Shown here one piece after another: positions 1-64,000 of a DNA stretch of 64,000 nucleotides. The position numbers and the translations under genes are program-made. The stretch spans positions 253 to 64,252 of the forward strand of contig JAGABW010000011.1 in assembly GCA_017614465.1 (NCBI GenBank), read 5' to 3'. This stretch comes from Bacteroidaceae bacterium (GTDB lineage: Bacteria > Bacteroidota > Bacteroidia > Bacteroidales > Bacteroidaceae). A model generated the notes under the pieces. It had not been told where the DNA came from, did no database searches, and worked only from the letters and a program-made list of their open reading frames with translations. Positions within the stretch are counted from its first letter, which is position 1, and each line of letters begins with the position of its first letter.

Positions 1-1479
1 ATGGGTAATACTTATCACTTGTTTGTCAACATTTGCCATCTCAGCCATGATACAAGCCATCTTTTCTGCGATATTACCTGAAACTCCTGTATCAATCTCA
101 TCAAAAATGATAGTTGGAAGTTTCTCTGTGTTTGCAATCAATGCTTTCAAAGCCAGCATAACACGTGCGATCTCACCACCTGAGGCTATCTGGGTAAGAT
201 TCTGTGGAGGAATATTCTTATTTGCCGAGAACAGAAAATCAATATGGTCGATTCCTTTCTCATCGGGATGTTCCTTAGGTGTGACAGCCACCTCAAAGCA
301 CACATTAGGCATTCCCAACTGTATCAATGTTTCTGTTATTGATTTCTTTATCGTTTCTGCTGAGTCTTTTCGTGTCGCTGTGAGTTCATTTGCACATTCC
401 AAGACTGTCTTATATTGAGACTCCTGCAATCCCTTCAGTTCGGCAATTTTATCATCAAAATTATCTATCTCGTCTAATTTCTTAGTTATCTCTTCTTGGA
501 TATTCAATAATTCAGCAACCGACTCTACATGGAATTTCTGTTGCAGAGAATAAATCACATTCAGACGTTCGTTGATAAACTGAAGACGAGCCGGATCATA
601 TTCAACAGCATCGGCCTTAGACGACAGATCTTCTGCAATGTCCTTTAATTCTATAACACAACTGTCTAAACGGCTTATAAATTCGTTTGACGGAGCAAAG
701 ACATCAGAAACCGATTCAAGAGAGTTGATTCCTTTCTTGAGATTTCCTAACGTATCAACATCGGAATCTGACGTAATCATGTTACAGACCACATATAATG
801 CGTTCTTTATGTCTTCCGCATGACTCAGTAATTCTGATTCGGTTTCCAGCTTTTCTTGTTCATCCAAAACCAGTTCTGCATCACTGAGTTGTTTTAACTG
901 ATAACGCAGATAATCCTCATCGTCATGATTGCGTTTGGCATTATCCATCAATTCGGTCAGTTGTCGGCAGGTTTCTTTGTATTGCTTATATGATTCCAGA
1001 TACTTAGTATATACCGCACCGTTTCCAGCAATGGTATCAACCATATTCATTTGGAATTCCTCACGGTTAAGCAACAGATTCTGATGCTGTGAATGAATAT
1101 CTATAAGTTGTTCTCCTATCTCCTTCAGTTGACTCAGCGACACAGGTGTGTCATTGATAAAAGCACGACTTTTACCTGTTGCTGTCAGCTCGCGACGGAT
1201 TATACACTCGTTATCGTCGGCATCAAGGTCATTATCTTCAAAAAAACGGGCCAGACGTTCACTATCAGTCACATCAAATACTGCTTCAATCGTACAACGT
1301 TGTTCACCAATCTTTATCGACTTAGAATCGGCACGCTGACCAAGAAGCAAACCGATAGCACCAAGGATGATTGACTTACCAGCACCTGTTTCACCTGTTA
1401 TAACAGAAAAGCCGCTATGAAAATCTATAGATAATTGGTCTATCAATGCGTAATGTTCTATGTTGAGTGACTTTATCAT
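1..1479 (-). CDS. recN: DNA repair protein RecN (N-terminal ~493 codons; C-terminus runs off the window start)
   Basis: Absent from the ORF track because it is open at the window edge. The reverse complement from ATG at 1479 reads MIKSLNIEHYALIDQLSIDFHSGFSVITGETGAGKSIILGAIGLLLGQRADSK (Walker A GETGAGKS). The + strand ORFs at 23-418, 638-823 and 1093-1374 are antisense to it. Confidence 0.9.
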   Translation of the reverse strand, partial: MIKSLNIEHYALIDQLSIDFHSGFSVITGETGAGKSIILGAIGLLLGQRADSKSIKIGEQRCTIEAVFDVTDSERLARFFEDNDLDADDNECIIRRELTATGKSRAFINDTPVSLSQLKEIGEQLIDIHSQHQNLLLNREEFQMNMVDTIAGNGAVYTKYLESYKQYKETCRQLTELMDNAKRNHDDEDYLRYQLKQLSDAELVLDEQEKLETESELLSHAEDIKNALYVVCNMITSDSDVDTLGNLKKGINSLESVSDVFAPSNEFISRLDSCVIELKDIAEDLSSKADAVEYDPARLQFINERLNVIYSLQQKFHVESVAELLNIQEEITKKLDEIDNFDDKIAELKGLQESQYKTVLECANELTATRKDSAETIKKSITETLIQLGMPNVCFEVAVTPKEHPDEKGIDHIDFLFSANKNIPPQNLTQIASGGEIARVMLALKALIANTEKLPTIIFDEIDTGVSGNIAEKMACIMAEMANVDKQVISITH

Positions 1480-1507
1480 AGGATTCTATCTTTAACTGAG
1501 TGTATTC

Positions 1508-3025
1508 TTAAAACTGAAAATATATAAATGGTTGCACTTCCGATGATTTTGTCTGAATCACAATATATATCACAATCACGATGAGCAATGCTTTAACAAG
1601 CAATGGCATACGTACAACCTTGTCTTTTGTAAAATCAGACCATCTTGCAGGAATGAAATGAAGGAGAAAGCCCAACAGCATCAAACAACTTACAATTGAA
1701 TAACCTGTAACCCATTGAAGTGCGATCTGTGGTTCGAAATGCAGTCCTATCTGCATTATCATTGCCAGTGCATCCTCGAAATTTCTTTGACGGAAGAAAA
1801 TCCATGCCAGACATACGAAATGGAATGTAATTATCACACCCAAGAAACGCATGAAGCCATGAGATTTATAGTGTTTTGGACGACGAAGAATGGTATTCTT
1901 TATTTTATCGACCACGAGTGCCAAACCATGCATTCCACCCCATAAAATGAAGTTAAGACTTGCTCCATGCCATAAACCACCGAGCAACATCGTTATCATC
2001 AAGTTCAAATATTGACGGAATTTACCATGACGATTTCCGCCTAATGAGATATAGAGATAGTCTCTCAACCACGAAGACAGACTTATATGCCATCTGCGCC
2101 AGAACTCTTCAATAGATGCTGATTTATATGGTGATTCGAAGTTCTTTGGGAAACGGAAACCTAACAACAGAGCAATACCAATTGCCATATCACTATATCC
2201 CGAGAAATCACAATATATCTGAAGAGCATATCCATAAACAGCCATCAAATTCTCAAATCCACTATATAAAGTAGGCTGATCAAAGACTCTCTCCACAAAA
2301 TTCACACTTATATAATCACTGATAACAGCTTTCTTGAATAATCCGCCTACGATATAGAATATGCCTGCACCGAACATCTCCTTTGTTACCTCCAACGGCT
2401 TGCGTATCTGTGGCAGGAAATCACGTGCACGTACAATCGGACCTGCTACTAATTGTGGAAAGAAACTCACATAAAATGCATAATCAAGTATGTTGTTAAG
2501 CGGTTTCAACTGTCCTCTGTACACATCAATCGTATAACTCATTGACTGGAATGTGAAGAAACTGATTCCTACAGGAAGAAATATATCAAGTGCTGTGAAA
2601 TGTCCGCCACAGAAACTTGCATACAGTTCTCCGAAGAAATTGGTATATTTGAAATAGCCTAAGAGTCCTAAATCAACCAAAAGACTGATTATAAGCAGAA
2701 AACGTGCCAATGCACTATGTTTTATCTTTTGAGTTCCTTCTTCTACAATCGTGTTACGGGCATTTATCTTATTGATTGCTGCTGCTATGATGAAATCACT
2801 AAATGTTACAATTGCCAACAAATAAAAATATTCACCGCTACTCTTATAATAGAAAAAATAAGAGAATGCTGTAACAAATAACAAGCGTAAGGTAGTTGTC
2901 TTACCTAACAGCATGTATATAAATGTAAAACCAAGAAACAGCCACAAGAAAAATCCCGAAGAGAAAATCATCGGAGATAATTCATCGTACTTTAACAAGG
3001 CCTCTATTTTTGTATAATCTATCAT
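1508..3025 (-). CDS. MBOAT family O-acyltransferase (AlgI/DltB/PatA-like)
   Basis: 505 aa polytopic membrane protein with an MBOAT-like core (WRRWHISLSSWLRDYLYISLGGNR...LWHG). Confidence 0.85.
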   Translation of the reverse strand: MIDYTKIEALLKYDELSPMIFSSGFFLWLFLGFTFIYMLLGKTTTLRLLFVTAFSYFFYYKSSGEYFYLLAIVTFSDFIIAAAINKINARNTIVEEGTQKIKHSALARFLLIISLLVDLGLLGYFKYTNFFGELYASFCGGHFTALDIFLPVGISFFTFQSMSYTIDVYRGQLKPLNNILDYAFYVSFFPQLVAGPIVRARDFLPQIRKPLEVTKEMFGAGIFYIVGGLFKKAVISDYISVNFVERVFDQPTLYSGFENLMAVYGYALQIYCDFSGYSDMAIGIALLLGFRFPKNFESPYKSASIEEFWRRWHISLSSWLRDYLYISLGGNRHGKFRQYLNLMITMLLGGLWHGASLNFILWGGMHGLALVVDKIKNTILRRPKHYKSHGFMRFLGVIITFHFVCLAWIFFRQRNFEDALAMIMQIGLHFEPQIALQWVTGYSIVSCLMLLGFLLHFIPARWSDFTKDKVVRMPLLVKALLIVIVIYIVIQTKSSEVQPFIYFQF

Positions 3026-3119
3026 AAATATCTGAAATGGCAGACATTCTTACACCATTCTGTAATGTGTATAGTCTGAATTCTAATCATTGTTTACCGC
3101 TGGCATCACACTGATGTCT

Positions 3120-4529
3120 TTATCGGCATTTTAAACGACGTTGATAATTCATTTTTCCATTCTCGAGTGCATCAAACAGCAGTTTTCCAAGAACTGCCCC
3201 TCCTTTGAAGTTTATATGTGTGTAATCCAGATTGGCTAACCCTTCACGTTGCATTTTGGCAGTACTTCCAGACCCACCCATCGCTTGTTGCAGATTCCAA
3301 AAAGCCACATGCTCCTCTTGCGCCATCTGTCGTTGTGCAGCAACCAGTTCTGTAACACCTTTCATGGTCTCAAACTGGCCATTAGCCCCTCGTTTGTCCC
3401 TGTTACTTACACTGACAATGAGGATACTTGTTTTAGGATATGCCTTACGGAAATTATGAATTCCTTTTTTAAACTTATCGCAATATGCATAATAGCCTTG
3501 TCGGGTTGGAGTTGACATGTTCAAGCCATAATGCATTATTATAAGATCATAATGACGTAGTTTGGCAAAATCTGTCAAGGTCTCAACTGGGATAGTTGAC
3601 AAATGCCAACCAACACTACCACGCATAGAGAAATTATCCACTACAACACCTTTTGTTCCCTCTAAAGCTAAACCATAGAAGCGACCGCCTCCACTTACAT
3701 CTGCTGTGAAACTACCGATTTTGCCTTTATAGACATCTGATTTCAGACCTAAGCTGATATTCTGAACTGAATCCGACAATGAATCAGGCTTATTCTGGCC
3801 GTGTGATGCCACACATTTTGTTTCCTTACCATTGATTGATGCCACTATATTGGTGTTCACATCTGGGGTATAGAACAATGTTACCTGATCTACACTATCA
3901 AGATGTTCCGGGAATACTCGTTGCTGTCCACGCACATTTATACGTGCACCTGAATTTGGGATATAATAACGTGAATTTATTCCTTGTAATGCAGAATTAA
4001 AGCCTTTTCCACGATCTATCACACTATAATCCTGCCATCCGCTGCTGTTTTCAATAACAGTGGTACGGAATCCTGCAACCTGTGAATGAATATCGATGAA
4101 ACCGACACCGCAACCACCATATTGTGTCTGCAGATAATCGCGCAAATTGGCTGTAAAGATATCACCCTCGATGAATGAATCGCCGAAATAGGCAATGCGG
4201 ACAACTCGTTTCTTTGTGTTGCCGAGAGCCTCATAGAAAGAATCCATCTCACGGTCAATCATCATCGAATCACGAAAATCCTCGATAGGAATCATTCCTT
4301 CTGGCACAGAATCGGTTTTGGCAACGACTTTTAGGCGTTCCAATCTTATAGAATCCTCATATTGTTGTGCTTGTTCCGCTTCTTTCTGTTCTGCGTCAGA
4401 GTTTGATCTCACATCCGACAATATATCAACCTTACGGAGTTGTACTCCGAAAACAGTCAATGGAGACAAATAATACATTGCCCCAAGAACCGCCACAACA
4501 ATCAATGTGAGTATAAATGTACGTTTCAC
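3120..4529 (-). CDS. SGNH/GDSL-type hydrolase or acyltransferase partner of the MBOAT protein
   Basis: N-terminal signal anchor, GDS block (IAYFGDSFIEGD), and position immediately downstream of the MBOAT gene. Confidence 0.65.
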   Translation of the reverse strand: MKRTFILTLIVVAVLGAMYYLSPLTVFGVQLRKVDILSDVRSNSDAEQKEAEQAQQYEDSIRLERLKVVAKTDSVPEGMIPIEDFRDSMMIDREMDSFYEALGNTKKRVVRIAYFGDSFIEGDIFTANLRDYLQTQYGGCGVGFIDIHSQVAGFRTTVIENSSGWQDYSVIDRGKGFNSALQGINSRYYIPNSGARINVRGQQRVFPEHLDSVDQVTLFYTPDVNTNIVASINGKETKCVASHGQNKPDSLSDSVQNISLGLKSDVYKGKIGSFTADVSGGGRFYGLALEGTKGVVVDNFSMRGSVGWHLSTIPVETLTDFAKLRHYDLIIMHYGLNMSTPTRQGYYAYCDKFKKGIHNFRKAYPKTSILIVSVSNRDKRGANGQFETMKGVTELVAAQRQMAQEEHVAFWNLQQAMGGSGSTAKMQREGLANLDYTHINFKGGAVLGKLLFDALENGKMNYQRRLKCR

Positions 4530-4563
4530 TTAAATATTCTCTTTTATTGCTTTCAAAAAAAGG

Positions 4564-5076
4564 TTATTCGTCAACCACTGGAAAATGTAGGCTGGAAAGA
4601 ACCTTTTTCACATATGGTCCGCACATAGGTTTCATTTCCCGAAGATACTTAACTGTAACTTCTGCGTAATAATCATCCTTCCATATCACACGACGATAAA
4701 AATGATAACCATTTTCAATTCCTGAAATATCAAATCCATCCTTACGAAGTTTAGAACTCTTTAATTCCACCCCGCTGCTAACATATCGATTAATAGTTTC
4801 TTTATATGAATCTGATAATGATTTGGAAAAAATATTCATATCGTTGAATCCTCCAAACACAATTATACAGGCCTTTTCTGCGTTAGCTCCTTTCATCTTA
4901 ATTGTCACGCCGTCCTTTGCCATCGGTTCTTCACCTGCAGTCATGAAATCGGGATAACTTACAACATAACCATAACGATCATTAAAATAAGTTTTCATCG
5001 ACTGAGCATTTATTTTCCCAACGAAAACAAACGCAGCAACAATTACTATTGTAAAAAACTGTCTTAGGAAATTCAT
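4564..5076 (-). CDS. hypothetical secreted protein
   Basis: 170 aa ORF with a signal peptide (VAAFVFVGKINAQS). No recognisable motif. Confidence 0.6.
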   Translation of the reverse strand: MNFLRQFFTIVIVAAFVFVGKINAQSMKTYFNDRYGYVVSYPDFMTAGEEPMAKDGVTIKMKGANAEKACIIVFGGFNDMNIFSKSLSDSYKETINRYVSSGVELKSSKLRKDGFDISGIENGYHFYRRVIWKDDYYAEVTVKYLREMKPMCGPYVKKVLSSLHFPVVDE

Positions 5077-5300
5077 CGATAATTTATATTGTGCATATTC
5101 GTTGCAAAGTTACGAAATATTTAGCATTTTACAACATACAACAATCAAATTATTATATTTTACATAAAAACTTAAGTTTTTATAAACCAAATCATCTTAT
5201 ATCGTTGATTATCGACTATGGATAAATTCGGGAAATGCTGTCATATAAACACTATTAATCCGAATAATCCATAACGGAGAATCAACAGACGAGGATATCT

Positions 5301-5336
5301 AATAAAAGTTCTCGCACCAGCAAGGCACGAGAACTT
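5301..5336 (-). terminator. intrinsic terminator downstream of 5383..6378
   Basis: 9-bp stem AAGTTCTCG/CGAGAACTT, followed on the minus strand by TTTTATT. Confidence 0.6.
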
Positions 5337-5382
5337 CTATCATTTATGATTCTTATTTACTTTATCAGGATAAAAAACGTTT

Positions 5383-6378
5383 TTAACTATATAAATCTAC
5401 AATTTCATAGAATTCTTTCTTACCCGATTTTCCACCAAAATCATATCCTTTCAATGGAGTTATCTCATACAGGTTCTTTCCTTTATCGTCTTTAGTTGCC
5501 ATTTTGAAAGAGCCTTTTATGTTTACACGACTTTCATCCACAGTGTAAGGTTCATCACCAAGAACATCCTTCAAATCAAAGTGATATCCATATTCGGACT
5601 CATCGTTAAGACCATCATACTCTGAGCACCAGAACTTACCTTTGTATCTGTATTCCAGAATCTCGCCGGCAATACCGACTTCATATGTTATCTTCCAATC
5701 AGAAGTAAAAGTAAAAAGTTTACTATATGGTTTGCCGTCCTCCTCGTATTCTTTCATTATCATTTTCGGACCGTAAAAAAGAGATATCTCTTCTCTCTCA
5801 CCTTTACCATTGACTGCAACAATGCCTTGATGATCCATAAAATTATCGTCCAAATCATCAAAATCACTTTCTTTCAACACATCGAAGCCTTTAATATCAC
5901 GAAAACCATGTAATGCGCCAGATGTCTCAAAATCTCCATTTTCTACTGCCAGGAACACGTCCAAGATCTCTACAGTTCCGTCGTCCATCAACATACACAG
6001 TACTGGATGATAATCCTGACCGATATCTTTCATGAAAACACTTACGACCGTATCGCCCTTGGTCTCAACCATACGTGGTTCTGTACCTACATGCCACTGA
6101 TCCTCGTCGATTCCTAAAAAACGTATTGCTTCGGGAATATTGAATGACAATTCAACCTTTCCATCTTTTATCGTTGCTCTGTATGACCACGAATCGCCAT
6201 CCATACATCCATATTCACATTCAGTCTGTAAATCAAACTTTACAGCAGGCAACGTGTCTTTTACTGAGACCTCAGTAGAGTCGCTATCGCCTGTGTTGCC
6301 ATTGTTCTGTCCTGTACATGCGCAACATAGCACACAGGTCATCAAGATGAATATCTGAATCTGTTTAGAAAACCTCAT
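5383..6378 (-). CDS. hypothetical acidic lipoprotein
   Basis: 331 aa with signal peptide plus Cys (LCCACTGQ). Asp/Glu-rich; no recognised domain. Confidence 0.65.
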   Translation of the reverse strand: MRFSKQIQIFILMTCVLCCACTGQNNGNTGDSDSTEVSVKDTLPAVKFDLQTECEYGCMDGDSWSYRATIKDGKVELSFNIPEAIRFLGIDEDQWHVGTEPRMVETKGDTVVSVFMKDIGQDYHPVLCMLMDDGTVEILDVFLAVENGDFETSGALHGFRDIKGFDVLKESDFDDLDDNFMDHQGIVAVNGKGEREEISLFYGPKMIMKEYEEDGKPYSKLFTFTSDWKITYEVGIAGEILEYRYKGKFWCSEYDGLNDESEYGYHFDLKDVLGDEPYTVDESRVNIKGSFKMATKDDKGKNLYEITPLKGYDFGGKSGKKEFYEIVDLYS

Positions 6379-6395
6379 AATAGTCCTTTTTTATA

Positions 6396-6821
6396 TTAGC
6401 GTTTGAAGAAATCAAAGAAAAAAAACAAAGCCGCATAACGTTGATCCACGCCTTTTGCTGAACCTATACACGAATTACTTCCGTTACGTACGGTTCCATC
6501 AGAACAAACCCTACCAATCATTGAGTTTGAGCCGTTACGCACGGTGCCGTCTCGTTCCACCCGTCCTATTGCAGAGTTGGAACCATTACGTACAGTTCCG
6601 TCGCTGTCAAGTTTTCCAACACGTGAGTTAGACGAGTTTCTTATTGTTCCATCTCGTTCAATCTTTCCTATTGTAGAATTTGAACTGTTACGCACTGTGC
6701 CATCACTTTCAATCCTACCGATATACGCATTTGACTGATTGCGCAAGTCTTGTGCTTTAACAACATCTGCCGACAGAAGCATTACACCAAGAATCAGTAG
6801 AAAGAATTTAATTCGTTTCAT
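6396..6821 (-). CDS. secreted tandem-repeat protein (17-aa repeat SNSxIGRxExDGTVRNG)
   Basis: Signal peptide followed by five full and one partial 17-aa repeats. The antisense ORF 6544..6738 is a repeat artefact. Confidence 0.75.
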   Translation of the reverse strand: MKRIKFFLLILGVMLLSADVVKAQDLRNQSNAYIGRIESDGTVRNSSNSTIGKIERDGTIRNSSNSRVGKLDSDGTVRNGSNSAIGRVERDGTVRNGSNSMIGRVCSDGTVRNGSNSCIGSAKGVDQRYAALFFFFDFFKR

Positions 6822-7003
6822 ATATCAATGATTTTAGGTTTATATTGTTTATATAAGATAATTTTACATGTTTATAGTTTAAATCACAACCAATAATTGT
6901 GTTCAACACGTAAGAACATTTACGTTAAAACAAAAATACCTTAACACTGAGTAAATCTACAGCAGCGTTAAGGCATTTCTTTATTTAATAATCAAATGAT
7001 GAA

Positions 7004-8368
7004 TTATGCTTTTGCTGCTTCTGTCTTTACACTTTTCTTCTTTCCGTATTTAACAGCGAGGAACACAATTCCACCAATCACTAACAATATACAAATTGCA
7101 AGAATCGGACGGTAGAACAACCATGCAATGGCGATAACGACAAGTGACCATACAAGACCAACGATAAACGCAATCACATTTGCACCGAAATTGAGGATGC
7201 TTGAGATGAATGGTATAATCTTAGCCAAAGTAACGAAGATGTTAAGCACACCTTTTATACCAAATATCACGATAGCAATACCTACAAGACGTAAAATCCA
7301 TGTCATCATGCTATTTTCGTCTTTTGCACTCTGAATCATCTCTGCGCTTGATTTTGTTCCCATATCAAGACGAGAGAATTTCTGTCCGTTGCCTGCCACA
7401 TACTCAGCGAATGTAGCCTTCTCAACTTGAGCAATAATTGATACGTCGTTACTTGCTGGAACAATCTCATACTTAACCATGATATCACCGACAGAAGGAG
7501 CACTTGGATTTTCACCGAGGTAAATTGTGTTACCACTTATATGGATATAATCATAATTGGTTTCTTCCCATTCTGTTGGAACATCAATTGAATCATTCTT
7601 AACCTCTGAGCTGTCTGCAACTTCGTTCACTTCTGTCTTAGAAGGAACAGACTTTGCAGCAGACTGACTTTCAATAACATCACGTCCGTTATCCTTGTAA
7701 ACCTTACGAACGGCATTATCATATTTTGATAGTAATTCATCTGAAAGAGTTACATCAAATGCCTCAGAACCACCGATAGACGAAATAAGGAAATTAGGTA
7801 ATTTATATGCGCCAAAAGACACGTCACTTGCCTGGAATGATGTATTTTCCAAGTCTCCACACACTGTAAAGTTGTAGATTTTAGTACCCATGCTTCTGCT
7901 TTCCTCGCTTACTGCATTCTGGTTAAAGTCATTAGAATTCACAGGTCTGCTTGTCCACTCGCGTGAATAACTATATGTAGTAACGGTTTCCTGACCACCG
8001 CCAAACTTATCCTTAGTTTCTTCTTTCTTGTCTTCTACCCACTGATAATACTTGACATCACGAATGAGTTTTGTCGCATTTGTCTGTATCTCAAACTGAT
8101 CATCACGAAGTTGATCGTGCGCAACCGCCGTTCCTGTAGCATGAACCAGTTTTCCATTAAATGAGTTGTCAACACTTGAAATGTTGCTCATTTCTACCAC
8201 ATTTTTCTCAGCATCCTTTATCGCATCTGCTGTCTTCACTGCACGACCTTCATTCCACCAAAGAAGGATTGTACCACCTATAAATAAGATTATTCCCATA
8301 AGAATTCCACCAAAGGAATTCTTCACACGTGAACCATAACTTGTTGTTGTTGTTTCTGTGTATGCCAT
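7004..8368 (-). CDS. TMEM43/LUMA-like (DUF1625-type) membrane protein
   Basis: One N-terminal TM followed by LLWWNEGRAV, a large soluble domain, and a cluster of C-terminal TM helices. This is the architecture I recall for bacterial TMEM43 homologues. Confidence 0.6.
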   Translation of the reverse strand: MAYTETTTTSYGSRVKNSFGGILMGIILFIGGTILLWWNEGRAVKTADAIKDAEKNVVEMSNISSVDNSFNGKLVHATGTAVAHDQLRDDQFEIQTNATKLIRDVKYYQWVEDKKEETKDKFGGGQETVTTYSYSREWTSRPVNSNDFNQNAVSEESRSMGTKIYNFTVCGDLENTSFQASDVSFGAYKLPNFLISSIGGSEAFDVTLSDELLSKYDNAVRKVYKDNGRDVIESQSAAKSVPSKTEVNEVADSSEVKNDSIDVPTEWEETNYDYIHISGNTIYLGENPSAPSVGDIMVKYEIVPASNDVSIIAQVEKATFAEYVAGNGQKFSRLDMGTKSSAEMIQSAKDENSMMTWILRLVGIAIVIFGIKGVLNIFVTLAKIIPFISSILNFGANVIAFIVGLVWSLVVIAIAWLFYRPILAICILLVIGGIVFLAVKYGKKKSVKTEAAKA

Positions 8369-8517
8369 AGTTTTAATAGTTTAAATATTTAAATATAAAG
8401 ATTAATAATCGTAATTACTATTGTAAAAAATATTACATACTTGCGACAAAGGTAAATATTATTATCCAAACTACCAATTTATAACCAATATTTGTTAACA
8501 AACACAAAAAAATGATA

Positions 8518-8553
8518 ACATAAAAGGTTGGATTCTTAACTTAGAAGCCAACC
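8518..8553 (-). terminator. intrinsic terminator ending the propeller gene array
   Basis: Minus strand GGTTGGCTTCT-AAGTTA-AGAATCCAACC followed by TTTTAT. Near-identical module at 13554..13587. Confidence 0.7.
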
Positions 8554-8581
8554 TTATCGTTTACTCAACTTGTGATTTCAT

Positions 8582-9703
8582 CTACGAATCCAACAAGTCA
8601 TCAAGTCTTTTATATTTCAAAATCTGTTCTGTCTCAGTATTATTACGTAAAAAATACATATATCCGTCTTTTGAAATGCCAAAACTGGTTATAGTAAATG
8701 GCACATTAACCTTTAATATAGGATTACCGTCCCAATCAAACACCATTAACGAACAAGTTTGCTTATCATCCGAGGTCTCGTAATCTTTATAACTTACACC
8801 ATGATATAACGCCACAAAATAATCAGAATAGGAAACAACCCCGCCAAAACACTTCAACATTGAACCACGTGAGAACATTGAAGTACCAGATTTATCAACC
8901 GCATTTACATCCATCAGCGCATCACCAATGCATAATGTCTTTTTGAACGTACCATCAAAAGAATACAAGTTAATCTGATTCAGTCGCAGCATCGCCTCAG
9001 CTATTCTTTGGTGATCAGGGCTTAAACTATATAAATATGAGATTGTATTTATATCATTCTCAACTCGAAAATCATTAAGAGTCTCAATTCCTGATATATC
9101 TTGGAAAGAATTTCCTGATAACAACTTACGATTATATTTATTATATCCTAATAATAAGTCTGAATAATAGTAAATAGAGTCGTCTAACCTTGACATCCAA
9201 CGACAAGATTGCATTTCAACATTCGGAGTGATATCTGTTATCGAATCATTACCAAGCAACAAGCTCTGTGTCAGATTACATCGGTATAAATGATTCTTAT
9301 TCGTCATGAACTCACAATATAAATTCTTATCATCACATTTAAAAGTCAAAGAAGACGGTGGAGACGAGAACTCATTATGACCATGTCCCTTTCTTATCAG
9401 CCAAGTCTTAAACTGATTATCATTTAGCGAATATATCTTCCAATAATAATCTGCTCCCGTGAAAGCACACACCAACAAACTATCATATATAAACATGTTA
9501 CTACAGCCTTCAATTCCTGTACAAACATTCTGCAAGTCTTTTTCCGACACATCTACGGTTCTTGTAAACGTTATATTTTCCACATCCTCAAAACACATAT
9601 ATGATTCAGGAAGATGATTACAACATCCCAGGAAAAAACACACCCCAATTAGAGATACGATTTTAGTTATAAATCTCAAATGTATATATATAGTATTTAT
9701 CAT
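8582..9703 (-). CDS. 6-bladed beta-propeller-type lipoprotein, paralogue P1
   Basis: Lipobox FFLGCC and a KGHGHNEF motif matching the GxGxxE[YF] motif shared by the paralogues. Overlaps P2 by 41 nt (17 nt if the TTG at 9679 is used). Confidence 0.7.
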   Translation of the reverse strand: MINTIYIHLRFITKIVSLIGVCFFLGCCNHLPESYMCFEDVENITFTRTVDVSEKDLQNVCTGIEGCSNMFIYDSLLVCAFTGADYYWKIYSLNDNQFKTWLIRKGHGHNEFSSPPSSLTFKCDDKNLYCEFMTNKNHLYRCNLTQSLLLGNDSITDITPNVEMQSCRWMSRLDDSIYYYSDLLLGYNKYNRKLLSGNSFQDISGIETLNDFRVENDINTISYLYSLSPDHQRIAEAMLRLNQINLYSFDGTFKKTLCIGDALMDVNAVDKSGTSMFSRGSMLKCFGGVVSYSDYFVALYHGVSYKDYETSDDKQTCSLMVFDWDGNPILKVNVPFTITSFGISKDGYMYFLRNNTETEQILKYKRLDDLLDS

Positions 9704-10799
9704 TGCTATTAGGTTTTATGTTTACTCCATAAAATTTATTATTATCTCCACTAAAAAATTGAATTATCCCTTGAATTCTTTCCTCTGCAACCAAGTCATA
9801 TGTTTTTCTATCATAAAACTGAAGTGATGTATAAGATTGTGCATCATCCATAATCTTATGAAAGCACGAACGCATGATATACTTATTGGTACATACTAGA
9901 GAAGAATTCAGGCTAACTCGCTTTATATCATCACTCATATATTCGTTATCAGCCTGATAAGAATAACTTCTATCCGCGTTTTGAAATTCATAGCCAAAAG
10001 TATATAAAACTGATTTCATGTCATTGTCATATACATATATTAATGAATCTACGGTATGACACACCATATATTCTTCTCCACATGGAACAGATCGGAAGTT
10101 CTCAAAATTAGGGGCCATATTATCTAAGTAATAATGAGGATAACTACCAAATAACTCCACAAATTTATTTCCGTCCAAGCTATATCTGCCCCATATACGA
10201 CCTTCTTTGTAACGGTTTTCATCTACACGAGAGAGATGCCTATCAACAATTGATAATGGTAAAATTACTTCATGATTGTCATTGATATATGCATCCATTC
10301 CACAATCTGTCATACTCATAACTACATATACGCTGGGAGAGGAGAAGTCATCCTTTTGAATCTCATCCTTCGCAAAATCAATTCTTCCCCTGTATTCAAT
10401 CGTATCACTCTCTGTATTATATATATACATAAACAAAGAAGCATCTATAATACAAATACGTTTTTCGTCATTAGCAAAAGGATAAGCATACATAAAACTT
10501 GGAATTTCCGTCTTGGCGTGACCTTTCGTTAGCATGCTGCCAATCAAAGAACCACTATTCTTATCGAATTTGAAGATTCTACAATAATATTTATCAGCAA
10601 AACCTATATAATCTTTTGTAGCAAAGAAATTTCCATCCCAACTAATACTGTCGGCGGATATTAAAACCGAATCTAATTTATGATGATAAGAAGTAAACTG
10701 CTTTACTCCCTTATGTATAAAAGATTGTCTATTTTGACAAGATATTACAAACTGAGAGATTACTATAACAAAAACGATAAACCTTGAAATCTTATTCAT
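9663..10799 (-). CDS. 6-bladed beta-propeller-type lipoprotein, paralogue P2 (motif degenerate)
   Basis: Lipobox FVISCQN. Similar length and layout to the neighbours; motif degraded to KGHAKTEI. Confidence 0.65.
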   Translation of the reverse strand: MNKISRFIVFVIVISQFVISCQNRQSFIHKGVKQFTSYHHKLDSVLISADSISWDGNFFATKDYIGFADKYYCRIFKFDKNSGSLIGSMLTKGHAKTEIPSFMYAYPFANDEKRICIIDASLFMYIYNTESDTIEYRGRIDFAKDEIQKDDFSSPSVYVVMSMTDCGMDAYINDNHEVILPLSIVDRHLSRVDENRYKEGRIWGRYSLDGNKFVELFGSYPHYYLDNMAPNFENFRSVPCGEEYMVCHTVDSLIYVYDNDMKSVLYTFGYEFQNADRSYSYQADNEYMSDDIKRVSLNSSLVCTNKYIMRSCFHKIMDDAQSYTSLQFYDRKTYDLVAEERIQGIIQFFSGDNNKFYGVNIKPNSNDKYYIYTFEIYN

Positions 10800-10893
10800 A
10801 AAACACTACAATTAATATTTACTGATAACCTATCATATTCACAACTTAAACATAAAACGCCCCATGAGCCGTATCATCTTTTTCATCCGTAGC

Positions 10894-11910
10894 TTATTTT
10901 AAATGATATTTCAATAATACTATATCATAATCACCTGCAGGCTCATTGCCAAGCATTTTATCACTAATAGCGTATAGATTATTTTTATGTAGGGCAACAG
11001 GAATAAACGGGAACAGGTTTGGAGTTTTCACTGTTCCACAATATGATTTTCCTGCAAGTCTGTCATATACATTGATCAACGTATAATCATTATTTATATA
11101 TGGAGTAAATACATACTTTTGAGCGACGAAGGATTGTCCTTTTGAATATATACCAACTGCTGCTTTTTTCTCCGAACTCAATTTGTAGTCCTTATCGGAT
11201 TCAACTCCGAAATCTAATCCATACAGAGCCGTCATCTGATTATTTTTCCATTCGTATATTGTATCCGAAATGGTTTCTAAAGCATAGACCCGACCTTCGC
11301 CATCATCACTAAATACACATGTACTTTCAATGTGATCCAGTTCCATTTTAGGTTTCACATACGTGTTTATCAGCGTTCCCTCCAAATCAACATGTAATAC
11401 AGACTTTAAGTCATTATACCCGCCTGCATTCCACAAAAGAAATCCATCTGGCACTTTTATAAAATCAAACGTATGAATCGGAATTGTTATTTGTCCCTGA
11501 TAGTTCAATGAATAATCATATTTCAATATCAACGAGGCCGCCATATCAAGAACATACAAGTATTCACCATCTATAGAAACAGACATTGGTTCAATATATT
11601 CGCCGGCACCATGCCCAACACGTTGTATCTGTTTAATTAAATGACCATCCTTCGTATTATACACAAAAAGCGATTTCATGTCATCTAATATAAATATTAA
11701 TGAATCATTTACACATGCTTTTCTTATCCTCGACAAAGGGATTTCTCCTTTTTCCAAAACCACAGAATCAACAGACTGGGTAAATACTGTATAATCAATT
11801 CCACTGTTACTATCTATTGATGGGTCTATTGGAATATTTGTCATGGTATCATGCTTCACATCACATGCTGTTAGCAATATCAGCATTATCAATAATAACT
11901 TCTCTTTCAT
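10894..11910 (-). CDS. 6-bladed beta-propeller-type lipoprotein, paralogue P3
   Basis: Lipobox LLTACDV and a VGHGAGEY motif preceded by FVYNTKDGHLI, typical of the BF3164/DUF5128-like family as I recall it. Confidence 0.7.
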   Translation of the reverse strand: MKEKLLLIMLILLTACDVKHDTMTNIPIDPSIDSNSGIDYTVFTQSVDSVVLEKGEIPLSRIRKACVNDSLIFILDDMKSLFVYNTKDGHLIKQIQRVGHGAGEYIEPMSVSIDGEYLYVLDMAASLILKYDYSLNYQGQITIPIHTFDFIKVPDGFLLWNAGGYNDLKSVLHVDLEGTLINTYVKPKMELDHIESTCVFSDDGEGRVYALETISDTIYEWKNNQMTALYGLDFGVESDKDYKLSSEKKAAVGIYSKGQSFVAQKYVFTPYINNDYTLINVYDRLAGKSYCGTVKTPNLFPFIPVALHKNNLYAISDKMLGNEPAGDYDIVLLKYHLK

Positions 11911-11936
11911 ATATATAATTTTAAGTAAGTGACAAG

Positions 11937-12040
11937 ATTTGACTTTACAGTCGGTGTTTAACTTTTCTCATGCACATGCTATAATGATAAACATGATTAA
12001 GCTTTGGGTGTCAGACTTATGGTAAAGAATGTTTTATTTT
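11937..12040 (-). repeat. conserved leader element, copy A (core only)
   Basis: 103/104 identical to 16137..16240 (single mismatch at 11967 versus 16167). Lies between P4 and P3 and supplies the last 7 codons and the stop of P4. Confidence 0.95.
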
Positions 12041-13168
12041 AGAAATTACAATCAAAGGATTATCAGATTCCTGATATTCATTAATAATCTGTTCATTTCT
12101 TTTATTAGCAAGCTCTATCTTATAATTGCGTTTCTGTGCTCCTTCTTTATAATGCTTTATTAATGAAGGGGAGACAACCATCGCAACAGTATTTGAAAGC
12201 CCTCCTACTGGATAAATCAAGGAACTAACCAAAGGAAATTCCTCATCATGTAACTCCAAACTCAAAATCGCTCTACGCGTTTCTTTAACTGCACTTACTA
12301 ATCCCGCTTCATTGGTATTAAATAAAAGCAAAGAATCTGAAGCTACAATATTATAGATCATCCATATCTTATTATCATTGTAATTGAAAAAAGAATTTAA
12401 ATTTAAGTTTTTGGATTCACCATAATCAAACCATCTATCACCAAAATTAATCGAGTTTTCCGATAAAATCTTTGTATCCCGTATCGAATATATTTTGTTT
12501 GAAAATGGCAAAGCAACCCAACAATTTTTGTCATCACTAGTCATCCATTTTCCAAGCCCCCATATTCCTTTAATAAATTCATTTTGGGTTAATAATACTT
12601 GATATTCACCACAAGGATTATGTTTATCAAATCTTCTTAACTCCATACCATTATCATCAGAAGACAGACATAATGCATATAAACTATTTCCTGAAATCGC
12701 TATTTCAAAATAGTATTCATTAAGTTGATATGTATTTATCCGATTTAGGTTCATATCAAATGTCATCATTCTATACGGAGCATCAAAATATACATATAAT
12801 ACCCCCTCATTAGGATCTATAGCAGCATCAAATATTCTTATATACTCATCTTTACCTTTACCGATGAGAGACTCTGTGGACTTTATAAAATTGCCATCAT
12901 TATCATAACATAACAACTTATTATTTTTTCTATCAACAATAAATATTCTATCATTAGATGCCAATATTCTCCATACATTGCCGATAATAGACTCAGAATC
13001 CATTGAAGATGGCTTTACAACACGAGTACTATCCAATAAGGATGATTTATCAATACATTCTATATAATTAACTACCATTTCATTAATGGGTTCTTGTATC
13101 GTACGACACGACGCCATACATAAAAGAAGCATTAATACATAGAATATGTTTTTACCATAAGTCTTCAT
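12017..13168 (-). CDS. 6-bladed beta-propeller-type lipoprotein, paralogue P4
   Basis: Lipobox CMASCRT and an IGKGKDEY motif preceded by LCYDNDGNFI. Confidence 0.7.
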   Translation of the reverse strand: MKTYGKNIFYVLMLLLCMASCRTIQEPINEMVVNYIECIDKSSLLDSTRVVKPSSMDSESIIGNVWRILASNDRIFIVDRKNNKLLCYDNDGNFIKSTESLIGKGKDEYIRIFDAAIDPNEGVLYVYFDAPYRMMTFDMNLNRINTYQLNEYYFEIAISGNSLYALCLSSDDNGMELRRFDKHNPCGEYQVLLTQNEFIKGIWGLGKWMTSDDKNCWVALPFSNKIYSIRDTKILSENSINFGDRWFDYGESKNLNLNSFFNYNDNKIWMIYNIVASDSLLLFNTNEAGLVSAVKETRRAILSLELHDEEFPLVSSLIYPVGGLSNTVAMVVSPSLIKHYKEGAQKRNYKIELANKRNEQIINEYQESDNPLIVISKIKHSLP

Positions 13169-13291
13169 CGAATGAGTTTTTATTTGTTAATAATTAATCT
13201 ATAAGATATTATTATGTATATATGTATATTTTATTAATTATTATATTTGTAATTTCGATTATGATTAACATTACAAATATCTTTTAACAAG

Positions 13292-13549
13292 TTTGATCGG
13301 CATTTTTCATATTGAAGTTTGCCAAGGATTTGACTTTACAGTCGGTGTTTAACTTTTCTCATGACTTCATGCTATAACGCAGGGACATGATTAAGCTGTA
13401 GGGTTAGACTTATGGTAAAGAAATTAGGGAATTCAAAACCATAAAGACTTGTCGATTATGCTTTAAAAGCAAACCGACGGTAAAACTAAATAAAAAGAAA
13501 ATAGCATCCAAATTTTTTAACAGAAAAATTAATAAAAATCTTTATTTTT
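13292..13549 (-). repeat. conserved leader element, copy B (long form, diverged)
   Basis: Aligns over about 260 bp with 16102..16359. The core runs about 13323..13422 and starts gccaaggatttgactttacagtcggtgtttaacttttctcatg. Lies upstream of P4. Confidence 0.9.
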
Positions 13550-13553
13550 TTGC

Positions 13554-13587
13554 AAAAAAGGTTGGATTCCTAACCTAGAACCCAACC
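13554..13587 (-). terminator. intrinsic terminator after the peptide/P5/thioredoxin-like unit
   Basis: Minus strand GGTTGGGTTCT-AGGTTA-GGAATCCAACC (11-bp stem including G-U pairs) followed by TTTTTT. Confidence 0.7.
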
Positions 13588-13897
13588 TTATCGTTTACTC
13601 GGTATGTGATTTCTTCTATAATTTCTTATTATTGTTTATATTTTATTATTGGTGTCCGCTAAAAAAGAATTCAAAGTGCTTACTTTTGGAAAAAAGCATA
13701 AAAAGTTGCCAAATAACAATCCTCATAAGGATATATCTAACCGTCAAAAGTATTTAGCGGACAAAATATAAAAAAGTATTATGATAATTCTGCAGAGTCA
13801 ATATGCAACTATTAATGCATGGCACTGCAACTAAAAACATAGAAACCGCATCACGACTCCGACTAAAAGTAGTATAACACAGTTTTTTCCCCTCTTA

Positions 13898-14446
13898 TTA
13901 CTTATGTTCTTTCAAGACAGACAACAAAAGATCACCTATTTTAGCATTTGAAATAGGATTTCCAAGGACTTTAACGTTTCCTTGTTTATCAATCATAAAA
14001 CTTTCGTACAACGAAGATTTAATAAACATCGGATTATTTTTAGAAAACACATCTGCCGTATCTACATAAGTAATCGGTAAATATTTCGAATAATACTTAA
14101 CACGTTTAAGGTATTTTATAGTAGATCTATTCCCTGATACAACTATACATATATTATATAACGAATCTATTTCTTTCGCTTTATTTTCAAATTCATGCAA
14201 ACGAACTAACTTATTAGATAAGCATGACGAACACCGTAAAGAATCAAAATATAATACATGAATATAATTTGTTTTATCCAACCAATTTGAATCTTCACCA
14301 ACAAATATCATCTTATTTACTTGTAAATTAATAGGAGTGGAAATAAATTGTTTAATTTGTTCATCTTGAGAATTACAAGAACACATACTTTTCATAACTA
14401 CTATTAAAATACAGAATATATTATATCTATTTTTAAGAATATCCAT
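13898..14446 (-). CDS. thioredoxin-fold (TlpA/redoxin-like) lipoprotein with CSSC motif
   Basis: Lipobox SMCSCNS. HVLYFDSLRCSSCLSNKL gives a beta-CxxC-alpha layout. C-terminal FMIDKQGNVKVLGNP is typical of redoxin folds. Starts 8 nt after the P5 stop. Confidence 0.65.
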   Translation of the reverse strand: MDILKNRYNIFCILIVVMKSMCSCNSQDEQIKQFISTPINLQVNKMIFVGEDSNWLDKTNYIHVLYFDSLRCSSCLSNKLVRLHEFENKAKEIDSLYNICIVVSGNRSTIKYLKRVKYYSKYLPITYVDTADVFSKNNPMFIKSSLYESFMIDKQGNVKVLGNPISNAKIGDLLLSVLKEHK

Positions 14447-14454
14447 ACCTCAGT

Positions 14455-15552
14455 TTATTTTATATGCCAATACAATACAGGATTATGTCCCGATTCAATG
14501 GTTTTGTTTTTCACCAAATCATCATTTATATTATCCGCTTGAACTACTTCAATAAATCCTTCAGATGTTGAATATTCGATTGGGTACTCCATACAACGTC
14601 CTAACTTTGAATCTATAACATGCATATATGGATAAAACTGACTCTCTAATGTAGTTTTATTAAACACAGACAAACATGGCATGTTTTTATCAAAACAAAC
14701 AATCCAAGCATAATCTGCATTTTCAGTTATATATTTTATATTTCCCCGACTATTAGCCAATCTTTCTTTGGTTTCATTACGGTCCAAACCTTTAACATCA
14801 TCATAAACTATATTGTTATTTCCAAAATCAATTTGATATAATATATCCAAACTATTATCCTCATTAATCTTATAAACATTATTGTCTAAATATCTATGAT
14901 ATGATAAATAACCATCAGGTGTTTTTTGAAATGGGTGAACCTCAACATGATCAATTCTATCATTATTTGTAAAATAATTCATTAGCACATGCAATTTTTC
15001 ATTTGTAACAACCAATTCACCCACATTATAATCAGTAGTCATAAAATAAAAACACCTATTTAAATATTCCATATTTTCGGCATAAAACGGTATTTCCCGT
15101 TTTTCAGTTAGTTTTCCATCAAAAGTATATGTATACACATTCTTGCGATTACAAAGGGCATAAATTAATTTGTTTTCTTCATCTATATTGAAATCACTTA
15201 TTGATATATATTCATTATGTCCACTTCCGATTTCTCCTATCTCACACAGAAATTTTCCTGTATTTACACTAAAGCACATCATCTTTCTGGCCAAATCTTT
15301 ATCTAATATAAACAATAAAGAATCAGAAATGACAATTTTATCTATATTACCAATCTTGGATTTCTCAGTTTCCTCTAATTTTAACATTTCAGATTTACTA
15401 AAAAATGATTGAATGTCTAAACTATCAGTTTCATTTAGTAGACTACAATCCCATTCATATTTTGCCATCTTAGGTTGTGTTGTGTTTGAATTACAAGAAT
15501 ATATAAACACCACAGCCAAAACAATCATTATATAGGTTAATTTTGATTTCAT
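14455..15552 (-). CDS. 6-bladed beta-propeller-type lipoprotein, paralogue P5
   Basis: Lipobox FIYSCNS and an IGSGHNEY motif preceded by FSVNTGKFL. Confidence 0.7.
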   Translation of the reverse strand: MKSKLTYIMIVLAVVFIYSCNSNTTQPKMAKYEWDCSLLNETDSLDIQSFFSKSEMLKLEETEKSKIGNIDKIVISDSLLFILDKDLARKMMCFSVNTGKFLCEIGEIGSGHNEYISISDFNIDEENKLIYALCNRKNVYTYTFDGKLTEKREIPFYAENMEYLNRCFYFMTTDYNVGELVVTNEKLHVLMNYFTNNDRIDHVEVHPFQKTPDGYLSYHRYLDNNVYKINEDNSLDILYQIDFGNNNIVYDDVKGLDRNETKERLANSRGNIKYITENADYAWIVCFDKNMPCLSVFNKTTLESQFYPYMHVIDSKLGRCMEYPIEYSTSEGFIEVVQADNINDDLVKNKTIESGHNPVLYWHIK

Positions 15553-15630
15553 GTTGTCTGTATTATAATCGGTTATATAAAAGAATAAATAGAAATATCA
15601 AATAAATCTTTATTCTATAATTCATACTAT

Positions 15631-15668
15631 ATACCTATCGGCAATAGGTGAATTATGCCGATAGGTAT
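15631..15668 (-). terminator. strong hairpin (possible partial terminator/attenuator) between the peptide gene and P5
   Basis: Perfect 13-bp inverted repeat ATACCTATCGGCA/TGCCGATAGGTAT with a 12-nt loop, 21 nt after the peptide stop. There is no clean U-run. Confidence 0.5.
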
Positions 15669-15689
15669 AATTAAATTAAAGTTCAATTA

Positions 15690-15986
15690 CTAACAATTTT
15701 TTCCACACTCACAAGTTTTATCACCTGGTGTATAACAAGGATTGCACGGACCATTCTCTTCACATGCACGATAGTCGCCAGTACCAACTCCTGGACAATC
15801 ATGAATTTGAGACCAAGCATATTTGGTCATTGCGGCAGCATCACCACCATCATCACTTAAAGCTTCAATATTCTCAGACATTAATGTACTTTCTTTAACA
15901 CTATATGCATCATACGCCTTAATGCCACCAAAGCCAGCAGCAACAACAGCAAATGCAAACATCGCAGTTTTTATAACTTTTTTCAT
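15690..15986 (-). CDS. small Cys-rich secreted/anchored peptide with NVEALA-like motif (98 aa)
   Basis: MKKVIKTAMFAFAVVAAGFGG... hydrophobic N-terminus, then SENIEALSDDGG, then a C-terminal 35 aa with 7 Cys. The track ORF starts at 16067, but that 27-aa extension precedes a canonical MKK signal start. Confidence 0.75.
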   Translation of the reverse strand: MKKVIKTAMFAFAVVAAGFGGIKAYDAYSVKESTLMSENIEALSDDGGDAAAMTKYAWSQIHDCPGVGTGDYRACEENGPCNPCYTPGDKTCECGKNC

Positions 15987-16101
15987 AATTAAATTTTGAT
16001 TTTTATTAATATTATTTGGGGACCTTTTCGGTCGGTATCCATCCTCTACCGGTACTGAGAATGGCATATCTCATGAAATATGTTTTCTTGATTTTTAATG
16101 A

Positions 16102-16359
16102 TTTGATTGGCATTTTCATAATGATTATTGCCAAGGATTTGACTTTACAGTCGGTGTTTAACTTTTATCATGCACATGCTATAATGATAAACATGATTAA
16201 GCTTTGGGTGTCAGACTTATGGTAAAGAATGTTTTATTTTATTCTATTCCATAAAGACTTGTTTGATTATGCTTTAAAAGCAAACCGACGGCAAAACTAA
16301 AAAAAAAAAAAAATAGCATCCAAATTTTTTAACAGAAAAATTAAAAAAATCTTTATTTT
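16102..16359 (-). repeat. conserved leader element, copy C (long form) upstream of the peptide gene
   Basis: Core 16137..16240 is 103/104 identical to copy A. The flanks align with copy B. Confidence 0.95.
16292..16324 (-). promoter_or_regulatory. candidate Bacteroidetes sigma-A-type promoter with poly(T)15 spacer
   Basis: Minus strand reads TTTG (16324-16321), a 21-nt spacer GATGCTA+T14, then TAGTTTTG (16299-16292), matching -33 TTTG / -7 TAnnTTTG. Confidence 0.45.
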
Positions 16360-16384
16360 CTGGGGGTAAGTATTTTGCATAACA

Positions 16385-16420
16385 AGAAAAAGAGCTCTTA
16401 TCACACTCGATAAAAGCTCT
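16385..16420 (-). terminator. possible terminator of the sigma/anti-sigma operon
   Basis: Minus-strand stem AGAGCT/AGCTCT followed by TTTTCTTGTT. Confidence 0.4.
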
Positions 16421-16609
16421 ATTCCTTAGTTACACAATAGTAACCCAAATAAATTAGTTTGAAAGAAAAAAACTTCACAGTTTCAACTTTCCGCGGTTTT
16501 AGTTAAAGCATATAAAAGAAAATGATTGTTAATTGACAATTTAAAAAGTTACTGCCGGATTTTTCAGGAATGAATCAGTCCTTATGGAGAGTTCTTCCAA
16601 CAAATCCAC

Positions 16610-17101
16610 TTACCTCCTTGTTATATCATCAACCTGTACTGTATCGGCTTTTGCCATTGATTCAGACTGATTTCGGTCGATAATATGGATGGTTGCAGTT
16701 ATATCTTCTGTACGGGTGTAGGTATCTGCTATAGAAGGCGCACCTGCATTATCCCCAACAGAATTGTCCTGCATTGTTCGTTCTGCGACATTTCCAATTG
16801 TGAGTGCAATGGCCACTACCGCTGCAGCTTTAAACAATGGAGTTATGCGTGAGACAAATTTTATGGTTTTAGCCTCTACAGCAGGTTCTTCATCCACCAT
16901 ATCAAGCATTCTTTGCTTGAAATCATCACTCAAACATTCTTGTGCTGCTTCACTCTCATAACTGAAAAGATCGGCATACTGCTGAAGATGTTCTGGTACA
17001 TCATGTTGCTTGAAGAAAGAATGCAGGATCTGTTCCTCCTCCAAAGTTGTCTCGCATTGCCAGTAGCGTTCGAGAAGTTGTTCGATGTACTTATAATCCA
17101 T
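16610..17101 (-). CDS. putative anti-sigma factor (single-pass membrane protein)
   Basis: 163 aa with one TM (LFKAAAVVAIALTIGNV). Overlaps the 3' end of the ECF sigma gene by 11 nt. Confidence 0.55.
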   Translation of the reverse strand: MDYKYIEQLLERYWQCETTLEEEQILHSFFKQHDVPEHLQQYADLFSYESEAAQECLSDDFKQRMLDMVDEEPAVEAKTIKFVSRITPLFKAAAVVAIALTIGNVAERTMQDNSVGDNAGAPSIADTYTRTEDITATIHIIDRNQSESMAKADTVQVDDITRR

Positions 17102-17600
17102 TTTTTTGTTTTTTAAGTTGTTCTTTTAACTGTTGTCTTGCTCTGAAAAGTGTTACTTTTACATCTGCCAGACTTATATTCATCATTAAAGATATTTCTT
17201 GGTAGTTTCGGCCTTCGATGTCTCTCAACTGAATGACTGTCCTTTGTTTCTCAGGCATTCTGTTAATCAGTTCGTTTATAATCTCATACCTTTGATTGTA
17301 TATTAATCGTTCATCGGGCATGTGCTGATTATCGAATCCGTCAACTCCGCTATCTTCGAGAGAGATGTTTTTGTTTTCATGCTTTGCGTTGTGGTCAAGT
17401 GCCTGGTTTCTGCAGACTGTCATCGCATAAACGGTGAGATTATCTACTTCCTTCAGTTTCTCGCGCCCTTCCCAAAGTTTGATCAGTGTATCTTGCACGA
17501 CATCTTCTGCTTCTTGCTTGTTGCACGTAATTCGCAACGCAAGCCTGTAGAGTTTATCTCCAAGTGGCAATATGTCGTTCTTGAAACTGATCTCTTTCAT
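17091..17600 (-). CDS. ECF-type RNA polymerase sigma-70 family factor
   Basis: Region 2 (AEDVVQDTLIKLW) and region 4 (QRTVIQLRDIEGRNYQEISLMMNISLADVKVTLFRARQQL). Confidence 0.85.
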   Translation of the reverse strand: MKEISFKNDILPLGDKLYRLALRITCNKQEAEDVVQDTLIKLWEGREKLKEVDNLTVYAMTVCRNQALDHNAKHENKNISLEDSGVDGFDNQHMPDERLIYNQRYEIINELINRMPEKQRTVIQLRDIEGRNYQEISLMMNISLADVKVTLFRARQQLKEQLKKQKNGL

Positions 17601-17670
17601 CTGTCTCTATTAAATAAGACGGATGAGTTGTAAGAAAGTTACAATTCATCCGATTTTTTTTATATTTTTT

Positions 17671-18444
17671 TTATTTTGTTATTTTCGTACCTGCTTCCAG
17701 ACCCACAGAATCGGCTTTTGTGATGATTACCTGCGTTACTCCATTATTAATTGCATCGAATGAATTTTGCAATTTTGGTATCATTCCGCCTTGTATCACA
17801 CCTTCGTCTTTCAACTGTTGGAAATCCTGATATGTGATATGAGGTATAACACTGTTGTCATCGTTTTCGTCGCGCAAGACTCCTGCTTTCTCAAAACAGT
17901 AGATAAGGGTTACATTATAATAAGGAGTCAGTGATTTTGCAACCTCCCCTGCTATTGTATCTGCATTGGTATTGAGAAGAGAGCCTTTATGGTCATGTGT
18001 AAGCGGAGCCATCACTGGGACAATTCCCTCACCGATTATATTTGCGAGGCATTTGCCGTTAACTTCTGACACATCGCCTACAAATCCGAAATCAATTGGT
18101 TGGGCTGGACGACGTCGTGAGAGTATCACATTCATGTCGGCACCAGTAAGTCCAAGTGCATTTATATCGCGTGCCTGCAACTGTGCCACAATATTTTTAT
18201 TTACCAAACCGCCATAAACCATTGTGACAATCTGAAGCATCTCTGAGTCGGTAACACGTCGGCCATCTATCATTTTTGTTTCAACTCCAAGACGTGCAGC
18301 CATTTGAGTTGCGCTACGGCCACCACCATGTACCAGCACCTTATATCCTGGTATTTTTGCAAAATCGTCAAGTAATTGTGCTAATGTATCTTCTTGTTCA
18401 ACGATTTTACCTCCTACTTTTATTATTGTCAGATTTTCTTTCAT
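17671..18444 (-). CDS. argB: acetylglutamate kinase
   Basis: IIKVGGK...VLVHGGG...GLTGAD; 257 aa amino-acid-kinase fold. Confidence 0.9.
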   Translation of the reverse strand: MKENLTIIKVGGKIVEQEDTLAQLLDDFAKIPGYKVLVHGGGRSATQMAARLGVETKMIDGRRVTDSEMLQIVTMVYGGLVNKNIVAQLQARDINALGLTGADMNVILSRRRPAQPIDFGFVGDVSEVNGKCLANIIGEGIVPVMAPLTHDHKGSLLNTNADTIAGEVAKSLTPYYNVTLIYCFEKAGVLRDENDDNSVIPHITYQDFQQLKDEGVIQGGMIPKLQNSFDAINNGVTQVIITKADSVGLEAGTKITK

Positions 18445-18485
18445 ATCGTTTAGTTTTGTATCGACGATTTGTGTTTATATCATCG

Positions 18486-19013
18486 TTATAGTTTTAATAA
18501 TCGTTTCACTTCCTCTACATAGTCCTCTATCTGGGCTTCTGTGTGAATTGTATCTATATGAAGAATATGGTTTGCCTGAAGATAGTATTTCTCTCTTTTA
18601 TTCAGGTTTTCTTCAATATACACCTTTAATTCGTCATCAGACTTGCCTTCAAGCAAAGGACGTGTTGTGTGACTCATATGAAGATGATCGATAAGTGTAG
18701 AGACACTTGCCTTCAGATAGATTGTCTGTGCATGGGTATTCATCACCTCCATATTATCAAAGAAACATGGAGTACCTCCGCCCACTGCTATCACGGCATC
18801 TTCAAAACCCACGACTTCCTGCAACATGCTGCGTTCAATCTGCCGGAATCCGTCTTCACCTCGTTCGGCAAATATATCCGGGATGCTTTTATGGAAACGC
18901 GATTCAATATACCAGTCAAGGTCATAAAACTCGCAATTCAATTTGCTGGCAAGTAATTTACCGATGGTTGTCTTACCTGCCCCCATATAACCTATTAGAA
19001 TAATCGACTTCAT
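18486..19013 (-). CDS. aroK: shikimate kinase
   Basis: LIGYMGAGKTTIGKLLA...DLD...FR..E; 175 aa. Confidence 0.9.
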   Translation of the reverse strand: MKSIILIGYMGAGKTTIGKLLASKLNCEFYDLDWYIESRFHKSIPDIFAERGEDGFRQIERSMLQEVVGFEDAVIAVGGGTPCFFDNMEVMNTHAQTIYLKASVSTLIDHLHMSHTTRPLLEGKSDDELKVYIEENLNKREKYYLQANHILHIDTIHTEAQIEDYVEEVKRLLKL

Positions 19014-19025
19014 ATACTTCTATTT

Positions 19026-21356
19026 CTATGCACCTTTCTTTTTCTTTGCAGCTTTGTCTCCTTGTGCTTGTATGATGTCAAGACATTGTTGTGCTGTCAG
19101 TTTCAATGGATCGCCAGCATTCTTAGGAAGTTTATAGTTGCTGCCTTTATAGAAGATATAAGCTCCGTATCGGCCATTACGCACCTCAAGTTCTGGTTCT
19201 TCATCAAATGCCTTAAGGTGTTTTCTTTCTTCTGCCTGACGCTTTTGATTGATAAGTGAGATTGCTGCGTCAAGAGTCATCTCAAGCGGTTCTATATCAC
19301 TTGGTATGCTTGTATATTTTCTGTCATGAAGAATATATGGACCAAATCGACCTGTTCCTATGCTTATTGTCTTGCCTTCAAATTCACCTAACACTCTTGG
19401 CAACTTAAACAGTGCAAGTGCTTCTTCCAATGTGATGCTTTGAATGCTCTGTCCTTTATTGAGTTGTGCAAAACGAGGTTTTTCTTCATCGTTGGCAGAA
19501 CCCATCTGAACCACAGGACCATATCGTCCGATTTTCACAGACACACACTTACCTGTAGCTGGATCCTCACCAAGAATTCGTTCTCCGACCTTATGTTCAG
19601 TCTTATCGTTCATGGTCTTGTCGATCATAGGTTCGAAGTCGGAATAGAAGTGTCTTATCACCTTTTTCCAATCAACTGCACCTTCTGCAATCTCGTCGAA
19701 ATCCTTTTCCACATTTGCTGTGAAGTTATAGTCCATGATTTCAGGGAAGTACTGCATAAGGAAATCGTTTACAACCGTACCGATATCTGTAGGGAGCAAC
19801 TTTGCTTTTTCATTACCCACCACTTCGGTCTTTGTTGATTTAGTGATTTTTCCCTTACTGAACTTCAATATATCGTATGAACGCTTCACTCCCACTTTAT
19901 TACCTTTCTCAACATATTCACGTTGTTGGATAGTTGAAATGATAGGAGCATATGTTGAAGGACGTCCGATACCCAGTTCTTCGAGTTTCTTTACCAAACT
20001 TGCTTCGGTATATCTCAAAGGAGCCTGAGTGAAACGTTGTGTTGCGTGAATCTCTTCTACTTCAAGTTCCTGTCCTTCGACTACAGCTGGAAGAATTCTG
20101 CCTTCACCTTCAGCATCATTCTCATATTCATTGTCAAACGACTCTTTATAGAGACGTAGGAAACCGTCGAATGTGATTACTTCACCTGTTGCAACGAATT
20201 CAGCCTCTTCTCCGCTGATTTTTATCTTTACAACAGTCTTTTCTGTTTCCGCATCAGCCATTTGAGAAGCCAGAGTGCGTTTCCATATCAGTTCGTACAA
20301 GCGTTTTTCCTGTTGAGTTCCTGATATCTCATGGTTCTCCACATATGTAGGACGAATTGCTTCGTGGGCTTCCTGAGCACCTTTCGAACTTGTTTGGTAT
20401 TTTCGGATTTTAACGTAACGTTCGCCAAAGTTCTCCAAAATTGCCTTGTGACTGGCATTTATGCACAAAGACGATAGGTTCACAGAGTCGGTACGCATGT
20501 ATGTGATAAGTCCAGATTCATATAATCTTTGGGCTATCATCATTGTTTGTGAAACAGTGAACCCGAGTTTACGAGCAGCCTCTTGTTGAAGGGTAGATGT
20601 CGTAAACGGAGGAACCGGTGACTTCTTCATCGGTTTCTTTGTAATATCAGAAATAGTGAATGTCTTGTCGTTGAGTGATTCCAGAAATGCGCGAGCCTCT
20701 TCTTGAGTTTTGAAACGCTGATTCAAGTCGGCACGTAATTCACGAGTCTGCTCACCGTCTTTAACGATGAATACAGCATCTACCTTATACGCACTTTCAG
20801 CCTTAAATTTCTCGATTTCACGTTCTCTCTCCACAATCAATCGTACTGACACAGACTGCACACGTCCGGCAGACAATGATGGTTTCAGTTTTTTCCACAA
20901 CACAGGTGATAGTTTAAAACCTACGATTCTGTCGAGAACACGACGAGCCTGCTGAGCATTCACAAGATTTATATCTATCGTACGTGGATGTTCTATAGCC
21001 TCAAGAATGGCATTTTTGGTGATTTCGTGAAAAACTATACGTTTTGTTTCGTTTAAATCAAGATTCAAGACTTGTGCCAGATGCCATGAAATTGCTTCTC
21101 CCTCGCGGTCCTCATCGGATGCAAGCCATACTGTGTCTGCCTGTTCAGCGCTGGTTTTAAGAGATTTTACGAGCTTTTCTTTATCTTCTGGTATTTCATA
21201 TTCAGGTGTCAAATCATCGAGGTTCACACCGAAATCTTTCTTTTTTAAATCACGGATGTGACCATAACTGGACATCACCTTAAAATCCTTACCTAAGAAT
21301 TTCTCCAACGTCTTTGCTTTTGCAGGAGACTCTACAATCACTAAATTCTTTTGCAT
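19026..21356 (-). CDS. topA: DNA topoisomerase I
   Basis: MQKNLVIVESPAKAKTLEKFLG... Toprim domain plus topoisomerase IA core; 776 aa. Confidence 0.95.
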   Translation of the reverse strand: MQKNLVIVESPAKAKTLEKFLGKDFKVMSSYGHIRDLKKKDFGVNLDDLTPEYEIPEDKEKLVKSLKTSAEQADTVWLASDEDREGEAISWHLAQVLNLDLNETKRIVFHEITKNAILEAIEHPRTIDINLVNAQQARRVLDRIVGFKLSPVLWKKLKPSLSAGRVQSVSVRLIVEREREIEKFKAESAYKVDAVFIVKDGEQTRELRADLNQRFKTQEEARAFLESLNDKTFTISDITKKPMKKSPVPPFTTSTLQQEAARKLGFTVSQTMMIAQRLYESGLITYMRTDSVNLSSLCINASHKAILENFGERYVKIRKYQTSSKGAQEAHEAIRPTYVENHEISGTQQEKRLYELIWKRTLASQMADAETEKTVVKIKISGEEAEFVATGEVITFDGFLRLYKESFDNEYENDAEGEGRILPAVVEGQELEVEEIHATQRFTQAPLRYTEASLVKKLEELGIGRPSTYAPIISTIQQREYVEKGNKVGVKRSYDILKFSKGKITKSTKTEVVGNEKAKLLPTDIGTVVNDFLMQYFPEIMDYNFTANVEKDFDEIAEGAVDWKKVIRHFYSDFEPMIDKTMNDKTEHKVGERILGEDPATGKCVSVKIGRYGPVVQMGSANDEEKPRFAQLNKGQSIQSITLEEALALFKLPRVLGEFEGKTISIGTGRFGPYILHDRKYTSIPSDIEPLEMTLDAAISLINQKRQAEERKHLKAFDEEPELEVRNGRYGAYIFYKGSNYKLPKNAGDPLKLTAQQCLDIIQAQGDKAAKKKKGA

Positions 21357-21384
21357 CTTATTTCTGATATTTTATTTCGGTTGG

Positions 21385-21392
21385 CAAAGTTA
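21385..21392 (-). promoter_or_regulatory. -7 box TAACTTTG upstream of topA
   Basis: Matches the Bacteroides TAnnTTTG consensus, 29 nt upstream of the topA ATG. Confidence 0.5.
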
Positions 21393-21782
21393 AAACAAAA
21401 AATAGAAACTACAATCCTTCATTAACAATTATTTATCTAATAAGGTGTAAAACGCCCAATAATAAGGTGATTAATTAAAATATTTAACATAAAATCGAGT
21501 ATTTTTCATAATTATATAAACCTTACAAATACTAACTTTTCCGATCTGTTTTTAGTAATAAAATCTGTTGCCGGGATAAAATAATTAAAAGAGGTATTCT
21601 CACGAACGCCTCTTTCGCCTCAATAAGTATTAATTTTTTTAAGGTAAAAAGATTGTTTTTAGGATGTTGCAAAGGTAGGGCATTTTACTCGTGTGACAAT
21701 CAATATTTTTATGTTATACAACATATGTTCTCGCACACAGCAGTAAAAGTCAATTAATTGTACAATAATTTTATTGTATATA

Positions 21783-23183
21783 TCAAACCTTTAGTATATC
21801 AAGCTTGTTTAATAAGCTTATTATATCAAGTTGATTAAATATAATAAGTATTATAGCAATCGGGGCAATATAACGTAATATAAAGATTATTACACCCACG
21901 AAACGCATTGACAAATTACCATGATTTGTAAGTTCTGCCACTACCAATTGTTTCTTCATTTTCCAACCTACAAATATGCTAAAAAACATACCTCCGATAG
22001 GTAGGAAGAGGTTTGACACCATTTTGTCGAGCAGTTCGAATATAGTCATACCTAAGATGGTGAAATCCTTTAGTACTCCAAACGACAGGCTGCAAAATAC
22101 TGCTATAACCACACTTATAAAAGTAACGAATAGTGAAGCCCGACTTCTGCGTACTTTATACTCCTCACTTATGTATGTAACAACAATCTCGAGCATTGAT
22201 ATCGTAGATGTTATCGATGCCACCACAAGTAACAAATAAAACACTACTGGGAACAAATATCCCAAAAGTGGAATTCCGTCGAATGCCTCATGAAATACAT
22301 TTGGCAGTGTAACAAATAACAACGAAGGACCTATATCCGATGAATTAACATGATGACCTACATGAAACATCGAAGGAAAGATTATAAAACCCGACAATAT
22401 CGCCACACAGGTATCGAGCAAACCGATTGTAAAGGCTGACTTCACAAGTCGGGTGTTTTCATCAAAATATGAAGCATAAGTACATAATGCTCCCAATCCA
22501 AGACTGAGGGAGAAAAACGACTGTCCCATTGCGTTGATAACCGTCTTATTGGTTATCTTTGAGAAATCGGGTTTTAATAAATACTCCAAACCTTCTCCTG
22601 CACCAGAAAGGGTTACTGAACAGACAACAAGGACAAGCAGCATAACCAACAGCATCGGCATCATTATCATACTGAACTTTTCGATTCCTTTCCTTATGCC
22701 TCTAACAATCACAAAATGAGTGGCGAGCAGAATCAGCACCAGATATATTATCGGCAGTATCGGTTCAGACACAAAACTACAATAGACATCCTTATAATCT
22801 TGTGGTGTTCCTCCATCAAAAGCATTGGTTATGGCAAGATACGAATATTCGATTGTCCAACCTGCTACAACGGAATAATAGCTCAATATAAGCAGACCTG
22901 AAAACACGCCTAAACGGCCGACCCACACCCATTGTGTGTGAGGAGCCAGATGGCGGAAGGCTGCAATAGGATTGCTGTATGTATGACGTCCTAAGACAAA
23001 TTCGGCCAACATCACAGGTATGCCCACCAACAAAATAAAACATATGTAAATGATTATATATGCAGCGCCCCCATTCTGACCTGTCTCGACAGGGAAACGC
23101 CATATATTTCCTAATCCTACAGCAGCACCGGCGGTTGCTAATATCACACCGATCTTACTTTTAAATTTATCACGATCTGTCAT
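21783..23183 (-). CDS. sodium-dependent transporter, NSS/SNF family
   Basis: GLGNIWRFP motif; 466 aa polytopic protein. Confidence 0.9.
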   Translation of the reverse strand: MTDRDKFKSKIGVILATAGAAVGLGNIWRFPVETGQNGGAAYIIIYICFILLVGIPVMLAEFVLGRHTYSNPIAAFRHLAPHTQWVWVGRLGVFSGLLILSYYSVVAGWTIEYSYLAITNAFDGGTPQDYKDVYCSFVSEPILPIIYLVLILLATHFVIVRGIRKGIEKFSMIMMPMLLVMLLVLVVCSVTLSGAGEGLEYLLKPDFSKITNKTVINAMGQSFFSLSLGLGALCTYASYFDENTRLVKSAFTIGLLDTCVAILSGFIIFPSMFHVGHHVNSSDIGPSLLFVTLPNVFHEAFDGIPLLGYLFPVVFYLLLVVASITSTISMLEIVVTYISEEYKVRRSRASLFVTFISVVIAVFCSLSFGVLKDFTILGMTIFELLDKMVSNLFLPIGGMFFSIFVGWKMKKQLVVAELTNHGNLSMRFVGVIIFILRYIAPIAIILIIFNQLDIISLLNKLDILKV

Positions 23184-23223
23184 ACCTCTGTTATTTTTAT
23201 TAGCCTAAATTTATTGCATGTGA

Positions 23224-24594
23224 TTAAAAAATGCCAAAGTTCTTTAGGAAAATCACACCTATAGCCGCTGGAGCAATATACTTGAGCAAGAACGCCAACA
23301 CATTGAGCATAGGAACACGCAAAACGCCATCGTTAGTAAGTTCTTCCTCTATGACCTTCTTTTTAAGATACCATCCCACAAATATACTTGCAAGCATACC
23401 ACTCAATGGTAACAGTATGTTTGAACTTACAAAATCGAATATACCAAATATGGTCATGTGGCAAATCTTGACATCTGCCAAAGGTCCGAAAGAAAGACAA
23501 CAGAACACACCGAAAAACATACAGCATGCTGTAACTAATGCAGTGGCTTTCTTACGTCTTATCTTGAATTCCTCACATACATAGGCGTCCATCACTTCAT
23601 GCATAGATATAGTGGATGTTATGGCCGCTACTATCAACAACAGATAAAACATCACAGAGAATATATATCCTAATGCCGGAACACCTTGAAATGCTGATTG
23701 GAAGATATTTGGCAGAGTTATGAATATAAGTGACGGACCGATATCTGATGGTTGCAGTTCATAGCCGGCATGGAACACTGCCGGGAAGATTATAAAGCCC
23801 GACATGATTGCCACAAGTGTGTCGATTGCACATACATTGAGTGTGGTTTTAACCATATTCAGGTCCTTACGGAAATAAGAGGCATACGTACAGAGAATAC
23901 CCATTCCCAGACTCAACGAATAGAAGGCCTGCCCCATTGCGTTTAGTATCGTACTGCCCGTAATCTTCGAGAAATCCGGACGCAAAAGGAAATCTATTCC
24001 CTTAGAAGCTCCGTCGAGATTAACCGAACAAACCACAAGGATTATTGCTATGATAAAAAGCATCGGCATCATCATCTTACTGAAACGTTCTATACCTTTA
24101 TTCACACCATGCACCACGATAACATGTGTAATCAGGAATAAAGCGACCATACACACAAGCGGTTGCCACGGATTAGAAGAAAAGGTGCTGAACATCTCCA
24201 CATAATCATTTGCATGCTTGCCTTCAAACGCATTCGACATGGCTAAAACCATGTATTCGAATGTCCATCCTGCAACCACCACATAATAGCATGTGACTAT
24301 AAAAACAGCCAACACGCTCAGGCGTCCCACCCATTTCCATTGAGTGCCAGGAGCAAGTTTATGATATGCGCCAACTGCATTACTATGCGAACGACGTCCG
24401 ATAATAAACTCTGCAAGCATAATCGGGATTCCCAACATGATTATACACAGCACATAAATGATTATATAAGCGGCACCACCGTGCTGACCAGTCTCAATTG
24501 GGAAGCGCCATATATTACCGAGTCCTACAGCCGAACCTGCTGCAGCGAGTACGGTACCCAGTTTTGAACCAAAATTTTCTCTTTCGTCTGCCAT
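23224..24594 (-). CDS. sodium-dependent transporter, NSS/SNF family (tandem paralogue)
   Basis: GLGNIWRFP motif; collinear similarity to 21783..23183. Confidence 0.9.
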   Translation of the reverse strand: MADERENFGSKLGTVLAAAGSAVGLGNIWRFPIETGQHGGAAYIIIYVLCIIMLGIPIMLAEFIIGRRSHSNAVGAYHKLAPGTQWKWVGRLSVLAVFIVTCYYVVVAGWTFEYMVLAMSNAFEGKHANDYVEMFSTFSSNPWQPLVCMVALFLITHVIVVHGVNKGIERFSKMMMPMLFIIAIILVVCSVNLDGASKGIDFLLRPDFSKITGSTILNAMGQAFYSLSLGMGILCTYASYFRKDLNMVKTTLNVCAIDTLVAIMSGFIIFPAVFHAGYELQPSDIGPSLIFITLPNIFQSAFQGVPALGYIFSVMFYLLLIVAAITSTISMHEVMDAYVCEEFKIRRKKATALVTACCMFFGVFCCLSFGPLADVKICHMTIFGIFDFVSSNILLPLSGMLASIFVGWYLKKKVIEEELTNDGVLRVPMLNVLAFLLKYIAPAAIGVIFLKNFGIF

Positions 24595-24691
24595 TCTGAA
24601 ATATTATTAATAAATCATATTATTTAATAAATCCGATGCAAAAATACAAAAAAATTATATAATTTTGCGCCACAAACAAAATAAGGTAAAG

Positions 24692-25078
24692 ATGAATTTC
24701 TTCAAACGATATTTTTTCACGACAATTTGCACAATTGCCATTCTTATACTTTCATTGTTTCCAACACAAGATTTTCCACCTCTGGAAGATGTTCCTTTGA
24801 CAGACAAATGGGCTCATGGCTTAATGTACTGTGGCTTAATGTTATGTATATGGTTTGACTGGATACAAAAAAAACTGCGCCCTTCATTCAAGCACAGTTT
24901 TATTTCTATATTTTATTGTGTTGCATTAGGTGGCATAATCGAACTAATACAACCTTTCTTTTCCCGTTCAAAAGACATTCTCGACTTTTACGCTAATTGT
25001 ATAGGAGTAATTATCGGGTATCTTTTAGGATATGCCATCAAGCGTTATTTTTCCAAAGTTTATAAGGGCAGCCTGTAA
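24692..25078 (+). CDS. VanZ family membrane protein
   Basis: DKWAHGLMYCGL motif and four TM segments. ATG at 24692 is preferred over the TTG at 24665 used in the track. Confidence 0.7.
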   Translation: MNFFKRYFFTTICTIAILILSLFPTQDFPPLEDVPLTDKWAHGLMYCGLMLCIWFDWIQKKLRPSFKHSFISIFYCVALGGIIELIQPFFSRSKDILDFYANCIGVIIGYLLGYAIKRYFSKVYKGSL

Positions 25079-25526
25079 GATAGGAATTATAATAACGTTT
25101 ATCTCCCGTAACCTCTTCGCCTAAGAAATCAGGACGGATATATTCTTCGTCTTCGCTATTGAGTTCTATCTCGGCTATTACCAGTCCTTCGTTCTCTCCG
25201 AAGAATTCATCAACCTCAACGATATGCTTGCCGTTCTTTACGAGCCATCGGTCTTTTACGATTGTGCCAGGCAGACAAATGTTCATGAGATTTCTTGCAT
25301 CTTCAAGACTGATTTCTTTCTCAAACTCATAGCGTGTCAGTCCGCCAAGTCCCGACGGACCTTTTATGGTCAGATAGCCCTTATCGTCACGAATACGCAC
25401 TCTTACAGTGCGGGAATTGCCCGACGCTATATATCCTTGTTCGATATGAGTTCGATTATATGCTAAATGCTTAAACTCTCCCTTTACAAGGAATTTACGT
25501 TCTATCTCATAGATACCACTTTTCAT
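25038..25526 (-). CDS. CYTH domain protein (triphosphate tunnel metalloenzyme)
   Basis: Starts EIERKFLV; has RVRIRDDKGYLTIKG and EVDEF...LVIAEIEL. Confidence 0.8.
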   Translation of the reverse strand: MKSGIYEIERKFLVKGEFKHLAYNRTHIEQGYIASGNSRTVRVRIRDDKGYLTIKGPSGLGGLTRYEFEKEISLEDARNLMNICLPGTIVKDRWLVKNGKHIVEVDEFFGENEGLVIAEIELNSEDEEYIRPDFLGEEVTGDKRYYNSYLTGCPYKLWKNNA

Positions 25527-25538
25527 AGCCTAAAATCA

Positions 25539-26648
25539 TTAAGAATTAGGGAATTCCATAAGATAAGCCTTTATAAAGCCATCGATCTTACCATCCATAA
25601 CACCGGTAACATCTGAAGTCTGGTAGTTGGTTCTGTGGTCTTTCACACGACGGTCATCAAACACATAACTGCGTATCTGGCTTCCCCATTCAATCTTTTT
25701 CTTTCCAGCCTCGATTTTCTGTTGTTCCGCCATACGTTTCTGAAGAGCACGGTTATACAACTGTGAACGCAACAGACGCATTGCATTCTCACGGTTCTCC
25801 AACTGTTTTCGGCTTTCTGTATTTTCAATCAGGATTTCCTCTTCTTCACCTGTATCAGGATCTACATACTGATAACGCAGACGAACACCTGTCTCCACCT
25901 TATTTACGTTCTGACCACCTGCACCTCCTGAACGGAACAAGTCCCATGATATCTTACTCTTATCAATCACCACTTCAATACTATCATCGACAAGAGGTGA
26001 CACAAACACACTGGCAAACGAAGTCATACGTTTTCCCTGAGCATTATATGGTGAGACGCGCACAAGACGATGCACTCCGTTTTCGCTTTTCAAGTATCCA
26101 AACGCAGAGTCGCCTTCTATCTCCATGGTAACAGTCTTTATTCCGGCTTCATCACCATCCTGATAGTTGCTTATCGTAACTTTATATTTATGAGCCTCAG
26201 CCCATCTCTGATACATTCTCATCAACATAGAAGCCCAGTCCTGACTTTCTGTACCACCAGCGCCCGAATTGATTTTCAGAACGCAGTCCATACCGTCGGC
26301 CTCATTACGCAACATGTTACGCAACTCAAGGTCCTCAGCCATCTCCACTGCATGCTGGTATGCTTCATCCACTTCGGCTTCAGTAACCATCTCTTCTTTG
26401 TAGAAATCAAAAGCCAGTTCCACTTCATCTGTAGCTCGTTTCACATCAGTGTAACCATTTATCCATTTCTGAAGGTCTTTTACCTTCTTCATCTGAAGTT
26501 CGGCTTCTTTCTGATTATCCCAAAAACCAGGAGCCTGAGTACGAAGTTCTTCTTCTTCCAGTTCTACTTTCTTTTCATCTATAGCAAGATAGCGGTCTAA
26601 AGCTTCTACACGTTCTTTTAAATCTTTGAGTTGTTCTATTGTTATCAT
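25539..26648 (-). CDS. prfB: peptide chain release factor 2 (single ORF, no frameshift site)
   Basis: GGQ motif (SGGAGGQNVNKVETGVRL), an RF2-type N-terminus, and SPY where SPF is expected. ATG at 26648 (MITIEQLK). Confidence 0.9.
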   Translation of the reverse strand: MITIEQLKDLKERVEALDRYLAIDEKKVELEEEELRTQAPGFWDNQKEAELQMKKVKDLQKWINGYTDVKRATDEVELAFDFYKEEMVTEAEVDEAYQHAVEMAEDLELRNMLRNEADGMDCVLKINSGAGGTESQDWASMLMRMYQRWAEAHKYKVTISNYQDGDEAGIKTVTMEIEGDSAFGYLKSENGVHRLVRVSPYNAQGKRMTSFASVFVSPLVDDSIEVVIDKSKISWDLFRSGGAGGQNVNKVETGVRLRYQYVDPDTGEEEEILIENTESRKQLENRENAMRLLRSQLYNRALQKRMAEQQKIEAGKKKIEWGSQIRSYVFDDRRVKDHRTNYQTSDVTGVMDGKIDGFIKAYLMEFPNS

Positions 26649-26666
26649 GACGTTTATATTTGGATG

Positions 26667-26674
26667 CAAAGATA
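26667..26674 (-). promoter_or_regulatory. -7 box TATCTTTG upstream of prfB
   Basis: TAnnTTTG match 19 nt upstream of the ATG. Confidence 0.5.
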
Positions 26675-26748
26675 ATCAATAAATCTTAATAATTTATCAA
26701 TCACCTTAGATTTAGCCTTTGTTTTCATTATTATTTTCTATCTTTGCA

Positions 26749-26756
26749 CATAAAAT
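26749..26756 (+). promoter_or_regulatory. -7 box TATCTTTG upstream of the thioesterase/dprA unit
   Basis: TAnnTTTG match 49 nt upstream of 26805. Confidence 0.5.
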
Positions 26757-26804
26757 GACATCTTCGGCTAAAAGCAAAGAATCAAAATAACAGAACACAT
26801 ACAT

Positions 26805-27191
26805 ATGGAATACATTCATGAACTTACGATGAAAGTCCGCGATTACGAATGCGACATTCAAGGAATAGTAAATAACGCCAATTATCAGCATTATCTGGAA
26901 CATGCACGCCATGAGTATCTTCAACAGCGTGGTGTCAGTTTCGCTAAGTTGCATGAAGACGGCATTGACGCCGTGGTTTCCAAGATTACAATGCGCTTCA
27001 AGATTCCATTGAGAAGTAACGACACCTTTATCGTGAAAACTGCCATCAAGCGCGAAGGTATCAGATATGTTTTCTATCAGGACATTTTCCGCTGCTCAGA
27101 CATGAAACTATCGCTAAAGGCCGAAGTGGACATCGCCTGTATCGTAAATGGGAAATTAACCGACGGCGAAATACTTAAATCATTGTTATGA
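26805..27191 (+). CDS. acyl-CoA thioesterase, 4HBT/YbgC family
   Basis: VRDYECDIQGIVNNANYQHYLEHARHEYL hotdog-fold signature. Confidence 0.8.
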   Translation: MEYIHELTMKVRDYECDIQGIVNNANYQHYLEHARHEYLQQRGVSFAKLHEDGIDAVVSKITMRFKIPLRSNDTFIVKTAIKREGIRYVFYQDIFRCSDMKLSLKAEVDIACIVNGKLTDGEILKSLL

Positions 27192-28315
27192 CAAACGAAC
27201 AGGAACTAATATATACCATAGCACTTAGCAGACTACCCAAGATAAGTCTTGCCAACTGCAGAATTCTTTACGACCAAGCTGATTCCGTCACCGAGATATG
27301 GAATCACAGAAACAACATCAAGGAGATACTCCCAGATGCTTCGGAACGCTTGATAAATGCTCTTCAAAACATGGACGAGTGTGTAAAACGTGCCGAGAAG
27401 GAAATGGAATTCATCTCTAATAACAATATCAAAACGATGTGTATTGGCGATGCTGATTATCCGTCACGACTAATCGAATGCGATGATGCTCCACTTGTGC
27501 TGTTTCAGTGTGGTAATGCCGACCTCAACGTAAAACATGTCATCAATGTGGTTGGTACAAGAAAATGTACGCAATATGGTAAAGAAATATGCCAAAGCCT
27601 TATCTCCGGACTCAAACAGAAGTGTCCCGACATTCTTGTCGTTAGCGGTTTGGCATACGGAATAGATATCCATGCTCACAGAGCCGCATTAAAAAACGGT
27701 ATGACAACCGTTGGAGTACTCGCCCACGGACTCGACAGAATCTATCCCGCTGTTCACAGAAAAACAGCTGCTGAAATGGTAAATAACGGCGGATTGCTCA
27801 CCGAATATCTAAGCGAAACAAATCCTGACAGAATTAATTTCATACGACGCAACAGAATCGTAGCTGGAATATCCGATGCTACCATTGTTGTGGAAAGCGC
27901 AAACAAAGGCGGATCTCTTATCACAGCTGAGTTGGCTGCCGACTACAACAGGGATGTGTTTGCATATCCAGGTAGAGCCTTCGACGAATACAGTGCAGGC
28001 TGCAACCGTTTGATAAGCGAACAGAAAGCATCCCTCATTCAGTCCGAGGATGATTTACTCAGACTTATGGGATGGGAAGACATACAACAAAATGACAAGC
28101 CTAAGGCAACACAGCAAGAGCTATTCATAAACCTCAACGACGAACAACAACGCATCGTCACAGCCCTAAAAGACTCTGACGGCAAACAGATAAACCAAAT
28201 CATCGTTGAAACCGGACTCAACTACATGCAAGTAAGTAGCCAACTTTACGAATTGGAATGTATGGGAGTCATCGCCTTGCTTGGTGGAGCAAGATATAAG
28301 GTAATCAGACAATAA
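27188..28315 (+). CDS. dprA: DNA-processing protein DprA
   Basis: VVSGLAYGIDIHAHRAAL...GSLITA; 4-nt overlap with the upstream gene. Confidence 0.9.
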   Translation: MTNEQELIYTIALSRLPKISLANCRILYDQADSVTEIWNHRNNIKEILPDASERLINALQNMDECVKRAEKEMEFISNNNIKTMCIGDADYPSRLIECDDAPLVLFQCGNADLNVKHVINVVGTRKCTQYGKEICQSLISGLKQKCPDILVVSGLAYGIDIHAHRAALKNGMTTVGVLAHGLDRIYPAVHRKTAAEMVNNGGLLTEYLSETNPDRINFIRRNRIVAGISDATIVVESANKGGSLITAELAADYNRDVFAYPGRAFDEYSAGCNRLISEQKASLIQSEDDLLRLMGWEDIQQNDKPKATQQELFINLNDEQQRIVTALKDSDGKQINQIIVETGLNYMQVSSQLYELECMGVIALLGGARYKVIRQ

Positions 28316-28324
28316 CATCATTTG

Positions 28325-28353
28325 TTCGGGATGCCTTCGGGATTCGTTCGGGA
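28325..28353. repeat. three direct TTCGGGA heptamers with exact 11-bp phasing
   Basis: TTCGGGA at 28325, 28336 and 28347, in the dprA / radical SAM intergenic region. Confidence 0.9.
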
Positions 28354-28419
28354 CGACAAAACAAAGTAATAAGATAAAAACATACTAATAACAAGAGTTT
28401 TAAATATCAATATATCATT

Positions 28420-29196
28420 ATGACGATTTTATTTCCTGCACCAATATTCGGACCAGTACATAGCCGCCGATTAGGAACTTCATTAGGTATCAACCTTCTG
28501 CCAGCCGATGGTAAAGTTTGTTCTTTTGATTGTGTGTATTGCGAATGTGGACTTAAAAAAGACTTTGTTCCTCATCAGAAATTCCCTACTCGGACTGAGG
28601 TTCGTGAGGCTCTGCATGCCCAATTATCAAAGATGAAGGATGAAAACATGGCTCCTGATGTGATTACCTTTGCTGGTAATGGAGAACCGACAATACACCC
28701 CGACTTTGCAGGAATTATCGACGACACAATCAGTCTGCGCGACGAATTCTTCCCTAATGCCAAAGTAAGTGTATTAAGCAACGCTGCACATATCTCCGAC
28801 GAAAGTGTGTTTCAGGCACTTATGAAGGTTGACAATAACATACTTAAACTCGACACCATATCACCTGAATACATCCGTTTCATCGACCGTCCAGTCAACA
28901 AGTCATACGATGTAAATAAGGTTATCGAGGATATGAAACGATTCAACGGCAAATGTATCATCCAAACCATGTTCATTGCAGGAACATACGAAGGTAAATC
29001 CGTTGACAACACCGGCGACGAATATGTAAACCCTTGGCTTGAAGCTGTTAAGGAGATTAAGCCTTCTGAAGTAATGATTTACACTATCGAGCGTGAAACT
29101 CCTGTGAACACATTGTTCAAAGCCTCAAAAGAATCACTCGACTCTATTGCACGAAAAGTCGAAGAATGCGGTTTCCCTTGCCAAGTCTCATATTAA
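28420..29196 (+). CDS. radical SAM protein, function unknown
   Basis: CX3CX2C cluster motif (CSFDCVYC). Confidence 0.8.
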   Translation: MTILFPAPIFGPVHSRRLGTSLGINLLPADGKVCSFDCVYCECGLKKDFVPHQKFPTRTEVREALHAQLSKMKDENMAPDVITFAGNGEPTIHPDFAGIIDDTISLRDEFFPNAKVSVLSNAAHISDESVFQALMKVDNNILKLDTISPEYIRFIDRPVNKSYDVNKVIEDMKRFNGKCIIQTMFIAGTYEGKSVDNTGDEYVNPWLEAVKEIKPSEVMIYTIERETPVNTLFKASKESLDSIARKVEECGFPCQVSY

Positions 29197-29482
29197 AAAT
29201 CAGTATTTGATTATTAAATAAACTATAGGATTTATCTGATTCAAATTCAGTAATGCTGAAATAATAAAATTGGGACGATTTAGCTTATTCCAGCATTACT
29301 GATTTAAAGCGTTTTTTTAGTCTGAATACCACAGAATACCATGAAAAGGTGAGTTTCGGAGATGATTCCACCATCTGCCAACATGAAAAGCACATAAAAT
29401 ACACATTTCTAAGTATTGCCCCAGAAAACAACTTCTCATAACTTTGCAGCTGATTTTTTTTAGGTAAAATTATTAGCACACA

Positions 29483-31597
29483 ATGAGATTTTTTTTATTT
29501 ATTTTAATGCTGGCATTAACAACAAACATGTCGGCACAAAAGGACGTTGACACATCTTGCGTCTATAATATGGATTTAAAAGGTGTAACAATCGTAGCCT
29601 CTAATGAAGTACGCAAGATGCGCGAAGCAGCAATGCCTATTTCTATATTGGGAACACGACAACTGGAGGGAACTACAACAAGTATTAACGACGCTCTTGC
29701 ACGTACCACAGGAATTACCGTGAGAAATACGGGCGGTGTGGGAAGCGCATCACGAATATCTGTACGCGGACTTGAAGGAAAGCGAATGGGTATATATGTA
29801 GATGAGGCAGCCATTGGTCAACTAAGCGACTACATGTCGTTGAATGATATTCCGACAGATATGATCGAACGTATCGAGATATATAAAGGTATCGTACCTT
29901 ACAGATTCGGCGGTTCGGCATTAGGTGGTGCTGTGAATGTTGTTACAAAAGAATATCCGCCTGTCTACATGGATGCCAGTTACGAGATTGCATCATTCAA
30001 CACACACAAACTTAATTTTGCATTTAAGCGTACAAATGCAGCAACAGGCTTGCAGTTCGGACTCGGCGGATGTCTTACTTATTCCGACAACAACTACAAG
30101 ATGCACCTTCAGAATCTTGACAACCGTGTGGTGGAACGTAACCACGACAAATTTAAGAAGATGATGGTGGGAGGTTCCCTAAAAGCGACAAAATGGTATT
30201 TCGACGAAGCCAAACTTGAATTCATCTTAACTGGCACAAAAGCGGAAATTCAGGGCATCGACAGCGATATACGTGAGGCATACAATCACGGCATGGCGGG
30301 AATTGCCGCATTAACTCTAAAACGTGACAATTTCCTGTTTGACGGTCTCGACCTTGATTTCGACGGTTGTTACAGTTATGGCAAAAACGGACTTTGCGAC
30401 AAGGCAATGAGCCGTTACGATTGGGACGGCAACAAATATCCTGCTGTATCGACTTACGGAGGAGAACAAGGAAACTACGCATCCGACTCAGACAACCGCA
30501 CTCACGATTTTGCCGGCAAACTGAACATGAATTATTTATTAAATGAACATAACGCATTTAATATAAATATTTACGCTACCCACACCAGACAGAATCCTGA
30601 AAACGAACTTATGGACAAGAGTTTTGGTTATAAGACCAATTTCCCAAGCAAAATGAGTAGTTTTACAGTAGGCTTCTCATATGACCTCACCTTGTTCAAA
30701 GGGAAATTCATGAGCGCAACCACCATCAAGAACTTCAATTATAATTCTGACACTAAGATACTTGAATATGCTTATATCAACAATCCAATAGATGTAAGTC
30801 TGAGCCGCAACCACTGGGGAGCAAGCGAAGCAATGCGCTACAAGATAACCAAACACCTGATGGCAAAAGCTGCATTCAGTTCCGAGGTTCGCATCCCAAC
30901 AGCTGAAGAACTCACTGGTAACGGCTATTCTATTCTTCCTGCCACCAACCTTGAACCAGAACGCTGCAAGGGACTGAACATAGGATTACTCTATCATCGT
31001 GCCAATAAATTCGGTTTCGTGGAAATCGAAGCGAACGGATTCTTTAATCAACTTGACAACATGATACGTTATCAGGCCGACATGATTCCATCTATGGCTC
31101 GTTATGCCAATTTCGGCAAAGTAATCACCAAAGGCATTGAATGTGAGATTAAGGGCGACGTGGCTTCTTTCCTGTATTTATATGCAAATGCAACATATCA
31201 GGATTTAAGAGATAAGAGAAAGCATGAAGTTGGTTCTTCTGCTGCAAATCCGACTTATAACAAAAGAATGCCAAATATTCCCTACTTGCTTGCTAATTTC
31301 GGAATAGAACTTCATAAAGAGAATATTTTCGGTGGAAGAGCACAAAACAGCCGTCTGCTTATCGATGGTTCGTATATTCACGAGTATTTCTATGACTTCG
31401 AGATGAGCAAATACCAAGACCGTAAAATTCCGACTTCGCTAACATTTGATGCTGGAATAGAACATAGTTTTCAAAACAACAAATGGACACTGTCATTCAA
31501 ACTGAAAAATCTGACCGACAGAGTCGTTTATTCCGACTTGAACCGTCCGCTTCCAGGTAGAAATCTTGCGTTCAAGGTTAAATACATAATGAAATAA
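29483..31597 (+). CDS. TonB-dependent receptor
   Basis: Signal peptide, plug domain (RVEIYKG-like IERIEIYKGIVPYRFGG) and a long beta-barrel; 704 aa. Confidence 0.9.
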   Translation: MRFFLFILMLALTTNMSAQKDVDTSCVYNMDLKGVTIVASNEVRKMREAAMPISILGTRQLEGTTTSINDALARTTGITVRNTGGVGSASRISVRGLEGKRMGIYVDEAAIGQLSDYMSLNDIPTDMIERIEIYKGIVPYRFGGSALGGAVNVVTKEYPPVYMDASYEIASFNTHKLNFAFKRTNAATGLQFGLGGCLTYSDNNYKMHLQNLDNRVVERNHDKFKKMMVGGSLKATKWYFDEAKLEFILTGTKAEIQGIDSDIREAYNHGMAGIAALTLKRDNFLFDGLDLDFDGCYSYGKNGLCDKAMSRYDWDGNKYPAVSTYGGEQGNYASDSDNRTHDFAGKLNMNYLLNEHNAFNINIYATHTRQNPENELMDKSFGYKTNFPSKMSSFTVGFSYDLTLFKGKFMSATTIKNFNYNSDTKILEYAYINNPIDVSLSRNHWGASEAMRYKITKHLMAKAAFSSEVRIPTAEELTGNGYSILPATNLEPERCKGLNIGLLYHRANKFGFVEIEANGFFNQLDNMIRYQADMIPSMARYANFGKVITKGIECEIKGDVASFLYLYANATYQDLRDKRKHEVGSSAANPTYNKRMPNIPYLLANFGIELHKENIFGGRAQNSRLLIDGSYIHEYFYDFEMSKYQDRKIPTSLTFDAGIEHSFQNNKWTLSFKLKNLTDRVVYSDLNRPLPGRNLAFKVKYIMK

Positions 31598-31618
31598 CCC
31601 ACTAATAATTAATAGAAT

Positions 31619-32839
31619 ATGAATATCAGACATTTGTTTTTAATGTCAGCATTGGCAATTACTTTTATTGCCTGCGACAAAGATGATGATGTTAATAACA
31701 CATCAACAGAAGGAAAAATCTTGTTTTCAACCACCGTAACCAATCCGTCTGGCGACAACGGAAGCGGTTATCTACAGGCTGTAGGCTCATTAGACGGTGG
31801 AGTCAACTATGACAATCACAATGCCATACCACTTGGATTCGGTTCATATCCATGCGTATGCAAGAGTGGAAACATATATGTCTTCCCAGACTACATGGGA
31901 GGAACAGAGTTAAAGCTCAAACGCTATATCCTTAACGACAACAACCAGTTGGAACTCAAAGGTGCAATGACACTTCCAGCCAATTCAAGTGCGGCAATCG
32001 TTGTAGAGGCAAATGCAGAAAAAGCATATGTTTGTTGTCAGAGTCTGGACATGATTATTGTCTTCAACCCTAAGACCATGACTGAAATCTCGCGAATAGA
32101 TGTATCTGGTTTACGCAATGAAGGTGTTTCGGCTTATCCTGGAGCACTTTATATCCGCGACGGGATTCTATATGTTGCCTTGGAACAGTACAACTCACAA
32201 TGGATGCCAAGCGAGAATGCTCTGGAAATGGCACTTTACAATGTTTCCGACGACAAGTTCATCAAAAAGATCCGCAATACATCACTCGGTCTTTGCGGTC
32301 CATCACGCCCAGTTGACAACCAATCGATTTTCGAGGACGAAAACGGAGATATCTACATAAACTGTACTGGTTCGTTTGGCTATATTCCAGGACTCAACTC
32401 TGGTATTGCACGCATTAAAAAGGGTGAGACTGAGTTCGACGAATCATACAGCATAAATTTCTCTGAGACAAAAGTTGACGGTCTGAGCTGCGATTATGTA
32501 AATGTGTTGCTTATGTGCCGATATGTAGGCAACGGAAAGCTATATGCTTATGGTTATGCATATGCCCTCGATCCCGACAACACAAACTCTTACCTCGCAC
32601 GAATCGGAGTTCCTATGATTGTTGACCTTTACAACAAGAACGTGAAGGTGATTGAAGGACTTCCGCTCTCAAACGGACATGGAGTTGCTATGGGACGTCA
32701 TGGAAACAAGATGGTTTATGGTTCTGCAAACGATGAATACAATGGTTTCTCCACTGTTGACATTACCACAGGAGAGATAGAGACTAAGGTTGCAACCGTA
32801 GTAGGCTATCCTTCGTTCTTCTATAGTTTTGAACAATAG
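31619..32839 (+). CDS. cell-surface lipoprotein partner of the TonB-dependent receptor (possibly DUF4374-like)
   Basis: Lipobox FIACDKDDD, 21 nt downstream of the receptor gene. The family assignment is from memory only. Confidence 0.6.
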   Translation: MNIRHLFLMSALAITFIACDKDDDVNNTSTEGKILFSTTVTNPSGDNGSGYLQAVGSLDGGVNYDNHNAIPLGFGSYPCVCKSGNIYVFPDYMGGTELKLKRYILNDNNQLELKGAMTLPANSSAAIVVEANAEKAYVCCQSLDMIIVFNPKTMTEISRIDVSGLRNEGVSAYPGALYIRDGILYVALEQYNSQWMPSENALEMALYNVSDDKFIKKIRNTSLGLCGPSRPVDNQSIFEDENGDIYINCTGSFGYIPGLNSGIARIKKGETEFDESYSINFSETKVDGLSCDYVNVLLMCRYVGNGKLYAYGYAYALDPDNTNSYLARIGVPMIVDLYNKNVKVIEGLPLSNGHGVAMGRHGNKMVYGSANDEYNGFSTVDITTGEIETKVATVVGYPSFFYSFEQ

Positions 32840-32866
32840 TTGGTTTTTCAGAATAATCTTTTTGAT

Positions 32867-32898
32867 GGTGTGTCAGTTGATTCTGGCACACCTTTTTT
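32867..32898 (+). terminator. intrinsic terminator
   Basis: GGTGTGTCAG-ttgatt-CTGGCACACC followed by TTTTTT. Confidence 0.8.
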
Positions 32899-33085
32899 CA
32901 GTCATAAACAGAAAAGTCTGATACCATTTTCACCGAATGTAATTCATATCACAAAAAAGGGGATAGTCCGTTCATTACGAAGCAGTCAGGTCGTTACAGA
33001 GTAAAAAAAAGCGTACAACAACACGAAGTTGATGATTAGCCCAATAAAGCATGACAACTCATTTTGAAATTAATGAATAAATTCG

Positions 33086-33093
33086 TATCTTTG
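33086..33093 (+). promoter_or_regulatory. -7 box TATCTTTG upstream of the DPP IV gene
   Basis: TAnnTTTG match 26 nt upstream of the ATG. Confidence 0.5.
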
Positions 33094-33118
33094 CAATCTG
33101 TATGATTATTCATTAATA

Positions 33119-35260
33119 ATGAAACAACTTATCTGTTTGGCTACAGTTTTTGCGTTAGCCATAAATTACATCATGGCACAAGAGAAACAAGCTTTTACAT
33201 TAGACGATCTGGTTCCCGGGGGCAAGTCTTTTTATGCCAACCAACCTAAAACCGCATTTTATGAATGGTGGGGTGAAACACCTGTTAAGCTTGACACTGA
33301 TTCTGCCCAAGACTTGTTTTCTCTTGCAGACATAAATCGCATAATATCCGAATCGGGATATAGCGATATTCGTGTCACAAGTCTTTTGTATGCCACTTTT
33401 CCTTATGCAGACAAACCTGTAGCCGTAATCAATGCCTCAAATAAGGTGTTTTATATCAACTGGGAGACAAAATCTGTTGAAAATTGCATAGAGTTTAATA
33501 CAAATGCTGACAACAAGGATTTATCTTCTAAATCAAGATTATTAGCATTTACTGACAACTATAATCTGTTCGTTGCCTCAGACAATAAGATTACACAAAT
33601 CAGCAACGACGGTTCCAACGACATAAGATACGGCGAAAGCGTACACCGCAATGAATTCGGTATCGAAAAAGGCACGTTCTGGAGTCCTTCGGGCGAGTTA
33701 TTGGCTTTTTACAGGATGGATCAGACAATGGTCAGCACATATCCTCAAGTGAATATCAGTCCGAGCAACAATAATTCCCGCTGTGCCACACTTGTTCCCG
33801 ACAAGTATCCAATGGCTGGCGAGACAAGTCACAAGGTTTCGATTGGGATATATGACACAAGAAGACAAACTACTGTTTATCTTAAGACTGAAGACACACC
33901 CGACATATATCTCACAAACATACAATGGAGCCCAGACAACAAACAGATATATGTAATTGAGGTCAACAGAGACCAGAATCATGCAAAACTCGTTTGTTAC
34001 GATGCAAGCAACGGAGAGAAAATTTCTACTCTGTTCGAAGAAACAAACCCGAAATACGTTGAACCAATGGAACCGATACATTTTCTGCCTTGGGACAGTT
34101 CCAAATTCATATATCTAAGCAGAAAAGACGGTTACAATCATCTTTATCTCTACGACACAAAAGGTAAAGAGATTAAGCAACTCACACGAGGAAAGTTCGA
34201 AGTCATCGAATTTCTTGGATTCAACAAAGAAGCCAAATCAGTCATATTCACAAGCAACCAAGCGAACCTTCTGCAAAAAAACACATACAAGGTTGACTTA
34301 AAGGGCACACGCACGTTGCTCGACAACGGGAAAGGTTGGCATAATGCCATTTTATCCGAATCGGGCGCATCGTTTATCGACCGATATTCATCACCTGAGA
34401 TTGCAGGCAACATCGACTTGCGTTCCACAGACAAGGCTAATGACTATAAAAATCTGAATACAGCAAGTGAACCATGGGACAAATTCAACACTCCTAAAAT
34501 TGAGGTTGGAACAATCAAGGCTGCAGACGGCAAAACCGATTTGTTCTATCGCATGGTATATCCTACTGATTTTGATTCCACAAAAACCTATCCAGCCATA
34601 CTTTATGTTTACGGCGGTCCACATATCCACCTGATAGACGCCAGCCGACATTGGGGTGTAAACGGATGGAGCATATGGATGGCACAACAAGGATATGTGG
34701 TATTTACAATTGACAGCAGAGGTAGCGAACACAGAGGATTGGACTTTGAACAGGTCACATTCCAAAGATTGGGAGAAGAAGAGATGAAAGACCAAATCAA
34801 AGGTGTTGACTTTCTAAAATCAAAGCCATTTGTCAACAAAGAACAGATTGGTGTTCACGGATGGAGTTTCGGAGGATTCATGACTATCAACCTGATGACC
34901 ACCTACCCCGACATTTTCAAGGTGGGAGTGTCTGGAGGTCCTGTAATAGATTGGAAATACTACGAGGTAATGTACGGAGAACGCTACATGGATACTCCAC
35001 AGACAAATGCTCAAGGATATCATGACACATCGCTTATCAACAAGGCAGCCAATCTCAAAGGCAAACTATTGATAATCTACGGTGGGAACGACAATATATG
35101 TGTGCCTCAACATACATTATCATTCATTGAGGCATGTATTGAAGCAAACAAATATCCCGACATGTTCACATACCCTAGTGCAGGGCATAATATGAGAGGT
35201 AACGAACGTATTCATCTATACAACAAAATAACACAGTATTTCAACGATTATCTTAAATAA
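33119..35260 (+). CDS. dipeptidyl peptidase IV (S9B family serine peptidase)
   Basis: N-terminal propeller region and a C-terminal catalytic GWSFGG nucleophile elbow; 713 aa. Confidence 0.9.
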   Translation: MKQLICLATVFALAINYIMAQEKQAFTLDDLVPGGKSFYANQPKTAFYEWWGETPVKLDTDSAQDLFSLADINRIISESGYSDIRVTSLLYATFPYADKPVAVINASNKVFYINWETKSVENCIEFNTNADNKDLSSKSRLLAFTDNYNLFVASDNKITQISNDGSNDIRYGESVHRNEFGIEKGTFWSPSGELLAFYRMDQTMVSTYPQVNISPSNNNSRCATLVPDKYPMAGETSHKVSIGIYDTRRQTTVYLKTEDTPDIYLTNIQWSPDNKQIYVIEVNRDQNHAKLVCYDASNGEKISTLFEETNPKYVEPMEPIHFLPWDSSKFIYLSRKDGYNHLYLYDTKGKEIKQLTRGKFEVIEFLGFNKEAKSVIFTSNQANLLQKNTYKVDLKGTRTLLDNGKGWHNAILSESGASFIDRYSSPEIAGNIDLRSTDKANDYKNLNTASEPWDKFNTPKIEVGTIKAADGKTDLFYRMVYPTDFDSTKTYPAILYVYGGPHIHLIDASRHWGVNGWSIWMAQQGYVVFTIDSRGSEHRGLDFEQVTFQRLGEEEMKDQIKGVDFLKSKPFVNKEQIGVHGWSFGGFMTINLMTTYPDIFKVGVSGGPVIDWKYYEVMYGERYMDTPQTNAQGYHDTSLINKAANLKGKLLIIYGGNDNICVPQHTLSFIEACIEANKYPDMFTYPSAGHNMRGNERIHLYNKITQYFNDYLK

Positions 35261-35284
35261 AAAACAATAAAAACAAAAATATAT

Positions 35285-36553
35285 ATGAAACTTTTACTTT
35301 TAGGTAGCGGAGGCAGAGAGCATGCCTTAGCATGGAAGATTTCTCAAAGCAAGAAAATCGATCAGTTATTCATTGCACCAGGTAACGCTGGAACAAAAGC
35401 TGTTGGAACAAACGTTGACATCAAAGCAAACGATTTCGACAGCATCAAGCAGTTTGTAATCAAGGAAGGAATCAACATGGTTGTTGTCGGTCCTGAAGAT
35501 CCACTCGTAAACGGTATTTACGATTTCTTCAAGAACGACAGCGAATTAAAATCAATTCCAGTAATCGGACCATCTAAGCAGGGTGCTGTACTCGAAGGCT
35601 CAAAAGAATTTGCAAAACAATTCATGATGCGCCATAACATCCCAACTGCACGCTATCAGAGTTTCAACGGAGAGACACTTGAAGAAGGTTTGAAGTTCCT
35701 CGAGACACTCGAAGCTCCATATGTATTGAAAGCAGACGGACTTTGCGCAGGAAAAGGAGTACTTATACTTCCTACATTAGAAGAAGCAAAGAAAGAACTC
35801 AAAGAAATGCTCGGAGGTATGTTTGGCAATGCCAGCGCCACTGTAGTGATTGAAGAATTCCTTAGCGGAATAGAATGTTCTGTATTTGTGCTTACTGATG
35901 GTAAAAACTATAAGATTCTACCTGAAGCTAAAGACTACAAACGTATTGGAGAAGGCGACAAAGGTCTAAACACAGGCGGAATGGGTTCTGTAAGTCCTGT
36001 TCCATTTGCAACTAAGGAATGGATGCAGAAGGTTGAAGACCGCATCATACGTCCTACAGTTGAAGGTCTTGCTGAAGAAAATATCGACTACAAAGGCTTC
36101 ATCTTCTTCGGTTTGATTAACGTGAAAGGCGAACCAATGGTTATTGAATATAACGTAAGAATGGGAGACCCTGAGACAGAAAGCGTTATGCTTAGAATCA
36201 AAAGCGACTTGGTCGATCTGTTTGAAGGTGTAGCAGAAGGTAATCTCAACGAAAAGACATTGGAAATCGACGATCGTTCTGCTGTTTGCGTAATGCTTGT
36301 ATCTGGCGGTTATCCTGAAGCTTATGAAAAGGGATTCCCTATCACTGGCATAGACAAAGTAGAAGGCAGTATCGTGTTCCATGCAGGAACTAAAGAAAGC
36401 GACGGCAATGTTGTAACAGCAGGAGGACGTGTAATCGCAGTCAGCTCATACGGAAAAGACAAGGCTGAGGCTCTTCAGAAATCATTCACAGAAGCACAGA
36501 AGATTCAATTCGAGAAGAAATACTTCCGTCGTGATATCGGATTTGATTTATAA
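35285..36553 (+). CDS. purD: phosphoribosylamine--glycine ligase
   Basis: [18 protein letters not shown]... ATP-grasp fold. Confidence 0.95.
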
Positions 36554-36576
36554 TCTCATCAAGAACAAGTAATCAT

Positions 36577-36631
36577 GGTTTCTTTTTATCAGGTGAAATA
36601 ACGATCCAGTTACGATAAAAAGAAACCTTTT
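36577..36631 (+). terminator. intrinsic terminator after purD
   Basis: Perfect 14-bp stem GGTTTCTTTTTATC/GATAAAAAGAAACC followed by TTTT. Confidence 0.75.
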
Positions 36632-36661
36632 ACTAAATAATTTCTCAGAAAACGTAAAATA

Positions 36662-37678
36662 ATGACATTTCAACGCACTCTTGCAATAACGCCGACATCA
36701 ATTCACACCATTGCCGTAATATTAACCATATTATGGATTATAACCGGATGTTTAGGTTCAGGACACTGCACCACTATCCCTAAAGAGGCATCTTCAATGA
36801 TGTTAAACGAACAAGGATGGTGGGTTTATCTCCCAATAGGAATACAACACGCAGGTTGGTTCAGTTCGTTGCTTGCGTTATTGTCGTATATCACGTCGTT
36901 ATACCTGATTGCAGAACTCAACATATCGCATATTCTACTAAGAATCAATTCGCGTATCTTCACCATCATCTTGGCGTTGTTGATAAGTGCATGCAGTTTT
37001 CTTCACTCGTTTACTCCAGGTACAATAATCATGTTATGTTGCATCTTGTCGTTTTTCAGCCTGTTCAACTCATATCAGGCAGAGAGGTCACCTGGGCATA
37101 ATTACATGACATTTATGTATCTCAGCATAGCTGCGTTGTTTTATCCCAAACTTCTGTGGCTTGCTCCTTTTTACTGGTTATCGATGTACATACTGCGAGC
37201 AATCAATCTAAAAAACGTGCTTGCATCAATATTAGGACTGATAACTCCAATATGGATTGTTGGTTCATTAGCCTTCTATTATGACCATACCCACGTTTTA
37301 CAGGGTATCTTAAAGCAATTCTACACATTCAACTGGGGAGGCTACACCCTTCTCTCATCAAGCCAGTGGATTATGATAATAGTCTCATTGGTGATGTTTC
37401 TAATCGGAACTGCCGACTTCTACGCAAGGATATATCTTGACAAAAACAAGACACGCAATCAATACTACAGCATAATACTGCTTGGATTCGCTTTATTCAC
37501 TCTTTTAATGATTCAACCTTGCGGCGTACAGTTTATACTGCCTGCAACACTCATTATCACATCAATAATGTTCGGGCATTACATCGTGAACGGAGAATCA
37601 TTTGTTTCAAACATAATTGTGTTATCGGTTTTAGTTATCCTTACTATCATGTATTTCCTTAATACATGGATTCTGTAA
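36662..37678 (+). CDS. hypothetical polytopic membrane protein
   Basis: 338 aa with about 9 predicted TM segments; no recognised motif. Confidence 0.6.
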   Translation: MTFQRTLAITPTSIHTIAVILTILWIITGCLGSGHCTTIPKEASSMMLNEQGWWVYLPIGIQHAGWFSSLLALLSYITSLYLIAELNISHILLRINSRIFTIILALLISACSFLHSFTPGTIIMLCCILSFFSLFNSYQAERSPGHNYMTFMYLSIAALFYPKLLWLAPFYWLSMYILRAINLKNVLASILGLITPIWIVGSLAFYYDHTHVLQGILKQFYTFNWGGYTLLSSSQWIMIIVSLVMFLIGTADFYARIYLDKNKTRNQYYSIILLGFALFTLLMIQPCGVQFILPATLIITSIMFGHYIVNGESFVSNIIVLSVLVILTIMYFLNTWIL

Positions 37679-37690
37679 ATTCAATTATCC

Positions 37691-38149
37691 ATGGACGCAC
37701 TAAACGAAATTTTCATAGAATACGGATATCTGGGAATGGGAGTTGCCTCATTCCTTGCAGGCACATTCTTTCCATTCAGTAGCGAAGCTGTGATGTCGGT
37801 ATTATTGGTATCAAGCAATATGGATCCTGTATTGACAATTGCAAGCGGTACTATCGGAAATGTGTTAGGCTCTATGGTTAATTACTGGATTGGCACCATC
37901 GCATCACCTCAAACTATACGCAAATGGTTTAAGATTAAGGAAAAGAGAATGGAAATGGCTCAGCGATATGTATCACGCTACGGAGCATGGATGGGATTCT
38001 TCTCGTTTATCCCTATTCTGGGAACTGCCATATCTATTGCATTAGGTGTTCTGAGAGCAAATATCTGGGGAACATTCCTTTCTACATTCCTCGGCAAGTG
38101 CATAAGGTATATCGTAGTGGCATATAGTGTACTTGCTTTCAAGAGTTAA
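37691..38149 (+). CDS. YqaA/DedA-like (SNARE-associated) membrane protein
   Basis: GYLGMGVASFLAGTFFPFSSEAV N-terminus typical of the YqaA family. Confidence 0.7.
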   Translation: MDALNEIFIEYGYLGMGVASFLAGTFFPFSSEAVMSVLLVSSNMDPVLTIASGTIGNVLGSMVNYWIGTIASPQTIRKWFKIKEKRMEMAQRYVSRYGAWMGFFSFIPILGTAISIALGVLRANIWGTFLSTFLGKCIRYIVVAYSVLAFKS

Positions 38150-38186
38150 AACCGAAACATAAACACAAACAAATAACATACAAGAT

Positions 38187-38699
38187 ATGACTCAACTGAT
38201 ATTGCTTAGACACGGAGAAACGATAGAGAACACAAAACATATACTGCAAGGCTTGATGCCTGGCAACCTAACCGATAACGGCAAAAAACAAGCTGACGAA
38301 ATCGGTGAGAAGCTTAAGGCATATAAGGGACATATAGACTCTATCATATGCAGCGATATCAAACGATGCGTGGACACAGCAGATATCGTAAACCACCACC
38401 TCAATCTTAATATCACGTATTCACACCTGTTAAGAGAAAGAGATTGGGGTTCTGCAACTGGTATGATTGTGGACGGAACAACCAGAATACGTATTCCTGA
38501 CGATGCCGAAACTGTAGATATGATGAAAAAACGTGCAAATGAGTTTCTCGACTTTGTCAGAAACAACCACGACGGACAATGTATTCTCGCCATAAGTCAC
38601 GGTTTATTCTGCCGTTGCCTACAAGCTGTACACAAAGGAGTGGAACTGGCTGATATAGAACGAATGTATAACGGTGAAATCCGCGAATTATCACTCTGA
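38187..38699 (+). CDS. histidine phosphatase family protein
   Basis: LLRHGET catalytic RHG motif and a downstream SHG. Confidence 0.8.
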   Translation: MTQLILLRHGETIENTKHILQGLMPGNLTDNGKKQADEIGEKLKAYKGHIDSIICSDIKRCVDTADIVNHHLNLNITYSHLLRERDWGSATGMIVDGTTRIRIPDDAETVDMMKKRANEFLDFVRNNHDGQCILAISHGLFCRCLQAVHKGVELADIERMYNGEIRELSL

Positions 38700-38712
38700 T
38701 AAATCTATATAC

Positions 38713-39948
38713 ATGAACAAAACAGACGAATTCATATTATCTCACAGAAACGAAGATGTCAGACAACTTGCACTGAAATACATCAACAACAAAGACATAG
38801 ACATACATTATGCCTTAACTCAAATCAGTGCATGGCAGAAAGCACGCATCAAACTTCCTCTATGGGCACAGAAAGATGACATCATTTACCCAGAGCATCT
38901 ACCCATGGAACAGTGTTCTTCGCAAGCCACTGCCGAATATAAACTTGAAATCGTCAAGAGTTTATGTAAACAAGAGAATATGATTGATCTAACTGCAGGA
39001 TTCGGAGTTGACTGCAGCATCATAGGACAATGGTTCAAACATATCACCGCAATCGATAGAAATGAGGAACTATGCAAACTGCTACTTCACAACCTGCCTG
39101 TCATGGGATGCGACAACATCTCTGTTATAAACGAAGATTGTGAACAATACCTCACCTCACTTAACAACAAAGAGGAAAAACCACATTTCAACTTACTTTT
39201 TATCGATCCTGCACGACGCGATAAGAACGGGAACAAGACGTTCCTCATAAATGACTGTTCGCCAGATGTATGTCTTTTAAACGACATCATGCTTGAGATT
39301 GCCGATATTGTAATGATAAAACTATCACCTATGTTGGATCTCACATCAATTGAAAGTTCCTTAAAAGGTATATATAACATACATGTGGTTAGCGTGAACA
39401 ATGAATGTAAAGAGATTTTAATCGTATTAAAATCCGACTTAAAAGAACAATCGTCTTCTCCTGAAATAGTTTGCGTAAATACCACAAAACAAAGAACTGA
39501 GACATTTAAATTCACAAAAGCAGAGGAAGCCACAGCAGTAAACACATTCTTTGACTATAATAAGGATATTACAAACGACTTCACAAACAACACATTATAC
39601 CTATACGAGCCAAATGCTTCTATAATGAAAAGCGGTGCCTATAAGACTACCGCAACTAAGTTTGGACTTGAGAAAATCCAACAGAATTCACATCTGTATA
39701 TATCTAAGAATAAAGTCGAAAACTTTCCAGGACGACAATTTAAGATTGTTGATATAATCCAACTCAACAAAGAAGGAATAAAGAAAATCAAGAACTATAA
39801 ACAGGCAAATCTTACTACAAGAAACTTTCCACAATCGGTTAATGAACTACGCAAGAAACTCAACTTGCGCGATGGCGGCAACACATATATGTTTGCCACA
39901 ACAATGAACAACAACCTTCACTACATGATAGTTGGAGAAAAAGAATAG
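38713..39948 (+). CDS. class I SAM-dependent methyltransferase (THUMP-like C-terminal region)
   Basis: DLTAGFGVDC SAM-binding motif and FIDPARR. ATG at 38713 is preferred over the upstream track start. Confidence 0.7.
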   Translation: MNKTDEFILSHRNEDVRQLALKYINNKDIDIHYALTQISAWQKARIKLPLWAQKDDIIYPEHLPMEQCSSQATAEYKLEIVKSLCKQENMIDLTAGFGVDCSIIGQWFKHITAIDRNEELCKLLLHNLPVMGCDNISVINEDCEQYLTSLNNKEEKPHFNLLFIDPARRDKNGNKTFLINDCSPDVCLLNDIMLEIADIVMIKLSPMLDLTSIESSLKGIYNIHVVSVNNECKEILIVLKSDLKEQSSSPEIVCVNTTKQRTETFKFTKAEEATAVNTFFDYNKDITNDFTNNTLYLYEPNASIMKSGAYKTTATKFGLEKIQQNSHLYISKNKVENFPGRQFKIVDIIQLNKEGIKKIKNYKQANLTTRNFPQSVNELRKKLNLRDGGNTYMFATTMNNNLHYMIVGEKE

Positions 39949-40126
39949 TCCTTTACACACAATCACCGAATATCTCAAAAATTGTTTTTCTATAATTGCA
40001 ACCTCATAAAGCAATTATAGGAAATATGCTATAAATATCTGAAATCCACGCCTTTATCAGGGACAAATATTAGCGGACATTATAAGAGGGATTTCGCAGA
40101 ACAAGCAATCATATATAACTGCGAGC

Positions 40127-40176
40127 AAAAAAAAGATGTGCCGACGCGGTCAGAATCACTTCTTTTTGGTCGGCAC
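40127..40176 (-). terminator. intrinsic terminator after gyrB
   Basis: Stem GTGCCGAC/GTCGGCAC followed on the minus strand by TTTTTTTT. Confidence 0.65.
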
Positions 40177-40221
40177 GAGAATATATGTAAGAATTGAATG
40201 AAATGTCAATTTACATAACTA

Positions 40222-42198
40222 TTACGCATCTACATTTGCGTAAGTAGCGTTTCTTTCGATGAATTCACGACGTGGTGGAACGTCATCACCCATCAACATT
40301 GAGAATATATAATCTGCTTCAGCAGCATCCTCTATTGTTACTTGTTTCAAAAGACGAGTTTCAGGATTCATGGTTGTTTCCCAAAGTTGTTCTGGGTTCA
40401 TTTCACCAAGACCTTTATATCGTTGAGTCTTAACGCTTCCTTCTGTTCCATCGCCATAAGTATCGATAAAACGGAGACGAGCTTGTTCGTCGTAGCAATA
40501 TTCGCTCACTTTACCTTTTGTACACTTGTAAAGAGGTGGTGTAGCGATATAAAGACGACCATCGCGAATCAGTTGAGGCATATAACGGAAGAAGAGTGTT
40601 AACAGAAGTGTGTCGATATGTGAACCATCGACATCGGCATCGGTCATGATAATTGTCTTGTAGTAACGCAATTTATCATAATTTGCAGCCTTTCCGTCTG
40701 TCTCGTCCAATCCGAAACGTACACCTAATGCCTGAATTATATTGTTTACCTCTTCGTGTTCAAAAGCTTTATGCCACATCACACGTTCTACGTTGAAGAT
40801 CTTTCCACGAATAGGAAGAATTGCCTGGAAATGGCGGTCACGACCTTGTTTTGCAGAACCACCCGCAGAATCACCCTCGACAATAAACATCTCGCAGTTA
40901 GCAGGATCTTTGTCTGAGCAGTCGGCCAACTTACCAGGAAGTCCGCCACCTGTCATAGGGCTCTTACGTTGAACGTTTTCACGAGCCTTGCGCGCAGCCA
41001 CACGTGCTGTTGCAGCCAAAGCCACCTTATCAACGATCAACTTAGCCTCTTTTGGATGTTCCTCAAGATAATATGTTAAAGCCTCACCTACAGCCTGTTG
41101 AACAGCGCCAGCCACTTCATTGTTTCCAAGTTTTGTCTTAGTCTGTCCTTCGAACTGAGGTTCTGCAACCTTTACAGAAACTACAGCAGTCAATCCTTCG
41201 CGGAAGTCCTCACCGCTAATTTCCACATGTTGCTTAGCTAATTTCTCAACAATCTTGTTGTCTTCTGCATATTTCTTCAATACACGAGTCAAGGCTGTAC
41301 GGAAACCAGTAAGGTGTGTACCACCTTCAATTGTATTGATATTATTTACATATGAATGAAGATTCTCACTATATGATGTGTTATACATGATTGCAGCCTC
41401 GATTGGCACGTCGTTCTTCTCAGTATTGATATAGATTACATCATTGAAAAGATGTGTACGAGTAGAATCGATATATTTCACGAAATCTCGCAAACCGCCT
41501 TCACTGTAGAAGACATCCTTACGAACACCGTCAATTCCGGCAGCTGCATTTACATCAAGACGTAAGTCAGTAAGTGTGATTGTTATTCCTGCATTCAGAT
41601 ATGCTAATTCTCGCATACGATTAGCAAGAATGTCATATCTGTATATCTGTGTGATAAAAATGCTTCCGTCTGGCCAGAATTGCTGACGAGTACCACGAGC
41701 ATCTGTCTCACCTACTTGTTTAACATCATAAAGAGGTTTACCACAACTATATTCTTGTTGATAGATCTTACCATCGCGGAACACTTGAGATATCATCTTA
41801 GTTGACAATGCATTCACACAACTAACACCTACTCCGTGAAGACCTCCGGACACTTTGTATGAACCTTTATCAAATTTACCACCAGCATGAAGAACGGTCA
41901 TTACCACCTCAAGGGCAGATCTGTGCTCTTTTTCATGCATATCAACAGGAATACCACGTCCATTATCTTGTACTGTTATAGAGTTGTCTTCATTTATAGT
42001 AACGTCTATATGTGTACAATAACCAGCGAGTGCTTCGTCGATGGAGTTATCCACAACTTCGTACACAAGATGATGTAGTCCTTTTTCGCTGATATCCCCT
42101 ATATACATAGCAGGACGCTTTCTTACAGCCTCAAGACCTTCAAGTACCTGAATATTACTTGCAGAGTATTGCTCTCCGCTCATGATGTTTTCGTTCAT
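40222..42198 (-). CDS. gyrB: DNA gyrase subunit B
   Basis: IQVLEGLEAVRKRPAMYIGD plus GHKL ATPase, Toprim and tail regions. The track start at 42210 is TTG; the ATG at 42198 is used here. Confidence 0.95.
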   Translation of the reverse strand: MNENIMSGEQYSASNIQVLEGLEAVRKRPAMYIGDISEKGLHHLVYEVVDNSIDEALAGYCTHIDVTINEDNSITVQDNGRGIPVDMHEKEHRSALEVVMTVLHAGGKFDKGSYKVSGGLHGVGVSCVNALSTKMISQVFRDGKIYQQEYSCGKPLYDVKQVGETDARGTRQQFWPDGSIFITQIYRYDILANRMRELAYLNAGITITLTDLRLDVNAAAGIDGVRKDVFYSEGGLRDFVKYIDSTRTHLFNDVIYINTEKNDVPIEAAIMYNTSYSENLHSYVNNINTIEGGTHLTGFRTALTRVLKKYAEDNKIVEKLAKQHVEISGEDFREGLTAVVSVKVAEPQFEGQTKTKLGNNEVAGAVQQAVGEALTYYLEEHPKEAKLIVDKVALAATARVAARKARENVQRKSPMTGGGLPGKLADCSDKDPANCEMFIVEGDSAGGSAKQGRDRHFQAILPIRGKIFNVERVMWHKAFEHEEVNNIIQALGVRFGLDETDGKAANYDKLRYYKTIIMTDADVDGSHIDTLLLTLFFRYMPQLIRDGRLYIATPPLYKCTKGKVSEYCYDEQARLRFIDTYGDGTEGSVKTQRYKGLGEMNPEQLWETTMNPETRLLKQVTIEDAAEADYIFSMLMGDDVPPRREFIERNATYANVDA

Positions 42199-42382
42199 TG
42201 TTAGTTTCAATCACATTTTACGTTACAAATTTACGATTTTTTTTTTAATCCACGAAACTTTCATACATATTTTTAGGTACTTTTTTTATTTTATTTTTTC
42301 CTTCTTTTTCGTTAGTTTTTCAAGTAGATTATTGACGTGGGATTTACATGCTGCGCAACAGATCAGAACAATCCAAAAGAAC

Positions 42383-42415
42383 AAAAAAAAGAGACATCCT
42401 CTAAGAGAATGTCTC
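42383..42415 (-). terminator. intrinsic terminator after rpsT
   Basis: Stem GAGACAT/ATGTCTC followed on the minus strand by T8. Confidence 0.7.
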
Positions 42416-42453
42416 GATATATCCATTAATAAATTATCGCAAATTTCCAATCA

Positions 42454-42708
42454 TTAAGCAAGCTTTGCAATGTGCTTCATTACGCCTGACTTAAGGTTAG
42501 CAGCTTTCTTCCAATGGATGATGTTTTGCTTAGCTAATTTATCTAACATCTTTTGAACCTTTGGATACATCTCCAATGCTGCAGACTTATCTTTTTCTGC
42601 ACGGAGATCACGAAGTGCGTTACGCATAGTCTTTGCGTAGTAACGATTGTGCAGACGACGAGTTTCTGTCTGACGAATACGCTTGATTGTTGATTTGTGA
42701 TTTGCCAT
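42454..42708 (-). CDS. rpsT: 30S ribosomal protein S20
   Basis: [24 protein letters not shown]. Confidence 0.95.
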
Positions 42709-42806
42709 TATTTAATTTTTCTTTTTTTCTTTAATTAGAGGCCCAATGTTTTGTGTTGTGCCAAATCTTTCAATTCTTAATTTATTAATTGATCTTTCAA
42801 TTGAAG

Positions 42807-42878
42807 TAGTCCCTAGCAGAATCGAACTGCTCTTTAGAGAATGAAAATCTCTCGTCCTAACCGATAGACGAAGGGACC
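42807..42878 (-). tRNA. tRNA-Glu (anticodon UUC)
   Basis: Hand-folded cloverleaf. Acceptor GGTCCCT/AGGGACT (first pair G-U), D arm GTCT/GGAC, anticodon stem AGAGA/TCTCT with loop TTTTCAT, T arm AGCAG-TTCGATT-CTGCT. No CCA is encoded. Confidence 0.9.
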
Positions 42879-42927
42879 AGCCTCGGGCTTGCGCCTAGCA
42901 AAACCACTCCTTTGTGATTTGCGGATG

Positions 42928-42935
42928 CAAAGGTA
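42928..42935 (-). promoter_or_regulatory. -7 box TACCTTTG upstream of tRNA-Glu
   Basis: TAnnTTTG match about 50 nt upstream of the tRNA 5' end. Confidence 0.5.
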
Positions 42936-43010
42936 GAACTTTTATTTGTACCGACAAAATTTTTTACAAACTTTTTTCAAAAAAAAGGCAAAAAAGTTCA
43001 ATATCTTTCG

Positions 43011-43018
43011 TATTTTTG
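43011..43018 (+). promoter_or_regulatory. -7 box TATTTTTG upstream of recO
   Basis: TAnnTTTG match 62 nt upstream of the ATG. Confidence 0.45.
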
Positions 43019-43079
43019 CATCAAAGTAGGGGTTAAACAACAAAAAACGGGCTTTTTTGACATCAAATAAAGGTACATA

Positions 43080-43808
43080 ATGGAAAGAATAAAAGGGATA
43101 ATTTTACGGCAAATTAAATACAATGACAACGGTATTATTGTTGATTTATTCACAAAACAGCATGGACGGATGCCAATAAATATAAAAAGAAGAAAGAAAG
43201 TTTCTGGTAAAAATTCGTCTAATGTAAGAAACATCATGCCTCTTGCATTAGTTGAATTTGATTGTGACATCCACGGACAAGAACGAATTGTTACCCCTCA
43301 CACATTATATAATTATTATTGTTTCCATGACATACCTTTCAATCCGCTAAAATCGACAATTGTTATGTTCATTGCCGAATTTCTTTCCAACGCATTAACC
43401 GAGGAAGGCCCTAACACCTTATTATATGACTATGTGGAGAGTTCTATTAAATGGCTTGACTGCTGCGAACAGACTTTCAACAACTTTCATATTGTTTTCC
43501 TTACTCGTCTAAGTATTTTTACCGGCATATATCCCAATGCTGAGAAAACAAACAACAATCTGTATTTTGACCTAATTGCTGGAGAATATAAAGAAAACAG
43601 ACCAAACCACCCTCATTTCTTAGCGCAGGACGAGGCTTGTGCAATTCCTTATATCTTAAATATGAATATCGACAACATGCACCTATATAATATAAGGAGA
43701 GAACAACGCCAGCGTATTCTTGAGATTATAATAGAATACTACAGAATACATTTGTCGGGATTTAGAGAATTAAAATCTCTTGATGTCCTAAGAGAGGTTT
43801 TCGATTAA
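43080..43808 (+). CDS. recO: DNA repair protein RecO
   Basis: GIILRQIKYNDNGIIVDLFTKQHGRM OB-fold N-terminus; 242 aa. Confidence 0.85.
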   Translation: MERIKGIILRQIKYNDNGIIVDLFTKQHGRMPINIKRRKKVSGKNSSNVRNIMPLALVEFDCDIHGQERIVTPHTLYNYYCFHDIPFNPLKSTIVMFIAEFLSNALTEEGPNTLLYDYVESSIKWLDCCEQTFNNFHIVFLTRLSIFTGIYPNAEKTNNNLYFDLIAGEYKENRPNHPHFLAQDEACAIPYILNMNIDNMHLYNIRREQRQRILEIIIEYYRIHLSGFRELKSLDVLREVFD

Positions 43809-43821
43809 TCGACTTACTTTC

Positions 43822-45507
43822 TCATCTTATCAGCACTTTTTTACGACCGATAATATTTATTCCACGTTCGGGGCGATTGAGTTTTTGACCATAAATATTG
43901 TAACTAACAGCATCTGACGGATTGGCACCAGACCATTCATCTATCGATGTTTCAGATATCTGATTAAAACCATTTCCACCCATAAACGTAAAAGAGATGA
44001 GTCCGTCATCGGATTCTGTTATGTTTTCGATTGATTTACCCATAAAACTACGGTTATCCACATTTGGATTAAACAAAGATGCAGATGGTATGCTTTCGTC
44101 TGTCAACGCATGATTACCCGAAAGTCCTGGATACACATCCCCACTAACCCCGTAAGAAGAAGGGTTGTAATTATTATCTGCAGGGATAACGGACAGTCTC
44201 ATATGGTCAACTTCGGTGTTTATCTGATTATCCGACCATGCCTGTTGGTTGTAATCCACATGAAGCACCAGCAAACCAGAAGCAAGTGCGTAGGTGTTCC
44301 AACCATCTTTCTGAATATTCTGAAGGATATAATATTCATCCCTACATGCGTCATTATATATAATATAGGCATCGTCGGACTGTTCTATTGACCTCATTCC
44401 ATTTACCTCACAAGGAGAATTAAGTTCCGTTGGAGTCAACCAACCGAGATACATCTTCTCATATGCTGTATATCCGGCAGGCACACTTCCTGAGTAGTTT
44501 GACGGTCCATTATAGCATCCATAATGCATAATACTCCACTCTTGCATACCATAAGACTGATCTGCGAGTGTATCGTAAAAGTCGGGCATTCCCAAAGTAT
44601 GACTAAACTCATGCACCACACAACCGATGCCGTCCCTCATATCCTTATTATGATCATATAACTCAGCGCTGCACGCATATTCTAATATCCGCACTCCATC
44701 TTTCCACGGAACTTTACCTGTTGCCGACCATAAATTCCAACTATGCGGCCATATTGTATAATCTGGAGCACCAGAAGCCTCACTTCCACCTGCATATATA
44801 ATATACACACTTTCAACCACCCCATCGCCATCCCAATCATACTTTCTATAATCTACGTCGGGATCCGCCAGATTGATTACCTCCTTTACCATTTCCACAA
44901 CATTTTCGTCTTCATCGGAACTGGAATTCGCGCCATAGTAACTTAAATCCTTACTCACCTCATAAGGGCCAAACACATCAAAGCCAAGACTCAAAGCACC
45001 ATTACTCTGATCATAGAAATAATCACTCACACTTCCTTGATGACCATTATAATCATAGCCTTTTTTATTAAACATATCATCAAAGTCATCTCGCGTGTTG
45101 GTTGGTTTCATTTTCACATCCGCAAAATTCACAAGTAGAACAAGACCTCGTTTTTCTTCTTTCTTTGCCTTGGTTTTCATCTTCGATGTCTTCAGCGGCA
45201 AAGCAGACTTGGCTTTCATCTCGTTAAACGCCTGTTTCTTCGCATTTCCTCGTTCCTGCATATCCTGCTCCTCCGCCTCTGTTGCCATACGATATAGGCC
45301 GGATGCCTCTCTAACCAGTGTTTTTCCGTCGAGAGTAGTATAATAATGTAAGAATTCATCGCCACACAATATTGCATCAATATTATTTCCGTCAACAAAA
45401 GGCAACGAAACAACTGTCCTACGTGCAGGAATAGCATATGTCGCAACGGACATCATGGCAAACAGCACATAAAAACATAATCTTGTTATTTTACACCAAA
45501 CCCTCAT
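43822..45507 (-). CDS. M6-family (immune inhibitor A-like) zinc metalloprotease with T9SS C-terminal sorting domain
   Basis: HEFSHTLGMPDFYD zinc motif, a signal peptide, and a C-terminus YNIYGQKLNRPERGINIIGRKKVLIR resembling Por/T9SS CTDs. Confidence 0.8.
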   Translation of the reverse strand: MRVWCKITRLCFYVLFAMMSVATYAIPARRTVVSLPFVDGNNIDAILCGDEFLHYYTTLDGKTLVREASGLYRMATEAEEQDMQERGNAKKQAFNEMKAKSALPLKTSKMKTKAKKEEKRGLVLLVNFADVKMKPTNTRDDFDDMFNKKGYDYNGHQGSVSDYFYDQSNGALSLGFDVFGPYEVSKDLSYYGANSSSDEDENVVEMVKEVINLADPDVDYRKYDWDGDGVVESVYIIYAGGSEASGAPDYTIWPHSWNLWSATGKVPWKDGVRILEYACSAELYDHNKDMRDGIGCVVHEFSHTLGMPDFYDTLADQSYGMQEWSIMHYGCYNGPSNYSGSVPAGYTAYEKMYLGWLTPTELNSPCEVNGMRSIEQSDDAYIIYNDACRDEYYILQNIQKDGWNTYALASGLLVLHVDYNQQAWSDNQINTEVDHMRLSVIPADNNYNPSSYGVSGDVYPGLSGNHALTDESIPSASLFNPNVDNRSFMGKSIENITESDDGLISFTFMGGNGFNQISETSIDEWSGANPSDAVSYNIYGQKLNRPERGINIIGRKKVLIR

Positions 45508-46280
45508 TTTGCTTTTACATAAAAAGTTCTACCTTCTCTATCAAATTCGATATTGTCGTTTACGATATGCCGAGCGATTATGCCCGAATCACATAGTTGC
45601 GCAGGATCACCAACAATCAATTTGCCGTCATCCTCTATCATCCATATATTATCGGCAATCTGCAATGCTATATCTATATCATGAATCGACAATAATATCG
45701 TTTTGTTCATTTCATGAGCCAGCTTACGCAAGAGTAACACCACCGCCACTTTATTAGGATAATAAAGGAAGGCCGTTGGTTCATCCAACAATATGACAGG
45801 CGTCTGCTGAGCAATTGCCTTTGCAATCATGACCTTCTGACGTTCACCATCGCTTAGGGCGTCTATCATGTGTGACGCAAGATGTTTCACACCGACCATT
45901 TCCAAACAATCATCAACAATCTGTCTGTCACGCGCATTCAGATAGCCCCAGAAACCAGTGTAAGGCATACGTCCCATCGAAACGACATCGAAAACCGAAA
46001 GATTATGTATTGAAGAATTATCTGTCAACACAATACTTATCAGTCTGGATAATTCCGAAGCCGAGAAATCATCTAAGTTTCTTCCATCAATAAGAATCTC
46101 ACCATCAAGTTTGGGCATGAAAGAGGCAATAGTACGAAGAAGAGTTGATTTACCAGACCCATTAGGTCCAATCAGGCAAGTCAATTCCCCTTTTTTCAAT
46201 TCTGCATTCAAATCATTCCCCACAATCTTCTCATGTCCTGAAACGTGATATCCGGTTTTTAGATTCTTTATTTCAATCAT
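45504..46280 (-). CDS. ABC transporter ATP-binding protein (FepC/BtuD-like), no permease nearby
   Basis: Walker A GPNGSGKST, signature LSDGERQKV, Walker B ILLDEPT. Its TGA overlaps the ATG of the protease gene (ATGA). Confidence 0.85.
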   Translation of the reverse strand: MIEIKNLKTGYHVSGHEKIVGNDLNAELKKGELTCLIGPNGSGKSTLLRTIASFMPKLDGEILIDGRNLDDFSASELSRLISIVLTDNSSIHNLSVFDVVSMGRMPYTGFWGYLNARDRQIVDDCLEMVGVKHLASHMIDALSDGERQKVMIAKAIAQQTPVILLDEPTAFLYYPNKVAVVLLLRKLAHEMNKTILLSIHDIDIALQIADNIWMIEDDGKLIVGDPAQLCDSGIIARHIVNDNIEFDREGRTFYVKAK

Positions 46281-46511
46281 ATTATATTCTCAACTTTCAG
46301 AATTAATAATTACTTCATAATGTTTTTCCGTTACTTTAGTTAATCTTTCCACACAAGGACTTATCGCCTACAAAGGAATTCCACACAACAAATTGTTCAT
46401 AGTCACCTTTTGTCATCGATAAATCACAAAAGAAAAACATCAATTTAGCGTTATATTTATTATGCAAATATAATATAAAAAAAGGTACTGACAAAATCAT
46501 TAACACAAAAT

Positions 46512-46547
46512 AAAAAAACAGAGCCGTAAGGGTTTCCCACGACTCTG
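46512..46547 (-). terminator. intrinsic terminator after the CANSDH gene
   Basis: Minus strand CAGAGTCGT-gggaaaccctt-ACGGCTCTG followed by T7. Confidence 0.7.
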
Positions 46548-46576
46548 CATATAAGTGTATAAAAGATTTTCAACTA

Positions 46577-47812
46577 TTAGAGTTCAAGATCTTTATTAAA
46601 TTCCTCATGCCAAGGAAGACCTTGTTTATTCAATTGTTCCATAAATGGATCCGGATCAAATTCTTCCACATTCCATACACCCGGACGTTTCCATAATCCC
46701 TTAAAGAACATCATAGCACCAATCATTGCCGGAACACCTGTTGTGTAGCTCACTCCTTGCATTCCAGTTTCCTTGTATGCTTCCTGATGAGAACAGTTAT
46801 TATATACGTAATAAGTAAGTTCTTTACCGTCCTTAATACCACGGATACGGCAACCGATACTTGTCTCACCGTCGTAGTTCTCACCCAAATCTTGAGGATT
46901 TGGAAGTACTGCCTTGAGGAACTGCAATGGAACGATCTTCACCTTAACAGTTTTTCCTGAACCATCAGCCAAAGGAGCCTCATATTCCATCTCGTCAATA
47001 CGTGACATTCCAATATTCTGTATAACATCAAGATAAGTCAGGTATTGTTGACCAAATGTCATCCAGAAACGACCTTGTTTTATTGTAGGATAGTTCTTTA
47101 CAAGTGATTCGAGTTCTTCGTGATGCATAAGATAACTTTCGCGTGGTCCGATATTAGGATAAGTTATCGGTTGATGAACAGACAGCGGTTCAGTCTCAAT
47201 CCATTCACCATCTTTGTAATAAAGTCCCTTTTGAGTTATCTCACGAATATTGATTTCAGGGTTAAAATTAGTTGCAAACGCTTTGTGGTGATTTCCTGCA
47301 TTACAGTCCACTATATCAAGATAATGCATCTCATCAAAATAATGTTTAGCTGCATATGCAGTATAAACACCTGAAACTCCTGGATCAAATCCACATCCTA
47401 ATATTGCAGTCAATCCGGCATCCTCAAAACGTTTCTTATATGCCCACTGCCATGAATATTCAAAATGAGCCTCATCCTTTGGTTCATAATTTGCAGTATC
47501 AAGATAATTGCAACCACACTGCAAGCATGCTTCCATGATAGCCAAATCCTGATAAGGTAATGCCAAATTGATAACCATTTCAGGTTGGAACGACTTCATC
47601 AAAGCTACTAAAGAGTCCACATCATCTGCATCTACAGCAGCTGTAGCCACTTTAACTCCATATTTCTTGTATAACACATCTGCCAATGCGTCGCACTTTT
47701 TCTTAGTACGGCTGGCAATCATTATCTCTGTGAATATGTCAGCATTCTGTGCCAACTTGTGTGCTGCTACGGTACCTACACCACCACAGCCAATTTGTAG
47801 AACTTTACCCAA
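46577..47812 (-). CDS. carboxynorspermidine/carboxyspermidine dehydrogenase (saccharopine dehydrogenase family)
   Basis: VLQIGCGGVGTVAAHKLAQ Rossmann N-terminus, 411 aa, in a polyamine gene context. Confidence 0.85.
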   Translation of the reverse strand: MGKVLQIGCGGVGTVAAHKLAQNADIFTEIMIASRTKKKCDALADVLYKKYGVKVATAAVDADDVDSLVALMKSFQPEMVINLALPYQDLAIMEACLQCGCNYLDTANYEPKDEAHFEYSWQWAYKKRFEDAGLTAILGCGFDPGVSGVYTAYAAKHYFDEMHYLDIVDCNAGNHHKAFATNFNPEINIREITQKGLYYKDGEWIETEPLSVHQPITYPNIGPRESYLMHHEELESLVKNYPTIKQGRFWMTFGQQYLTYLDVIQNIGMSRIDEMEYEAPLADGSGKTVKVKIVPLQFLKAVLPNPQDLGENYDGETSIGCRIRGIKDGKELTYYVYNNCSHQEAYKETGMQGVSYTTGVPAMIGAMMFFKGLWKRPGVWNVEEFDPDPFMEQLNKQGLPWHEEFNKDLEL

Positions 47813-47835
47813 TTTCTTATATGTTTAGATTATTT

Positions 47836-49728
47836 TTATTCAAGATATGTATAACCGTATAAACCGCTTCTGTATGTATTAAGGAATTCTTTTCCTTCAT
47901 CTACGGTTATCTTACCATTCTTCACTGACTTCTTAACCCATGTTTCGAGAGTTCTAACCATCTTCTTGGTATCCCAATCCACATAATCAAGAACATCATC
48001 AACGGTCTCTCCGTCAATCATCTGATCGATCTTATATCCTTCATCGGTAACTGAGATATGTACGGCATTGGTATCGCCAAACAGATTGTGCATATCACCA
48101 AGGATTTCCTGATAAGCACCGACAAGGAACACACCCAGATAATATGTTTCACCTTTCTTGATTGCATGAACTGGCAAACTATTATTAATGGTATTCTCTG
48201 AGATGTATGAAGCCACCTTACCATCGCTGTCGCATGTGATATCCTGCAATGTAGCATGTCTTGTAGGACGTTCACCGAGTCGCTGCAATGGCATAATAGG
48301 GAATACCTGATCAATACCCCATGAGTCTGGCAACGACTGGAACAAAGAGAAATTACAGAAATACTTATCGGCAAGCAGTTTGTTTATCTTATGCAATTCC
48401 TCTGGTGCACGTTTCATCTGTGAAACCAAATTATTAATCTCACGAGTAACGCTCCAGAAGAGTTTCTCAATCTGCGCACGTGTTTTCAAGTCGATGATTC
48501 CGTGAGAAAACAACTCGAGAGTTTCATCACGTATCTGCTCGGCGTCATGCCAGTTCTCCAACGCACTACGTTGAGAGAGGTTATTCCATATATCATAGAG
48601 TTCTTTTACGAACTGATGGTCATTTTCACCCACTTCCCACTCTTCCGGCATTTCAGGCAAAGAAGCTGTTTCAAGTACCTGAACAACCAATACTGAATGG
48701 TGTGCAGCCAACGAACGTCCACTCTCGGTTATGATGTTAGGATGAGGAAGTTCGTTCTTATCACAAGCTTCTTGAATCTGATACAACACATCGTTTACAT
48801 ATTCCTGCATAGAATAGTTAACTGATGACTCTGAACTTGCTGAACGTGTTCCGTCATAATCCACACCTAATCCACCACCTGCATCAATATATTCGATAGG
48901 CAATCCCATCTTATACAATTGTACATAGAATTGTGAAGCCTCACGGATTGCAGTTTTTATGTTACGTATGTTAGTAACCTGACTACCGATATGAAAATGA
49001 ATCAATTTCAGACAGTCATCAAGTCCAATCTGACGCAAACGTTCAATCGCTTCAAGCAACTCACTACTTGTAAGACCAAACTTACTTGCATCGCCACCAC
49101 TGTCTTCCCATTTTCCACTTCCACTGGTTCCAAGTTTAATTCTTACACCGATATTCGGACGTACATTAAGTCGTTTAGAGATATTCCAGATAATCTCCAA
49201 CTCATTCATTTTTTCTACGACAAGAAAAATTCTCTTACCCATCTTTTGGGCAAGCAGAGCCAATTCAATATAGCTTTCATCCTTATATCCATTACAGATA
49301 ATGAGGTTATCTGTGGCTACATTTGCAGCAATAACTGCATGGAGTTCTGGTTTTGAACCTGCCTCCAATCCCAAATTGAATTTCTGGCCATGAAGAATAA
49401 TTTCTTCAACAACAGGACGCATCTGATTGACCTTGATAGGATAAACAGAATAGCATTTTCCTTTATATCCATATTCGTCACAGGCATGTTTATAACAACA
49501 TGACATGCTTTCTATACGATTATCCAAGATATCAGGAAACCTCAATAATACAGGCGCACTTATATCCGATAACGACAGTTCGTCCATCACCTCACGAAGA
49601 TCTACTTCGATATTATTCTTATTAGGGGTTACCACAACATGTCCTTTTTCGTTCACACCGAAATATGAGACACCCCAGCCCTTAATATTGTAAAGATCAA
49701 TAGAATCTTCAATATGCCATTTCTTCAT
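47836..49728 (-). CDS. speA: biosynthetic arginine decarboxylase
   Basis: 630 aa PLP-dependent fold III decarboxylase with an N-terminus WHIEDSIDLYNIKGWG typical of SpeA. Confidence 0.9.
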   Translation of the reverse strand: MKKWHIEDSIDLYNIKGWGVSYFGVNEKGHVVVTPNKNNIEVDLREVMDELSLSDISAPVLLRFPDILDNRIESMSCCYKHACDEYGYKGKCYSVYPIKVNQMRPVVEEIILHGQKFNLGLEAGSKPELHAVIAANVATDNLIICNGYKDESYIELALLAQKMGKRIFLVVEKMNELEIIWNISKRLNVRPNIGVRIKLGTSGSGKWEDSGGDASKFGLTSSELLEAIERLRQIGLDDCLKLIHFHIGSQVTNIRNIKTAIREASQFYVQLYKMGLPIEYIDAGGGLGVDYDGTRSASSESSVNYSMQEYVNDVLYQIQEACDKNELPHPNIITESGRSLAAHHSVLVVQVLETASLPEMPEEWEVGENDHQFVKELYDIWNNLSQRSALENWHDAEQIRDETLELFSHGIIDLKTRAQIEKLFWSVTREINNLVSQMKRAPEELHKINKLLADKYFCNFSLFQSLPDSWGIDQVFPIMPLQRLGERPTRHATLQDITCDSDGKVASYISENTINNSLPVHAIKKGETYYLGVFLVGAYQEILGDMHNLFGDTNAVHISVTDEGYKIDQMIDGETVDDVLDYVDWDTKKMVRTLETWVKKSVKNGKITVDEGKEFLNTYRSGLYGYTYLE

Positions 49729-49821
49729 TTTCTTTATTAATGGTTGAATCTTTTCTTGTTAAAAAAGTGTTTAACTATTAATGATTTTGAGAATTATCTG
49801 TTACACACTAAAAATAGTATG

Positions 49822-49829
49822 CAAAAGTA
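49822..49829 (-). promoter_or_regulatory. -7 box TACTTTTG upstream of speA
   Basis: TAnnTTTG match in the divergent speA/nspC intergenic region. Confidence 0.45.
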
Positions 49830-49924
49830 CAAAAAAAGAAATAACAAAGCATATATTTTTTCTAAAAAAATATTGTATCGGCAAAAAAATGCCCAATACT
49901 GAAAGAATATCCGATTATTATATG

Positions 49925-49932
49925 TACTTTTG
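49925..49932 (+). promoter_or_regulatory. -7 box TACTTTTG upstream of nspC
   Basis: TAnnTTTG match 25 nt upstream of the ATG at 49957. Confidence 0.5.
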
Positions 49933-49956
49933 CAAAAAACAAAGTTGCATTTAACA

Positions 49957-51114
49957 ATGGAATCAGATATTTTAAAAGAAGACTACAAAGATTTTCCATC
50001 ACCATGTTACGTAATCGAAGAACGCTTACTACGTAGGAATCTGAAACTTATCCAAAACGTAGCCAACGAGGCAAATGTGGAAATCATACTTGCCTTCAAG
50101 GCGTATGCCCTATGGAAAACCTTTCCTATCTTCAGAGAATATATCAACCACACTACAGCCAGTTCACTATACGAAGCACGACTGGCCTTCGAGAAATTCG
50201 GAAGTAAAGCTCACACTTATTCTCCTGCATATACAGACGAGGATTTTCCTGAGATTGCTGATTACAGCAGCCACATCACATTCAACTCACTTAATCAGTT
50301 TGAGCATTTCTATCCGATAGCTAAGGAAAAGAACATCTCATGCGGAATAAGAATCAATCCCGAATATAGCGAGATTGAGACTGACCTTTATAATCCATGT
50401 GCAGCAGGAAGTCGTTTTGGACTAATTTCCAGCGATTTACCAGAAGAATTACCCGAAGGGATAGACGGTTTCCATTGTCATTGTCACTGCGAATCATCAA
50501 GTGAAAACCTGCAACGCACCCTTACGCATATAGAAGAGAAATTCGGCCGTTGGCTTCCCAAACTAAAATGGCTGAATTTAGGAGGTGGACATCTGATGAC
50601 ACGAAAAGACTATAACATAGAACTTCTCATATCACTTTTAAAGGACTTGCATAAGCGTTACCCTAACCTGAATATCATACTCGAACCTGGTAGTGCTTTC
50701 GGTTGGCAGACAGGCCCATTGATCTCACAGGTTGTGGATATTGTTGAAAATAAAGGGATAAAAACGGCTATATTAAATGTGAGTTTCACATGCCATATGC
50801 CAGATTGTCTGGAAATGCCATATCACCCTGAAGTGCGCGGAGCCGTTGTCACTGAAAAAGAAAAAGGTGAGTTTGTTTACCGACTTGGAGGCAACAGCTG
50901 TCTGAGTGGTGATTTTATGAGTTCATGGCAATTCGACCACGAACTGAAAATCGGTGAATACATCGTTTTTGAGGATATGATCCATTACACAACTGTAAAA
51001 ACATGTATGTTCAACGGAATCAGCCACCCTTCAATAGCAATGCTCCACAACGATCATTCCATCGAAATACTCCGACAATACCAATTCGAGGATTATCTCA
51101 ACAGAATGGACTGA
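49957..51114 (+). CDS. nspC: carboxynorspermidine/carboxyspermidine decarboxylase
   Basis: SPCYVIEERLLRRNL N-terminus and a fold III decarboxylase layout. ATG at 49957 is preferred to the TTG at 49930. Confidence 0.85.
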   Translation: MESDILKEDYKDFPSPCYVIEERLLRRNLKLIQNVANEANVEIILAFKAYALWKTFPIFREYINHTTASSLYEARLAFEKFGSKAHTYSPAYTDEDFPEIADYSSHITFNSLNQFEHFYPIAKEKNISCGIRINPEYSEIETDLYNPCAAGSRFGLISSDLPEELPEGIDGFHCHCHCESSSENLQRTLTHIEEKFGRWLPKLKWLNLGGGHLMTRKDYNIELLISLLKDLHKRYPNLNIILEPGSAFGWQTGPLISQVVDIVENKGIKTAILNVSFTCHMPDCLEMPYHPEVRGAVVTEKEKGEFVYRLGGNSCLSGDFMSSWQFDHELKIGEYIVFEDMIHYTTVKTCMFNGISHPSIAMLHNDHSIEILRQYQFEDYLNRMD

Positions 51115-51177
51115 GAAAAGAATCACAATTGACAATTAAAGTTACAACTGATAATTAATAAGTGATAATCAGCTTAG

Positions 51178-51215
51178 CCCTGAGAATTTCCAACTCTCAA
51201 CTTTCGATTTTCAAC
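51178..51215 (-). repeat. short 3'-flanking repeat (GTTGAAAATYGARAGTTGARAGTTG..AATTCTCA.GGG), copy 1
   Basis: Its reverse complement aligns at about 85 percent with 60587..60625. Starts immediately after the aguB stop. Confidence 0.8.
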
Positions 51216-52118
51216 TTAATTAAGATTATCTTTATCGTCTATAAATCGTTTTGTCAATCCATTGAATTCTTCAATGCGGCGATCACGAAGGAATGGCCAC
51301 CAACGACGCACATTCTCACTTCGTTCCATATCAACAGTAACTATCAGAGTTTCTTCTGTTGTTCCAGCCTCAGCAATAAATTCGCCTTGAGGTCCAGCCA
51401 CAAAACTATGTCCCCAGAAAGTGATTCCATTAGTTTGCTTACTTGGATCAGCTTCATAACCACATCGATTTACTGCAATCACAGGAATACCATTTGCCAC
51501 AGCATGACCTCTCTGAACAGTCTGCCATGCACCCAACTGGCGTTGTTTTTCATCTTCCGTATCAGTACTTTCCCATCCGATTGCTGTTGGATAAATAAGT
51601 AGTTCAGCACCTTGAAGAGCCATAAGTCGTGCTCCTTCAGGATACCATTGATCCCAACATACCTGAACTCCCAACTTGCCTACAGATGTCTGTATAGGAT
51701 GAAAGCCTAAATCGCCAGGAGTAAAATAGAATTTTTCATAATAAGCCGGATCATCAGGTATATGCATCTTGCGATACTTTCCCGCAATTGTTCCGTCACG
51801 CTCAATTACGACAGCCGTGTTATGATACAATCCGGCAGCACGACGTTCAAAAAGCGAAGTAACAATCACCACATTATTCTGTCGTGCCACTTCTCCATAA
51901 AATTCAGTAGAAGGACCTGGAATCGGCTCTGCCAAATCGAAATTATCGGTTGACTCCACCTGACAGAAATACAATGAATTATGCAATTCCTGCAACACAA
52001 CAAGTTCTGCACCTTTCTGTGCTGCTTGCTTTATTTCCAAAGCCAACATCTGCATATTTTTACTAACATCAGCACTAATGCTCTGTTGGATAAGCGCTAC
52101 TTTTAGTTTTTTGCTCAC
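51216..52118 (-). CDS. aguB: N-carbamoylputrescine amidase (carbon-nitrogen hydrolase family)
   Basis: Nitrilase-superfamily layout with a catalytic Cys region (VQVCWDQWYPE), adjacent to aguA. Confidence 0.85.
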   Translation of the reverse strand: MSKKLKVALIQQSISADVSKNMQMLALEIKQAAQKGAELVVLQELHNSLYFCQVESTDNFDLAEPIPGPSTEFYGEVARQNNVVIVTSLFERRAAGLYHNTAVVIERDGTIAGKYRKMHIPDDPAYYEKFYFTPGDLGFHPIQTSVGKLGVQVCWDQWYPEGARLMALQGAELLIYPTAIGWESTDTEDEKQRQLGAWQTVQRGHAVANGIPVIAVNRCGYEADPSKQTNGITFWGHSFVAGPQGEFIAEAGTTEETLIVTVDMERSENVRRWWPFLRDRRIEEFNGLTKRFIDDKDNLN

Positions 52119-52167
52119 GTACTTATATATTCTATTGGTTAATACTTGATTTTCAATACATTGTGTA

Positions 52168-53202
52168 TTATTTAAAATACTGCATGGTTACACAATGCAA
52201 GGAACCATGCTGCTTTACAAGAACACTACAATCTATGCCCACGATCTTTCTATCGGGAAATGCCATTTGTAACACACCCTTAGCGGCATTGTCTTTTTCC
52301 TCACAGTTATATGTAGGCATCAAAACAGCACCGTTTATTATCAAGAAGTTAGCATAAGTGGCTGGTAGTCGCAAACCATCTTCGTCGTACATAGGTTTTG
52401 CCATTGGCAACGGCAACAATCTGTATGGTTTACCTTCTTTTGTTGTCAAAGCCTTAAGTTCTTGTTCCATCAGATGAAGTTCCTCGTAATCATCATCTTG
52501 TTCATCCATACACTGAACATATACGATTGTATCATCTGGGCAAAAACGAGCCAAAGTATCAATATGCCCATCGGTATCATCTCCGCTCAAATTACCATGA
52601 TCAAGCCACAGCACGCGTTCTGCGCCCAATAAAGATGTCAGCATCTTTTCGGCTTCTTGTTTATCCGCGAACCAGTTTCGGTTCGGAGCGAACAAACAGT
52701 TTGTAGTGGTCATGATAGTGCCTTTACCGTCGCTTTCGATACTTCCACCTTCAAGCACGACCTTTCTTTCGTCAGCATACACCACATCGGAGAACAAGTC
52801 AGCTTCATACAATGCCTCATTAATAAGATTGTCTTTATCTGACGCAAATTTTTGTCCCCAGCCATTGAAACAGAAATCATGCAATAAGGTATTGCCGTCT
52901 TCATCAACAGTTGTTATGAATCCATGATCACGTGCCCATGTGTCATTGCTTTCACACTCAAACATCACGACCTCATGTTCACCGTCATAAATCATGGCTT
53001 CATCCATCTGTTGTTCCACAGCATTCACATCGGGACTTACAACGAGTAAATCTTCTTGTTTCAACACCTCATGTGCAATCTGAAGAAAGCACGAATATGC
53101 TTCTTCTAAATATGGTTTCCAGTCTGTATCCTGATGGGGCCAAGTCAATTGGACGAACTTCTGTTCTTCCCACTCGGCAGGCATTCGTTCCTTTTGTTTC
53201 AT
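52168..53202 (-). CDS. aguA: agmatine deiminase
   Basis: RMPAEWEEQ N-terminus and a C-terminal GSLHCVT catalytic Cys motif. Confidence 0.9.
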   Translation of the reverse strand: MKQKERMPAEWEEQKFVQLTWPHQDTDWKPYLEEAYSCFLQIAHEVLKQEDLLVVSPDVNAVEQQMDEAMIYDGEHEVVMFECESNDTWARDHGFITTVDEDGNTLLHDFCFNGWGQKFASDKDNLINEALYEADLFSDVVYADERKVVLEGGSIESDGKGTIMTTTNCLFAPNRNWFADKQEAEKMLTSLLGAERVLWLDHGNLSGDDTDGHIDTLARFCPDDTIVYVQCMDEQDDDYEELHLMEQELKALTTKEGKPYRLLPLPMAKPMYDEDGLRLPATYANFLIINGAVLMPTYNCEEKDNAAKGVLQMAFPDRKIVGIDCSVLVKQHGSLHCVTMQYFK

Positions 53203-53343
53203 ACAATTTTCTTTTGTGCAAAATTACTATATTTTTTTCAAACGAACCACTTTTTATATGAAAAGTTTAAAATTCGTTCAATAGTTAACCGAATGCACAC
53301 ATCACCGACAAAAAACTTATCGTAATTGCATGAAAAATCGAGC

Positions 53344-53841
53344 TTAGCAAACCATATGTTTTCTGACTCTCTTAAATATCTTGACGTAATGATACACACC
53401 CTCGAAATCTGTTCCTTCGATTATCAATTCATCGGAATCAAGTTTTAGGATTTTTTCTCTGAAATCGTCGTATTCCGACAGATAAATCTTATTATCATTT
53501 TTCTTAAGAAAAACACGGTTAGAGAATAGTGTGTTCCACTTTTTAAATATTGAATCGTAGGTAAGACATTCGTCGGTGAAAACCATCCTCTTGTTTAGAG
53601 TGAACCTATGCTTTTCAGAAGAATCAAGCTCTTTTTTATAAGGAAAATTTCCAACACTGTCATTAACAACTTTTCCATCGATTTTTTCTCTCACACGGAG
53701 TTTCACCAACCACCATTCACCAGTAAGATAGTCGGGATTTACAATACCTTCGGATTCCTCTTTTTCTTGAGTTTCATTATTAGACGATGCAAAGGTAAAT
53801 ACAGGTAGGCATAAAGACATTAACAATAAAAATTTTTTCAT
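53344..53841 (-). CDS. hypothetical secreted protein
   Basis: 165 aa with a signal peptide; -7 box TACCTTTG upstream at about 53884-53891. Confidence 0.6.
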   Translation of the reverse strand: MKKFLLLMSLCLPVFTFASSNNETQEKEESEGIVNPDYLTGEWWLVKLRVREKIDGKVVNDSVGNFPYKKELDSSEKHRFTLNKRMVFTDECLTYDSIFKKWNTLFSNRVFLKKNDNKIYLSEYDDFREKILKLDSDELIIEGTDFEGVYHYVKIFKRVRKHMVC

Positions 53842-54127
53842 AATAAATTTTGCTTATAGGTTTTATCAATCGTTGTTGTTGCAAAGGTAAAATTTTTAAT
53901 TTAGAAATCAAAAAAATTAAAGCAATTTATTTTAAATATTTCCCTTCATATGCGGGATTTGCCGTCGCGCCAGCCAATTCTTGCGCAGCAAAACAGGCGT
54001 TTTCAGGAAGTCAGACAATAGTCCATATTCGTCAGGTCGACATGTATCTTTTCGGGTTTTATGACGACTAAACAACATAGTTGTTAATAAATTTCGTAGA
54101 ACTGGCGGTCAAATGGCAATAAATTAT

Positions 54128-54135
54128 TATCTTTG
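54128..54135 (+). promoter_or_regulatory. -7 box TATCTTTG upstream of the DPP III gene
   Basis: TAnnTTTG match 30 nt upstream of the ATG. Confidence 0.5.
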
Positions 54136-54164
54136 CACTTGATTACAGTAGATATGCAATCCAT

Positions 54165-56213
54165 ATGGGTAGATTTATTAAAACAATAACACTATCAGCA
54201 TTAACATTTGTATGCTGCAACAATCAAATGGTAGCAAGCATGAGCAATATAAACAACGACAATTTCGAATATGCAAATGAGCGTTTTGCTGATTTGCAAA
54301 TGCTTAGATACAAGGTTGAAGGATTCAACAACCTCACTCTTAAACAAAAGACTTTAATTTATCATTTAAGTGAAGCGGCACTTTACGGACGTGACATACT
54401 TTTCGACCAGAACGGCAAATATAATTTAAGAATCAAACAGATTCTTGAGGACATCTACCTCTCTAAGAATGTAGACCGCCAGTCCGACGACTTCAAGGCG
54501 ATGGAGATATACCTCAAACGTGTATGGTTCTCAAACGGCATCCACCATCACTACGGATGCGATAAGTTCATACCTGGTTTCTCAGAGAGTTGGTTCCGTT
54601 CGGCTTGGGATAAATGCAAGAGCAAAGAACATGCTGAATCTATCAATATCGACGAGATATGCAATGTAATCTTCAATCCTGAAATCATGCCAAAGCGTGT
54701 GAGCCTATCGGGAAAGGACTTAGTAAAGGCATCTGCTTGTAATTACTACGAAAATGTGACACAAGAAGAAGCCGAGAAATATTATAACACACTGAAAGCA
54801 CAAGGAAATCCTGAGCGACCAGTGATGTACGGAATGAACAGCCGTCTGGCTAAAGACAAAAACGGTAACATCATAGAAAAGAAATGGACTGCAAGCACCA
54901 TGTACGGTAGTGCTATAAACAAGATTATTGAGCACTTGAAACTTGCAAGACCATTTGTTGAAGATGAACAACAGGGCAAGGTGCTCGACAAACTGATTGA
55001 TTATTACATCACTGGAGATCTAAAGACTTTCGATGAATACAGCATCTTATGGGTGGAAAACACAGAGCCACTCGTAGATTTCGTCAATGGATTCATTGAA
55101 TGCTACGGTGATCCTCTCGGTCTGAAATGTTCATGGGAGTCAATTGTCAACTTCAAAGATGTTGAAGCCACAAAACGCACTGAGACTCTCTCAAAAAATG
55201 CACAATGGTTCGAAGACCATTCACCCGTGGACGAAAAGTTCAAGAAAGAAAACGTAAAAGGAATATCAGCCAAGGTCATCAACGCTGCAATTCTTGCCGG
55301 AGACCTATACCCCGCAACTGCTATCGGCATCAACCTGCCAAACAGCGACTGGGTTCGTAAAGAACACGGAAGCAAGTCTGTGACTATAGGAAACCTCACA
55401 AGCGCATACAGCAAGGCTGCAGGCAACGGAATGAGAAAAGAATTCTGTTTCTCACAAGAAGAAGTGGATTTGATTGAGAAATATGGCGACACCACAGACG
55501 ACCTCCACACAGACCTCCACGAATGTCTGGGTCATGGTTCCGGTAAGCTCTTACCAGGTGTTGACGGTGACAGTCTGAAAGAATATGGTTCTACAATCGA
55601 AGAAGCCAGAGCCGATTTATTTGCATTATATTATCTGGCTGATCCAAAACTCATTGAATTGGGATTAGTTCCAGACGATATCGCATATCGTTCTGAATAC
55701 TACACATATATGATGAACGGATACATGACTCAGTTAGTACGTATCGAATTGGGCAAAGACATTGAGGAAGCCCACATGCGCAACAGAGCATTGATTGCAA
55801 ACTGGGTTATGGATCATTCTGATTGTAAAAACGACACACCTGTAGTTAGTGTTATTCATCGTGAAGGAAAAACCTACATCAAGGTAAATGATTATACACA
55901 ACTACGCAATCTGTTTGGAGAATTATTAGCTGAGATTCAAAGAATAAAAAGTGAAGGAGATTATAGAGCAGCAAAGAATCTCGTTGAGAAATATGGTGTA
56001 AAGATTGACAAGACCCTGCACCAGGAAGTTCTTGAACGTTATAACAAACTGAATCTGGCTCCATACAAAGGATTCATCAATCCTGTATATAAGCCAACAT
56101 ACGACAAGGACGGAAACATCACTGACATTACAATTGACTATACAGAATCATACACAAACCAAATGCTTCGATATAGTCACGATTATCGCACATTGCCTCT
56201 CATAAATGAATAA
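54165..56213 (+). CDS. dipeptidyl-peptidase III (M49 family)
   Basis: HECLGHGSGKL (HExxGH) plus EEARADL second zinc motif; 682 aa with a signal peptide. Confidence 0.85.
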   Translation: MGRFIKTITLSALTFVCCNNQMVASMSNINNDNFEYANERFADLQMLRYKVEGFNNLTLKQKTLIYHLSEAALYGRDILFDQNGKYNLRIKQILEDIYLSKNVDRQSDDFKAMEIYLKRVWFSNGIHHHYGCDKFIPGFSESWFRSAWDKCKSKEHAESINIDEICNVIFNPEIMPKRVSLSGKDLVKASACNYYENVTQEEAEKYYNTLKAQGNPERPVMYGMNSRLAKDKNGNIIEKKWTASTMYGSAINKIIEHLKLARPFVEDEQQGKVLDKLIDYYITGDLKTFDEYSILWVENTEPLVDFVNGFIECYGDPLGLKCSWESIVNFKDVEATKRTETLSKNAQWFEDHSPVDEKFKKENVKGISAKVINAAILAGDLYPATAIGINLPNSDWVRKEHGSKSVTIGNLTSAYSKAAGNGMRKEFCFSQEEVDLIEKYGDTTDDLHTDLHECLGHGSGKLLPGVDGDSLKEYGSTIEEARADLFALYYLADPKLIELGLVPDDIAYRSEYYTYMMNGYMTQLVRIELGKDIEEAHMRNRALIANWVMDHSDCKNDTPVVSVIHREGKTYIKVNDYTQLRNLFGELLAEIQRIKSEGDYRAAKNLVEKYGVKIDKTLHQEVLERYNKLNLAPYKGFINPVYKPTYDKDGNITDITIDYTESYTNQMLRYSHDYRTLPLINE

Positions 56214-56775
56214 TTCAGTAGCAGACACAGTCTTAGACATAAAGAAGGATTTACGTGCAAGCATGAACGGGGTTGCATCAGCAGCCATGCGGTCAAGTGC
56301 CGACTATCGAGTTAATTTCGGAGTTGAACTGCCACGTCTTCATGCAATCGCCAAAGACTACGGCAAGAACCATGAGCTGGCACAGGCATTATGGAAAGAA
56401 TCCGTACGTGAATGCAGAATACTTGCCACATTAATCCAGCCTGTAGATTCGTTCGATGAAGAATTTGCCGACCTCTGGATTGAATCCATACACACTGTTG
56501 AAATCGCTCAGATTGCCTCACTCAACTTGTTTCAACATATGAAACAGGCATCAATAAAGGCTTTTCAATGGATTGCAACAGAAAACGAGATAAAACAAGT
56601 TGCAGGACTTTGCATTATCAGTCATCTCAAAAGAGCCACCGAGTTAAGTGAACGCTCACTCAACGAGCTAAACGACCAACTCTCGGCATTGCTCGAAGCA
56701 CAAGACACTCCGATAAGTGTAAGAAAACTTGCAAACAACATATCAATACAGATAAATGACAACAGTGACAAATAA
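56206..56775 (+). CDS. AlkD-like HEAT/ARM-repeat protein (DNA alkylation repair family-like)
   Basis: ELAQALWKESVRECRILATLIQP resembles the AlkD/PF08713 family as recalled. Overlaps the DPP III stop by 8 nt. Confidence 0.55.
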   Translation: MNNSVADTVLDIKKDLRASMNGVASAAMRSSADYRVNFGVELPRLHAIAKDYGKNHELAQALWKESVRECRILATLIQPVDSFDEEFADLWIESIHTVEIAQIASLNLFQHMKQASIKAFQWIATENEIKQVAGLCIISHLKRATELSERSLNELNDQLSALLEAQDTPISVRKLANNISIQINDNSDK

Positions 56776-57259
56776 CGACGACACACGTCTTGAATGCGCA
56801 AGGGAAGCCCTGACACAATACATGTTGGAGAAACGCTGCCGCAAGACACCAGAACGTTACGCTCTACTTGAAGCTGCATTTACAATTGGCGAACAATTCA
56901 CCGTCGATACATTGCAGAAATTCGTAGAGAAGAAACTGCCCTTAAGCAGAGTCACTGTATATAACAACTTAGAATTATTCGTCAAAGCAGGACTCGTTGT
57001 AAAACATCCGACACCAGGATTGGTAAAATACGAAATCTGCTATGCAAAAAAAACGCACCACAAACTGCTATGTACAGTATGTGGAAGCACAACAGAATTT
57101 CTTGACGATGCCATAAGTGATTTCTTGATGCAAAAACGCTTTAAGAAATTCCATTCGACAAACTGCTCCGTAACAATCTTCGGTATATGCAGTCGCTGTC
57201 AGGCAAAAATCAACAGAGAAAGAAAGAAACTCAACAAACAAAATAAAAAAACAAAATGA
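56756..57259 (+). CDS. fur: Fur family transcriptional regulator
   Basis: Winged-helix N-terminus plus CTVCG...CSRC paired CxxC motifs. Confidence 0.8.
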   Translation: MTTVTNNDDTRLECAREALTQYMLEKRCRKTPERYALLEAAFTIGEQFTVDTLQKFVEKKLPLSRVTVYNNLELFVKAGLVVKHPTPGLVKYEICYAKKTHHKLLCTVCGSTTEFLDDAISDFLMQKRFKKFHSTNCSVTIFGICSRCQAKINRERKKLNKQNKKTK

Positions 57260-58518
57260 AAGTAGACGTATTATTAGGTCTCCAATGGGGAGACGAAGGA
57301 AAAGGAAAGGTAGTTGACGTACTTACACCTCGTTATGATGTAGTCGCAAGATTCCAAGGTGGACCAAACGCAGGACACACCCTTGAATTCGAAGGACAGA
57401 AATATGTTTTACGTTCTATCCCATCTGGTATATTCCAGGGCGATAAAGTAAACATCATCGGTAATGGTGTCGTACTTGCTCCAGACCTCTTCATGGACGA
57501 AGCTAAAGAATTAGAGAAATCCGGACACGAACTTAAGAGTCGTCTTCACATCTCCAAGAAAGCTCATCTCATAATGCCAACTCACCGTATCCTTGATGCT
57601 GCATACGAAGCTGCAAAAGGTAAGAACAAGGTTGGTACAACTGGTAAAGGTATCGGACCTACTTACACTGACAAGACAAGCAGAAACGGTCTTCGTGTAG
57701 GTGATATCCTTGATAACTTTGAGGAAAAATATGCAGCACACAAGGCACGCCACGAAGAGATGCTTCGCGCCCTCAACTATACAGACTACGATATCACAGA
57801 AATCGAACGTCACTGGATGGAAGGTATCGAATACATGAAGCAATTCCCTCTCGTTGACAGCGAGCACGAAGTAAACAATCTCCTTAAAGAAGGAAAGAGC
57901 ATGCTTTGCGAAGGTGCACAAGGTACTATGTTGGATGTTGACTTCGGTTCATATCCATTCGTTACATCAAGCAACACTATCTGTGCCGGAGCATGTATCG
58001 GTCTTGGTATCGGTCCTAACAAAATCGGTGACGTATTCGGTATTATCAAGGCATACTGTACTCGTGTTGGTGCTGGTCCATTCCCTACTGAACTTTTCGA
58101 TGAAACCGGCGATAAGATACGTGAAATCGGTCACGAATACGGTGCAGTTACAGGACGTGAACGCCGTTGCGGATGGATTGACCTCGTTGCATTGAAATAT
58201 GCTATTGCAGTAAACGGTGTAACTAAACTCATCATGATGAAGAGCGACGTTCTCGATGGTTTTGAGACAATCAAAGCATGTGTTGCATACAAGCAAAACG
58301 GTGAATACATCAACTATTTCCCATACGACATCAACAGCGGAATCGAACCAGTTTATGTTGAAATGCCAGGATGGAATCAGGATCTTACAAAGATCACATC
58401 TGAAGCTGAATTCCCAGAAGCATTCAAGGACTACATTGCATTCCTCGAGCAAGAACTTGAAACTCCTATTACAATTGTTTCTGTTGGTCCTGACCGCGCT
58501 CAAACTATCGAAAGATAA
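57256..58518 (+). CDS. purA: adenylosuccinate synthase
   Basis: GLQWGDEGKGKVVD P-loop; 420 aa. Confidence 0.95.
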   Translation: MKVDVLLGLQWGDEGKGKVVDVLTPRYDVVARFQGGPNAGHTLEFEGQKYVLRSIPSGIFQGDKVNIIGNGVVLAPDLFMDEAKELEKSGHELKSRLHISKKAHLIMPTHRILDAAYEAAKGKNKVGTTGKGIGPTYTDKTSRNGLRVGDILDNFEEKYAAHKARHEEMLRALNYTDYDITEIERHWMEGIEYMKQFPLVDSEHEVNNLLKEGKSMLCEGAQGTMLDVDFGSYPFVTSSNTICAGACIGLGIGPNKIGDVFGIIKAYCTRVGAGPFPTELFDETGDKIREIGHEYGAVTGRERRCGWIDLVALKYAIAVNGVTKLIMMKSDVLDGFETIKACVAYKQNGEYINYFPYDINSGIEPVYVEMPGWNQDLTKITSEAEFPEAFKDYIAFLEQELETPITIVSVGPDRAQTIER

Positions 58519-58576
58519 AGACTGAGTGAATGACATTCATTAAACTCAGATACTCAATGAAAATTATATTAACTGA

Positions 58577-59761
58577 ATGAAAATAATTGCTCCCAAATCA
58601 TATAACTCTTGCACGATTGGACTACCTCCCTCAAAGAGCGTAGTCAATCGTGCTATTGTTTTATATTCTCTTTACAGAAAGTCCACAAAATCTGTACAAG
58701 AAGATAATAGTGTATCAATTAAAGATCTGTTAGATCAGAAATACTCAGGGCAACCTCTATGCGACGATATCAGTGTAATGCAATATCTCGCAGACAATAT
58801 CGACAAGACCGACACATTCTCGGTTCAGGCATCAGGTACAGCGATGCGATTCGGAACAGCTCTCTTTGCCGTTACGGAAGGAACACGCACCATTACTGGA
58901 ACTGCCAGATTATGTGAACGCCCTATCAAACCATTGGTTGATGCATTAAGACAACTGGGAGCAAATATTGAGTATTTAAAAGAAGAGGGTTACCCTCCAT
59001 TAAAAATACATGGTAACCCACAAATGAAAGGAGGCGAACTATCAATACGTGGTGATATAAGTTCACAATTTATCTCCGCACTACTCATGATATCTCCATC
59101 TACACAAAACGGCATCCACCTCAATATCGAAGGCGAACAAGTTTCACAGTCGTATATAAATATGACAAATGAAATGATCAGACGAGTGATAGAGATGAAT
59201 GAAACTCCAGAATTAGAGCCCGACTGGTCTGCTGCCGCATTTTGGTATGAGATATCAACTCTATGCGGAGTAACATTCAATCTACCTGGATTGAAACCAG
59301 ACAGTGTTCAAGGAGATAAAATATGCGACAGAATATTCAAGTTGGTCAATGAATACAAAAAAGAAGATGGAATCTTCGAATACGACTTCCAGGATTGTCC
59401 CGACCTTGCTCAGGCTGTTATCGTGACATGCTGCGTAAAACAGATTCCATTCAAGTTTATTGGTCTTAAGACTTTAAAAATAAAAGAAACAGACCGAATT
59501 GTCGCATTAAAGACTGAATTACAGAAGTTAGGTTATTGTCTAAACATTTCAAACGAAACCATTGAATTTGACGGCAAGAGAAACGATTGTACTAACGATA
59601 CAGTAAGTATTGAAACTTATAAAGACCATAGAATGGCAATGGCTTTTGCACCATGCGCCATCAAATTCGGTTCAATAAATATCTTAGATCCGGATGTGGT
59701 CAACAAATCATACCCAACATTCTGGAATGACCTACAAAAAGCAGGATTTATTTTATCATAA
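58577..59761 (+). CDS. aroA: 3-phosphoshikimate 1-carboxyvinyltransferase (EPSP synthase)
   Basis: LPPSKSVVNRAIVL, GTAMRF and KETDRI motifs. Confidence 0.85.
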   Translation: MKIIAPKSYNSCTIGLPPSKSVVNRAIVLYSLYRKSTKSVQEDNSVSIKDLLDQKYSGQPLCDDISVMQYLADNIDKTDTFSVQASGTAMRFGTALFAVTEGTRTITGTARLCERPIKPLVDALRQLGANIEYLKEEGYPPLKIHGNPQMKGGELSIRGDISSQFISALLMISPSTQNGIHLNIEGEQVSQSYINMTNEMIRRVIEMNETPELEPDWSAAAFWYEISTLCGVTFNLPGLKPDSVQGDKICDRIFKLVNEYKKEDGIFEYDFQDCPDLAQAVIVTCCVKQIPFKFIGLKTLKIKETDRIVALKTELQKLGYCLNISNETIEFDGKRNDCTNDTVSIETYKDHRMAMAFAPCAIKFGSINILDPDVVNKSYPTFWNDLQKAGFILS

Positions 59762-59806
59762 ATTCAAGATGAATTCATCACGACTTAATTGATAAAGAAT
59801 AAAAAC

Positions 59807-60226
59807 ATGCAATATTTAATTTACGGACTGATTACTCTCGGAGTAATCGCTTTTATATTAGGGATACTGCGTAATAGAGCTTTAAAACGAAAATTAGAAC
59901 GAGGCGAAATCAATGAAATGCCTCAAATAAAGCAAATTGAAGACATGGAATGCTGCGGACAGCATGAAGTGTGCGAAAAAGAAAGTCTGCTTGCAGCAAT
60001 TAGCAAGGATATTGAATACTACAACGACGAAGAACTCGATCGTTTCCGTGGTAAAGAATCGGAGGATTATACTTCCGATGAAATTGAAGAATTCAGAGAA
60101 GTTCTATTTACAATGCGTGACGATGAAGTTGCTGGATGGGTACGCTCACTTCAGCTACGTTCAATAAATCTTCCTGATGATATCAAGAACGACGTTTACC
60201 TTATTGTTGGCGAACTAAGAAAATAG
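59807..60226 (+). CDS. hypothetical single-pass membrane protein
   Basis: TM at the N-terminus (LIYGLITLGVIAFILGIL) followed by an acidic soluble tail. ATG at 59807 is preferred to the TTG at 59789. Confidence 0.55.
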   Translation: MQYLIYGLITLGVIAFILGILRNRALKRKLERGEINEMPQIKQIEDMECCGQHEVCEKESLLAAISKDIEYYNDEELDRFRGKESEDYTSDEIEEFREVLFTMRDDEVAGWVRSLQLRSINLPDDIKNDVYLIVGELRK

Positions 60227-60345
60227 TCTTTTTTATTTTTATAAGAAGACATTGTATGTTTCATTGAAGGAAAAGAAAAGTCACATCAATCTGAAAGAAA
60301 GTCAAAACAGCGCTTTATAATAATTTATATAAGAATTTTTTGTTT

Positions 60346-60579
60346 ATGAAATTTGAAACAAAATACAATGTAGGAGATCAAATATGGGGCATGCTTCATA
60401 ATAAGCCTCATCTCTTTACCATACAAAGAATAAAAATAGACACTAACTATGGTACATCTGAAGCGCATTATTCAGAAACTTATTATTTGGATAACATCGC
60501 ACAGAGAGTATTAAAAGAAGACTTAGAGAAATACTTCTTTGCTACTAAAGAAAAGTTAGTAATGTCTTTGCTTGAATAA
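60346..60579 (+). CDS. hypothetical small protein (77 aa)
   Basis: ORF only; no motif. Confidence 0.4.
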   Translation: MKFETKYNVGDQIWGMLHNKPHLFTIQRIKIDTNYGTSEAHYSETYYLDNIAQRVLKEDLEKYFFATKEKLVMSLLE

Positions 60580-60586
60580 CAAGAGA

Positions 60587-60625
60587 GTTGAAAATTGAGA
60601 GTTGAAAGTTGACAATTCTCAAGGG
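60587..60625 (+). repeat. short 3'-flanking repeat, copy 2
   Basis: GTTGAAAATTGAGAGTTGAAAGTTGACAATTCTCAAGGG, starting 8 nt after the stop of 60346..60579. Confidence 0.8.
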
Positions 60626-60665
60626 AAACAAAAAATTATCAATTACGACAATGTCACCTGATTGT

Positions 60666-61322
60666 TTACATTTGTCCTGATTCAATCAAGAGAATACAAC
60701 GTTCAGTTAGACGGTCGTCGATTTCAGGATCATATTCCTTCTTAAGGCTTGCACCGAATAATGAAGCAAAAGCATTATACAAACCAGCCTTAAAACCGCC
60801 CATATAGGTTTTTATCAATTGATAACTTGTCTGATCACACTGACGGTCAATCAACTTGATAAGCAACTTACCCTGAGAGAATGTCAGTTTCTTCATACGT
60901 GGAGTATAAGTACGCTTCAGTTCTTTCTCCATCTGTTTCATATACTGATCCTTTGCACGCTTGTCGGGCAAAGAATCCAGATGTGCTATGCAAGAATTAA
61001 TCGTATGCTGTATCTCCACTGCAATTGGATATACTTTCTTTATATTATTTGCAATCTTGTAGTATTTCTTGGCCTGCGTCTTGGATTTGAATACCAATGG
61101 AGAGAAAACATAAATATCATTCATTACAAACCAAGGAATAGAATCGCCTTCATACCACACCTTACCCGCATAACTCACACCATGTGAGAATACAGGAGCA
61201 CCGGTCATGGCACGATCCATCTCCAGAGTTGCCGTAATGCCCTGTGACTTTGCATTCTGTGAAACAAAAAACAACAGCCACGTGAAGATAAATGCCGATA
61301 TGTATAATTTTCTACTTTTCAC
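60666..61322 (-). CDS. secreted protein, probably DUF4294 family
   Basis: Signal peptide. KKVYPIA...LTFSQGKLLIKLIDRQC..TSYQLIK...LKKEYDP resembles DUF4294 as I recall it. Confidence 0.55.
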   Translation of the reverse strand: MKSRKLYISAFIFTWLLFFVSQNAKSQGITATLEMDRAMTGAPVFSHGVSYAGKVWYEGDSIPWFVMNDIYVFSPLVFKSKTQAKKYYKIANNIKKVYPIAVEIQHTINSCIAHLDSLPDKRAKDQYMKQMEKELKRTYTPRMKKLTFSQGKLLIKLIDRQCDQTSYQLIKTYMGGFKAGLYNAFASLFGASLKKEYDPEIDDRLTERCILLIESGQM

Positions 61323-61431
61323 GCTGCAAAAATAGAAAGAATATTTTAGGAAATCGCAATATTTAAGAAAGATTTAACGTTGTTTGTTACTAATTTATGC
61401 TTTTTTAGTTTATCAATTCGTTGAAAACAAC

Positions 61432-61439
61432 TATCTTTG
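61432..61439 (+). promoter_or_regulatory. -7 box TATCTTTG about 170 nt upstream of the PASTA gene
   Basis: TAnnTTTG match; implies a long 5' leader. Confidence 0.4.
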
Positions 61440-61608
61440 CACTGAAAATCATATTTTTCTCAAAAAGAAGAGTGATATTGAGATTACAACAACTCTGTCC
61501 TAAAGTCCACAGAAGAAGATGCAAACTTTCTGCATTTTCATCTTAGGAAACCGAAGTTAATGGACACTATATAAGAAACATATAAGCATATAAGTAACAT
61601 TTAATAAC

Positions 61609-62262
61609 ATGGGATTAAAGAAATATTTTACAGGCAAGACTGGTTTTGCATTTTGGTTAAATGTATTTTTAGCTATTGTTGTATTGATCACAGTACCAGT
61701 ACTGCTTTTCAATTGTCTTGATTCATACACTCATCATGGAGAAAAACTCAGTGTACCATCTGTTATTGGCAAAAGAGCATATGAAGCAGAAAGCATCCTC
61801 GATAAGAAAGGATTCGTTGCAGTCATATCCGACTCTACATACAGAAAATCCGCTAAACCAGGTGCCGTTCTCGACCAGAACCCAAAAGCTGGCATAATGG
61901 TTAAATCTGGAAGAATCATATATCTTACAATCAATTTGTATGGTGAACCTCTGGTTAAGATTCCAGACCTCGCCCACAACAGTTCATTACGCGAGGCTGA
62001 AGTGCAATTGCATTCACTTGGATTCAAAACCACTGCTCCTAAATTCGTACCTGGTCAGGCAAAAGACCTCGTACTCATGATTAAGCAAGGCAGACGAGAA
62101 GTTCATAGCGGTGAGATGGTATCAAAAGAACGTGCTTTGACAATCTATGCCGGAGCAGGTATTGAAGAAAGCGATACCGTTTACTTCGAAGATGACTATT
62201 CAAAAGATTCATTGATAAATACAGAAGATATTCACGAAAGTAATTTTGACGTTCAACTCTAA
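61609..62262 (+). CDS. PASTA domain-containing membrane-anchored protein
   Basis: N-terminal TM followed by two PASTA-like units (VPSVIGKRAYEAESILDKKGF... and IPDLAHNSSLREAEVQLHSLGF...). Confidence 0.75.
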   Translation: MGLKKYFTGKTGFAFWLNVFLAIVVLITVPVLLFNCLDSYTHHGEKLSVPSVIGKRAYEAESILDKKGFVAVISDSTYRKSAKPGAVLDQNPKAGIMVKSGRIIYLTINLYGEPLVKIPDLAHNSSLREAEVQLHSLGFKTTAPKFVPGQAKDLVLMIKQGRREVHSGEMVSKERALTIYAGAGIEESDTVYFEDDYSKDSLINTEDIHESNFDVQL

Positions 62263-62324
62263 CAGACAATTATCATTACAACACAATTATTGATAATTGC
62301 TCTTACACGACAAACATCAACACA

Positions 62325-63398
62325 ATGAATCAAGACGAACTGAACATACAATTGAACGACCCTGACTTGGACGAAGATAACGATCAGGAACTTGACGAGG
62401 AAGAGTCACAATTATATGAACATCATAGAATAATCGTCGACCCGGGGCAGAAACCAATGAGGGTCGATGTTTTTCTTATCGACCACTTGCCAAATGTCAG
62501 CAGAAACAGGATACAACGCGCGGCAGACTCAGGCTTTATTCTTTGTAACGACCGCCCTATAAAACGTAGTTACAAGGTGAAACCTGCCGATGTCATACGT
62601 ATAATGCTCGACAGACCATATTACGAAAATGCCATTATCCCCGAAGAAATACCATTAGATATAGTATATGAGGACGACGACATCATCGTAATCAACAAAC
62701 AAGCAGGACTTGTTGTACATCCAGGACATGGCAACTGGCGAGGAACTATGCTTAACGCACTCGCATGGCATTTCAAGGACTCTCCTAAATACGATATAAA
62801 CAATCCTGAAATTGGACTTGTGCATCGTATTGACAAAGACACAAGCGGACTGCTCGTCGTTGCAAAAACAGCAGAAGCCAAAACAAGTCTCGGACAACAG
62901 TTCTTCAACAAGACGACAAAACGTGAATACAATGCACTTGTGTGGGGACATATCAAGGAAGACGAAGGACGAATCGAAGGAAATATCGGACGAAATCCTA
63001 AAGACAGAATGCAGATGGCTGTATTTCCACCTGACAGCGAGATTGGAAAACATGCAGTAACGCATTACTATGTACTTCAACGATTCGGCTACGCAACACT
63101 TGTTAAATGTGTTCTTGAGACAGGACGTACGCATCAGATACGTGCACATATGAAACATATCGGACACACACTCTTTAACGATGAACGATATGGAGGAGAC
63201 CAGATTCTAAAAGGTACAACGACAAACAGCTATAAGCAATTCATACAAAACTGCTTCAAAGTATGCCCTCGACAGGCACTGCATGCAAAAACTCTCGGAT
63301 TCGTACATCCACGCACTGGTAAGGAAATGATGTTCACATCAGAACTGCCACAAGACATGCAAGCATTAATTGATAAATGGAATAATTATAAATTATAA
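62325..63398 (+). CDS. rluD: RluA-family 23S rRNA pseudouridine synthase (RluD-like)
   Basis: S4 domain plus HRIDKDTSGLLVVAK catalytic motif. Confidence 0.9.
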   Translation: MNQDELNIQLNDPDLDEDNDQELDEEESQLYEHHRIIVDPGQKPMRVDVFLIDHLPNVSRNRIQRAADSGFILCNDRPIKRSYKVKPADVIRIMLDRPYYENAIIPEEIPLDIVYEDDDIIVINKQAGLVVHPGHGNWRGTMLNALAWHFKDSPKYDINNPEIGLVHRIDKDTSGLLVVAKTAEAKTSLGQQFFNKTTKREYNALVWGHIKEDEGRIEGNIGRNPKDRMQMAVFPPDSEIGKHAVTHYYVLQRFGYATLVKCVLETGRTHQIRAHMKHIGHTLFNDERYGGDQILKGTTTNSYKQFIQNCFKVCPRQALHAKTLGFVHPRTGKEMMFTSELPQDMQALIDKWNNYKL

Positions 63399-63400
63399 AA

Positions 63401-64000
63401 ATGGGAAAGAAAATTGTTGCAATTATTGCAGGAGGCGATTCTTCAGAACACGACGTCTCAATGCGCAGCGCAGCTGGTATCAGCTCATGGCTTGATACTG
63501 AGAAATATATTGTTTATACTATAGAAGTTAGAGGACTTAACTGGCAAGTTCTTCTGTCTGACGGCACTACAACAGAAGTTAATCGTCATGATTTCTCATT
63601 CGTTGAGAAAGGACAGACTATCCATCCAGATTTCGCATACATAACTATACATGGCACCCCAGGAGAGAACGGTATTCTGCAAGGTTATTTTGAGCTATTA
63701 CAGATTCCTTATTCATCATGTAACCTCCTCGCAGCAGCCATCACATTCGATAAATTCACACTTAACCAGTATCTGAAGGGATTCGGTGTGAAGATTGCAG
63801 ATGCAATCTTACTAAGAAAAGGACAGTCAATCAGCAACGAGGAAGTAATCGAGAAAGTGGGACTGCCTTGTTTCATCAAACCAAACGGTGCTGGAAGCAG
63901 TTTCGGAGTTACCCGTTGCAAAGATGTTTCAGACATTCAGCCTGCTATCGCAACTGCACACAAAGAATGTCCTGAAGTGATGATTGAATCAGAAATTGTT
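63401..64000 (+). CDS. ddl: D-alanine--D-alanine ligase (N-terminal 200 codons; runs off the window end)
   Basis: Not in the track (open at the edge). ATG at 63401 reads MGKKIVAIIAGGDSSEHDVSMRSAAGISSWLD..., followed by ATP-grasp (LPCFIKPNGAGSSFGV). Confidence 0.9.
   Translation, partial: MGKKIVAIIAGGDSSEHDVSMRSAAGISSWLDTEKYIVYTIEVRGLNWQVLLSDGTTTEVNRHDFSFVEKGQTIHPDFAYITIHGTPGENGILQGYFELLQIPYSSCNLLAAAITFDKFTLNQYLKGFGVKIADAILLRKGQSISNEEVIEKVGLPCFIKPNGAGSSFGVTRCKDVSDIQPAIATAHKECPEVMIESEIV

Follow-up and report, generated by a model that had tools for sequence, protein, structure and literature searches.

The window analysed here is a stretch of 64,000 nucleotides from an uncultured gut Bacteroidaceae, a species that carries a strain-variable island of cassettes. 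The island spans positions 8518–17600 and has a GC content of 27–34%, compared with 38–43% in its flanks, in agreement with the AT-richness reported in a preliminary description of this DNA. All genes listed there were found as stated, on the minus strand and in the same order, together with the three leader copies and the hairpins; no further island ORF of at least 50 aa fits a transposase or an integrase, neither of which had been seen before. The features, from high to low coordinates, are as follows.

17091–17600, minus strand: ECF sigma factor, PG0214/GFO_1088 equivalog (NF058625, 178 bits; cut-off 130)
16610–17101, minus strand: anti-sigma-like membrane protein, beside the ECF sigma factor
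16391–16420: terminator-like hairpin, recovered by the hairpin scan
16292–16325, minus strand: peptide-cassette promoter, with TTTG at 16321–16324, a 21-nt spacer and TAGTTTTG at 16292–16299
15987–16291, minus strand: leader L1, about 305 nt, non-coding and conserved, 5' of the peptide gene
15690–15986, minus strand: precursor peptide, 98 aa (also 98 aa in the NCBI call)
15630–15669, minus strand: perfect 14-bp stem-loop, downstream of the peptide gene and upstream of P5 (fold z = -5.5)
14455–15552, minus strand: P5, 365 aa, NHL-type six-bladed beta-propeller lipoprotein (PF17170, 139 bits)
13898–14446, minus strand: CSSC thioredoxin-fold lipoprotein (redoxin), 182 aa
13554–13589, minus strand: terminator hairpin with T-run, closing the triad; a copy recurs after P1
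13169–13512, minus strand: promoter and leader copy L2, upstream of P4 (nhmmer E = 8e-78)
12017–13168, minus strand: P4, 383 aa, orphan propeller lipoprotein (PF17170, 62 bits)
11936–12041, minus strand: leader copy L3, 106 nt, 5'-truncated (from repeat D2 and alignment)
10894–11910, minus strand: P3, 338 aa, orphan propeller lipoprotein (PF17170, 102 bits)
9663–10799, minus strand: P2, 378 aa, divergent propeller-like lipoprotein
8582–9703, minus strand: P1, 373 aa, TolB-like propeller (PF15869, 53 bits)
8519–8584, minus strand: terminator-hairpin repeat (D3), closing the island

The N-terminus of the precursor peptide is signal-like (MKKVIKTAMFAFAVVAAGFGG); its pro-region closes with ENIEALS (residues 38–44) and gives way to a 54-aa core with seven Cys residues. 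Conservation is high at the end of the pro-region (N39, 0.92; A42, 0.97; L43, 0.91; S44, 0.75) and lies below 0.4 beyond residue 44; across the family it stops exactly at N-x-E-A-L-S/A, past which the cores are hypervariable, Cys-rich and unalignable, with four as the commonest Cys count and no strong bias toward even numbers. Specifically, the core family of the window peptide shares the motif WS..DCPG..GDY.VC..NG.GN.C..PG..TC.CG.NC with six conserved Cys residues, the window allele having an odd number (7) versus 8 in the alleles of other strains. The AF2 model of this core reaches a pLDDT of 84–95. The HMM check sustains the proposed NVEALA assignment: the window peptide scores 25.2 bits, just below the Pfam cut-off of 27, and 17 of the 23 homologues sharing its core match Pfam NVEALA.

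The promoter of the peptide cassette fits the Bacteroides -33/-7 consensus of the primary-sigma type (TTTG / TAnnTTTG), and its 21-nt spacer contains a T15 tract (16299–16313) whose length varies among orthologous copies (15, 13, or T10AT3). An equal architecture lies upstream of all leader copies; the L2 version has an interrupted T tract and TAGTTTTA as its -7 element. L1 and L2 are full copies, each with a promoter, and L3, 99% identical to L1, lies ahead of P3 and shares positions with the 3' end of P4. The 31-nt leader core occurs three times in the window versus 0.00 expected by chance. L1 matches the leader copies of other loci and genomes with nhmmer E values of 1e-69 to 1e-85, its folding exceeds that of shuffled sequences (z = -3.6), and Rfam has no family for it; apparent uORFs and an antisense ORF of L1 show no conservation of frame. 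The leader is a clade-wide conserved element, which doubles as a recombination breakpoint. The stem-loop at 15630–15669 is a candidate attenuator or RNA-stabilising 3' hairpin, and seven of the eight loci tested have a hairpin of similar strength but unrelated sequence at the corresponding position after the peptide gene. The two terminator copies belong to repeat D3 (13553–13618 versus 8519–8584, 86% identity).

As for the five paralogues described as propeller lipoproteins, the HMM check places P5, P4, and P3 in DUF5128 and P1 in TolB_like; P2 has no Pfam match and is weakly tied to the family by hhalign (E = 9e-5, probability 59%). Searches with the propeller profile hit NHL repeats (E down to 1e-30) and PDB entry 4raa. 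Invariant positions other than the start Met are limited to G109 and E114, and the lipobox Cys comes close. The GxGxxE[YF] motif is confirmed in four propellers (GHGHNEF, GHGAGEY, GKGKDEY, and GSGHNEY) and is degenerate in P2 (GHAKTEI). The start of P1 is ambiguous, since the 373-aa form, which bears the lipobox, shares 41 nt with P2, and the NCBI call is 333 aa. P5 is the cognate propeller of the peptide cassette, and shares 31–33% identity with the propellers beside the same core family at two other loci (L016 and L028).

The redoxin has no match to any Pfam or NCBIfam model, and its lipobox, SMCSC, is atypical. The CxxC motif is invariant among 19 homologues, and the AF2 model adopts a beta-CxxC-alpha topology at modest confidence (pLDDT 63), with Etrx1, ResA, CcmG, and TlpA-like proteins as the best Foldseek matches (E = 2e-5 to 1e-3). 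The model is thus thioredoxin/TlpA-like, as had been claimed, although without a Pfam match, and we propose that this lipoprotein is a DsbA/MauD-like partner.

The functional unit is a triad comprised of an NVEALA-leader peptide, an NHL-type six-bladed propeller lipoprotein (DUF5128), and a CxxC thioredoxin-fold lipoprotein. This order was found in 7/7 independent context look-ups and also in leader-anchored loci; the co-occurrence suggested earlier recurs in every context examined. The genomic sites are unrelated, one lying inside the trp operon between trpG and trpD and another on the Phocaeicola vulgatus plasmid pPvulCL10_1, annotated as NVEALA protein and 6-bladed beta-propeller; the same system is present in cultured human-gut Bacteroidales, and is open to testing there. 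Related "master" loci add a MauE (DsbB-like oxidase), a dedicated S26 signal peptidase, and a TolC/RND exporter. Specifically, MauE with a CGCF active-site motif adjoins triads at three loci (L014, L018, and L027), the S26 paralogue keeps its motifs intact (SMYPT, KR, and GDN..SxDSR), and the same loci encode an OEP and an RND pump with adaptor. The 64-kb window contains no MauE, S26 peptidase, or exporter; from the sister locus L027 and a contig break in strain RUI502, we infer that the window's genome does encode them.

Among strains of the window species, entire cassettes have been gained or lost at this locus, the breakpoints falling at the leader repeats, and four structural variants occur among strains sharing an identical sigma factor. 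P4 is missing in RUI502, where the deletion runs exactly between L3 and L2; locus L030 has lost the peptide core and the redoxin but retains P5 intact; and P1 is largely deleted in both, only its last 40–47 aa being left. P3 is kept at about 99% identity in L031, L030, L034, and RUI502 (L035 ends before P3), as is P2 in L031, L030, and RUI502 (L034 and L035 end before P2). These comparisons demonstrate cassette gain and loss by recombination between leader repeats, and the variants, together with the loss of peptide core and redoxin beside a retained P5, may be read as an arms-race signature. The triad rather than the island as the unit, the clade-wide leader as the breakpoint, and the strain hypervariability are points absent from the preliminary description.

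With a probability of roughly 0.45, we read the island as a cassette stack for exported, disulfide-rich peptides, most likely bacteriocin-like weapons, with the propellers as candidate binding or immunity partners. One cassette is complete, including promoter, 300-nt leader, precursor peptide, hairpin, P5, and thioredoxin-fold lipoprotein. The signal-like N-terminus would take the precursor across the inner membrane, and, judging from related loci, a dedicated S26 peptidase could free the variable core at A-L-S, an Ala-x-Ala-type signal-peptidase site at the end of the pro-region. The CxxC lipoprotein would make the disulfides as a DsbA/MauD-like carrier, and would be re-oxidised by a MauE encoded elsewhere. 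The proposed oxidation of the peptide by the redoxin is strengthened by the MauE, S26, and TolC/RND genes that adjoin triads in related loci and is further backed by published work: MauE replaces DsbB and is proposed to act through a thioredoxin-fold partner (bioRxiv 10.64898/2026.03.05.709764), and production of bacteroidetocins requires a dedicated thiol oxidoreductase, Bacteroides having no general Dsb machinery (PMC6671954), for which reason a dedicated disulfide carrier is needed. Within the envelope, the peptide would be bound by the NHL propeller, which would thereby safeguard the producer and might also act as an escort for the peptide; P1–P4 would be orphan propellers, leftovers or acquisitions of cassette turnover, which plausibly shield against the peptides of other strains. 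Variation of the poly-T tract in the spacer of the promoter is a possible expression switch. Counting against this reading are the odd Cys number and the absence of a strong even-Cys bias, the modest pLDDT of the redoxin model and the redoxin's failure to match Pfam or NCBIfam models, the lack of MauE, S26, and exporter genes in the 64-kb window, and the unusually distant A-L-S site, which lies about 23 residues past the hydrophobic segment, farther than a canonical signal-peptidase site.

A second reading, for which we see perhaps one chance in four, takes propeller and redoxin as a split NHLRC2/SOQ1-like periplasmic foldase, the propeller gripping the NVEALA pro-region and the redoxin forming or shuffling disulfides. 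The product need not be a toxin and could be a signal, an adhesin-like or a metal-binding factor, and the orphan propellers would serve peptides from other loci. Across loci, core and propeller similarities are uncorrelated (rho = 0.01), and in the tandem pair L013a/L013b the cores are unrelated although propellers and redoxins resemble each other; a maturation factor that recognises the leader accounts for this better than an immunity protein specific for the core. Moreover, propeller and redoxin similarities correlate strongly (rho = 0.62, p = 2e-8) as cores swap independently, yet duplication of cassettes as units would alone yield this correlation. The highly conserved leader part of the peptide is expected of a recognition handle, at least six further leader-driven loci in the genome mostly carry NVEALA-type peptides, and the pairing of a thioredoxin-like module with an NHL propeller recurs in nature, the propeller profile giving weak matches to SOQ1. 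However, leader recognition does not require one very divergent propeller per peptide (15–33% identity between propellers of different peptides). Four intact orphan propellers in AT-rich DNA, two of them with a leader copy and one with a full promoter, also argue against it, and the near-identity of P2 and P3 among the covering strains suggests a function independent of an adjacent peptide or redoxin.

It is improbable that the propellers themselves are the payload, as receptors, nutrient binders, or decoys for phage or host immunity, with the NVEALA protein and the redoxin as accessories for their folding or anchoring and with strain variability due to phage or host pressure rather than bacterial warfare. 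The propeller-to-peptide ratio of 5:1 in the window, the hypervariability of the locus among strains, and a hypermutable poly-T stretch in the promoter, a typical feature of phase-variable surface antigens, would fit. However, the residues behind the propellers' lipid-modified Cys show none of the acidic surface-export signal that Bacteroidetes typically use, the anatomy of conserved leader and hypervariable core belongs to the peptide, the terminator-like hairpin favours surplus peptide transcript, and the dedicated S26, TolC, and RND genes suggest export of a small product.

In the window, as in every strain of the species, the sigma/anti-sigma pair is the island's neighbour. That it runs the island as an envelope-stress or signal-response module is very unlikely, since its sigma factor is a PG0214/GFO_1088 equivalog from a broadly conserved family, a terminator-like hairpin separates the pair from the island, the cassette promoter has the primary-sigma consensus, identical promoter-leader units head cassettes at no fewer than ten other sites without a neighbouring sigma gene, and triads of other genera lie in unrelated contexts. 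Identical in all strain variants and absent from triad loci elsewhere, the two genes are a conserved flanking pair outside the cassette system. The earlier interpretation is thus supported for the peptide family, propellers, redoxin, co-occurrence, and oxidation, and is not supported for ECF control.

Our literature search found no paper mentioning these peptide, propeller, or redoxin families, and the cassettes represent an undescribed system that is probably bacteriocin-like. Plant SOQ1 and human NHLRC2 likewise combine, in a compartment that is extracytoplasmic or lumenal, a thioredoxin-fold module and an NHL propeller of six blades; here these are two separate lipoproteins encoded side by side, with no sequence-level orthology apparent. 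The divergent paralogue stacks without a cognate toxin gene, the loss of the toxin part with retention of the partner (L030), and the rapid strain turnover resemble CDI/Rhs orphan immunity arrays and the acquired interbacterial defence islands of Bacteroidales, and the candidate immunity role of the propellers can be set beside lipoprotein bacteriocin immunity of the LanI type; unlike in those arrays, the propeller family has no known immunity role, and core and propeller similarities are loosely coupled. Many paralogous precursors per genome, with near-identical leaders and unrelated cores, recall prochlorosin-type RiPPs, whereas each precursor here has its own partner genes instead of a shared enzyme, and no RiPP modifying enzyme of a known class.

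The MauE/MauD pathway for the methylamine dehydrogenase small subunit likewise combines a membrane MauE with a CXC-F motif (here in related loci, outside the window), a CxxC partner of thioredoxin fold, and a small periplasmic substrate dense in disulfides. In contrast, the CxxC protein here is a lipoprotein outside all Pfam and NCBIfam models, with one copy per peptide cassette, and the substrate is a hypervariable peptide instead of an enzyme subunit. Bacteroidetocins, the class IIf bacteriocins of Bacteroidales (Coyne et al. 2019, PMC6671954), are also small Cys-containing peptides of this order with a thiol oxidoreductase encoded alongside, and the peptides here are predicted to be secreted. 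Bacteroidetocins have a 15-aa double-glycine leader, a C39-peptidase ABC exporter, and a 5-TM protein. Here, the leader instead joins a signal-like segment to an NVEALA pro-region (about 44 aa), and an NHL propeller lipoprotein is always present. None of the loci examined showed a C39/ABC gene; related loci carry S26, MauE, Wzy_C, and TolC/RND in its place.

The ORF map, GC profile, hairpin scan and repeat count of the window agreed with the preliminary description on gene set and order, hairpins, leader copies and AT-richness of the island. Specifically, GC content is 27–34% over 8500–16500 versus 38–43% in the housekeeping flanks, the island being flanked by argB, aroK, topA and a TMEM43-family gene, and the ORF map shows no transposase or integrase in it, as had also been stated. 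The hairpin scan placed a terminator-like hairpin 3' of the anti-sigma gene (16391–16420), and the peptide gene is followed by a hairpin with a perfect 14-bp stem (15630–15669, z = −5.5); such a hairpin stands after the precursor gene in 7/8 loci. The GxGxxE[YF] motif is present in the propeller lipoproteins as described, with a degenerate version in P2.

Features of the island in the window (genes from the ORF map)
17091–17600, minus, ECF sigma factor
16610–17101, minus, anti-sigma-like membrane protein, 163 aa; 11-nt overlap with the sigma gene
16292–16325, minus, cassette promoter: TTTG, 21-nt spacer with T15, then TAGTTTTG
15690–16067, minus, peptide ORF; the 98-aa form begins at 15986
14455–15552, minus, P5, propeller lipoprotein beside the peptide gene
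13898–14446, minus, CSSC protein (redoxin), 182 aa
12017–13168, minus, P4, orphan propeller
10894–11910, minus, P3, orphan propeller
9663–10799, minus, P2, orphan propeller
8582–9703, minus, P1, orphan propeller; start codon uncertain

Copies of a terminator hairpin with its flanks, 86% identical to each other, follow the triad (13553–13618) and P1 (8519–8584), marking cassette ends as the leader marks cassette starts. Additionally, a second AT-rich stretch lies just past the TMEM43 gene (window 4564–6821, ~32–34% GC at 4500–6000), containing two ORFs of 170 and 331 aa without Pfam match and a 5-fold beta-flower protein (PF21785, 103 bits).

Genomic contexts were looked up for seven query proteins, four of them homologues of the peptide and three of the redoxin. 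All seven displayed the identical gene order, a peptide (88–158 aa), a DUF5128 lipoprotein (~365–395 aa) and a CxxC protein (~150–200 aa), in mutually unrelated contexts. On the evidence of gene order, the triad, not the island, is the unit. The expected co-occurrence of peptide, propeller and redoxin genes was thus borne out, both in these look-ups and on pPvulCL10_1, a plasmid of the cultured human-gut strain Phocaeicola vulgatus CL10T00C06 (NZ_CP096966.1; locus L036 6495–10123). There, four consecutive genes encode an "NVEALA domain-containing protein", a "6-bladed beta-propeller" (RefSeq), a 176-aa CYPC-motif protein and a second propeller; the CYPC protein has no detectable sequence similarity to the window redoxin family. 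Propeller matches were also observed on P. dorei and P. massiliensis plasmids. In a Paraprevotella-type genome, an orphan propeller, a peptide, a propeller and a CxxC protein interrupt the tryptophan operon, lying between trpG and trpD (L028 8750–12121; L029 2773–6144).

Larger loci, here termed master loci, combine tandem triads with accessory genes (L027 14257–20597; L014 6483–12474; L018 8510–16507). In L014/L015, L018 and L027 the tandem triads are followed by a 930–955-aa protein with ricin-lectin and transglutaminase-like regions, and next by MauE, an S26 signal peptidase, a Wzy_C/TPR membrane protein and an outer-membrane factor (TolC). An RND adaptor is found in L014, L015 and L018 and an RND pump was called in L014, while L027 stops at the gene for the outer-membrane factor. 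MauE in these loci has an SCGCF motif, and the S26 paralogue retains the catalytic SMYPT, KR and GDN..SxDSR boxes. The Wzy_C protein has a possible link to glycosylation, and directly upstream of the L018 triads a 588-aa TPR protein and a DUF3244 protein (2273–4729) may be regulators or accessory factors. None of the large lectin-like, MauE, S26, Wzy_C and outer-membrane/RND genes occurs in the 64-kb window. Since L027 carries the window's leader element, it is reasonable to suppose that a master locus exists in the window genome, with the island as its satellite.

The peptide had been described as an NVEALA-type protein. The corresponding model, PF14055, has a gathering cut-off of 27 bits, and members are also expected to carry N-V-E-A-L-A downstream of a hydrophobic N-terminal segment. 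In the HMM search the window peptide, whose motif reads ENIEALS, fell short of this cut-off (25.2 bits for the 98-aa version, 23.6 bits for the 125-aa one), but the family placement held for 17 of the 23 homologues sharing its core type (best E = 2.7e-12), and the syntenic P. vulgatus peptide scored 47 bits. An exhaustive HMMER scan gave 98 peptide cluster representatives. Column conservation is high over the signal-like segment, peaks at the motif (N39 0.92, A42 0.97, L43 0.91, S44 0.75) and then collapses, the sequence past S44 consisting of unalignable Cys-rich cores. The peptide leader therein spans ~44 aa with a hydrophobic segment, and only some members have a GG after the motif. A-L-S/A, an Ala-x-Ala-type signal-peptidase motif, is likely the leader/core junction, given this motif type and the dedicated S26 gene in related loci.

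The core sub-family of the window peptide has six conserved cysteines (WS..DCPG..GDY.VC..NG.GN.C..PG..TC.CG.NC). The window allele contains seven cysteines, while the allele of the MAG RUI502, which represents another strain, and the cluster representative P0001 reach eight via different substitutions (R73C and G88C, respectively). The core is predicted with pLDDT 84–95, and a PDB search with the predicted core returned no significant neighbour (best E = 1.8). NCBIfam holds no model for the peptide, the propeller or the redoxin: the only matches were weak ones to ScyF-NHL and a single weak one, from a homologue of the window core family, to "CCPGW family putative bacteriocin" (E = 0.0026). C-P-G-W/L/I is present in many of the peptide cores.

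For the propellers, the proposed family membership was upheld by HMM search in four of the five window proteins. P5, P3 and P4 exceed the gathering cut-off of PF17170 (DUF5128) with 139, 102 and 62 bits, and P1 exceeds that of PF15869 (TolB_like) with 53 bits; P2 has no Pfam match and is linked to the family weakly by hhalign (E = 9e-5). PF17170 was passed by 13 of 16 syntenic propellers. A profile of these 16 proteins searched against the PDB recovered the NHL domains of Thin, TRIM2/3/71 and Brat (E = 1e-30 to 1e-10, with 2–3 repeated matches) and covered the Bacteroides structure 4raa_A over its full length (E = 1.4e-19). Because the profile matches eukaryotic NHL domains as well as full-length 4raa, the propellers are, as judged by profile comparison, NHL-type six-bladed.

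The thioredoxin fold claimed for the CSSC protein is corroborated by structure prediction. The AF2/AlphaFold model, built with 18 homologues, places a strand at 62–67, C72–C75 and a helix at 74–93, i.e. a beta-CxxC-alpha thioredoxin topology at a modest pLDDT of 63, and the top Foldseek matches are all extracytoplasmic TlpA/ResA/CcmG/Etrx-type oxidoreductases (E = 2e-5 to 1e-3). The CxxC is invariant among the homologues, and the lipobox is atypical. No curated sequence model recognises the protein: against Pfam/NCBIfam nothing was found at E ≤ 0.1 except a sub-threshold Phe_hydrox_dim match, and 0/20 homologues contain a Pfam domain.

The cassettes begin with a shared promoter and leader. The promoter, a TTTG / TAnnTTTG one, matches the Bacteroides primary-sigma −33/−7 consensus. 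The 31-nt leader core occurs three times in the window versus 0.00 expected; the copies upstream of the peptide gene (L1) and P4 (L2) comprise full promoter and leader, while the copy upstream of P3 (L3) is a 106-nt, 5'-truncated one that overlaps the P4 end with 99% identity to L1. The promoter and the following ~300 nt are 80–95% identical across at least 8 leader-bearing RUI502 sites and loci of other metagenomes with differing downstream genes, mostly those of NVEALA peptides and sometimes a propeller directly. A wide distribution of the leader was ruled out, since it was found in a single species among 185,579 genome representatives plus 8 short JGI contigs and was not found in the triads of other genera; the leader is clade-specific, the triad is not. 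A phage origin was likewise rejected, as neither the leader nor the redoxin family occurs in viral contigs.

The poly-T tract in the promoter spacer suggests slipped-strand phase variation, with homopolymer assembly error as an alternative source of the length differences. At window 16299–16313 the tract counts 15 in the window and the strain version L031, 13 in L035 and RUI502, and reads T10AT3 in L032. Orthologous or near-identical copies elsewhere differ by 14 vs 15, 17 vs 14 and 12 vs 13; the sites compared besides the window are L008, L035, L032, L001–L003, L011/L024 and L007/L013. As poly-T length differs between copies, the −33/−7 spacing varies, from 17 to 21 nt.

The leader folds better than its shuffles. 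Covariation was not significant because the copies are too alike: RNAalifold on 11 copies, 85% identical, returned 2 covarying pairs only. Two 3' hairpins are 97% paired, yet no better than shuffles (137/500). By eye, stems are kept through changed sequence in both a 5' hairpin (GCUU/AAGC vs GUGU/ACAC and GUGC/GCAU) and a 3' hairpin (CCAUUCUC/GAGGAUGG vs CAAUCG/CGAUUG). No Rfam family matched at gathering score, and a sub-threshold FuFi-1 match antisense to L2 (window 13335–13464, plus strand; 19.5 vs 59.6 bits, E = 0.9) was judged to be chance. Three candidate coding features were rejected. The extra residues of the 125-aa peptide ORF (MPFSVPVEDGYRPKRS...) come from the conserved leader, where other loci show a stop codon or a frame shift, and the NCBI annotation gives 98 aa; a uORF starting from AAATGCCAATCAAATCA has no preserved reading frame and varies in length between 5 and 47 codons; and an antisense ORF, which passes through the variable poly-A/T tract, is broken by a stop codon in the window. 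Judged from these sequence comparisons, the leader is not coding on either strand, and all three are artefacts of its conservation.

To compare strains, we used contigs with an identical sigma factor and examined the region between the anti-sigma and TMEM43 genes, in which four arrangements were observed.

Arrangements between the anti-sigma and TMEM43 genes
Window and L031: peptide triad, P4, P3, P2, P1
RUI502: additional triad beside the anti-sigma gene; P4 lost in a deletion bounded exactly by leader repeats L3 and L2; P1 nearly gone
L030: peptide core and hairpin deleted; redoxin cut to 49 aa; P1 down to 40 aa; P5, P4, P3 and P2 intact at >99%; another triad between P4 and P3
L035: whole peptide–P5–redoxin triad absent; leader directly before P4

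In L030 (11531–13084), a deletion of ~240 nt takes the Cys-rich core and the hairpin, such that P5 now begins 11 nt after the truncated leader peptide, and a second one joins what is left of the redoxin to the sequence upstream of P4. Because the mapped breakpoints, those of RUI502, fall in leader repeats, the leader on this mapping is also a substrate for cassette gain and loss.

We favour, at a probability of roughly 45%, an exported and oxidatively folded peptide that acts in antagonism with immunity, since hypervariable cores, orphan propellers and strain turnover are the usual signature of such systems. At the sequence level, the indirect signs of toxin and immunity comprise the orphan paralogues, the strain-level turnover and the retention of P5 after core loss. 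An exported oxidised peptide would have its parts in the signal-like N-terminus, the pro-region ending at the peptidase motif and the CxxC lipoprotein of each cassette, and master loci may supply further parts in their MauE, S26 and TolC/RND genes. The hairpin after the precursor gene would lead to an excess of peptide transcript.

The propeller role is the main weakness of the antagonism-with-immunity reading. Core similarity is uncorrelated with propeller similarity (rho = 0.01 overall), so strict core–propeller co-variation was discarded, while propeller and redoxin similarity correlate at rho = 0.62; moreover, in the tandem cassettes L013a and L013b similar propellers accompany unrelated cores. 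The same observations speak for propeller and redoxin acting together as a split NHLRC2/SOQ1-like foldase that would recognise the conserved pro-region. We regard this foldase as unlikely. Against it, the window-type core is always accompanied by a P5-like propeller (31–33% identity, versus 15–22% for other propellers) and four intact orphan propellers persist without peptide or redoxin. A surface-variation model of the same cassettes is less likely, to the point of being improbable. Control by the neighbouring ECF sigma factor, raised in the preliminary description, is very improbable and was dropped: the sigma factor belongs, as an equivalog, to the conserved and widespread PG0214/GFO_1088 family, the sigma/anti-sigma pair is linked to the cassettes in the window's species only and is not found near triads elsewhere, and the promoter is of primary-sigma type.

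Extending the antagonism-with-immunity reading, we tentatively propose, as a doubtful whole, that the NVEALA peptide, the DUF5128 propeller and the unmodelled CxxC family constitute a new class of Bacteroidales secreted peptides. Precursors would be exported by Sec, cut by S26 at A-L-A/S, folded via MauE and released through RND/TolC; NHL propellers would provide cognate immunity, with the orphans as a stockpile; and the leader would serve both as a regulatory RNA, downstream of a poly-T promoter subject to phase variation, and as a homology handle shuffling cassettes between loci and strains.

Both Pfam families are already catalogued, and NVEALA and "6-bladed beta-propeller" proteins are annotated in gut Bacteroidales genomes. 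In the full text of about 8 million papers, neither NVEALA nor DUF5128 is mentioned and the accession numbers gave no relevant match; propellers, MauE and S26 are missing from a paper on RiPP mining in Bacteroidales. These annotations now become a testable system with a gene unit, a predicted processing site, a candidate MauE oxidative-folding route and a putative export module, at a locus showing a clear signature of strain-level diversification. As the triad occurs in cultured strains (the P. vulgatus CL10T00C06 plasmid and Paraprevotella xylaniphila), genetics and peptide chemistry are feasible now. If the peptides are antibacterial, they would represent a new Bacteroidales weapon family, distinct from bacteroidetocins, BSAPs and type VI secretion effectors, and the propellers a new immunity fold. 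The poly-T promoter and leader-mediated cassette exchange would add non-inversion diversification to an order best known for invertible promoters.

Among known systems, MauE can replace DsbB, has a CXC active-site motif and probably works with a thioredoxin-fold partner such as MauD (bioRxiv 10.64898/2026.03.05.709764); the MauE with SCGCF that adjoins the triads lies in the master loci and not in the 64-kb window. According to the bacteroidetocin study (PMC6671954), Bacteroides have no general machinery for disulfides, and production of the toxin depends on a thiol oxidoreductase encoded in its locus. The short double-glycine leader and C39-peptidase ABC exporter of bacteroidetocins and class II bacteriocins have no counterpart here, where the leader is ~44 aa and neither the window nor any related locus examined has a C39/ABC exporter gene. 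Bacteroidetocins are the closest characterised system, and what the two have in common is solely the logic of a dedicated thiol oxidoreductase.

Follow-up and report, generated by a model that had tools for sequence, protein, structure and literature searches.

What are the repeats that precede several minus-strand genes in this 64,000-nt stretch of a Bacteroidaceae genome (the whole stretch analysed, hereafter the window), and do they act on those genes? A repeat search of the window aligned 11936–12041 with 16136–16241 at 99% identity, the 27-mer GATTTGACTTTACAGTCGGTGTTTAAC occurs exactly three times (0 expected from shuffles), and an HMM built from 13 copies matches the 64-kb window at copies A, B and C only. 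The initial annotation had described A and C as nearly identical and B as a diverged homologue, and our own alignment agrees: A and C are identical at 103 of 104 positions, and B matches either of them at 86–87 positions, the alignment having several indels. The similarity it noted between B and C further upstream was recovered as well (111 of 128 aligned columns equal), the gene-proximal stretch shared by these two copies (tttgatYggcattttYcata) corresponds to TTGGCA...TGCCRA, hairpin P6 below, and each copy indeed lies 5′ of a minus-strand ORF (A of 10894–11910, B of 12017–13168, C of 15690–15989). In what follows, hairpins are numbered P1–P9, and the propeller genes P3 and P4 are always called genes.

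16137–16240, minus strand: copy C, the 104-nt element, with the 3′ part of the P2 loop, the P2 3′ arm, P3/P4 and P5
11937–12040, minus strand: copy A, part of a C-type leader (P2 loop through P5), between genes P4 and P3
13283–13476, minus strand: leader B (covariance-model match 216.7 bits; nhmmer E 8e-61), with P1 at 13453–13476, P2 at 13406–13450, copy B at 13323–13425 and P6 at 13297–13325

The three repeats are real and, judging from their sequence context, form the core of a long, hairpin-rich, putatively untranslated leader with its own predicted promoter. The earlier proposal of a structured 5′ leader on the gene strand stands insofar as the region looks transcribed and both hairpins named there survive comparison. 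The 104 nt are only the middle of a module of ~270–400 nt on the gene (minus) strand. The predicted promoter of this module (TTTG, ~20 nt, TAnnTTTG) is of the Bacteroides housekeeping (sigma-ABfr) type, for which the consensus is TTTG / TAnnTTTG (PMC7366714).

16292–16324, minus strand: promoter C, −33 TTTG at 16324→16321, 21-nt spacer with a T15 tract (16313→16299), −7 TAGTTTTG at 16299→16292
13481–13512, minus strand: promoter B, −33 TTTG at 13512→13509, 20-nt spacer with an interrupted T-tract, −7 TAGTTTTA (7/8)
16391–16420, minus strand: intrinsic terminator at the end of the ECF sigma/anti-sigma operon, a 13-bp stem followed by TTTTCTTGTT, just upstream of promoter C
13553–13589, minus strand: hairpin AAGGUUGG...CCAACCUU and U6, a terminator separating cassette C from promoter B

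The promoter motif aligns across full leader copies, and its spacer often includes a long T-tract. TTTG, 18–21 nt and T(A/T)nnTTTG stand in register in most of them; a scripted measurement returned 18–21 nt in 18 of 25 copies, the remainder giving no spacer value or 26–31 nt, which we take as parsing failures. Behind the promoter, the leader extends for ~200–330 nt through P1–P6, and additionally P7–P9 ahead of peptide genes, to an A-rich stretch before the start codon, with no Shine–Dalgarno sequence. The terminator at 13553–13589 has a repeat at 8519–8584, after the last propeller gene (repeat family D3, together with our sequence reading). Since the terminator at 16420–16391 lies between the sigma operon and promoter C, the cassette is a separate transcription unit. 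This bears on whether the ECF sigma factor next door (17091–17600) targets the element, as the initial annotation suggested, or uses it as a promoter; only proximity in this window speaks for this. That sigma factor is a member of a conserved family (NF058625, PG0214/GFO_1088 type) and is located beside core genes, the element is preceded by a promoter of the housekeeping TTTG/TAnnTTTG type, and the flanks fetched around at least six other leaders (L013, L014, L017, L023, L026 and L029; 4–8 kb where the contig allows) contain no sigma gene. With terminator, promoter type and neighbourhoods all against it, regulation by the ECF sigma factor was rejected and appears extremely unlikely.

The genes behind the leaders are of one cassette type, seen in full in cassette C.

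15690–15989, minus strand: NVEALA-like peptide gene (Pfam NVEALA E 1.3e-5, below cutoff; alignment A2)
13898–15552, minus strand: rest of cassette C, two genes
14455–15552, minus strand: DUF5128 six-bladed propeller lipoprotein gene of cassette C
13898–14446, minus strand: gene for a 182-aa protein with a CSSC motif, cassette C
12017–13168, minus strand: gene P4, DUF5128 propeller, its last four codons and stop (HSLP, stop) read from copy A
10894–11910, minus strand: gene P3, DUF5128 propeller, downstream of copy A

The N-terminal half of the peptide gene product is conserved, and the C-terminal half is Cys-rich and hypervariable. Searches beyond this strain showed that the element is not confined to it: ~20 further copies were detected, all of them from a single GTDB species (MAG Bacteroidaceae RUI502, the species representative, with four copies) or from related metagenome contigs, and covariance model R1 yields 28 matches. 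The leader-bearing group is a narrow set of rumen-type Bacteroidaceae. Each copy precedes a cassette gene (NVEALA-like peptide, DUF5128 propeller or CxxC protein) in otherwise unrelated neighbourhoods, and the three-gene order of cassette C recurs at L013, L014, L017, L019, L023, L024, L026, L029 and L045. Furthermore, at loci fetched with the peptide protein, without use of element DNA (L013, L014–16, L018/19, L023b, L026 and L029–34), the leader was found upstream wherever DNA sufficed (nhmmer E 1e-18 to 1e-57).

Is the leader built as an RNA? The minimum-energy fold of full leader C (−56.7 kcal/mol, z −3.1; none of 100 shuffles as good) reproduces P1–P9; on its own, the 104-nt piece is not remarkably stable (z −0.8 to −1.7).

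16265–16286, minus strand: P1, 5′-terminal hairpin of leader C, GGUUUGCUUU UAA AAGCAUAAUC
16213–16260, minus strand: P2 of leader C, arms AAGUCUUUAUGG / CCAUAAGUCU, loop variable (RNAalifold consensus)
16160–16203, minus strand: two-tier hairpin P3/P4, outer stem AGCUU/AAGUU, inner stem AUCAUG/CAUGAU, loop with UUAUAGCAUG
16141–16152, minus strand: P5, GACU-GUAA-AGUC
16107–16134, minus strand: P6, UUGGCA...UGCCAA, with UA to UG in copy B
16021–16082, minus strand: P7–P9, three hairpins, only in leaders preceding peptide genes

The P1 hairpin forms in 15 of 17 copies, from differing stem sequences (GCUUU/AAAGC, UGUGU/ACACA, GCUC/GAGC, UGUGC/GCAUA, UACU/AGUA, GCGGU/ACCGC). The 3′ arm of P2 sits within the invariant 17-mer UUCUUUACCAUAAGUCU, and P2 pairs change from AU to UA in L013 and from AU to GU in L026. 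The outer stem of P3/P4 displays CG to UA in L008, GU to AU in L014 and L023b, and UA to UG in L009; its inner stem displays UA to UG in L014 and L026 and UA to CG in L023b. Both hairpins proposed initially occur in A, B and C. The UUAUAGCAUG loop of the inner-stem hairpin gives way to other sequence in L023b and L026, the most distant copies, and the P5 stem is kept in all copies having this part (AU to GU in L029), whereas a conserved GNRA loop is not, the wider family having GUAA, AUAA, UAGA, GUAU and UCAU. Some helices are broken: L003a lacks P3, L014 has two P2 mismatches, and P6 is weakened in L012, L008 and L029.

Leaders of different cassettes are 68–85% identical in nucleotide sequence; in the propeller proteins that these cassettes encode, identity is only 25–34%, with four-fold sites saturated. 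The majority fraction is 0.95 in stem columns, 0.75 in loops and 0.69 in linkers, and stem substitutions are mostly wobble or compensatory. In unfitted alignments, 95% of cells pair in the core and 97.3% in P7–P9 (MAFFT alignment A5), where UA/UG/CG exchanges are many; with partners slid, the two together give 27–42%, and P7–P9 31–42%. The curated core comprises 382 Watson–Crick, 22 GU and 4 AC cells with three compensatory double changes; this excess of GU over AC, with pairing kept, fits an RNA of the gene strand only. Covariation in the 104-nt core is thin: double changes affect four pairs of the unfitted alignment, compared with 0.9 in shuffles (6 of 500 reach four) and 1–3 in slid controls, in a sample that is one genus-level lineage and was gathered in part with patterns from the element itself. 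Most stem columns are invariant, so that much of the conservation could stem from sequence-specific recognition or from homogenisation through gene conversion. Invariance of this kind is what DNA operators would produce, with repeated AAGTC-containing motifs shortly past the start site binding a repressor or activator and the helices being inverted DNA repeats; AAGTCT does occur 2–4 times per copy and the P2 arms do form an inverted repeat. However, arms separated by 25–30 variable bases would be unusual, changed stems keep complementarity rather than sequence (P1; P4 in L023b; P3 in L008), a double-stranded site would be indifferent between GU- and AC-type changes, and no regulator gene travels with the cassettes. 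We therefore consider operators very doubtful.

Homogenisation deserves more weight. Selection had been put forward as the cause of the near-identity of A and C, and this did not hold up. Copy A lacks the promoter, P1, the P2 5′ arm and P6, being a 5′-truncated C-type leader joined to the last codons of gene P4 through a TAAAAT microhomology; a gene P4 homologue (P0050, 99% identical, 379 aa) instead ends in ...VISKIK and stop, and the gene P3 orthologue of MAG RUI502 has a full leader including the promoter (L003a). Such a truncated, fused copy indicates that its identity to C reflects recent recombination, and copy A most likely does not have its own promoter. Cassette content varies between strains precisely where leader copies lie (RUI502 is without gene P4; the L044 strain lacks gene P3 and the two genes after it), many metagenome contigs end within the leader, L003a is a mosaic that equals B upstream of −33 and in P1/P2 and differs in spacer and element, and the orthologous RUI502 copy is ~85% identical, as against 103/104 for A and C. 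Moreover, the conserved region does not end with the leader: the initial ~135 nt of the peptide genes are 62–86% identical. All this is expected of a homology region without RNA function, evolving in concert by gene conversion and cassette swapping, in which the hairpins are incidental. Such a region alone would not predict stems more conserved than loops, the GU excess or compensatory changes in P1, P3, P4, P7, P8 and P9, and the leader is conserved between genomes as well as within one; we thus regard it as rather unlikely to be the whole explanation. The two readings are compatible, and we think that both gene conversion and RNA function operate.

The reading that we favour, and consider reasonably probable, is that of a cis-acting structured 5′ leader controlling stability or translation and kept similar partly by gene conversion. 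We infer transcription, its start site and any regulatory effect from the sequence. From the sigma-ABfr-type promoter of a full copy, transcription would begin a few bases before P1 and pass through four further conserved hairpins (P2–P6), ahead of peptide genes also P7–P9, and the A-rich stretch to the start codon of a gene from the cassette type described above, with its NVEALA-like peptide (secreted and Cys-rich), DUF5128 propeller lipoprotein and CxxC protein. The leader would act in cis at the RNA level: P1 may shield the mRNA 5′ end, and the conserved stems together with the invariant UUCUUUACCAUAAGUCU block may set mRNA stability or translation, probably via a shared trans-acting factor, in which case scattered cassettes would be expressed together. 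Patchy gene conversion also keeps the copies alike, and cassettes are gained and lost by recombination at these copies, A being one such product. For one gene only, P4, the start region is itself complementary to the leader.

13151–13164, plus strand: fourth copy, in inverted orientation, of the invariant 14-mer TTTACCATAAGTCT, in codons 2–6 of gene P4

In the gene P4 mRNA this copy is a perfect complement of the leader-B block 13419→13406, and the resulting 14-bp helix forms in the minimum-energy fold of leader B with the gene P4 start (z −4.35). The invariant block could thereby bind +5..+18 of the coding region, and initiation would then be prevented.

Alternatively, the promoter might drive a ~200-nt trans-acting small RNA, 5′-UTR-derived or stand-alone, with the gene expressed by read-through or from elsewhere. 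The element is multi-copy and strongly structured with its own sigma-ABfr-type promoter, the 17-mer, which can be single-stranded, is a possible seed, and B. thetaiotaomicron has a 14-member sRNA family with such promoters as well as 5′-UTR-derived sRNAs (PMC11697453, PMC7366714). FopS/GibS of the Bacteroidaceae (PMC11697453) are likewise paralogous structured RNAs with several members per genome, a sigma-ABfr promoter and likely spread by recombination or mobile DNA, but FopS members are independent sRNAs with terminators and act in trans on susC-like mRNAs, and the element is unterminated and always fused to a cassette gene. Indeed, no intrinsic terminator or U-run was found inside the leaders between promoter and start codon, reading the sequences revealed no second TAnnTTTG motif between element and genes, and the orientation is constant, directly ahead of a cassette gene. 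The complement of the 14-mer occurs in the window only in gene P4, and nothing in Rfam (release 15, with its Bacteroides sRNA families and whatever FopS/GibS models these include) matched above noise. A small RNA is thus improbable.

A cis-acting leader would have precedents. The roc (BT3172) leader of Bacteroides mediates sugar-dependent silencing. In B. thetaiotaomicron, 13.5% of mRNAs have 5′ UTRs >100 nt (PMC7366714). Similar to such long leaders, the present one (~290–330 nt against a median of 32 nt) has a sigma-ABfr-type promoter and an A-rich stretch instead of a Shine–Dalgarno sequence, and is a possible platform for RNA-binding proteins or sRNAs; unlike them, it is multi-copy per genome, shared by non-homologous downstream genes, limited to one lineage and related to no described leader by sequence or through Rfam. 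In E. coli, the ompA 5′ UTR has a stabilising 5′-terminal stem-loop; to our knowledge, decay pathways of Bacteroidaceae are little studied. P1 resembles it in lying within a few bases of the predicted start and in conserving pairing and not sequence, but only P1 fits, leaving P2–P6 and the invariant 17-mer unexplained. Matus-Garcia et al. (2012, in Nucleic Acids Res) reportedly described promoter propagation by 'putative mobile promoters'. There too, near-identical promoter-bearing regions precede different genes in one genome, whereas here one functional cassette type lies downstream and the shared region is mostly leader predicted to be transcribed, not just promoter. Finally, promoters of contingency loci contain homopolymer tracts (Neisseria porA and opc, Mycoplasma vlp, Helicobacter sabA); we know of no established switching by such tracts in Bacteroidaceae, where invertible promoters are usual. 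Some leader copies, including B, differ from contingency promoters in having the tract interrupted. The likeness is one of sequence: a tract of 11–16 T lies between the promoter elements, and its length is the sole difference among otherwise identical alleles from different samples.

The three copies of the element described in the initial annotation were confirmed: a repeat search of the window matches 11936–12041 with 16136–16241 at 99%, and direct alignment shows that copies A (11937–12040) and C (16137–16240) are identical at 103 of 104 positions. Copy B (13323–13425) is indeed a diverged homologue, with 86–87 positions identical to A or C and several small indels. One 27-mer of the element has exactly three occurrences (0 expected), and an HMM built from 13 copies detected no further copy in the 64-kb window beyond A, B and C. 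The additional similarity between B and C also holds: ~125 nt upstream are common to both (111 of 128 columns identical), as is a TTGGCA...TGCCRA stretch downstream. The neighbouring genes all lie on the minus strand:

15690–15989, minus strand: NVEALA-like peptide of 98 aa, behind copy C
14455–15552, minus strand: DUF5128 six-bladed propeller
13898–14446, minus strand: 182-aa protein with a CSSC motif
12017–13168, minus strand: gene P4 (DUF5128), behind copy B
10894–11910, minus strand: gene P3 (DUF5128), behind copy A
9663–10799 and 8582–9703, minus strand: two more ORFs, of which one encodes a TolB-like propeller

This array of cassettes (peptide, propeller and CxxC-protein genes) coincides with a low-G+C block at ~8000–16400 (27–34% versus ~39–41% in the flanks).

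On the gene strand, every full copy opens with TTTG, ~20 nt and T(A/T)nnTTTG, and in 18 of 25 copies the T(A/T)nnTTTG motif is in register with a spacer of 18–21 nt. The consensus of the Bacteroidetes housekeeping sigma factor, sigma-ABfr, is TAnnTTTG at −7 and TTTG at −33 (PMC7366714). Taking these two boxes at a distance of ~19–21 nt as the criterion, each of copies B and C is headed by a predicted sigma-ABfr-type (housekeeping) promoter, directly preceded by a terminator:

16324→16292, minus strand: promoter C (TTTG, 21 nt, TAGTTTTG)
16313→16299, minus strand: T15 tract of promoter C (A15 on the plus strand)
16420–16391, minus strand: terminator hairpin with U-run, directly upstream of promoter C
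minus strand: promoter B (TTTG, 20 nt, TAGTTTTA)
13589–13553, minus strand: terminator hairpin with U-run, directly upstream of promoter B and repeated at 8519–8584

The repeated terminator is part of an 86%-identical repeat (8519–8584 versus 13553–13618) that holds the hairpin AAGGTTGG...CCAACCTT followed by T6 on the gene strand and is the end mark of both cassette transcription units. A 10-bp inverted repeat, GTCCGCTAAA/TTTAGCGGAC (13654–13663 and 13753–13762, arms ~90 nt apart), sits in the non-coding DNA between the 182-aa gene and this terminator. Scanning the promoter-to-gene intervals of B and C revealed no terminator. With a promoter upstream and no terminator before the gene, the element is thus located inside a predicted 5′ UTR of ~290–330 nt; the median 5′ UTR in B. 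thetaiotaomicron is 32 nt (PMC7366714).

This arrangement bears on two other readings of the element. A stand-alone multi-copy sRNA of the FopS/GibS-like kind would share the promoter, but the terminator before the gene is missing, and a trans-acting sRNA is accordingly improbable. The proposal that the element is the target of the adjacent ECF sigma factor fares worse: a terminator separates the two, the promoter belongs to the housekeeping type, and no sigma gene occurs near the leaders in six other, unrelated neighbourhoods. Regulation by this sigma factor is contradicted by these observations and can hardly be credited.

The 304-nt leader C folds at −56.7 kcal/mol compared with −43.2 ± 4.4 in shuffles (z −3.1), and its predicted minimum-energy fold contains nine hairpins, P1–P9 in 5′ to 3′ order, the same as those suggested by comparison with relatives (loci denoted by L-numbers). 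P1 begins at the predicted 5′ terminus; 15 of 17 copies fold into this hairpin, their stem sequences being quite dissimilar. In P2, AAGUCUUUAUGG pairs with CCAUAAGUCU across a variable loop, with AU→UA in L013, AU→GU in L026 and two mismatches in L014. The previously noted (A)UCAUG...CAUGA(U) stem corresponds to the inner stem of P3/P4, to which an outer stem, AGCUU/AAGUU, can be added. Changes in the outer stem are CG→UA (L008), GU→AU (L014, L023b) and UA→UG (L009); those in the inner stem are UA→UG (L014, L026), GC→GU (L026) and UA→CG (L023b). The other hairpin noted, GACU/AGUC with a GNRA-type loop, is P5. Its stem is kept (AU→GU in L029), whereas the loop is GUAA, AUAA, UAGA, GUAU or UCAU across the family and thus is not a conserved GNRA. 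P6 is formed by UUGGCA/UGCCAA.

In the curated P2–P6 table, 382 of 418 cells are Watson–Crick pairs, 22 are GU, 4 are AC and 10 are other combinations, and there are three compensatory double changes. That GU outnumbers AC implies that pairing matters on the gene strand, as RNA. In an unfitted MAFFT alignment of the core, 95% of cells pair, compared with 27–40% when partners are slid. Double changes, the covariation check suggested for the element, are found in 4 core pairs versus 0.9 in shuffles (6/500) and 1–3 in slid controls, so that the core shows modest covariation. The signal is clearer in P7–P9, which are present in peptide-type leaders only: 97.3% of cells pair versus 31–42% when slid, P8 displays a UA/UG/CG series, and P9 of L045 has AUCC/GGAU in place of GACC/GGUC. 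The majority fraction is 0.95 in predicted stem columns (37 of 58 invariant), 0.75 in apical loops and 0.69 in linkers. A covariance-model alignment (A4) was set aside: one false match and truncated copies forced into the alignment inflate it, and the inner stem of L023b is misplaced. The unfitted and curated counts were relied on instead. The strand-specific substitution pattern argues against the element being a DNA operator, which we regard as very improbable. An antisense RNA from the plus strand was rejected since a gene-strand GU is an AC mismatch on the other strand; copy B folds well on the plus strand too (z −2.6). A long-range pairing, CUUUAC/GUAAAG, between the invariant block holding the P2 3′ arm and the P5 loop was dropped because the loop varies and L023b lacks CUUUAC.

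Between cassettes, nucleotide identity is 68–85% in the leader core and 62–86% in the first 135 nt of the peptide genes. The propeller proteins are 25–34% identical (~47% in nucleotides, four-fold sites being saturated) and the third cassette proteins 22–39%. On balance, we favour a cis-acting structured leader, with gene conversion homogenising its copies, as the probable nature of the element. In such a leader, P1 would act as a 5′-end stabiliser, and P2–P6 together with the invariant 17-mer, which holds the 3′ arm of P2, would form a shared platform setting the stability or translation of all cassettes, probably read by a common trans-acting factor. Gene conversion would homogenise the leader copies, which would also be the joints for cassette gain and loss.

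Evidence for recombination comes from related strains and from the window itself. The MAG Bacteroidaceae bacterium RUI502 is syntenic with the window (flanks 98% and 96.6%) but without P4 and with one element copy fewer. Only one leader precedes its P3 orthologue, and that leader carries a promoter. Its sequence matches B exactly upstream and across P1/P2, diverges in the promoter spacer and in the element, and further downstream agrees with A at every position; such a mosaic is the signature of patchy gene conversion. In L044, leader B and P4 are present at 99%, P4 ends in ...VISKIK* (379 aa), and beyond it come, in turn, a terminator, a gene for a 151-aa CKPC protein and DNA that corresponds to the window from 8578 downwards, a layout indicating a strain without P3 and the next two genes. 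By comparison, P4 of the window ends in ...TCTAAAAT|AAAACATTCTTTACCATAA; a TAAAAT microhomology fuses the gene to a C-type leader within the P2 loop, and copy A supplies the final four codons and the stop of P4. Copy A, which starts in the P2 loop and lacks a promoter, lies directly against the P4 end; its 3′ limit is in ATC(C)TTG, common to all leaders. The junction and the missing promoter indicate that A is a promoter-less, 5′-truncated C-type leader made by recombination. The near-identity of A and C, for which selection had been considered, thus reflects the recency of recombination and not selection. Pure concerted evolution without any RNA role would account for homogenised copies and is the serious rival of the cis-acting leader; the GU excess points instead to pairing as RNA, and we consider this rival unlikely. 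Across the three closely related strains (window 8500–16400, RUI502 and L044), cassette content differs, with breakpoints at leader copies.

At Rfam 15 gathering thresholds, only one tRNA passes in the whole window and the element matches no family. With relaxed thresholds over 11700–16600, the best matches, FuFi-1 (19.5 bits versus 59.6) and BTnc201 (22.9 versus 105), were dismissed as noise, the latter falling on the terminator, off the element. When one genome per GTDB species was scanned with a 19-mer, true copies were found in one species only, RUI502, which has three copies by pattern and a fourth, more diverged, by alignment. Three of the six genome matches, in Cyclobacteriaceae, Vampirovibrio and Flavobacterium (L004–L006), are chance matches, being located in coding DNA with no similarity in the flanks. 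A gapped pattern identified six more contigs in metagenomes, and the element is thus not confined to a single strain. Since these first copies had been gathered by the element's own sequence, loci were also fetched via the peptide protein alone, yielding 11 relatives with the window peptide and 49 with a profile. The contigs of six relatives encode the peptide, the propeller and then a 158–200-aa protein in unrelated neighbourhoods, and the leader was found at all peptide-fetched loci with enough upstream DNA (nhmmer E 1e-18 to 1e-57). It also lies 5′ of propeller genes (B, A, L003a of RUI502 and L007/L011) and of further lipoprotein genes of the cassette type (L002, L008). In another clade, canonical Pfam NVEALA loci (L036–L043), which adjoin a Trans_reg_C regulator, have no leader detectable by nhmmer or the covariance model, so the leader does not extend to the whole NVEALA family. 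Numerous contigs start or end inside the leader (L017, L020–L025, L027, L028, L035, L044–L046), as would happen if short-read assembly fails at a multi-copy repeat.

Several known classes of element were compared with these leaders. A MITE/REP-type mobile repeat does not fit, as all copies have the same orientation directly 5′ of cassette genes; no flanking duplications were seen around the copies, a scan of viral contigs with an element 20-mer gave 0 matches, and plasmid and phage collections contain no match. A riboswitch or attenuator expression platform was rejected, there being no hairpin with a U-run inside the leaders, and start-site sequestration is not conserved across members, complementarity being present in P4 only. 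With regard to a ligand core, the helices are kept with some covariation, and a different sequence stands in for the largest loop in L023b and L026. Leader-peptide (uORF) control was rejected because the frame is not conserved: an AUG in the 5′ arm of the P4 hairpin opens an ORF of 6–12 codons in most copies, a 1-nt indel shifts its frame (MSLRYS... versus MFIIIA...), three types end out of frame, and L023b lacks the AUG.

The P4 gene displays a peculiar relationship to its leader. A fourth exact copy of the invariant 14-mer TTTACCATAAGTCT, which lies in the same block as the 17-mer, is found inverted at 13151–13164 (plus strand), in P4 codons 2–6. In the mRNA, it is a perfect complement of the leader-B block 241 nt upstream and also of the counterpart of that block in copy A, at the P4 stop codon. 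When leader B is folded together with the P4 start (z −4.35), the predicted structure has the invariant block paired to +5..+18 of P4, which would be sequestered, in place of P2. The other cassettes checked show no such leader-to-start complementarity, and a 59%-identical P4 relative lacks the 14-mer complement. Leader-to-start-codon pairing as a general feature was rejected, duplex energies equalling those of shuffles except in P4 and perhaps L002 (noisy output).

Most copies carry a T-tract of 11–16 in the promoter spacer, just 5′ of the leader. At one locus, six independent assemblies have T12, 12, 13, 14, 14 and 14 and are otherwise identical over 1000 nt (0–1 substitutions); three alleles of a second locus have T14, 15 and 15 (T-tract loci L014–16, L018/19 and L029–34). 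Such differences move the promoter spacer between 19 and 21 nt. With a spacer homopolymer varying among otherwise identical alleles, the promoter looks like a slippage-prone contingency promoter. The length variation may represent slipped-strand phase variation, or it may stem from homopolymer assembly error.

The peptide encoded by the cassette has a conserved N-terminal half, MKKxIKTAMFAFAVVAAGFGG.KAY...ESTLMSENIEALS..GG (alignment A2), and a Cys-rich, hypervariable, unalignable C-terminal half; the CxxC motif of the third gene is CSSC in the window and CKPC in L044. Judging from these sequences, the cassette suggests a disulfide-rich secreted peptide with a dedicated oxidoreductase, and the two peptide halves look like a bacteriocin-like or signalling-peptide system. 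T-tract promoters and strain-to-strain cassette turnover suggest population-level variation of the peptides. A more elaborate and rather unlikely possibility is that the module is a two-layer contingency switch for hypervariable secreted disulfide-rich peptides, combining the T-tract promoter with a leader riboregulator. The slippage-prone promoter would switch individual cassettes on or off within a population, and the invariant 17-mer would toggle between the P2 helix and another partner, either the P4 start region or, elsewhere, a common RNA or protein. In that case, rumen Bacteroidaceae would possess a contingency system specific to their lineage, with leader copies as cassette-shuffling joints.

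A conserved structured mRNA leader with its own promoter is a well-known kind of element. Bacteroidetes do not use Shine–Dalgarno-led initiation and their post-transcriptional control is poorly understood. To our knowledge, Hfq and CsrA, the usual RNA chaperones, are absent from B. thetaiotaomicron, and we know of very few cis-acting leaders defined in Bacteroidetes. A literature search on NVEALA, DUF5128, BF3164 and PF17170 returned nothing relevant, neither Rfam nor the literature covers the element and cassette families, and an exact-protein look-up has no record of the window peptide or P4. The ~300-nt, multi-copy, strongly structured leader marks out a cassette that has so far gone uncharacterised and comprises an NVEALA-like peptide, a DUF5128 propeller and a CxxC protein. 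Being conserved far above its genes, the leader is a good candidate with which to identify the factor reading it. The host range is narrow, namely, uncultured rumen-type Bacteroidaceae.

Two variant arrangements were also observed. In L024 (2330–2600), the same promoter type, with a T-rich spacer and a GATTTGTGC start, heads a short leader in which the 104-nt core is missing and a P9-like hairpin is all that remains, indicating that promoter and leader core can occur separately. In L007 and L011, before one propeller gene, the leaders retain P1, P2 and the arms of P4, and the whole part beyond CATGA gives way to an unrelated perfect hairpin, GTTGTGCTGATCAT/ATGATTAGCACAAC, implying that the leader is modular.

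Follow-up and report, generated by a model that had tools for sequence, protein, structure and literature searches.

Polymorphic toxins such as CdiA-CT/CdiI and Rhs are built from a constant N-terminal part, a junction motif (VENN or PxxxxDPxGL) and a C-terminal part that is co-inherited with the next gene. These systems comprise huge proteins, dedicated secretion systems and small immunity proteins. Conotoxin superfamilies join a conserved signal and pro-region to a hypervariable, disulfide-rich mature peptide, and they need thiol-disulfide oxidoreductases. The methylamine dehydrogenase set includes the Cys-rich light chain MauA, the propeller MauB, the thioredoxin-like MauD and the membrane protein MauE. 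In the Bacteroidales, the NVEALA proteins (PF14055), whose length we take to be 65-84 aa in the family description, and the DUF5128 and TolB-like lipoproteins form large multi-copy families of unknown function. A literature search found no paper naming NVEALA, DUF5128 or TolB-like lipoproteins, and searches on PF17170 and BF3164 likewise returned nothing relevant. Among the small exported Cys-containing peptides of these bacteria are the bacteroidetocins, class IIf bacteriocins that carry a double-glycine leader of 15 aa and have an ABC exporter of the C39-peptidase type (Coyne et al. 2019, PMC6671954). Because Bacteroides lack the general disulfide (Dsb) machinery, bacteroidetocin loci encode a dedicated thiol oxidoreductase and, in many cases, also a multi-pass membrane protein for disulfide formation (PMC6671954). 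A RiPP-mining paper on the Bacteroidales (PMC10352776) makes no mention of propeller, MauE, thioredoxin or S26 proteins, and literature searches for MauE together with bacteriocin found nothing relevant.

Here we analyse a locus in a stretch of 64,000 nucleotides (hereafter, the window), 94-98% identical to a contig of the Bacteroidaceae MAG RUI502 and thus of Bacteroidetes origin. A sequence-only reading of the window had drawn attention to a small ORF that seemed to encode a Cys-rich precursor related to NVEALA proteins. The features discussed below are collected in Table 1.

Table 1. Features of the peptide locus and its surroundings in window coordinates
Feature	Position	Strand	Basis
Called ORF, 125 aa, ATG start	15690-16067	-	ORF list and translation
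True CDS, 98-aa NVEALA-type small protein and stop codon (15690-15692)	15690-15986	-	Homologue starts, upstream stops
Spurious 27-codon N-terminal extension, 5' untranslated region	15987-16067	-	In-frame stops in related loci
Conserved leader, residues 1-44: Sec-type signal, K23-A-Y25, LMSENIEALS	15855-15986	-	Invariant columns, family frequencies, motif logo
Variable tail, residues 45-98: acidic/Gly linker DDGGD, then WS..H.CP..Y.ACE.NG..C..C	15693-15854	-	Relatives only beside orthologous propellers
7-Cys core within tail, residues 64-98	15693-15797	-	Translation
Perfect 14-bp hairpin, TATACCTATCGGCA / TGCCGATAGGTATA, directly 3' of the peptide stop	15630-15669	-	Intergenic fold
Six-bladed beta-propeller lipoprotein, 365 aa, DUF5128/DUF4934 (TolB-like)	14455-15552	-	Pfam, E 2e-40
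Thioredoxin-like lipoprotein, 182 aa, lipobox Cys24, C72-x-x-C75	13898-14446	-	Alignment of 7 cassette homologues
Conserved upstream block: promoter and long 5' leader with ~70-nt invariant core	16108-16350	-	Repeat families D1-D6, D14; alignment; promoter motif
Bacteroides-type promoter	-33 TTTG at 16324-16321; -7 TAGTTTTG at 16299-16292	-	Motif match
Second upstream-block copy, before a propeller gene without peptide	13292-13551	-	Repeats, alignment
Third, partial copy (core only), in front of propeller gene 10894-11910	11930-12038	-	Repeats, alignment
Four propeller-type lipoprotein genes without peptide gene: 12017-13168, 10894-11910, 9663-10799, 8582-9703	8582-13168	-	Pfam, census

The peptide gene starts at an internal ATG

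The called ORF, the three-part organization of its 98-aa form and a 35-aa core with 7 cysteines were all present as first described. The sequence-only reading had also suspected that the start was mis-called, and comparison with homologues agreed. The internal ATG at 15986 opens MKKVIKTAMFAFAVVAAGFGG, with a translation that starts MKKVIK. Conservation of the N-terminal extension among homologues had been named as evidence to the contrary; when checked, the frame proved to be broken by stops 3-15 codons upstream of the MKK start in loci L002, L004-6 and L008. MKK was the start in 9 of 11 close homologues and in about 140 of the 150 family representatives found with a leader profile, in which the extension is absent, and in the 125-aa form the match to the Pfam NVEALA model starts at residue 29. 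The database protein P0001 is 99% identical to the called ORF, and 10 further homologues share its N-terminal half. That the annotated 125-aa ORF from ATG 16067 is the real product seems scarcely credible: the extension frame is open in the window, P0001 and strain L007, but these are all near-identical strains and the only ones with an open frame, stops interrupt it in every homologous locus that is more distant, and the longer form would put 27 polar residues ahead of the signal sequence. By these sequence comparisons, the real start is ATG 15986 and the product has 98 aa. In the annotation, the gene should be shortened to 15690-15986 and named NVEALA-like, despite a Pfam score below the cut-off.

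The protein belongs to the NVEALA family

The 98-aa form scored 25.2 bits against Pfam NVEALA (E 1.3e-5, model positions 1-46), marginally below the curated gathering threshold of 27 bits, and the 125-aa form scored 23.6 bits. A profile made from the first 50 residues and searched among 1.84 billion representatives found 510 protein clusters at E<=1e-3, of which 150 reached E<=1e-10, and 59 of 60 sampled relatives matched PF14055 (E<=0.01). All of these profile relatives shared a signal-peptide-like N-terminus, LLxEN[VI]EALS and xG[D/E]; beyond these, their tails were Cys-rich and unrelated. In the window peptide, NIEALS occupies residues 39-44, placed like the NVEALA motif ~40 residues after the N-terminal hydrophobic segment; at the six positions of the motif, the family of 153 sequences had N in 149, V or I in 146, E in 126, A in 152, L in 139 and S in 132. 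When the peptide was scanned against NCBIfam, together with its neighbours and 60 relatives, it was assigned to no family. On the strength of the profile matches, the protein is a new member of the catalogued Bacteroidales NVEALA family, whose function is uncharacterised, and the relationship suspected from the letters alone is upheld. Its length had been thought unusual for that family; this impression reflects an outdated family description, as the relatives were 49-234 aa long and the median tail past the motif had 62 aa.

A conserved leader precedes an unrelated, Cys-rich tail

Family alignment divided the protein sharply. Mean column identity was 68% in the leader and 13% over the whole protein, and after the conserved residues 1-44 the tails were unrelated to one another, which answers the question of whether the Cys-rich tail was conserved or novel. 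The precursor-like layout proposed at the outset is thereby confirmed as a leader followed by a variable core. Residues 1-22 are basic and then hydrophobic, and residues 35-49 read LMSENIEALSDDGGD. In 141 of 144 members, K6 and K23 flank a stretch of exactly 16 uncharged residues, and small residues occupy positions 16-18 (A in 129, A in 126 and G or S in 134 of the 144). By inspection and family statistics, this fits the pattern of a signal for signal peptidase I: a basic n-region, an h-region of 7-15 residues and small residues at -3 and -1. Yet the hydrophobic segment, with its invariant and atypical VVAAG, shows an extreme conservation that is unusual for an ordinary signal peptide, and this could point instead to an anchor that stays uncleaved or to processing within the membrane. 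Two other kinds of leader were considered and rejected: a lipoprotein signal, as the window leader has no lipobox Cys, and a prepilin-type leader, as the G/F...E5 pattern is missing.

The core, residues 64-98, reads CPGVGTGDYRACEENGPCNPCYTPGDKTCECGKNC (35 aa), with cysteines at 64, 75, 81, 84, 92, 94 and 98. Relatives of this tail were found only beside orthologous propellers, in L013 (44% identity over 39 aa, E 6e-10) and L015 (41% over 27 aa, E 1e-6). Cysteine made up 5.7% of tail residues in the family and was present in 147 of 150 tails of at least 20 aa. Even and odd counts stood at 88:59, so that with 40% of tails (59/147) odd, at least some cysteines must lie outside intramolecular disulfides. 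The odd number in the window peptide had been taken as a sign of special chemistry, a view that the family data do not support: odd counts are common, two near-identical alleles carry 8 cysteines through different substitutions (G88C and R73C), and just 4 cysteines are conserved within the tail's own sub-family. Nor was a modifying enzyme that could account for the suggested thioether or similar modification found nearby. A PDB sequence search with the tail gave only a chance-level match (E 0.81); in the Pfam and PDB searches, the tails resembled no known toxin or solved structure. PADLOC returned nothing meaningful, and no toxin or immunity domain of a known type turned up.

The peptide gene is part of a recurrent cassette

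In ~14 independent cassettes, the peptide gene was followed by a strong hairpin of its own, then by the gene for a six-bladed propeller lipoprotein of the DUF5128/TolB-like kind and usually by a gene for a CxxC thioredoxin-like lipoprotein. The intergenic fold that contains the window hairpin had a free energy of -33.1 kcal/mol (z -6.2), and 11 of 11 other cassettes carried their own, non-homologous hairpin at the same site. A propeller gene followed the peptide in every cassette with enough downstream sequence. The AF2 model of the window propeller (pLDDT 81.3) was closest to 4RAA (BF0058; TM 0.71-0.73), and then only to generic NHL/BamB/WD40 propellers; these fold matches give no functional clue.

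The thioredoxin-like gene was present in ~10 of the 14 cassettes. Lipobox Cys24 and the CxxC were invariant among the seven aligned homologues. The two best PDB profile matches were thioredoxin-like with the CxxC aligned, at an E of only 0.2-0.4, and Redoxin was matched in 2 of 7 members. The AF2 model, made from a shallow alignment, reached a pLDDT of 44.8, its secondary-structure order fitting a thioredoxin fold, and a homologue search found two close relatives only. The motif, the weak profile matches and the poor model hint at a thioredoxin-like protein, a weak fold assignment with which the gene would be a dedicated thiol oxidoreductase beside a Cys-containing peptide.

Further partners appeared in related loci. 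MauE (PF07291) lay nearby in four of them (L013/14, L015/16, L017 and L021). In both L001 and L021, an intact S26 (signal peptidase I) paralogue with SMxPT and KR catalytic boxes stood directly upstream of an NVEALA peptide; these two S26 proteins were 77% identical to each other, and a fragment of such a gene was seen in L013/14. The 64-kb window itself has no S26, no MauE and no second NVEALA peptide. Pfam scans of the cassette neighbours returned propeller, thioredoxin-like, MauE and S26 proteins only. A search of PLSDB plasmids in protein mode gave no match, and a leader-profile scan of metagenome contigs confirmed at least one locus. A link to the ECF sigma/anti-sigma pair upstream of the cassette was considered and rejected, since other cassettes lie in unrelated contexts.

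Tail and propeller are inherited together

DNA homology between the window and four other cassettes ended at 15852-15855, at codon 44-45, right after NIEALS. Tail similarity exceeded z 3.5 only where the propellers were at least 36% identical (window-L013, window-L015, L013-L015 and L017-L010). The leaders of the window and L004 were 86% identical, with propellers at 12% and a tail z of 1.3; between the window and L013, leader identity was 11% and the tail z was 9.9. Tail similarity thus tracks propeller similarity and leader similarity does not, a co-inheritance that rests on ~11 cassettes. The tail is also where close strains differ. Compared with L007, the window had 6 differences in the 297 nt of the peptide gene versus 1 in the 1098 nt of the adjacent propeller gene (Fisher p = 5e-4). 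Of the five codon differences, four fell in the tail, each of them changing an amino acid, and no amino-acid change lay outside it. Cassettes were gained and lost between strains, and in L001 a decayed 37-aa leader remnant precedes a retained propeller. The locus has the layout of polymorphic toxins, in which a constant N-terminal part gives way at a sharp junction to a variable C-terminal part that is inherited along with the downstream gene.

Copies of the upstream block also precede propellers without a peptide

The invariant core of the upstream block occurred in 3 copies in the window versus 0 expected by chance, two of them in front of propeller genes without a peptide (Table 1). DUF5128 or TolB_like was matched in 3 of the 4 peptide-less propellers, and the 378-aa one had no Pfam match. 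Propeller genes outnumber peptide genes in the window, so the propeller must have a role that needs no co-encoded peptide. An Rfam search of the cassette region gave only a sub-threshold FuFi-1 match on the opposite strand (E 0.58), and RNAalifold on the conserved 5' leader gave no informative covariation because the core is invariant.

A model for the cassette and its alternatives

A conserved front and a fast-changing tail that travel with a matching propeller and a thioredoxin-like lipoprotein argue for a peptide-partner cassette and not for a double-glycine bacteriocin precursor. We propose, with a probability of roughly 0.6 for the five steps as a whole, that the gene encodes a 98-aa pre-protein that is exported, oxidised and partnered with the propeller. 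Transcription would start near 16285, from the promoter ~300 nt upstream, recognisable by its Bacteroides-type sequence features, and the hairpin after the gene may keep the peptide message above that of the downstream genes. Residues 1-18 (MKK, a short hydrophobic stretch and A-A-G) would direct export through Sec and be removed by signal peptidase I, for which related loci appear to have a dedicated S26 paralogue beside the peptide gene. The segment KAY...LLxEN[VI]EALS-xG[D/E] would then serve as a lineage-conserved handling module, presumably recognised by machinery that is conserved in the host, with no part played by the variable neighbours. In the periplasm, the Cys-rich tail would be oxidised by the CxxC thioredoxin-like lipoprotein of the cassette, perhaps with a MauE-type partner in related loci. 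Once folded, the co-inherited tail would be the specific partner of the adjacent six-bladed propeller, and tail and propeller would be swapped as a payload behind the constant promoter-leader module at the junction after NIEALS. The most likely output is a secreted or periplasmic disulfide-bonded peptide that acts with or against its own propeller.

A sharper version of this model makes the processed tail a secreted antibacterial peptide, the propeller its cognate immunity protein and the peptide-less propellers orphan immunity proteins against the peptides of neighbours. Such a pairing of peptide toxin and immunity propeller is plausible and our leading specific guess, held tentatively and at clearly less than even odds. 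It would account for the conserved N-terminal module with its sharp junction and hypervariable C-terminal part, for the co-variation of the downstream gene with the tail, for the speed at which the amino acids of the tail change between near-identical strains and for the gain and loss of cassettes. The four peptide-less propellers, with upstream-block copies before propeller genes, and the leader remnant ahead of the retained propeller in L001 would fit it as well, and bacteroidetocin loci, with their peptide and thiol oxidoreductase, offer a possible analogy. However, no known toxin or solved structure resembles the tails, 365 aa is a large size for a propeller that gives immunity to a peptide of ~50 aa, a route across the outer membrane is not evident, and the hairpin would cut immunity expression relative to the toxin. 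Rather improbable, to our mind, is that the peptide, cleaved or anchored, is a disulfide-rich small subunit docked permanently on the propeller as a periplasmic or surface binding module, with the thioredoxin-like protein and MauE as maturation factors. Peptide, propeller and thioredoxin-like gene do co-occur in cassettes, with MauE in the four related loci; tail and propeller are co-inherited, and the fold matches of the propeller are binding scaffolds and not enzymes. But NCBIfam and Pfam gave no sequence similarity to MauA, MauB or MauD, hypervariable tails are unexpected for an enzyme subunit, the hairpin implies unequal stoichiometry, and propellers persist without peptides.

The sequence-only reading had seen in the Gly-rich linker a reminder of double-glycine leaders. 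A double-glycine bacteriocin or RiPP precursor would be cut after GG(D) by a C39-peptidase ABC exporter, and a thioether-like modification would explain the odd cysteine. The locus does show a semi-conserved xG[D/E]G at the boundary between conserved and variable parts (G at +7 in 72 and D or E at +8 in 101 of 153 sequences) and, as in RiPPs, a conserved leader before a variable, Cys-rich core. Nevertheless, double-glycine leaders are short, hydrophilic and end in GG, and they lack a Sec-type core, whereas here 16 uncharged residues lie between K6 and K23. No C39/ABC exporter was detected by Pfam among the scanned window ORFs or in the ~14 related cassettes, and no radical-SAM, lanthipeptide (LanB/C/M) or YcaO gene was found in the large ORFs of the window or in those cassettes. 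The leader matched no NCBIfam leader family, and odd cysteine numbers are common in the family and vary even among alleles. We consider this origin very improbable, and the likeness to a double-glycine leader was not borne out.

Taken more widely, the exported, oxidised and propeller-partnered peptide yields a testable hypothesis for the NVEALA, DUF5128 and TolB-like families. Its elements are an export module that stays constant, a junction at the motif where swaps occur, a tail that is inherited with the propeller, a private disulfide oxidase, an attenuating hairpin and orphan propellers. Conceivably, though we would not bet on it, NVEALA peptides and DUF5128/TolB-like propellers make up a polymorphic peptide-partner system that is widespread in gut and rumen Bacteroidales and as yet undescribed. 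In such a system, a constant module of promoter, 5' leader, Sec signal and NVEALS would be recombined, at a junction just past the motif, onto interchangeable payloads. Each of these would combine a disulfide-rich peptide with its cognate propeller and with a thioredoxin-like oxidase of its own, some loci adding MauE and a dedicated signal peptidase, and the whole would amount to a Sec-dependent bacteriocin/immunity arsenal with orphan immunity propellers. If the peptides are antagonistic, they would be a second, Sec-dependent peptide-toxin family in the Bacteroidales beside the bacteroidetocins, and the arrays of propeller lipoprotein paralogues, puzzling so far, would also be explained.

Comparison with known systems

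The cassette shares with methylamine dehydrogenase a small Cys-rich peptide, a propeller and a thioredoxin-like factor, and in four related loci MauE (PF07291). Homology is, however, limited to MauE: NCBIfam and Pfam gave no Mau match for the peptide, the propeller or the thioredoxin-like protein, the tails are hypervariable, and neither MauG nor cofactor chemistry would be expected. The likeness to conotoxins is an analogy of gene architecture only, since conotoxins are encoded by venom genes of eukaryotes that are evolutionarily unrelated to the present ones. Like bacteroidetocin loci, the cassette encodes a small Cys-containing Bacteroidales peptide, here of predicted export, together with a putative thiol oxidoreductase. 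In contrast to them, it has a Sec-type signal and a conserved pro-region in place of a double-glycine leader and a C39 exporter, and a propeller lipoprotein is always adjacent; the two kinds of locus have no mutual sequence similarity. Within PF14055, the window peptide has the MKK-hydrophobic segment followed by LLxEN[VI]EAL[S/A/T] and the Bacteroidales origin of the family, but it scores below threshold, its motif reads NIEALS, and, like most relatives, it is longer than the range presumed for the family. Polymorphic toxins differ in scale: here the variable part has ~50-150 aa, its partner is a lipoprotein of 330-390 aa, and the tail is at most a putative toxin. What the two have in common is the junction, here NIEALS, unrelated C-terminal parts, orphan downstream modules and the turnover of cassettes from strain to strain.

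Start codon and family of the peptide

The 125-aa ORF (15690-16067, minus strand, ATG) is present and translates as the sequence-only reading had quoted it. That reading had suspected a wrongly called start and proposed the internal ATG at 15986, which opens MKKVIKTAMFAFAVVAAGFGG. The alignment to the Pfam NVEALA model begins at residue 29 of the 125-aa form, the exact MKK start occurs in 9 of 11 database homologues, and almost all of the best 150 matches to a leader profile align from their own residue 1. In-frame translation upstream of MKK ran into stops within 3-15 codons in the related loci L002, L004/5/6 and L008, the frame being open in just two, the window and L007, the contig of a near-identical metagenome-assembled genome (MAG). 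The 27-aa extension was also looked for in the 11 homologues and is not conserved beyond near-identical strains: it is common to one 99%-identical strain variant only, and one homologue bears an unrelated extension. The start reassignment is well supported by the Pfam alignment start, the homologue starts, the upstream stops and the leader-profile matches, so that the coding sequence spans 15690-15986; the 125-aa ORF is poorly supported as the actual product and we consider it extremely improbable. The three-part layout described for the 98-aa form was found as well.

Coordinates of the features in the window and in related contigs
Locus	Feature	Position	Strand	Remarks
98-aa form	N-terminus, basic then hydrophobic	residues 1-22
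98-aa form	Linker LMSENIEALSDDGGD	residues 35-49
98-aa form	Cys-rich stretch, 35 residues	residues 64-98		Cys at 64, 75, 81, 84, 92, 94, 98
Window	Peptide codons at which alleles differ in Cys	codon 73, ~15768-15770; codon 88, ~15723-15725
Window	Upstream block, ~240 nt	16108-16350	-	promoter and invariant ~70-nt core
Window	Upstream block copies	13292-13551 and 11930-12038	-	before two peptide-less propeller genes
Window	Perfect 14-bp hairpin	15669-15630	-	after peptide stop codon, before propeller gene
Window	Propeller lipoprotein gene, 365 aa	14455-15552	-
Window	Thioredoxin-like lipoprotein gene, 182 aa	13898-14446	-
Window	ECF sigma factor region	16610-17600	-	just upstream of cassette
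Window	Four propeller-type lipoprotein genes	8582-13168	-	no peptide or thioredoxin-like gene
Window	Downstream gene run	1508-8368	-	syntenic with L002
L007 (JAIKZH010000055)	Extra cassette	2971-5527		compared with window 12038-13320
L013	Peptide beside propeller orthologue P0162	3332-3670
L001	37-aa ORF MKRKKFLAFGSIVVAMVAAAGSYHAYHFHTCSPCSSD	3222-3335		ahead of retained DUF5128 gene
L001; L021	Upstream gene trio	4536-7952; 1-2181		directly upstream of NVEALA-type cassettes

The suggested resemblance to NVEALA proteins held, in that the 98-aa form gave a match to PF14055 just under the 27-bit cut-off (E 1.3e-5, 25.2 bits) and 59 of 60 sampled relatives match this family; in an NCBIfam scan no model fitted the peptide. 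A leader profile of 50 residues, searched against 1.84 billion representative proteins, retrieved 510 clusters at a threshold of E<=1e-3, of which 150 reached E<=1e-10. Taken together, 153 members give the motif LLxEN[VI]EALS followed by x-G-[D/E]. Mean column identity is 68% in the leader and 13% over whole proteins. Past x-G-[D/E] the sequences are unrelated and the tails measure 4-188 aa (median 62). The 98 residues, earlier taken as longer than typical, are an ordinary size for the family. No mention of NVEALA, DUF5128 or PF17170 was found in the literature searched. The peptide is a slightly divergent new member, with a corrected start, of a catalogued but functionally uncharacterised family, and the interest lies in the family-level architecture rather than in the single window gene.

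Probable export signal and cysteine content

Exactly 16 uncharged residues separate K6 from K23 in 141 of 144 members. Position 16 is A, position 17 A and position 18 G or S in roughly 90% of members, a pattern compatible with the -3/-1 rule of signal peptidase I. Cleavage at the other conceivable site, behind K23-A24, would place bulky residues at -3. The N-terminus thus appears to be a Sec-type signal, probably cleaved by signal peptidase, and not a double-glycine leader, which the Gly-Gly stretch had called to mind. Neither a C39/ABC exporter nor a RiPP-modifying enzyme was found among the window neighbours, among the window's large ORFs or in any related cassette, and a double-glycine/RiPP precursor is a poorly supported and very unlikely reading. 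What recurs in related loci instead of an exporter is a signal peptidase I (S26) paralogue. In L001 and L021 it is intact, retains its catalytic boxes and immediately precedes the peptide gene (77% identity between the two copies); L013/14 hold a fragment of it. The intact copies are each preceded by a 768/769-aa protein without Pfam match (83% identical between them). These two contigs are unrelated, and the trio formed by this protein, MauE (in L021) and S26 may be a maturation module that they share. The 64-kb window was found to hold neither S26 nor MauE.

Cysteine accounts for 5.7% of tail residues; of 150 tails that reach 20 aa, 147 contain it. The count is odd in 59 of these 147, even numbers being modestly favoured (p = 0.02). 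Three near-identical alleles differ: seven cysteines in the window, eight in the database protein P0001 (through G88C) and eight in L007 (through R73C). Either selection for a partner to a newly acquired cysteine or plain rapid change of the tail may explain the difference. With odd counts this common and sister alleles carrying eight, the odd number, once taken as a sign of special chemistry, is a lineage detail and offers no evidence for a thioether.

The tail follows the propeller and not the leader

In pairwise comparisons of 11 cassettes, tail similarity (shuffle z > 3.5) was found only where the propellers were at least 36% identical, namely for the window with L013 (z 9.9) and with L015 (z 7.3), L013 with L015 (z 3.8) and L017 with L010 (z 33). 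Leader identity does not follow this pattern: the leaders of the window and L004 are 86% identical, with a propeller identity of 12% and a tail z of 1.3, whereas the leaders of the window and L013 are just 11% identical despite their similar tails. The window tail is homologous to those beside two orthologous propellers; one match covers 39 aa at 44% (E 6e-10), the other 27 aa at 41% (E 1e-6). Conserved within this tail sub-family are W, S, Y, E and G together with four cysteines (C64, C75, C84, C94). Nucleotide homology of the window with four other cassettes runs from ~360 nt upstream as far as 15852-15855, where S44 of NIEALS is encoded. Compared with L007, the peptide gene shows 6 differences in 297 nt, with 4 amino-acid changes that all fall in the tail, in contrast to 1 difference in 1098 nt in the adjacent propeller gene (Fisher p = 5e-4).

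In the L013 peptide, a tail homologous to that of the window follows a different, more ordinary N-terminus, consisting of a signal peptide, a degenerate ...SQALAS replacing NIEALS and a low-complexity CSCGNSNCSCNSGGCNC insert; leader and tail modules are therefore exchangeable.

Cassette partners

We compared ~14 independent cassettes (window, L007 (two), L002, L004/6, L008, L010, L011, L012, L001, L013/14, L015/16, L017 and L021 (two)). A DUF5128/TolB-like six-bladed propeller lipoprotein gene follows the peptide in every cassette with enough downstream sequence, and in about ten a gene for a ~185-aa lipoprotein follows additionally. In an alignment of the latter, the lipobox Cys and a CxxC never vary, and a G-x-P is present; its two best PDB profile matches are thioredoxin-like with the CxxC aligned, at weak E values of 0.2-0.4, two family members touch Redoxin, and the AF2 model, although poor (pLDDT 44.8), has an order of secondary structure compatible with a thioredoxin fold. 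MauE (PF07291) lies near the cassette in four related loci. The window propeller (AF2 pLDDT 81.3) is closest in fold to 4RAA (BF0058; TM 0.71-0.73), a structural-genomics protein of uncharacterised function, the remaining matches being generic scaffolds of the NHL, BamB and WD40 kinds, with no enzyme among them.

The four propeller-type genes without partners in the window encode 383, 338, 378 and 373 aa. The 378-aa protein has no Pfam match, and the peptide and thioredoxin-like genes that flank the L002 orthologue of the 373-aa TolB-like gene have been lost in the window. The 37-aa ORF of L001 resembles a truncated NVEALA-type leader.

Regulation and turnover of the cassette

The upstream block holds a Bacteroides-type promoter (-33 TTTG, 21-nt spacer, -7 TAGTTTTG) and the core CTTAATCATG...AAGTTAAACACCGACTGTAAAGTCAA...TTGGCAA, occurs three times in the window and also precedes the cassettes of L002, L004-6, L007, L008 and L011. 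No Rfam family fitted it and no covariation was seen, the core being too invariant to reveal RNA structure. Eleven other cassettes also carry a hairpin at the place of the window's, none of them homologous to another (z -2.6 to -6.3), with stems of 11-16 bp (loci including L001, L002, L004, L007, L008, L010, L011, L013, L015 and L017). The hairpins resemble conserved attenuators or stabilisers placed ahead of the propeller gene and may be read as attenuation favouring the peptide message, as for abundant structural products.

Relative to the Bacteroidaceae MAG RUI502 (L007), the window has one whole cassette fewer and one propeller gene more, with breakpoints in the repeat; the repeated upstream block is a site of cassette gain and loss. 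The extra L007 cassette encodes a 201-aa peptide, a 393-aa propeller and a 194-aa thioredoxin-like protein, and the window's 383-aa propeller gene is absent from L007.

The region upstream of the window cassette encodes a GFO_1088/PG0214-type ECF sigma factor (169 aa) and, overlapping it, a 163-aa protein that is probably an anti-sigma factor. A functional link is unlikely because other cassettes lie in unrelated contexts. The downstream run comprises TMEM43-like, 5-fold beta-flower, GDSL-like lipase and MBOAT genes and two without Pfam match.

Interpretation

We favour, with a probability of about 0.6, a model in which the small protein would be exported via Sec and processed by signal peptidase, oxidised by a private thioredoxin-like lipoprotein, and would have in its variable tail a cognate partner for the propeller lipoprotein encoded next to it. 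An attractive version of the cassette model would make the pair a toxin and its immunity protein; the orphan propellers, what is left of a decayed peptide in L001, the turnover of cassettes and the rapid change of tails all speak for it, and we regard it as possible but doubtful. A stable complex of small subunit and propeller, less probable still, would recall a Mau-like architecture. For the cassette with its thioredoxin-like lipoprotein, the closest characterised logic is that of the bacteroidetocin loci, which bear their own thiol oxidoreductase, general disulfide machinery being absent from Bacteroides (Coyne et al., PMC6671954).
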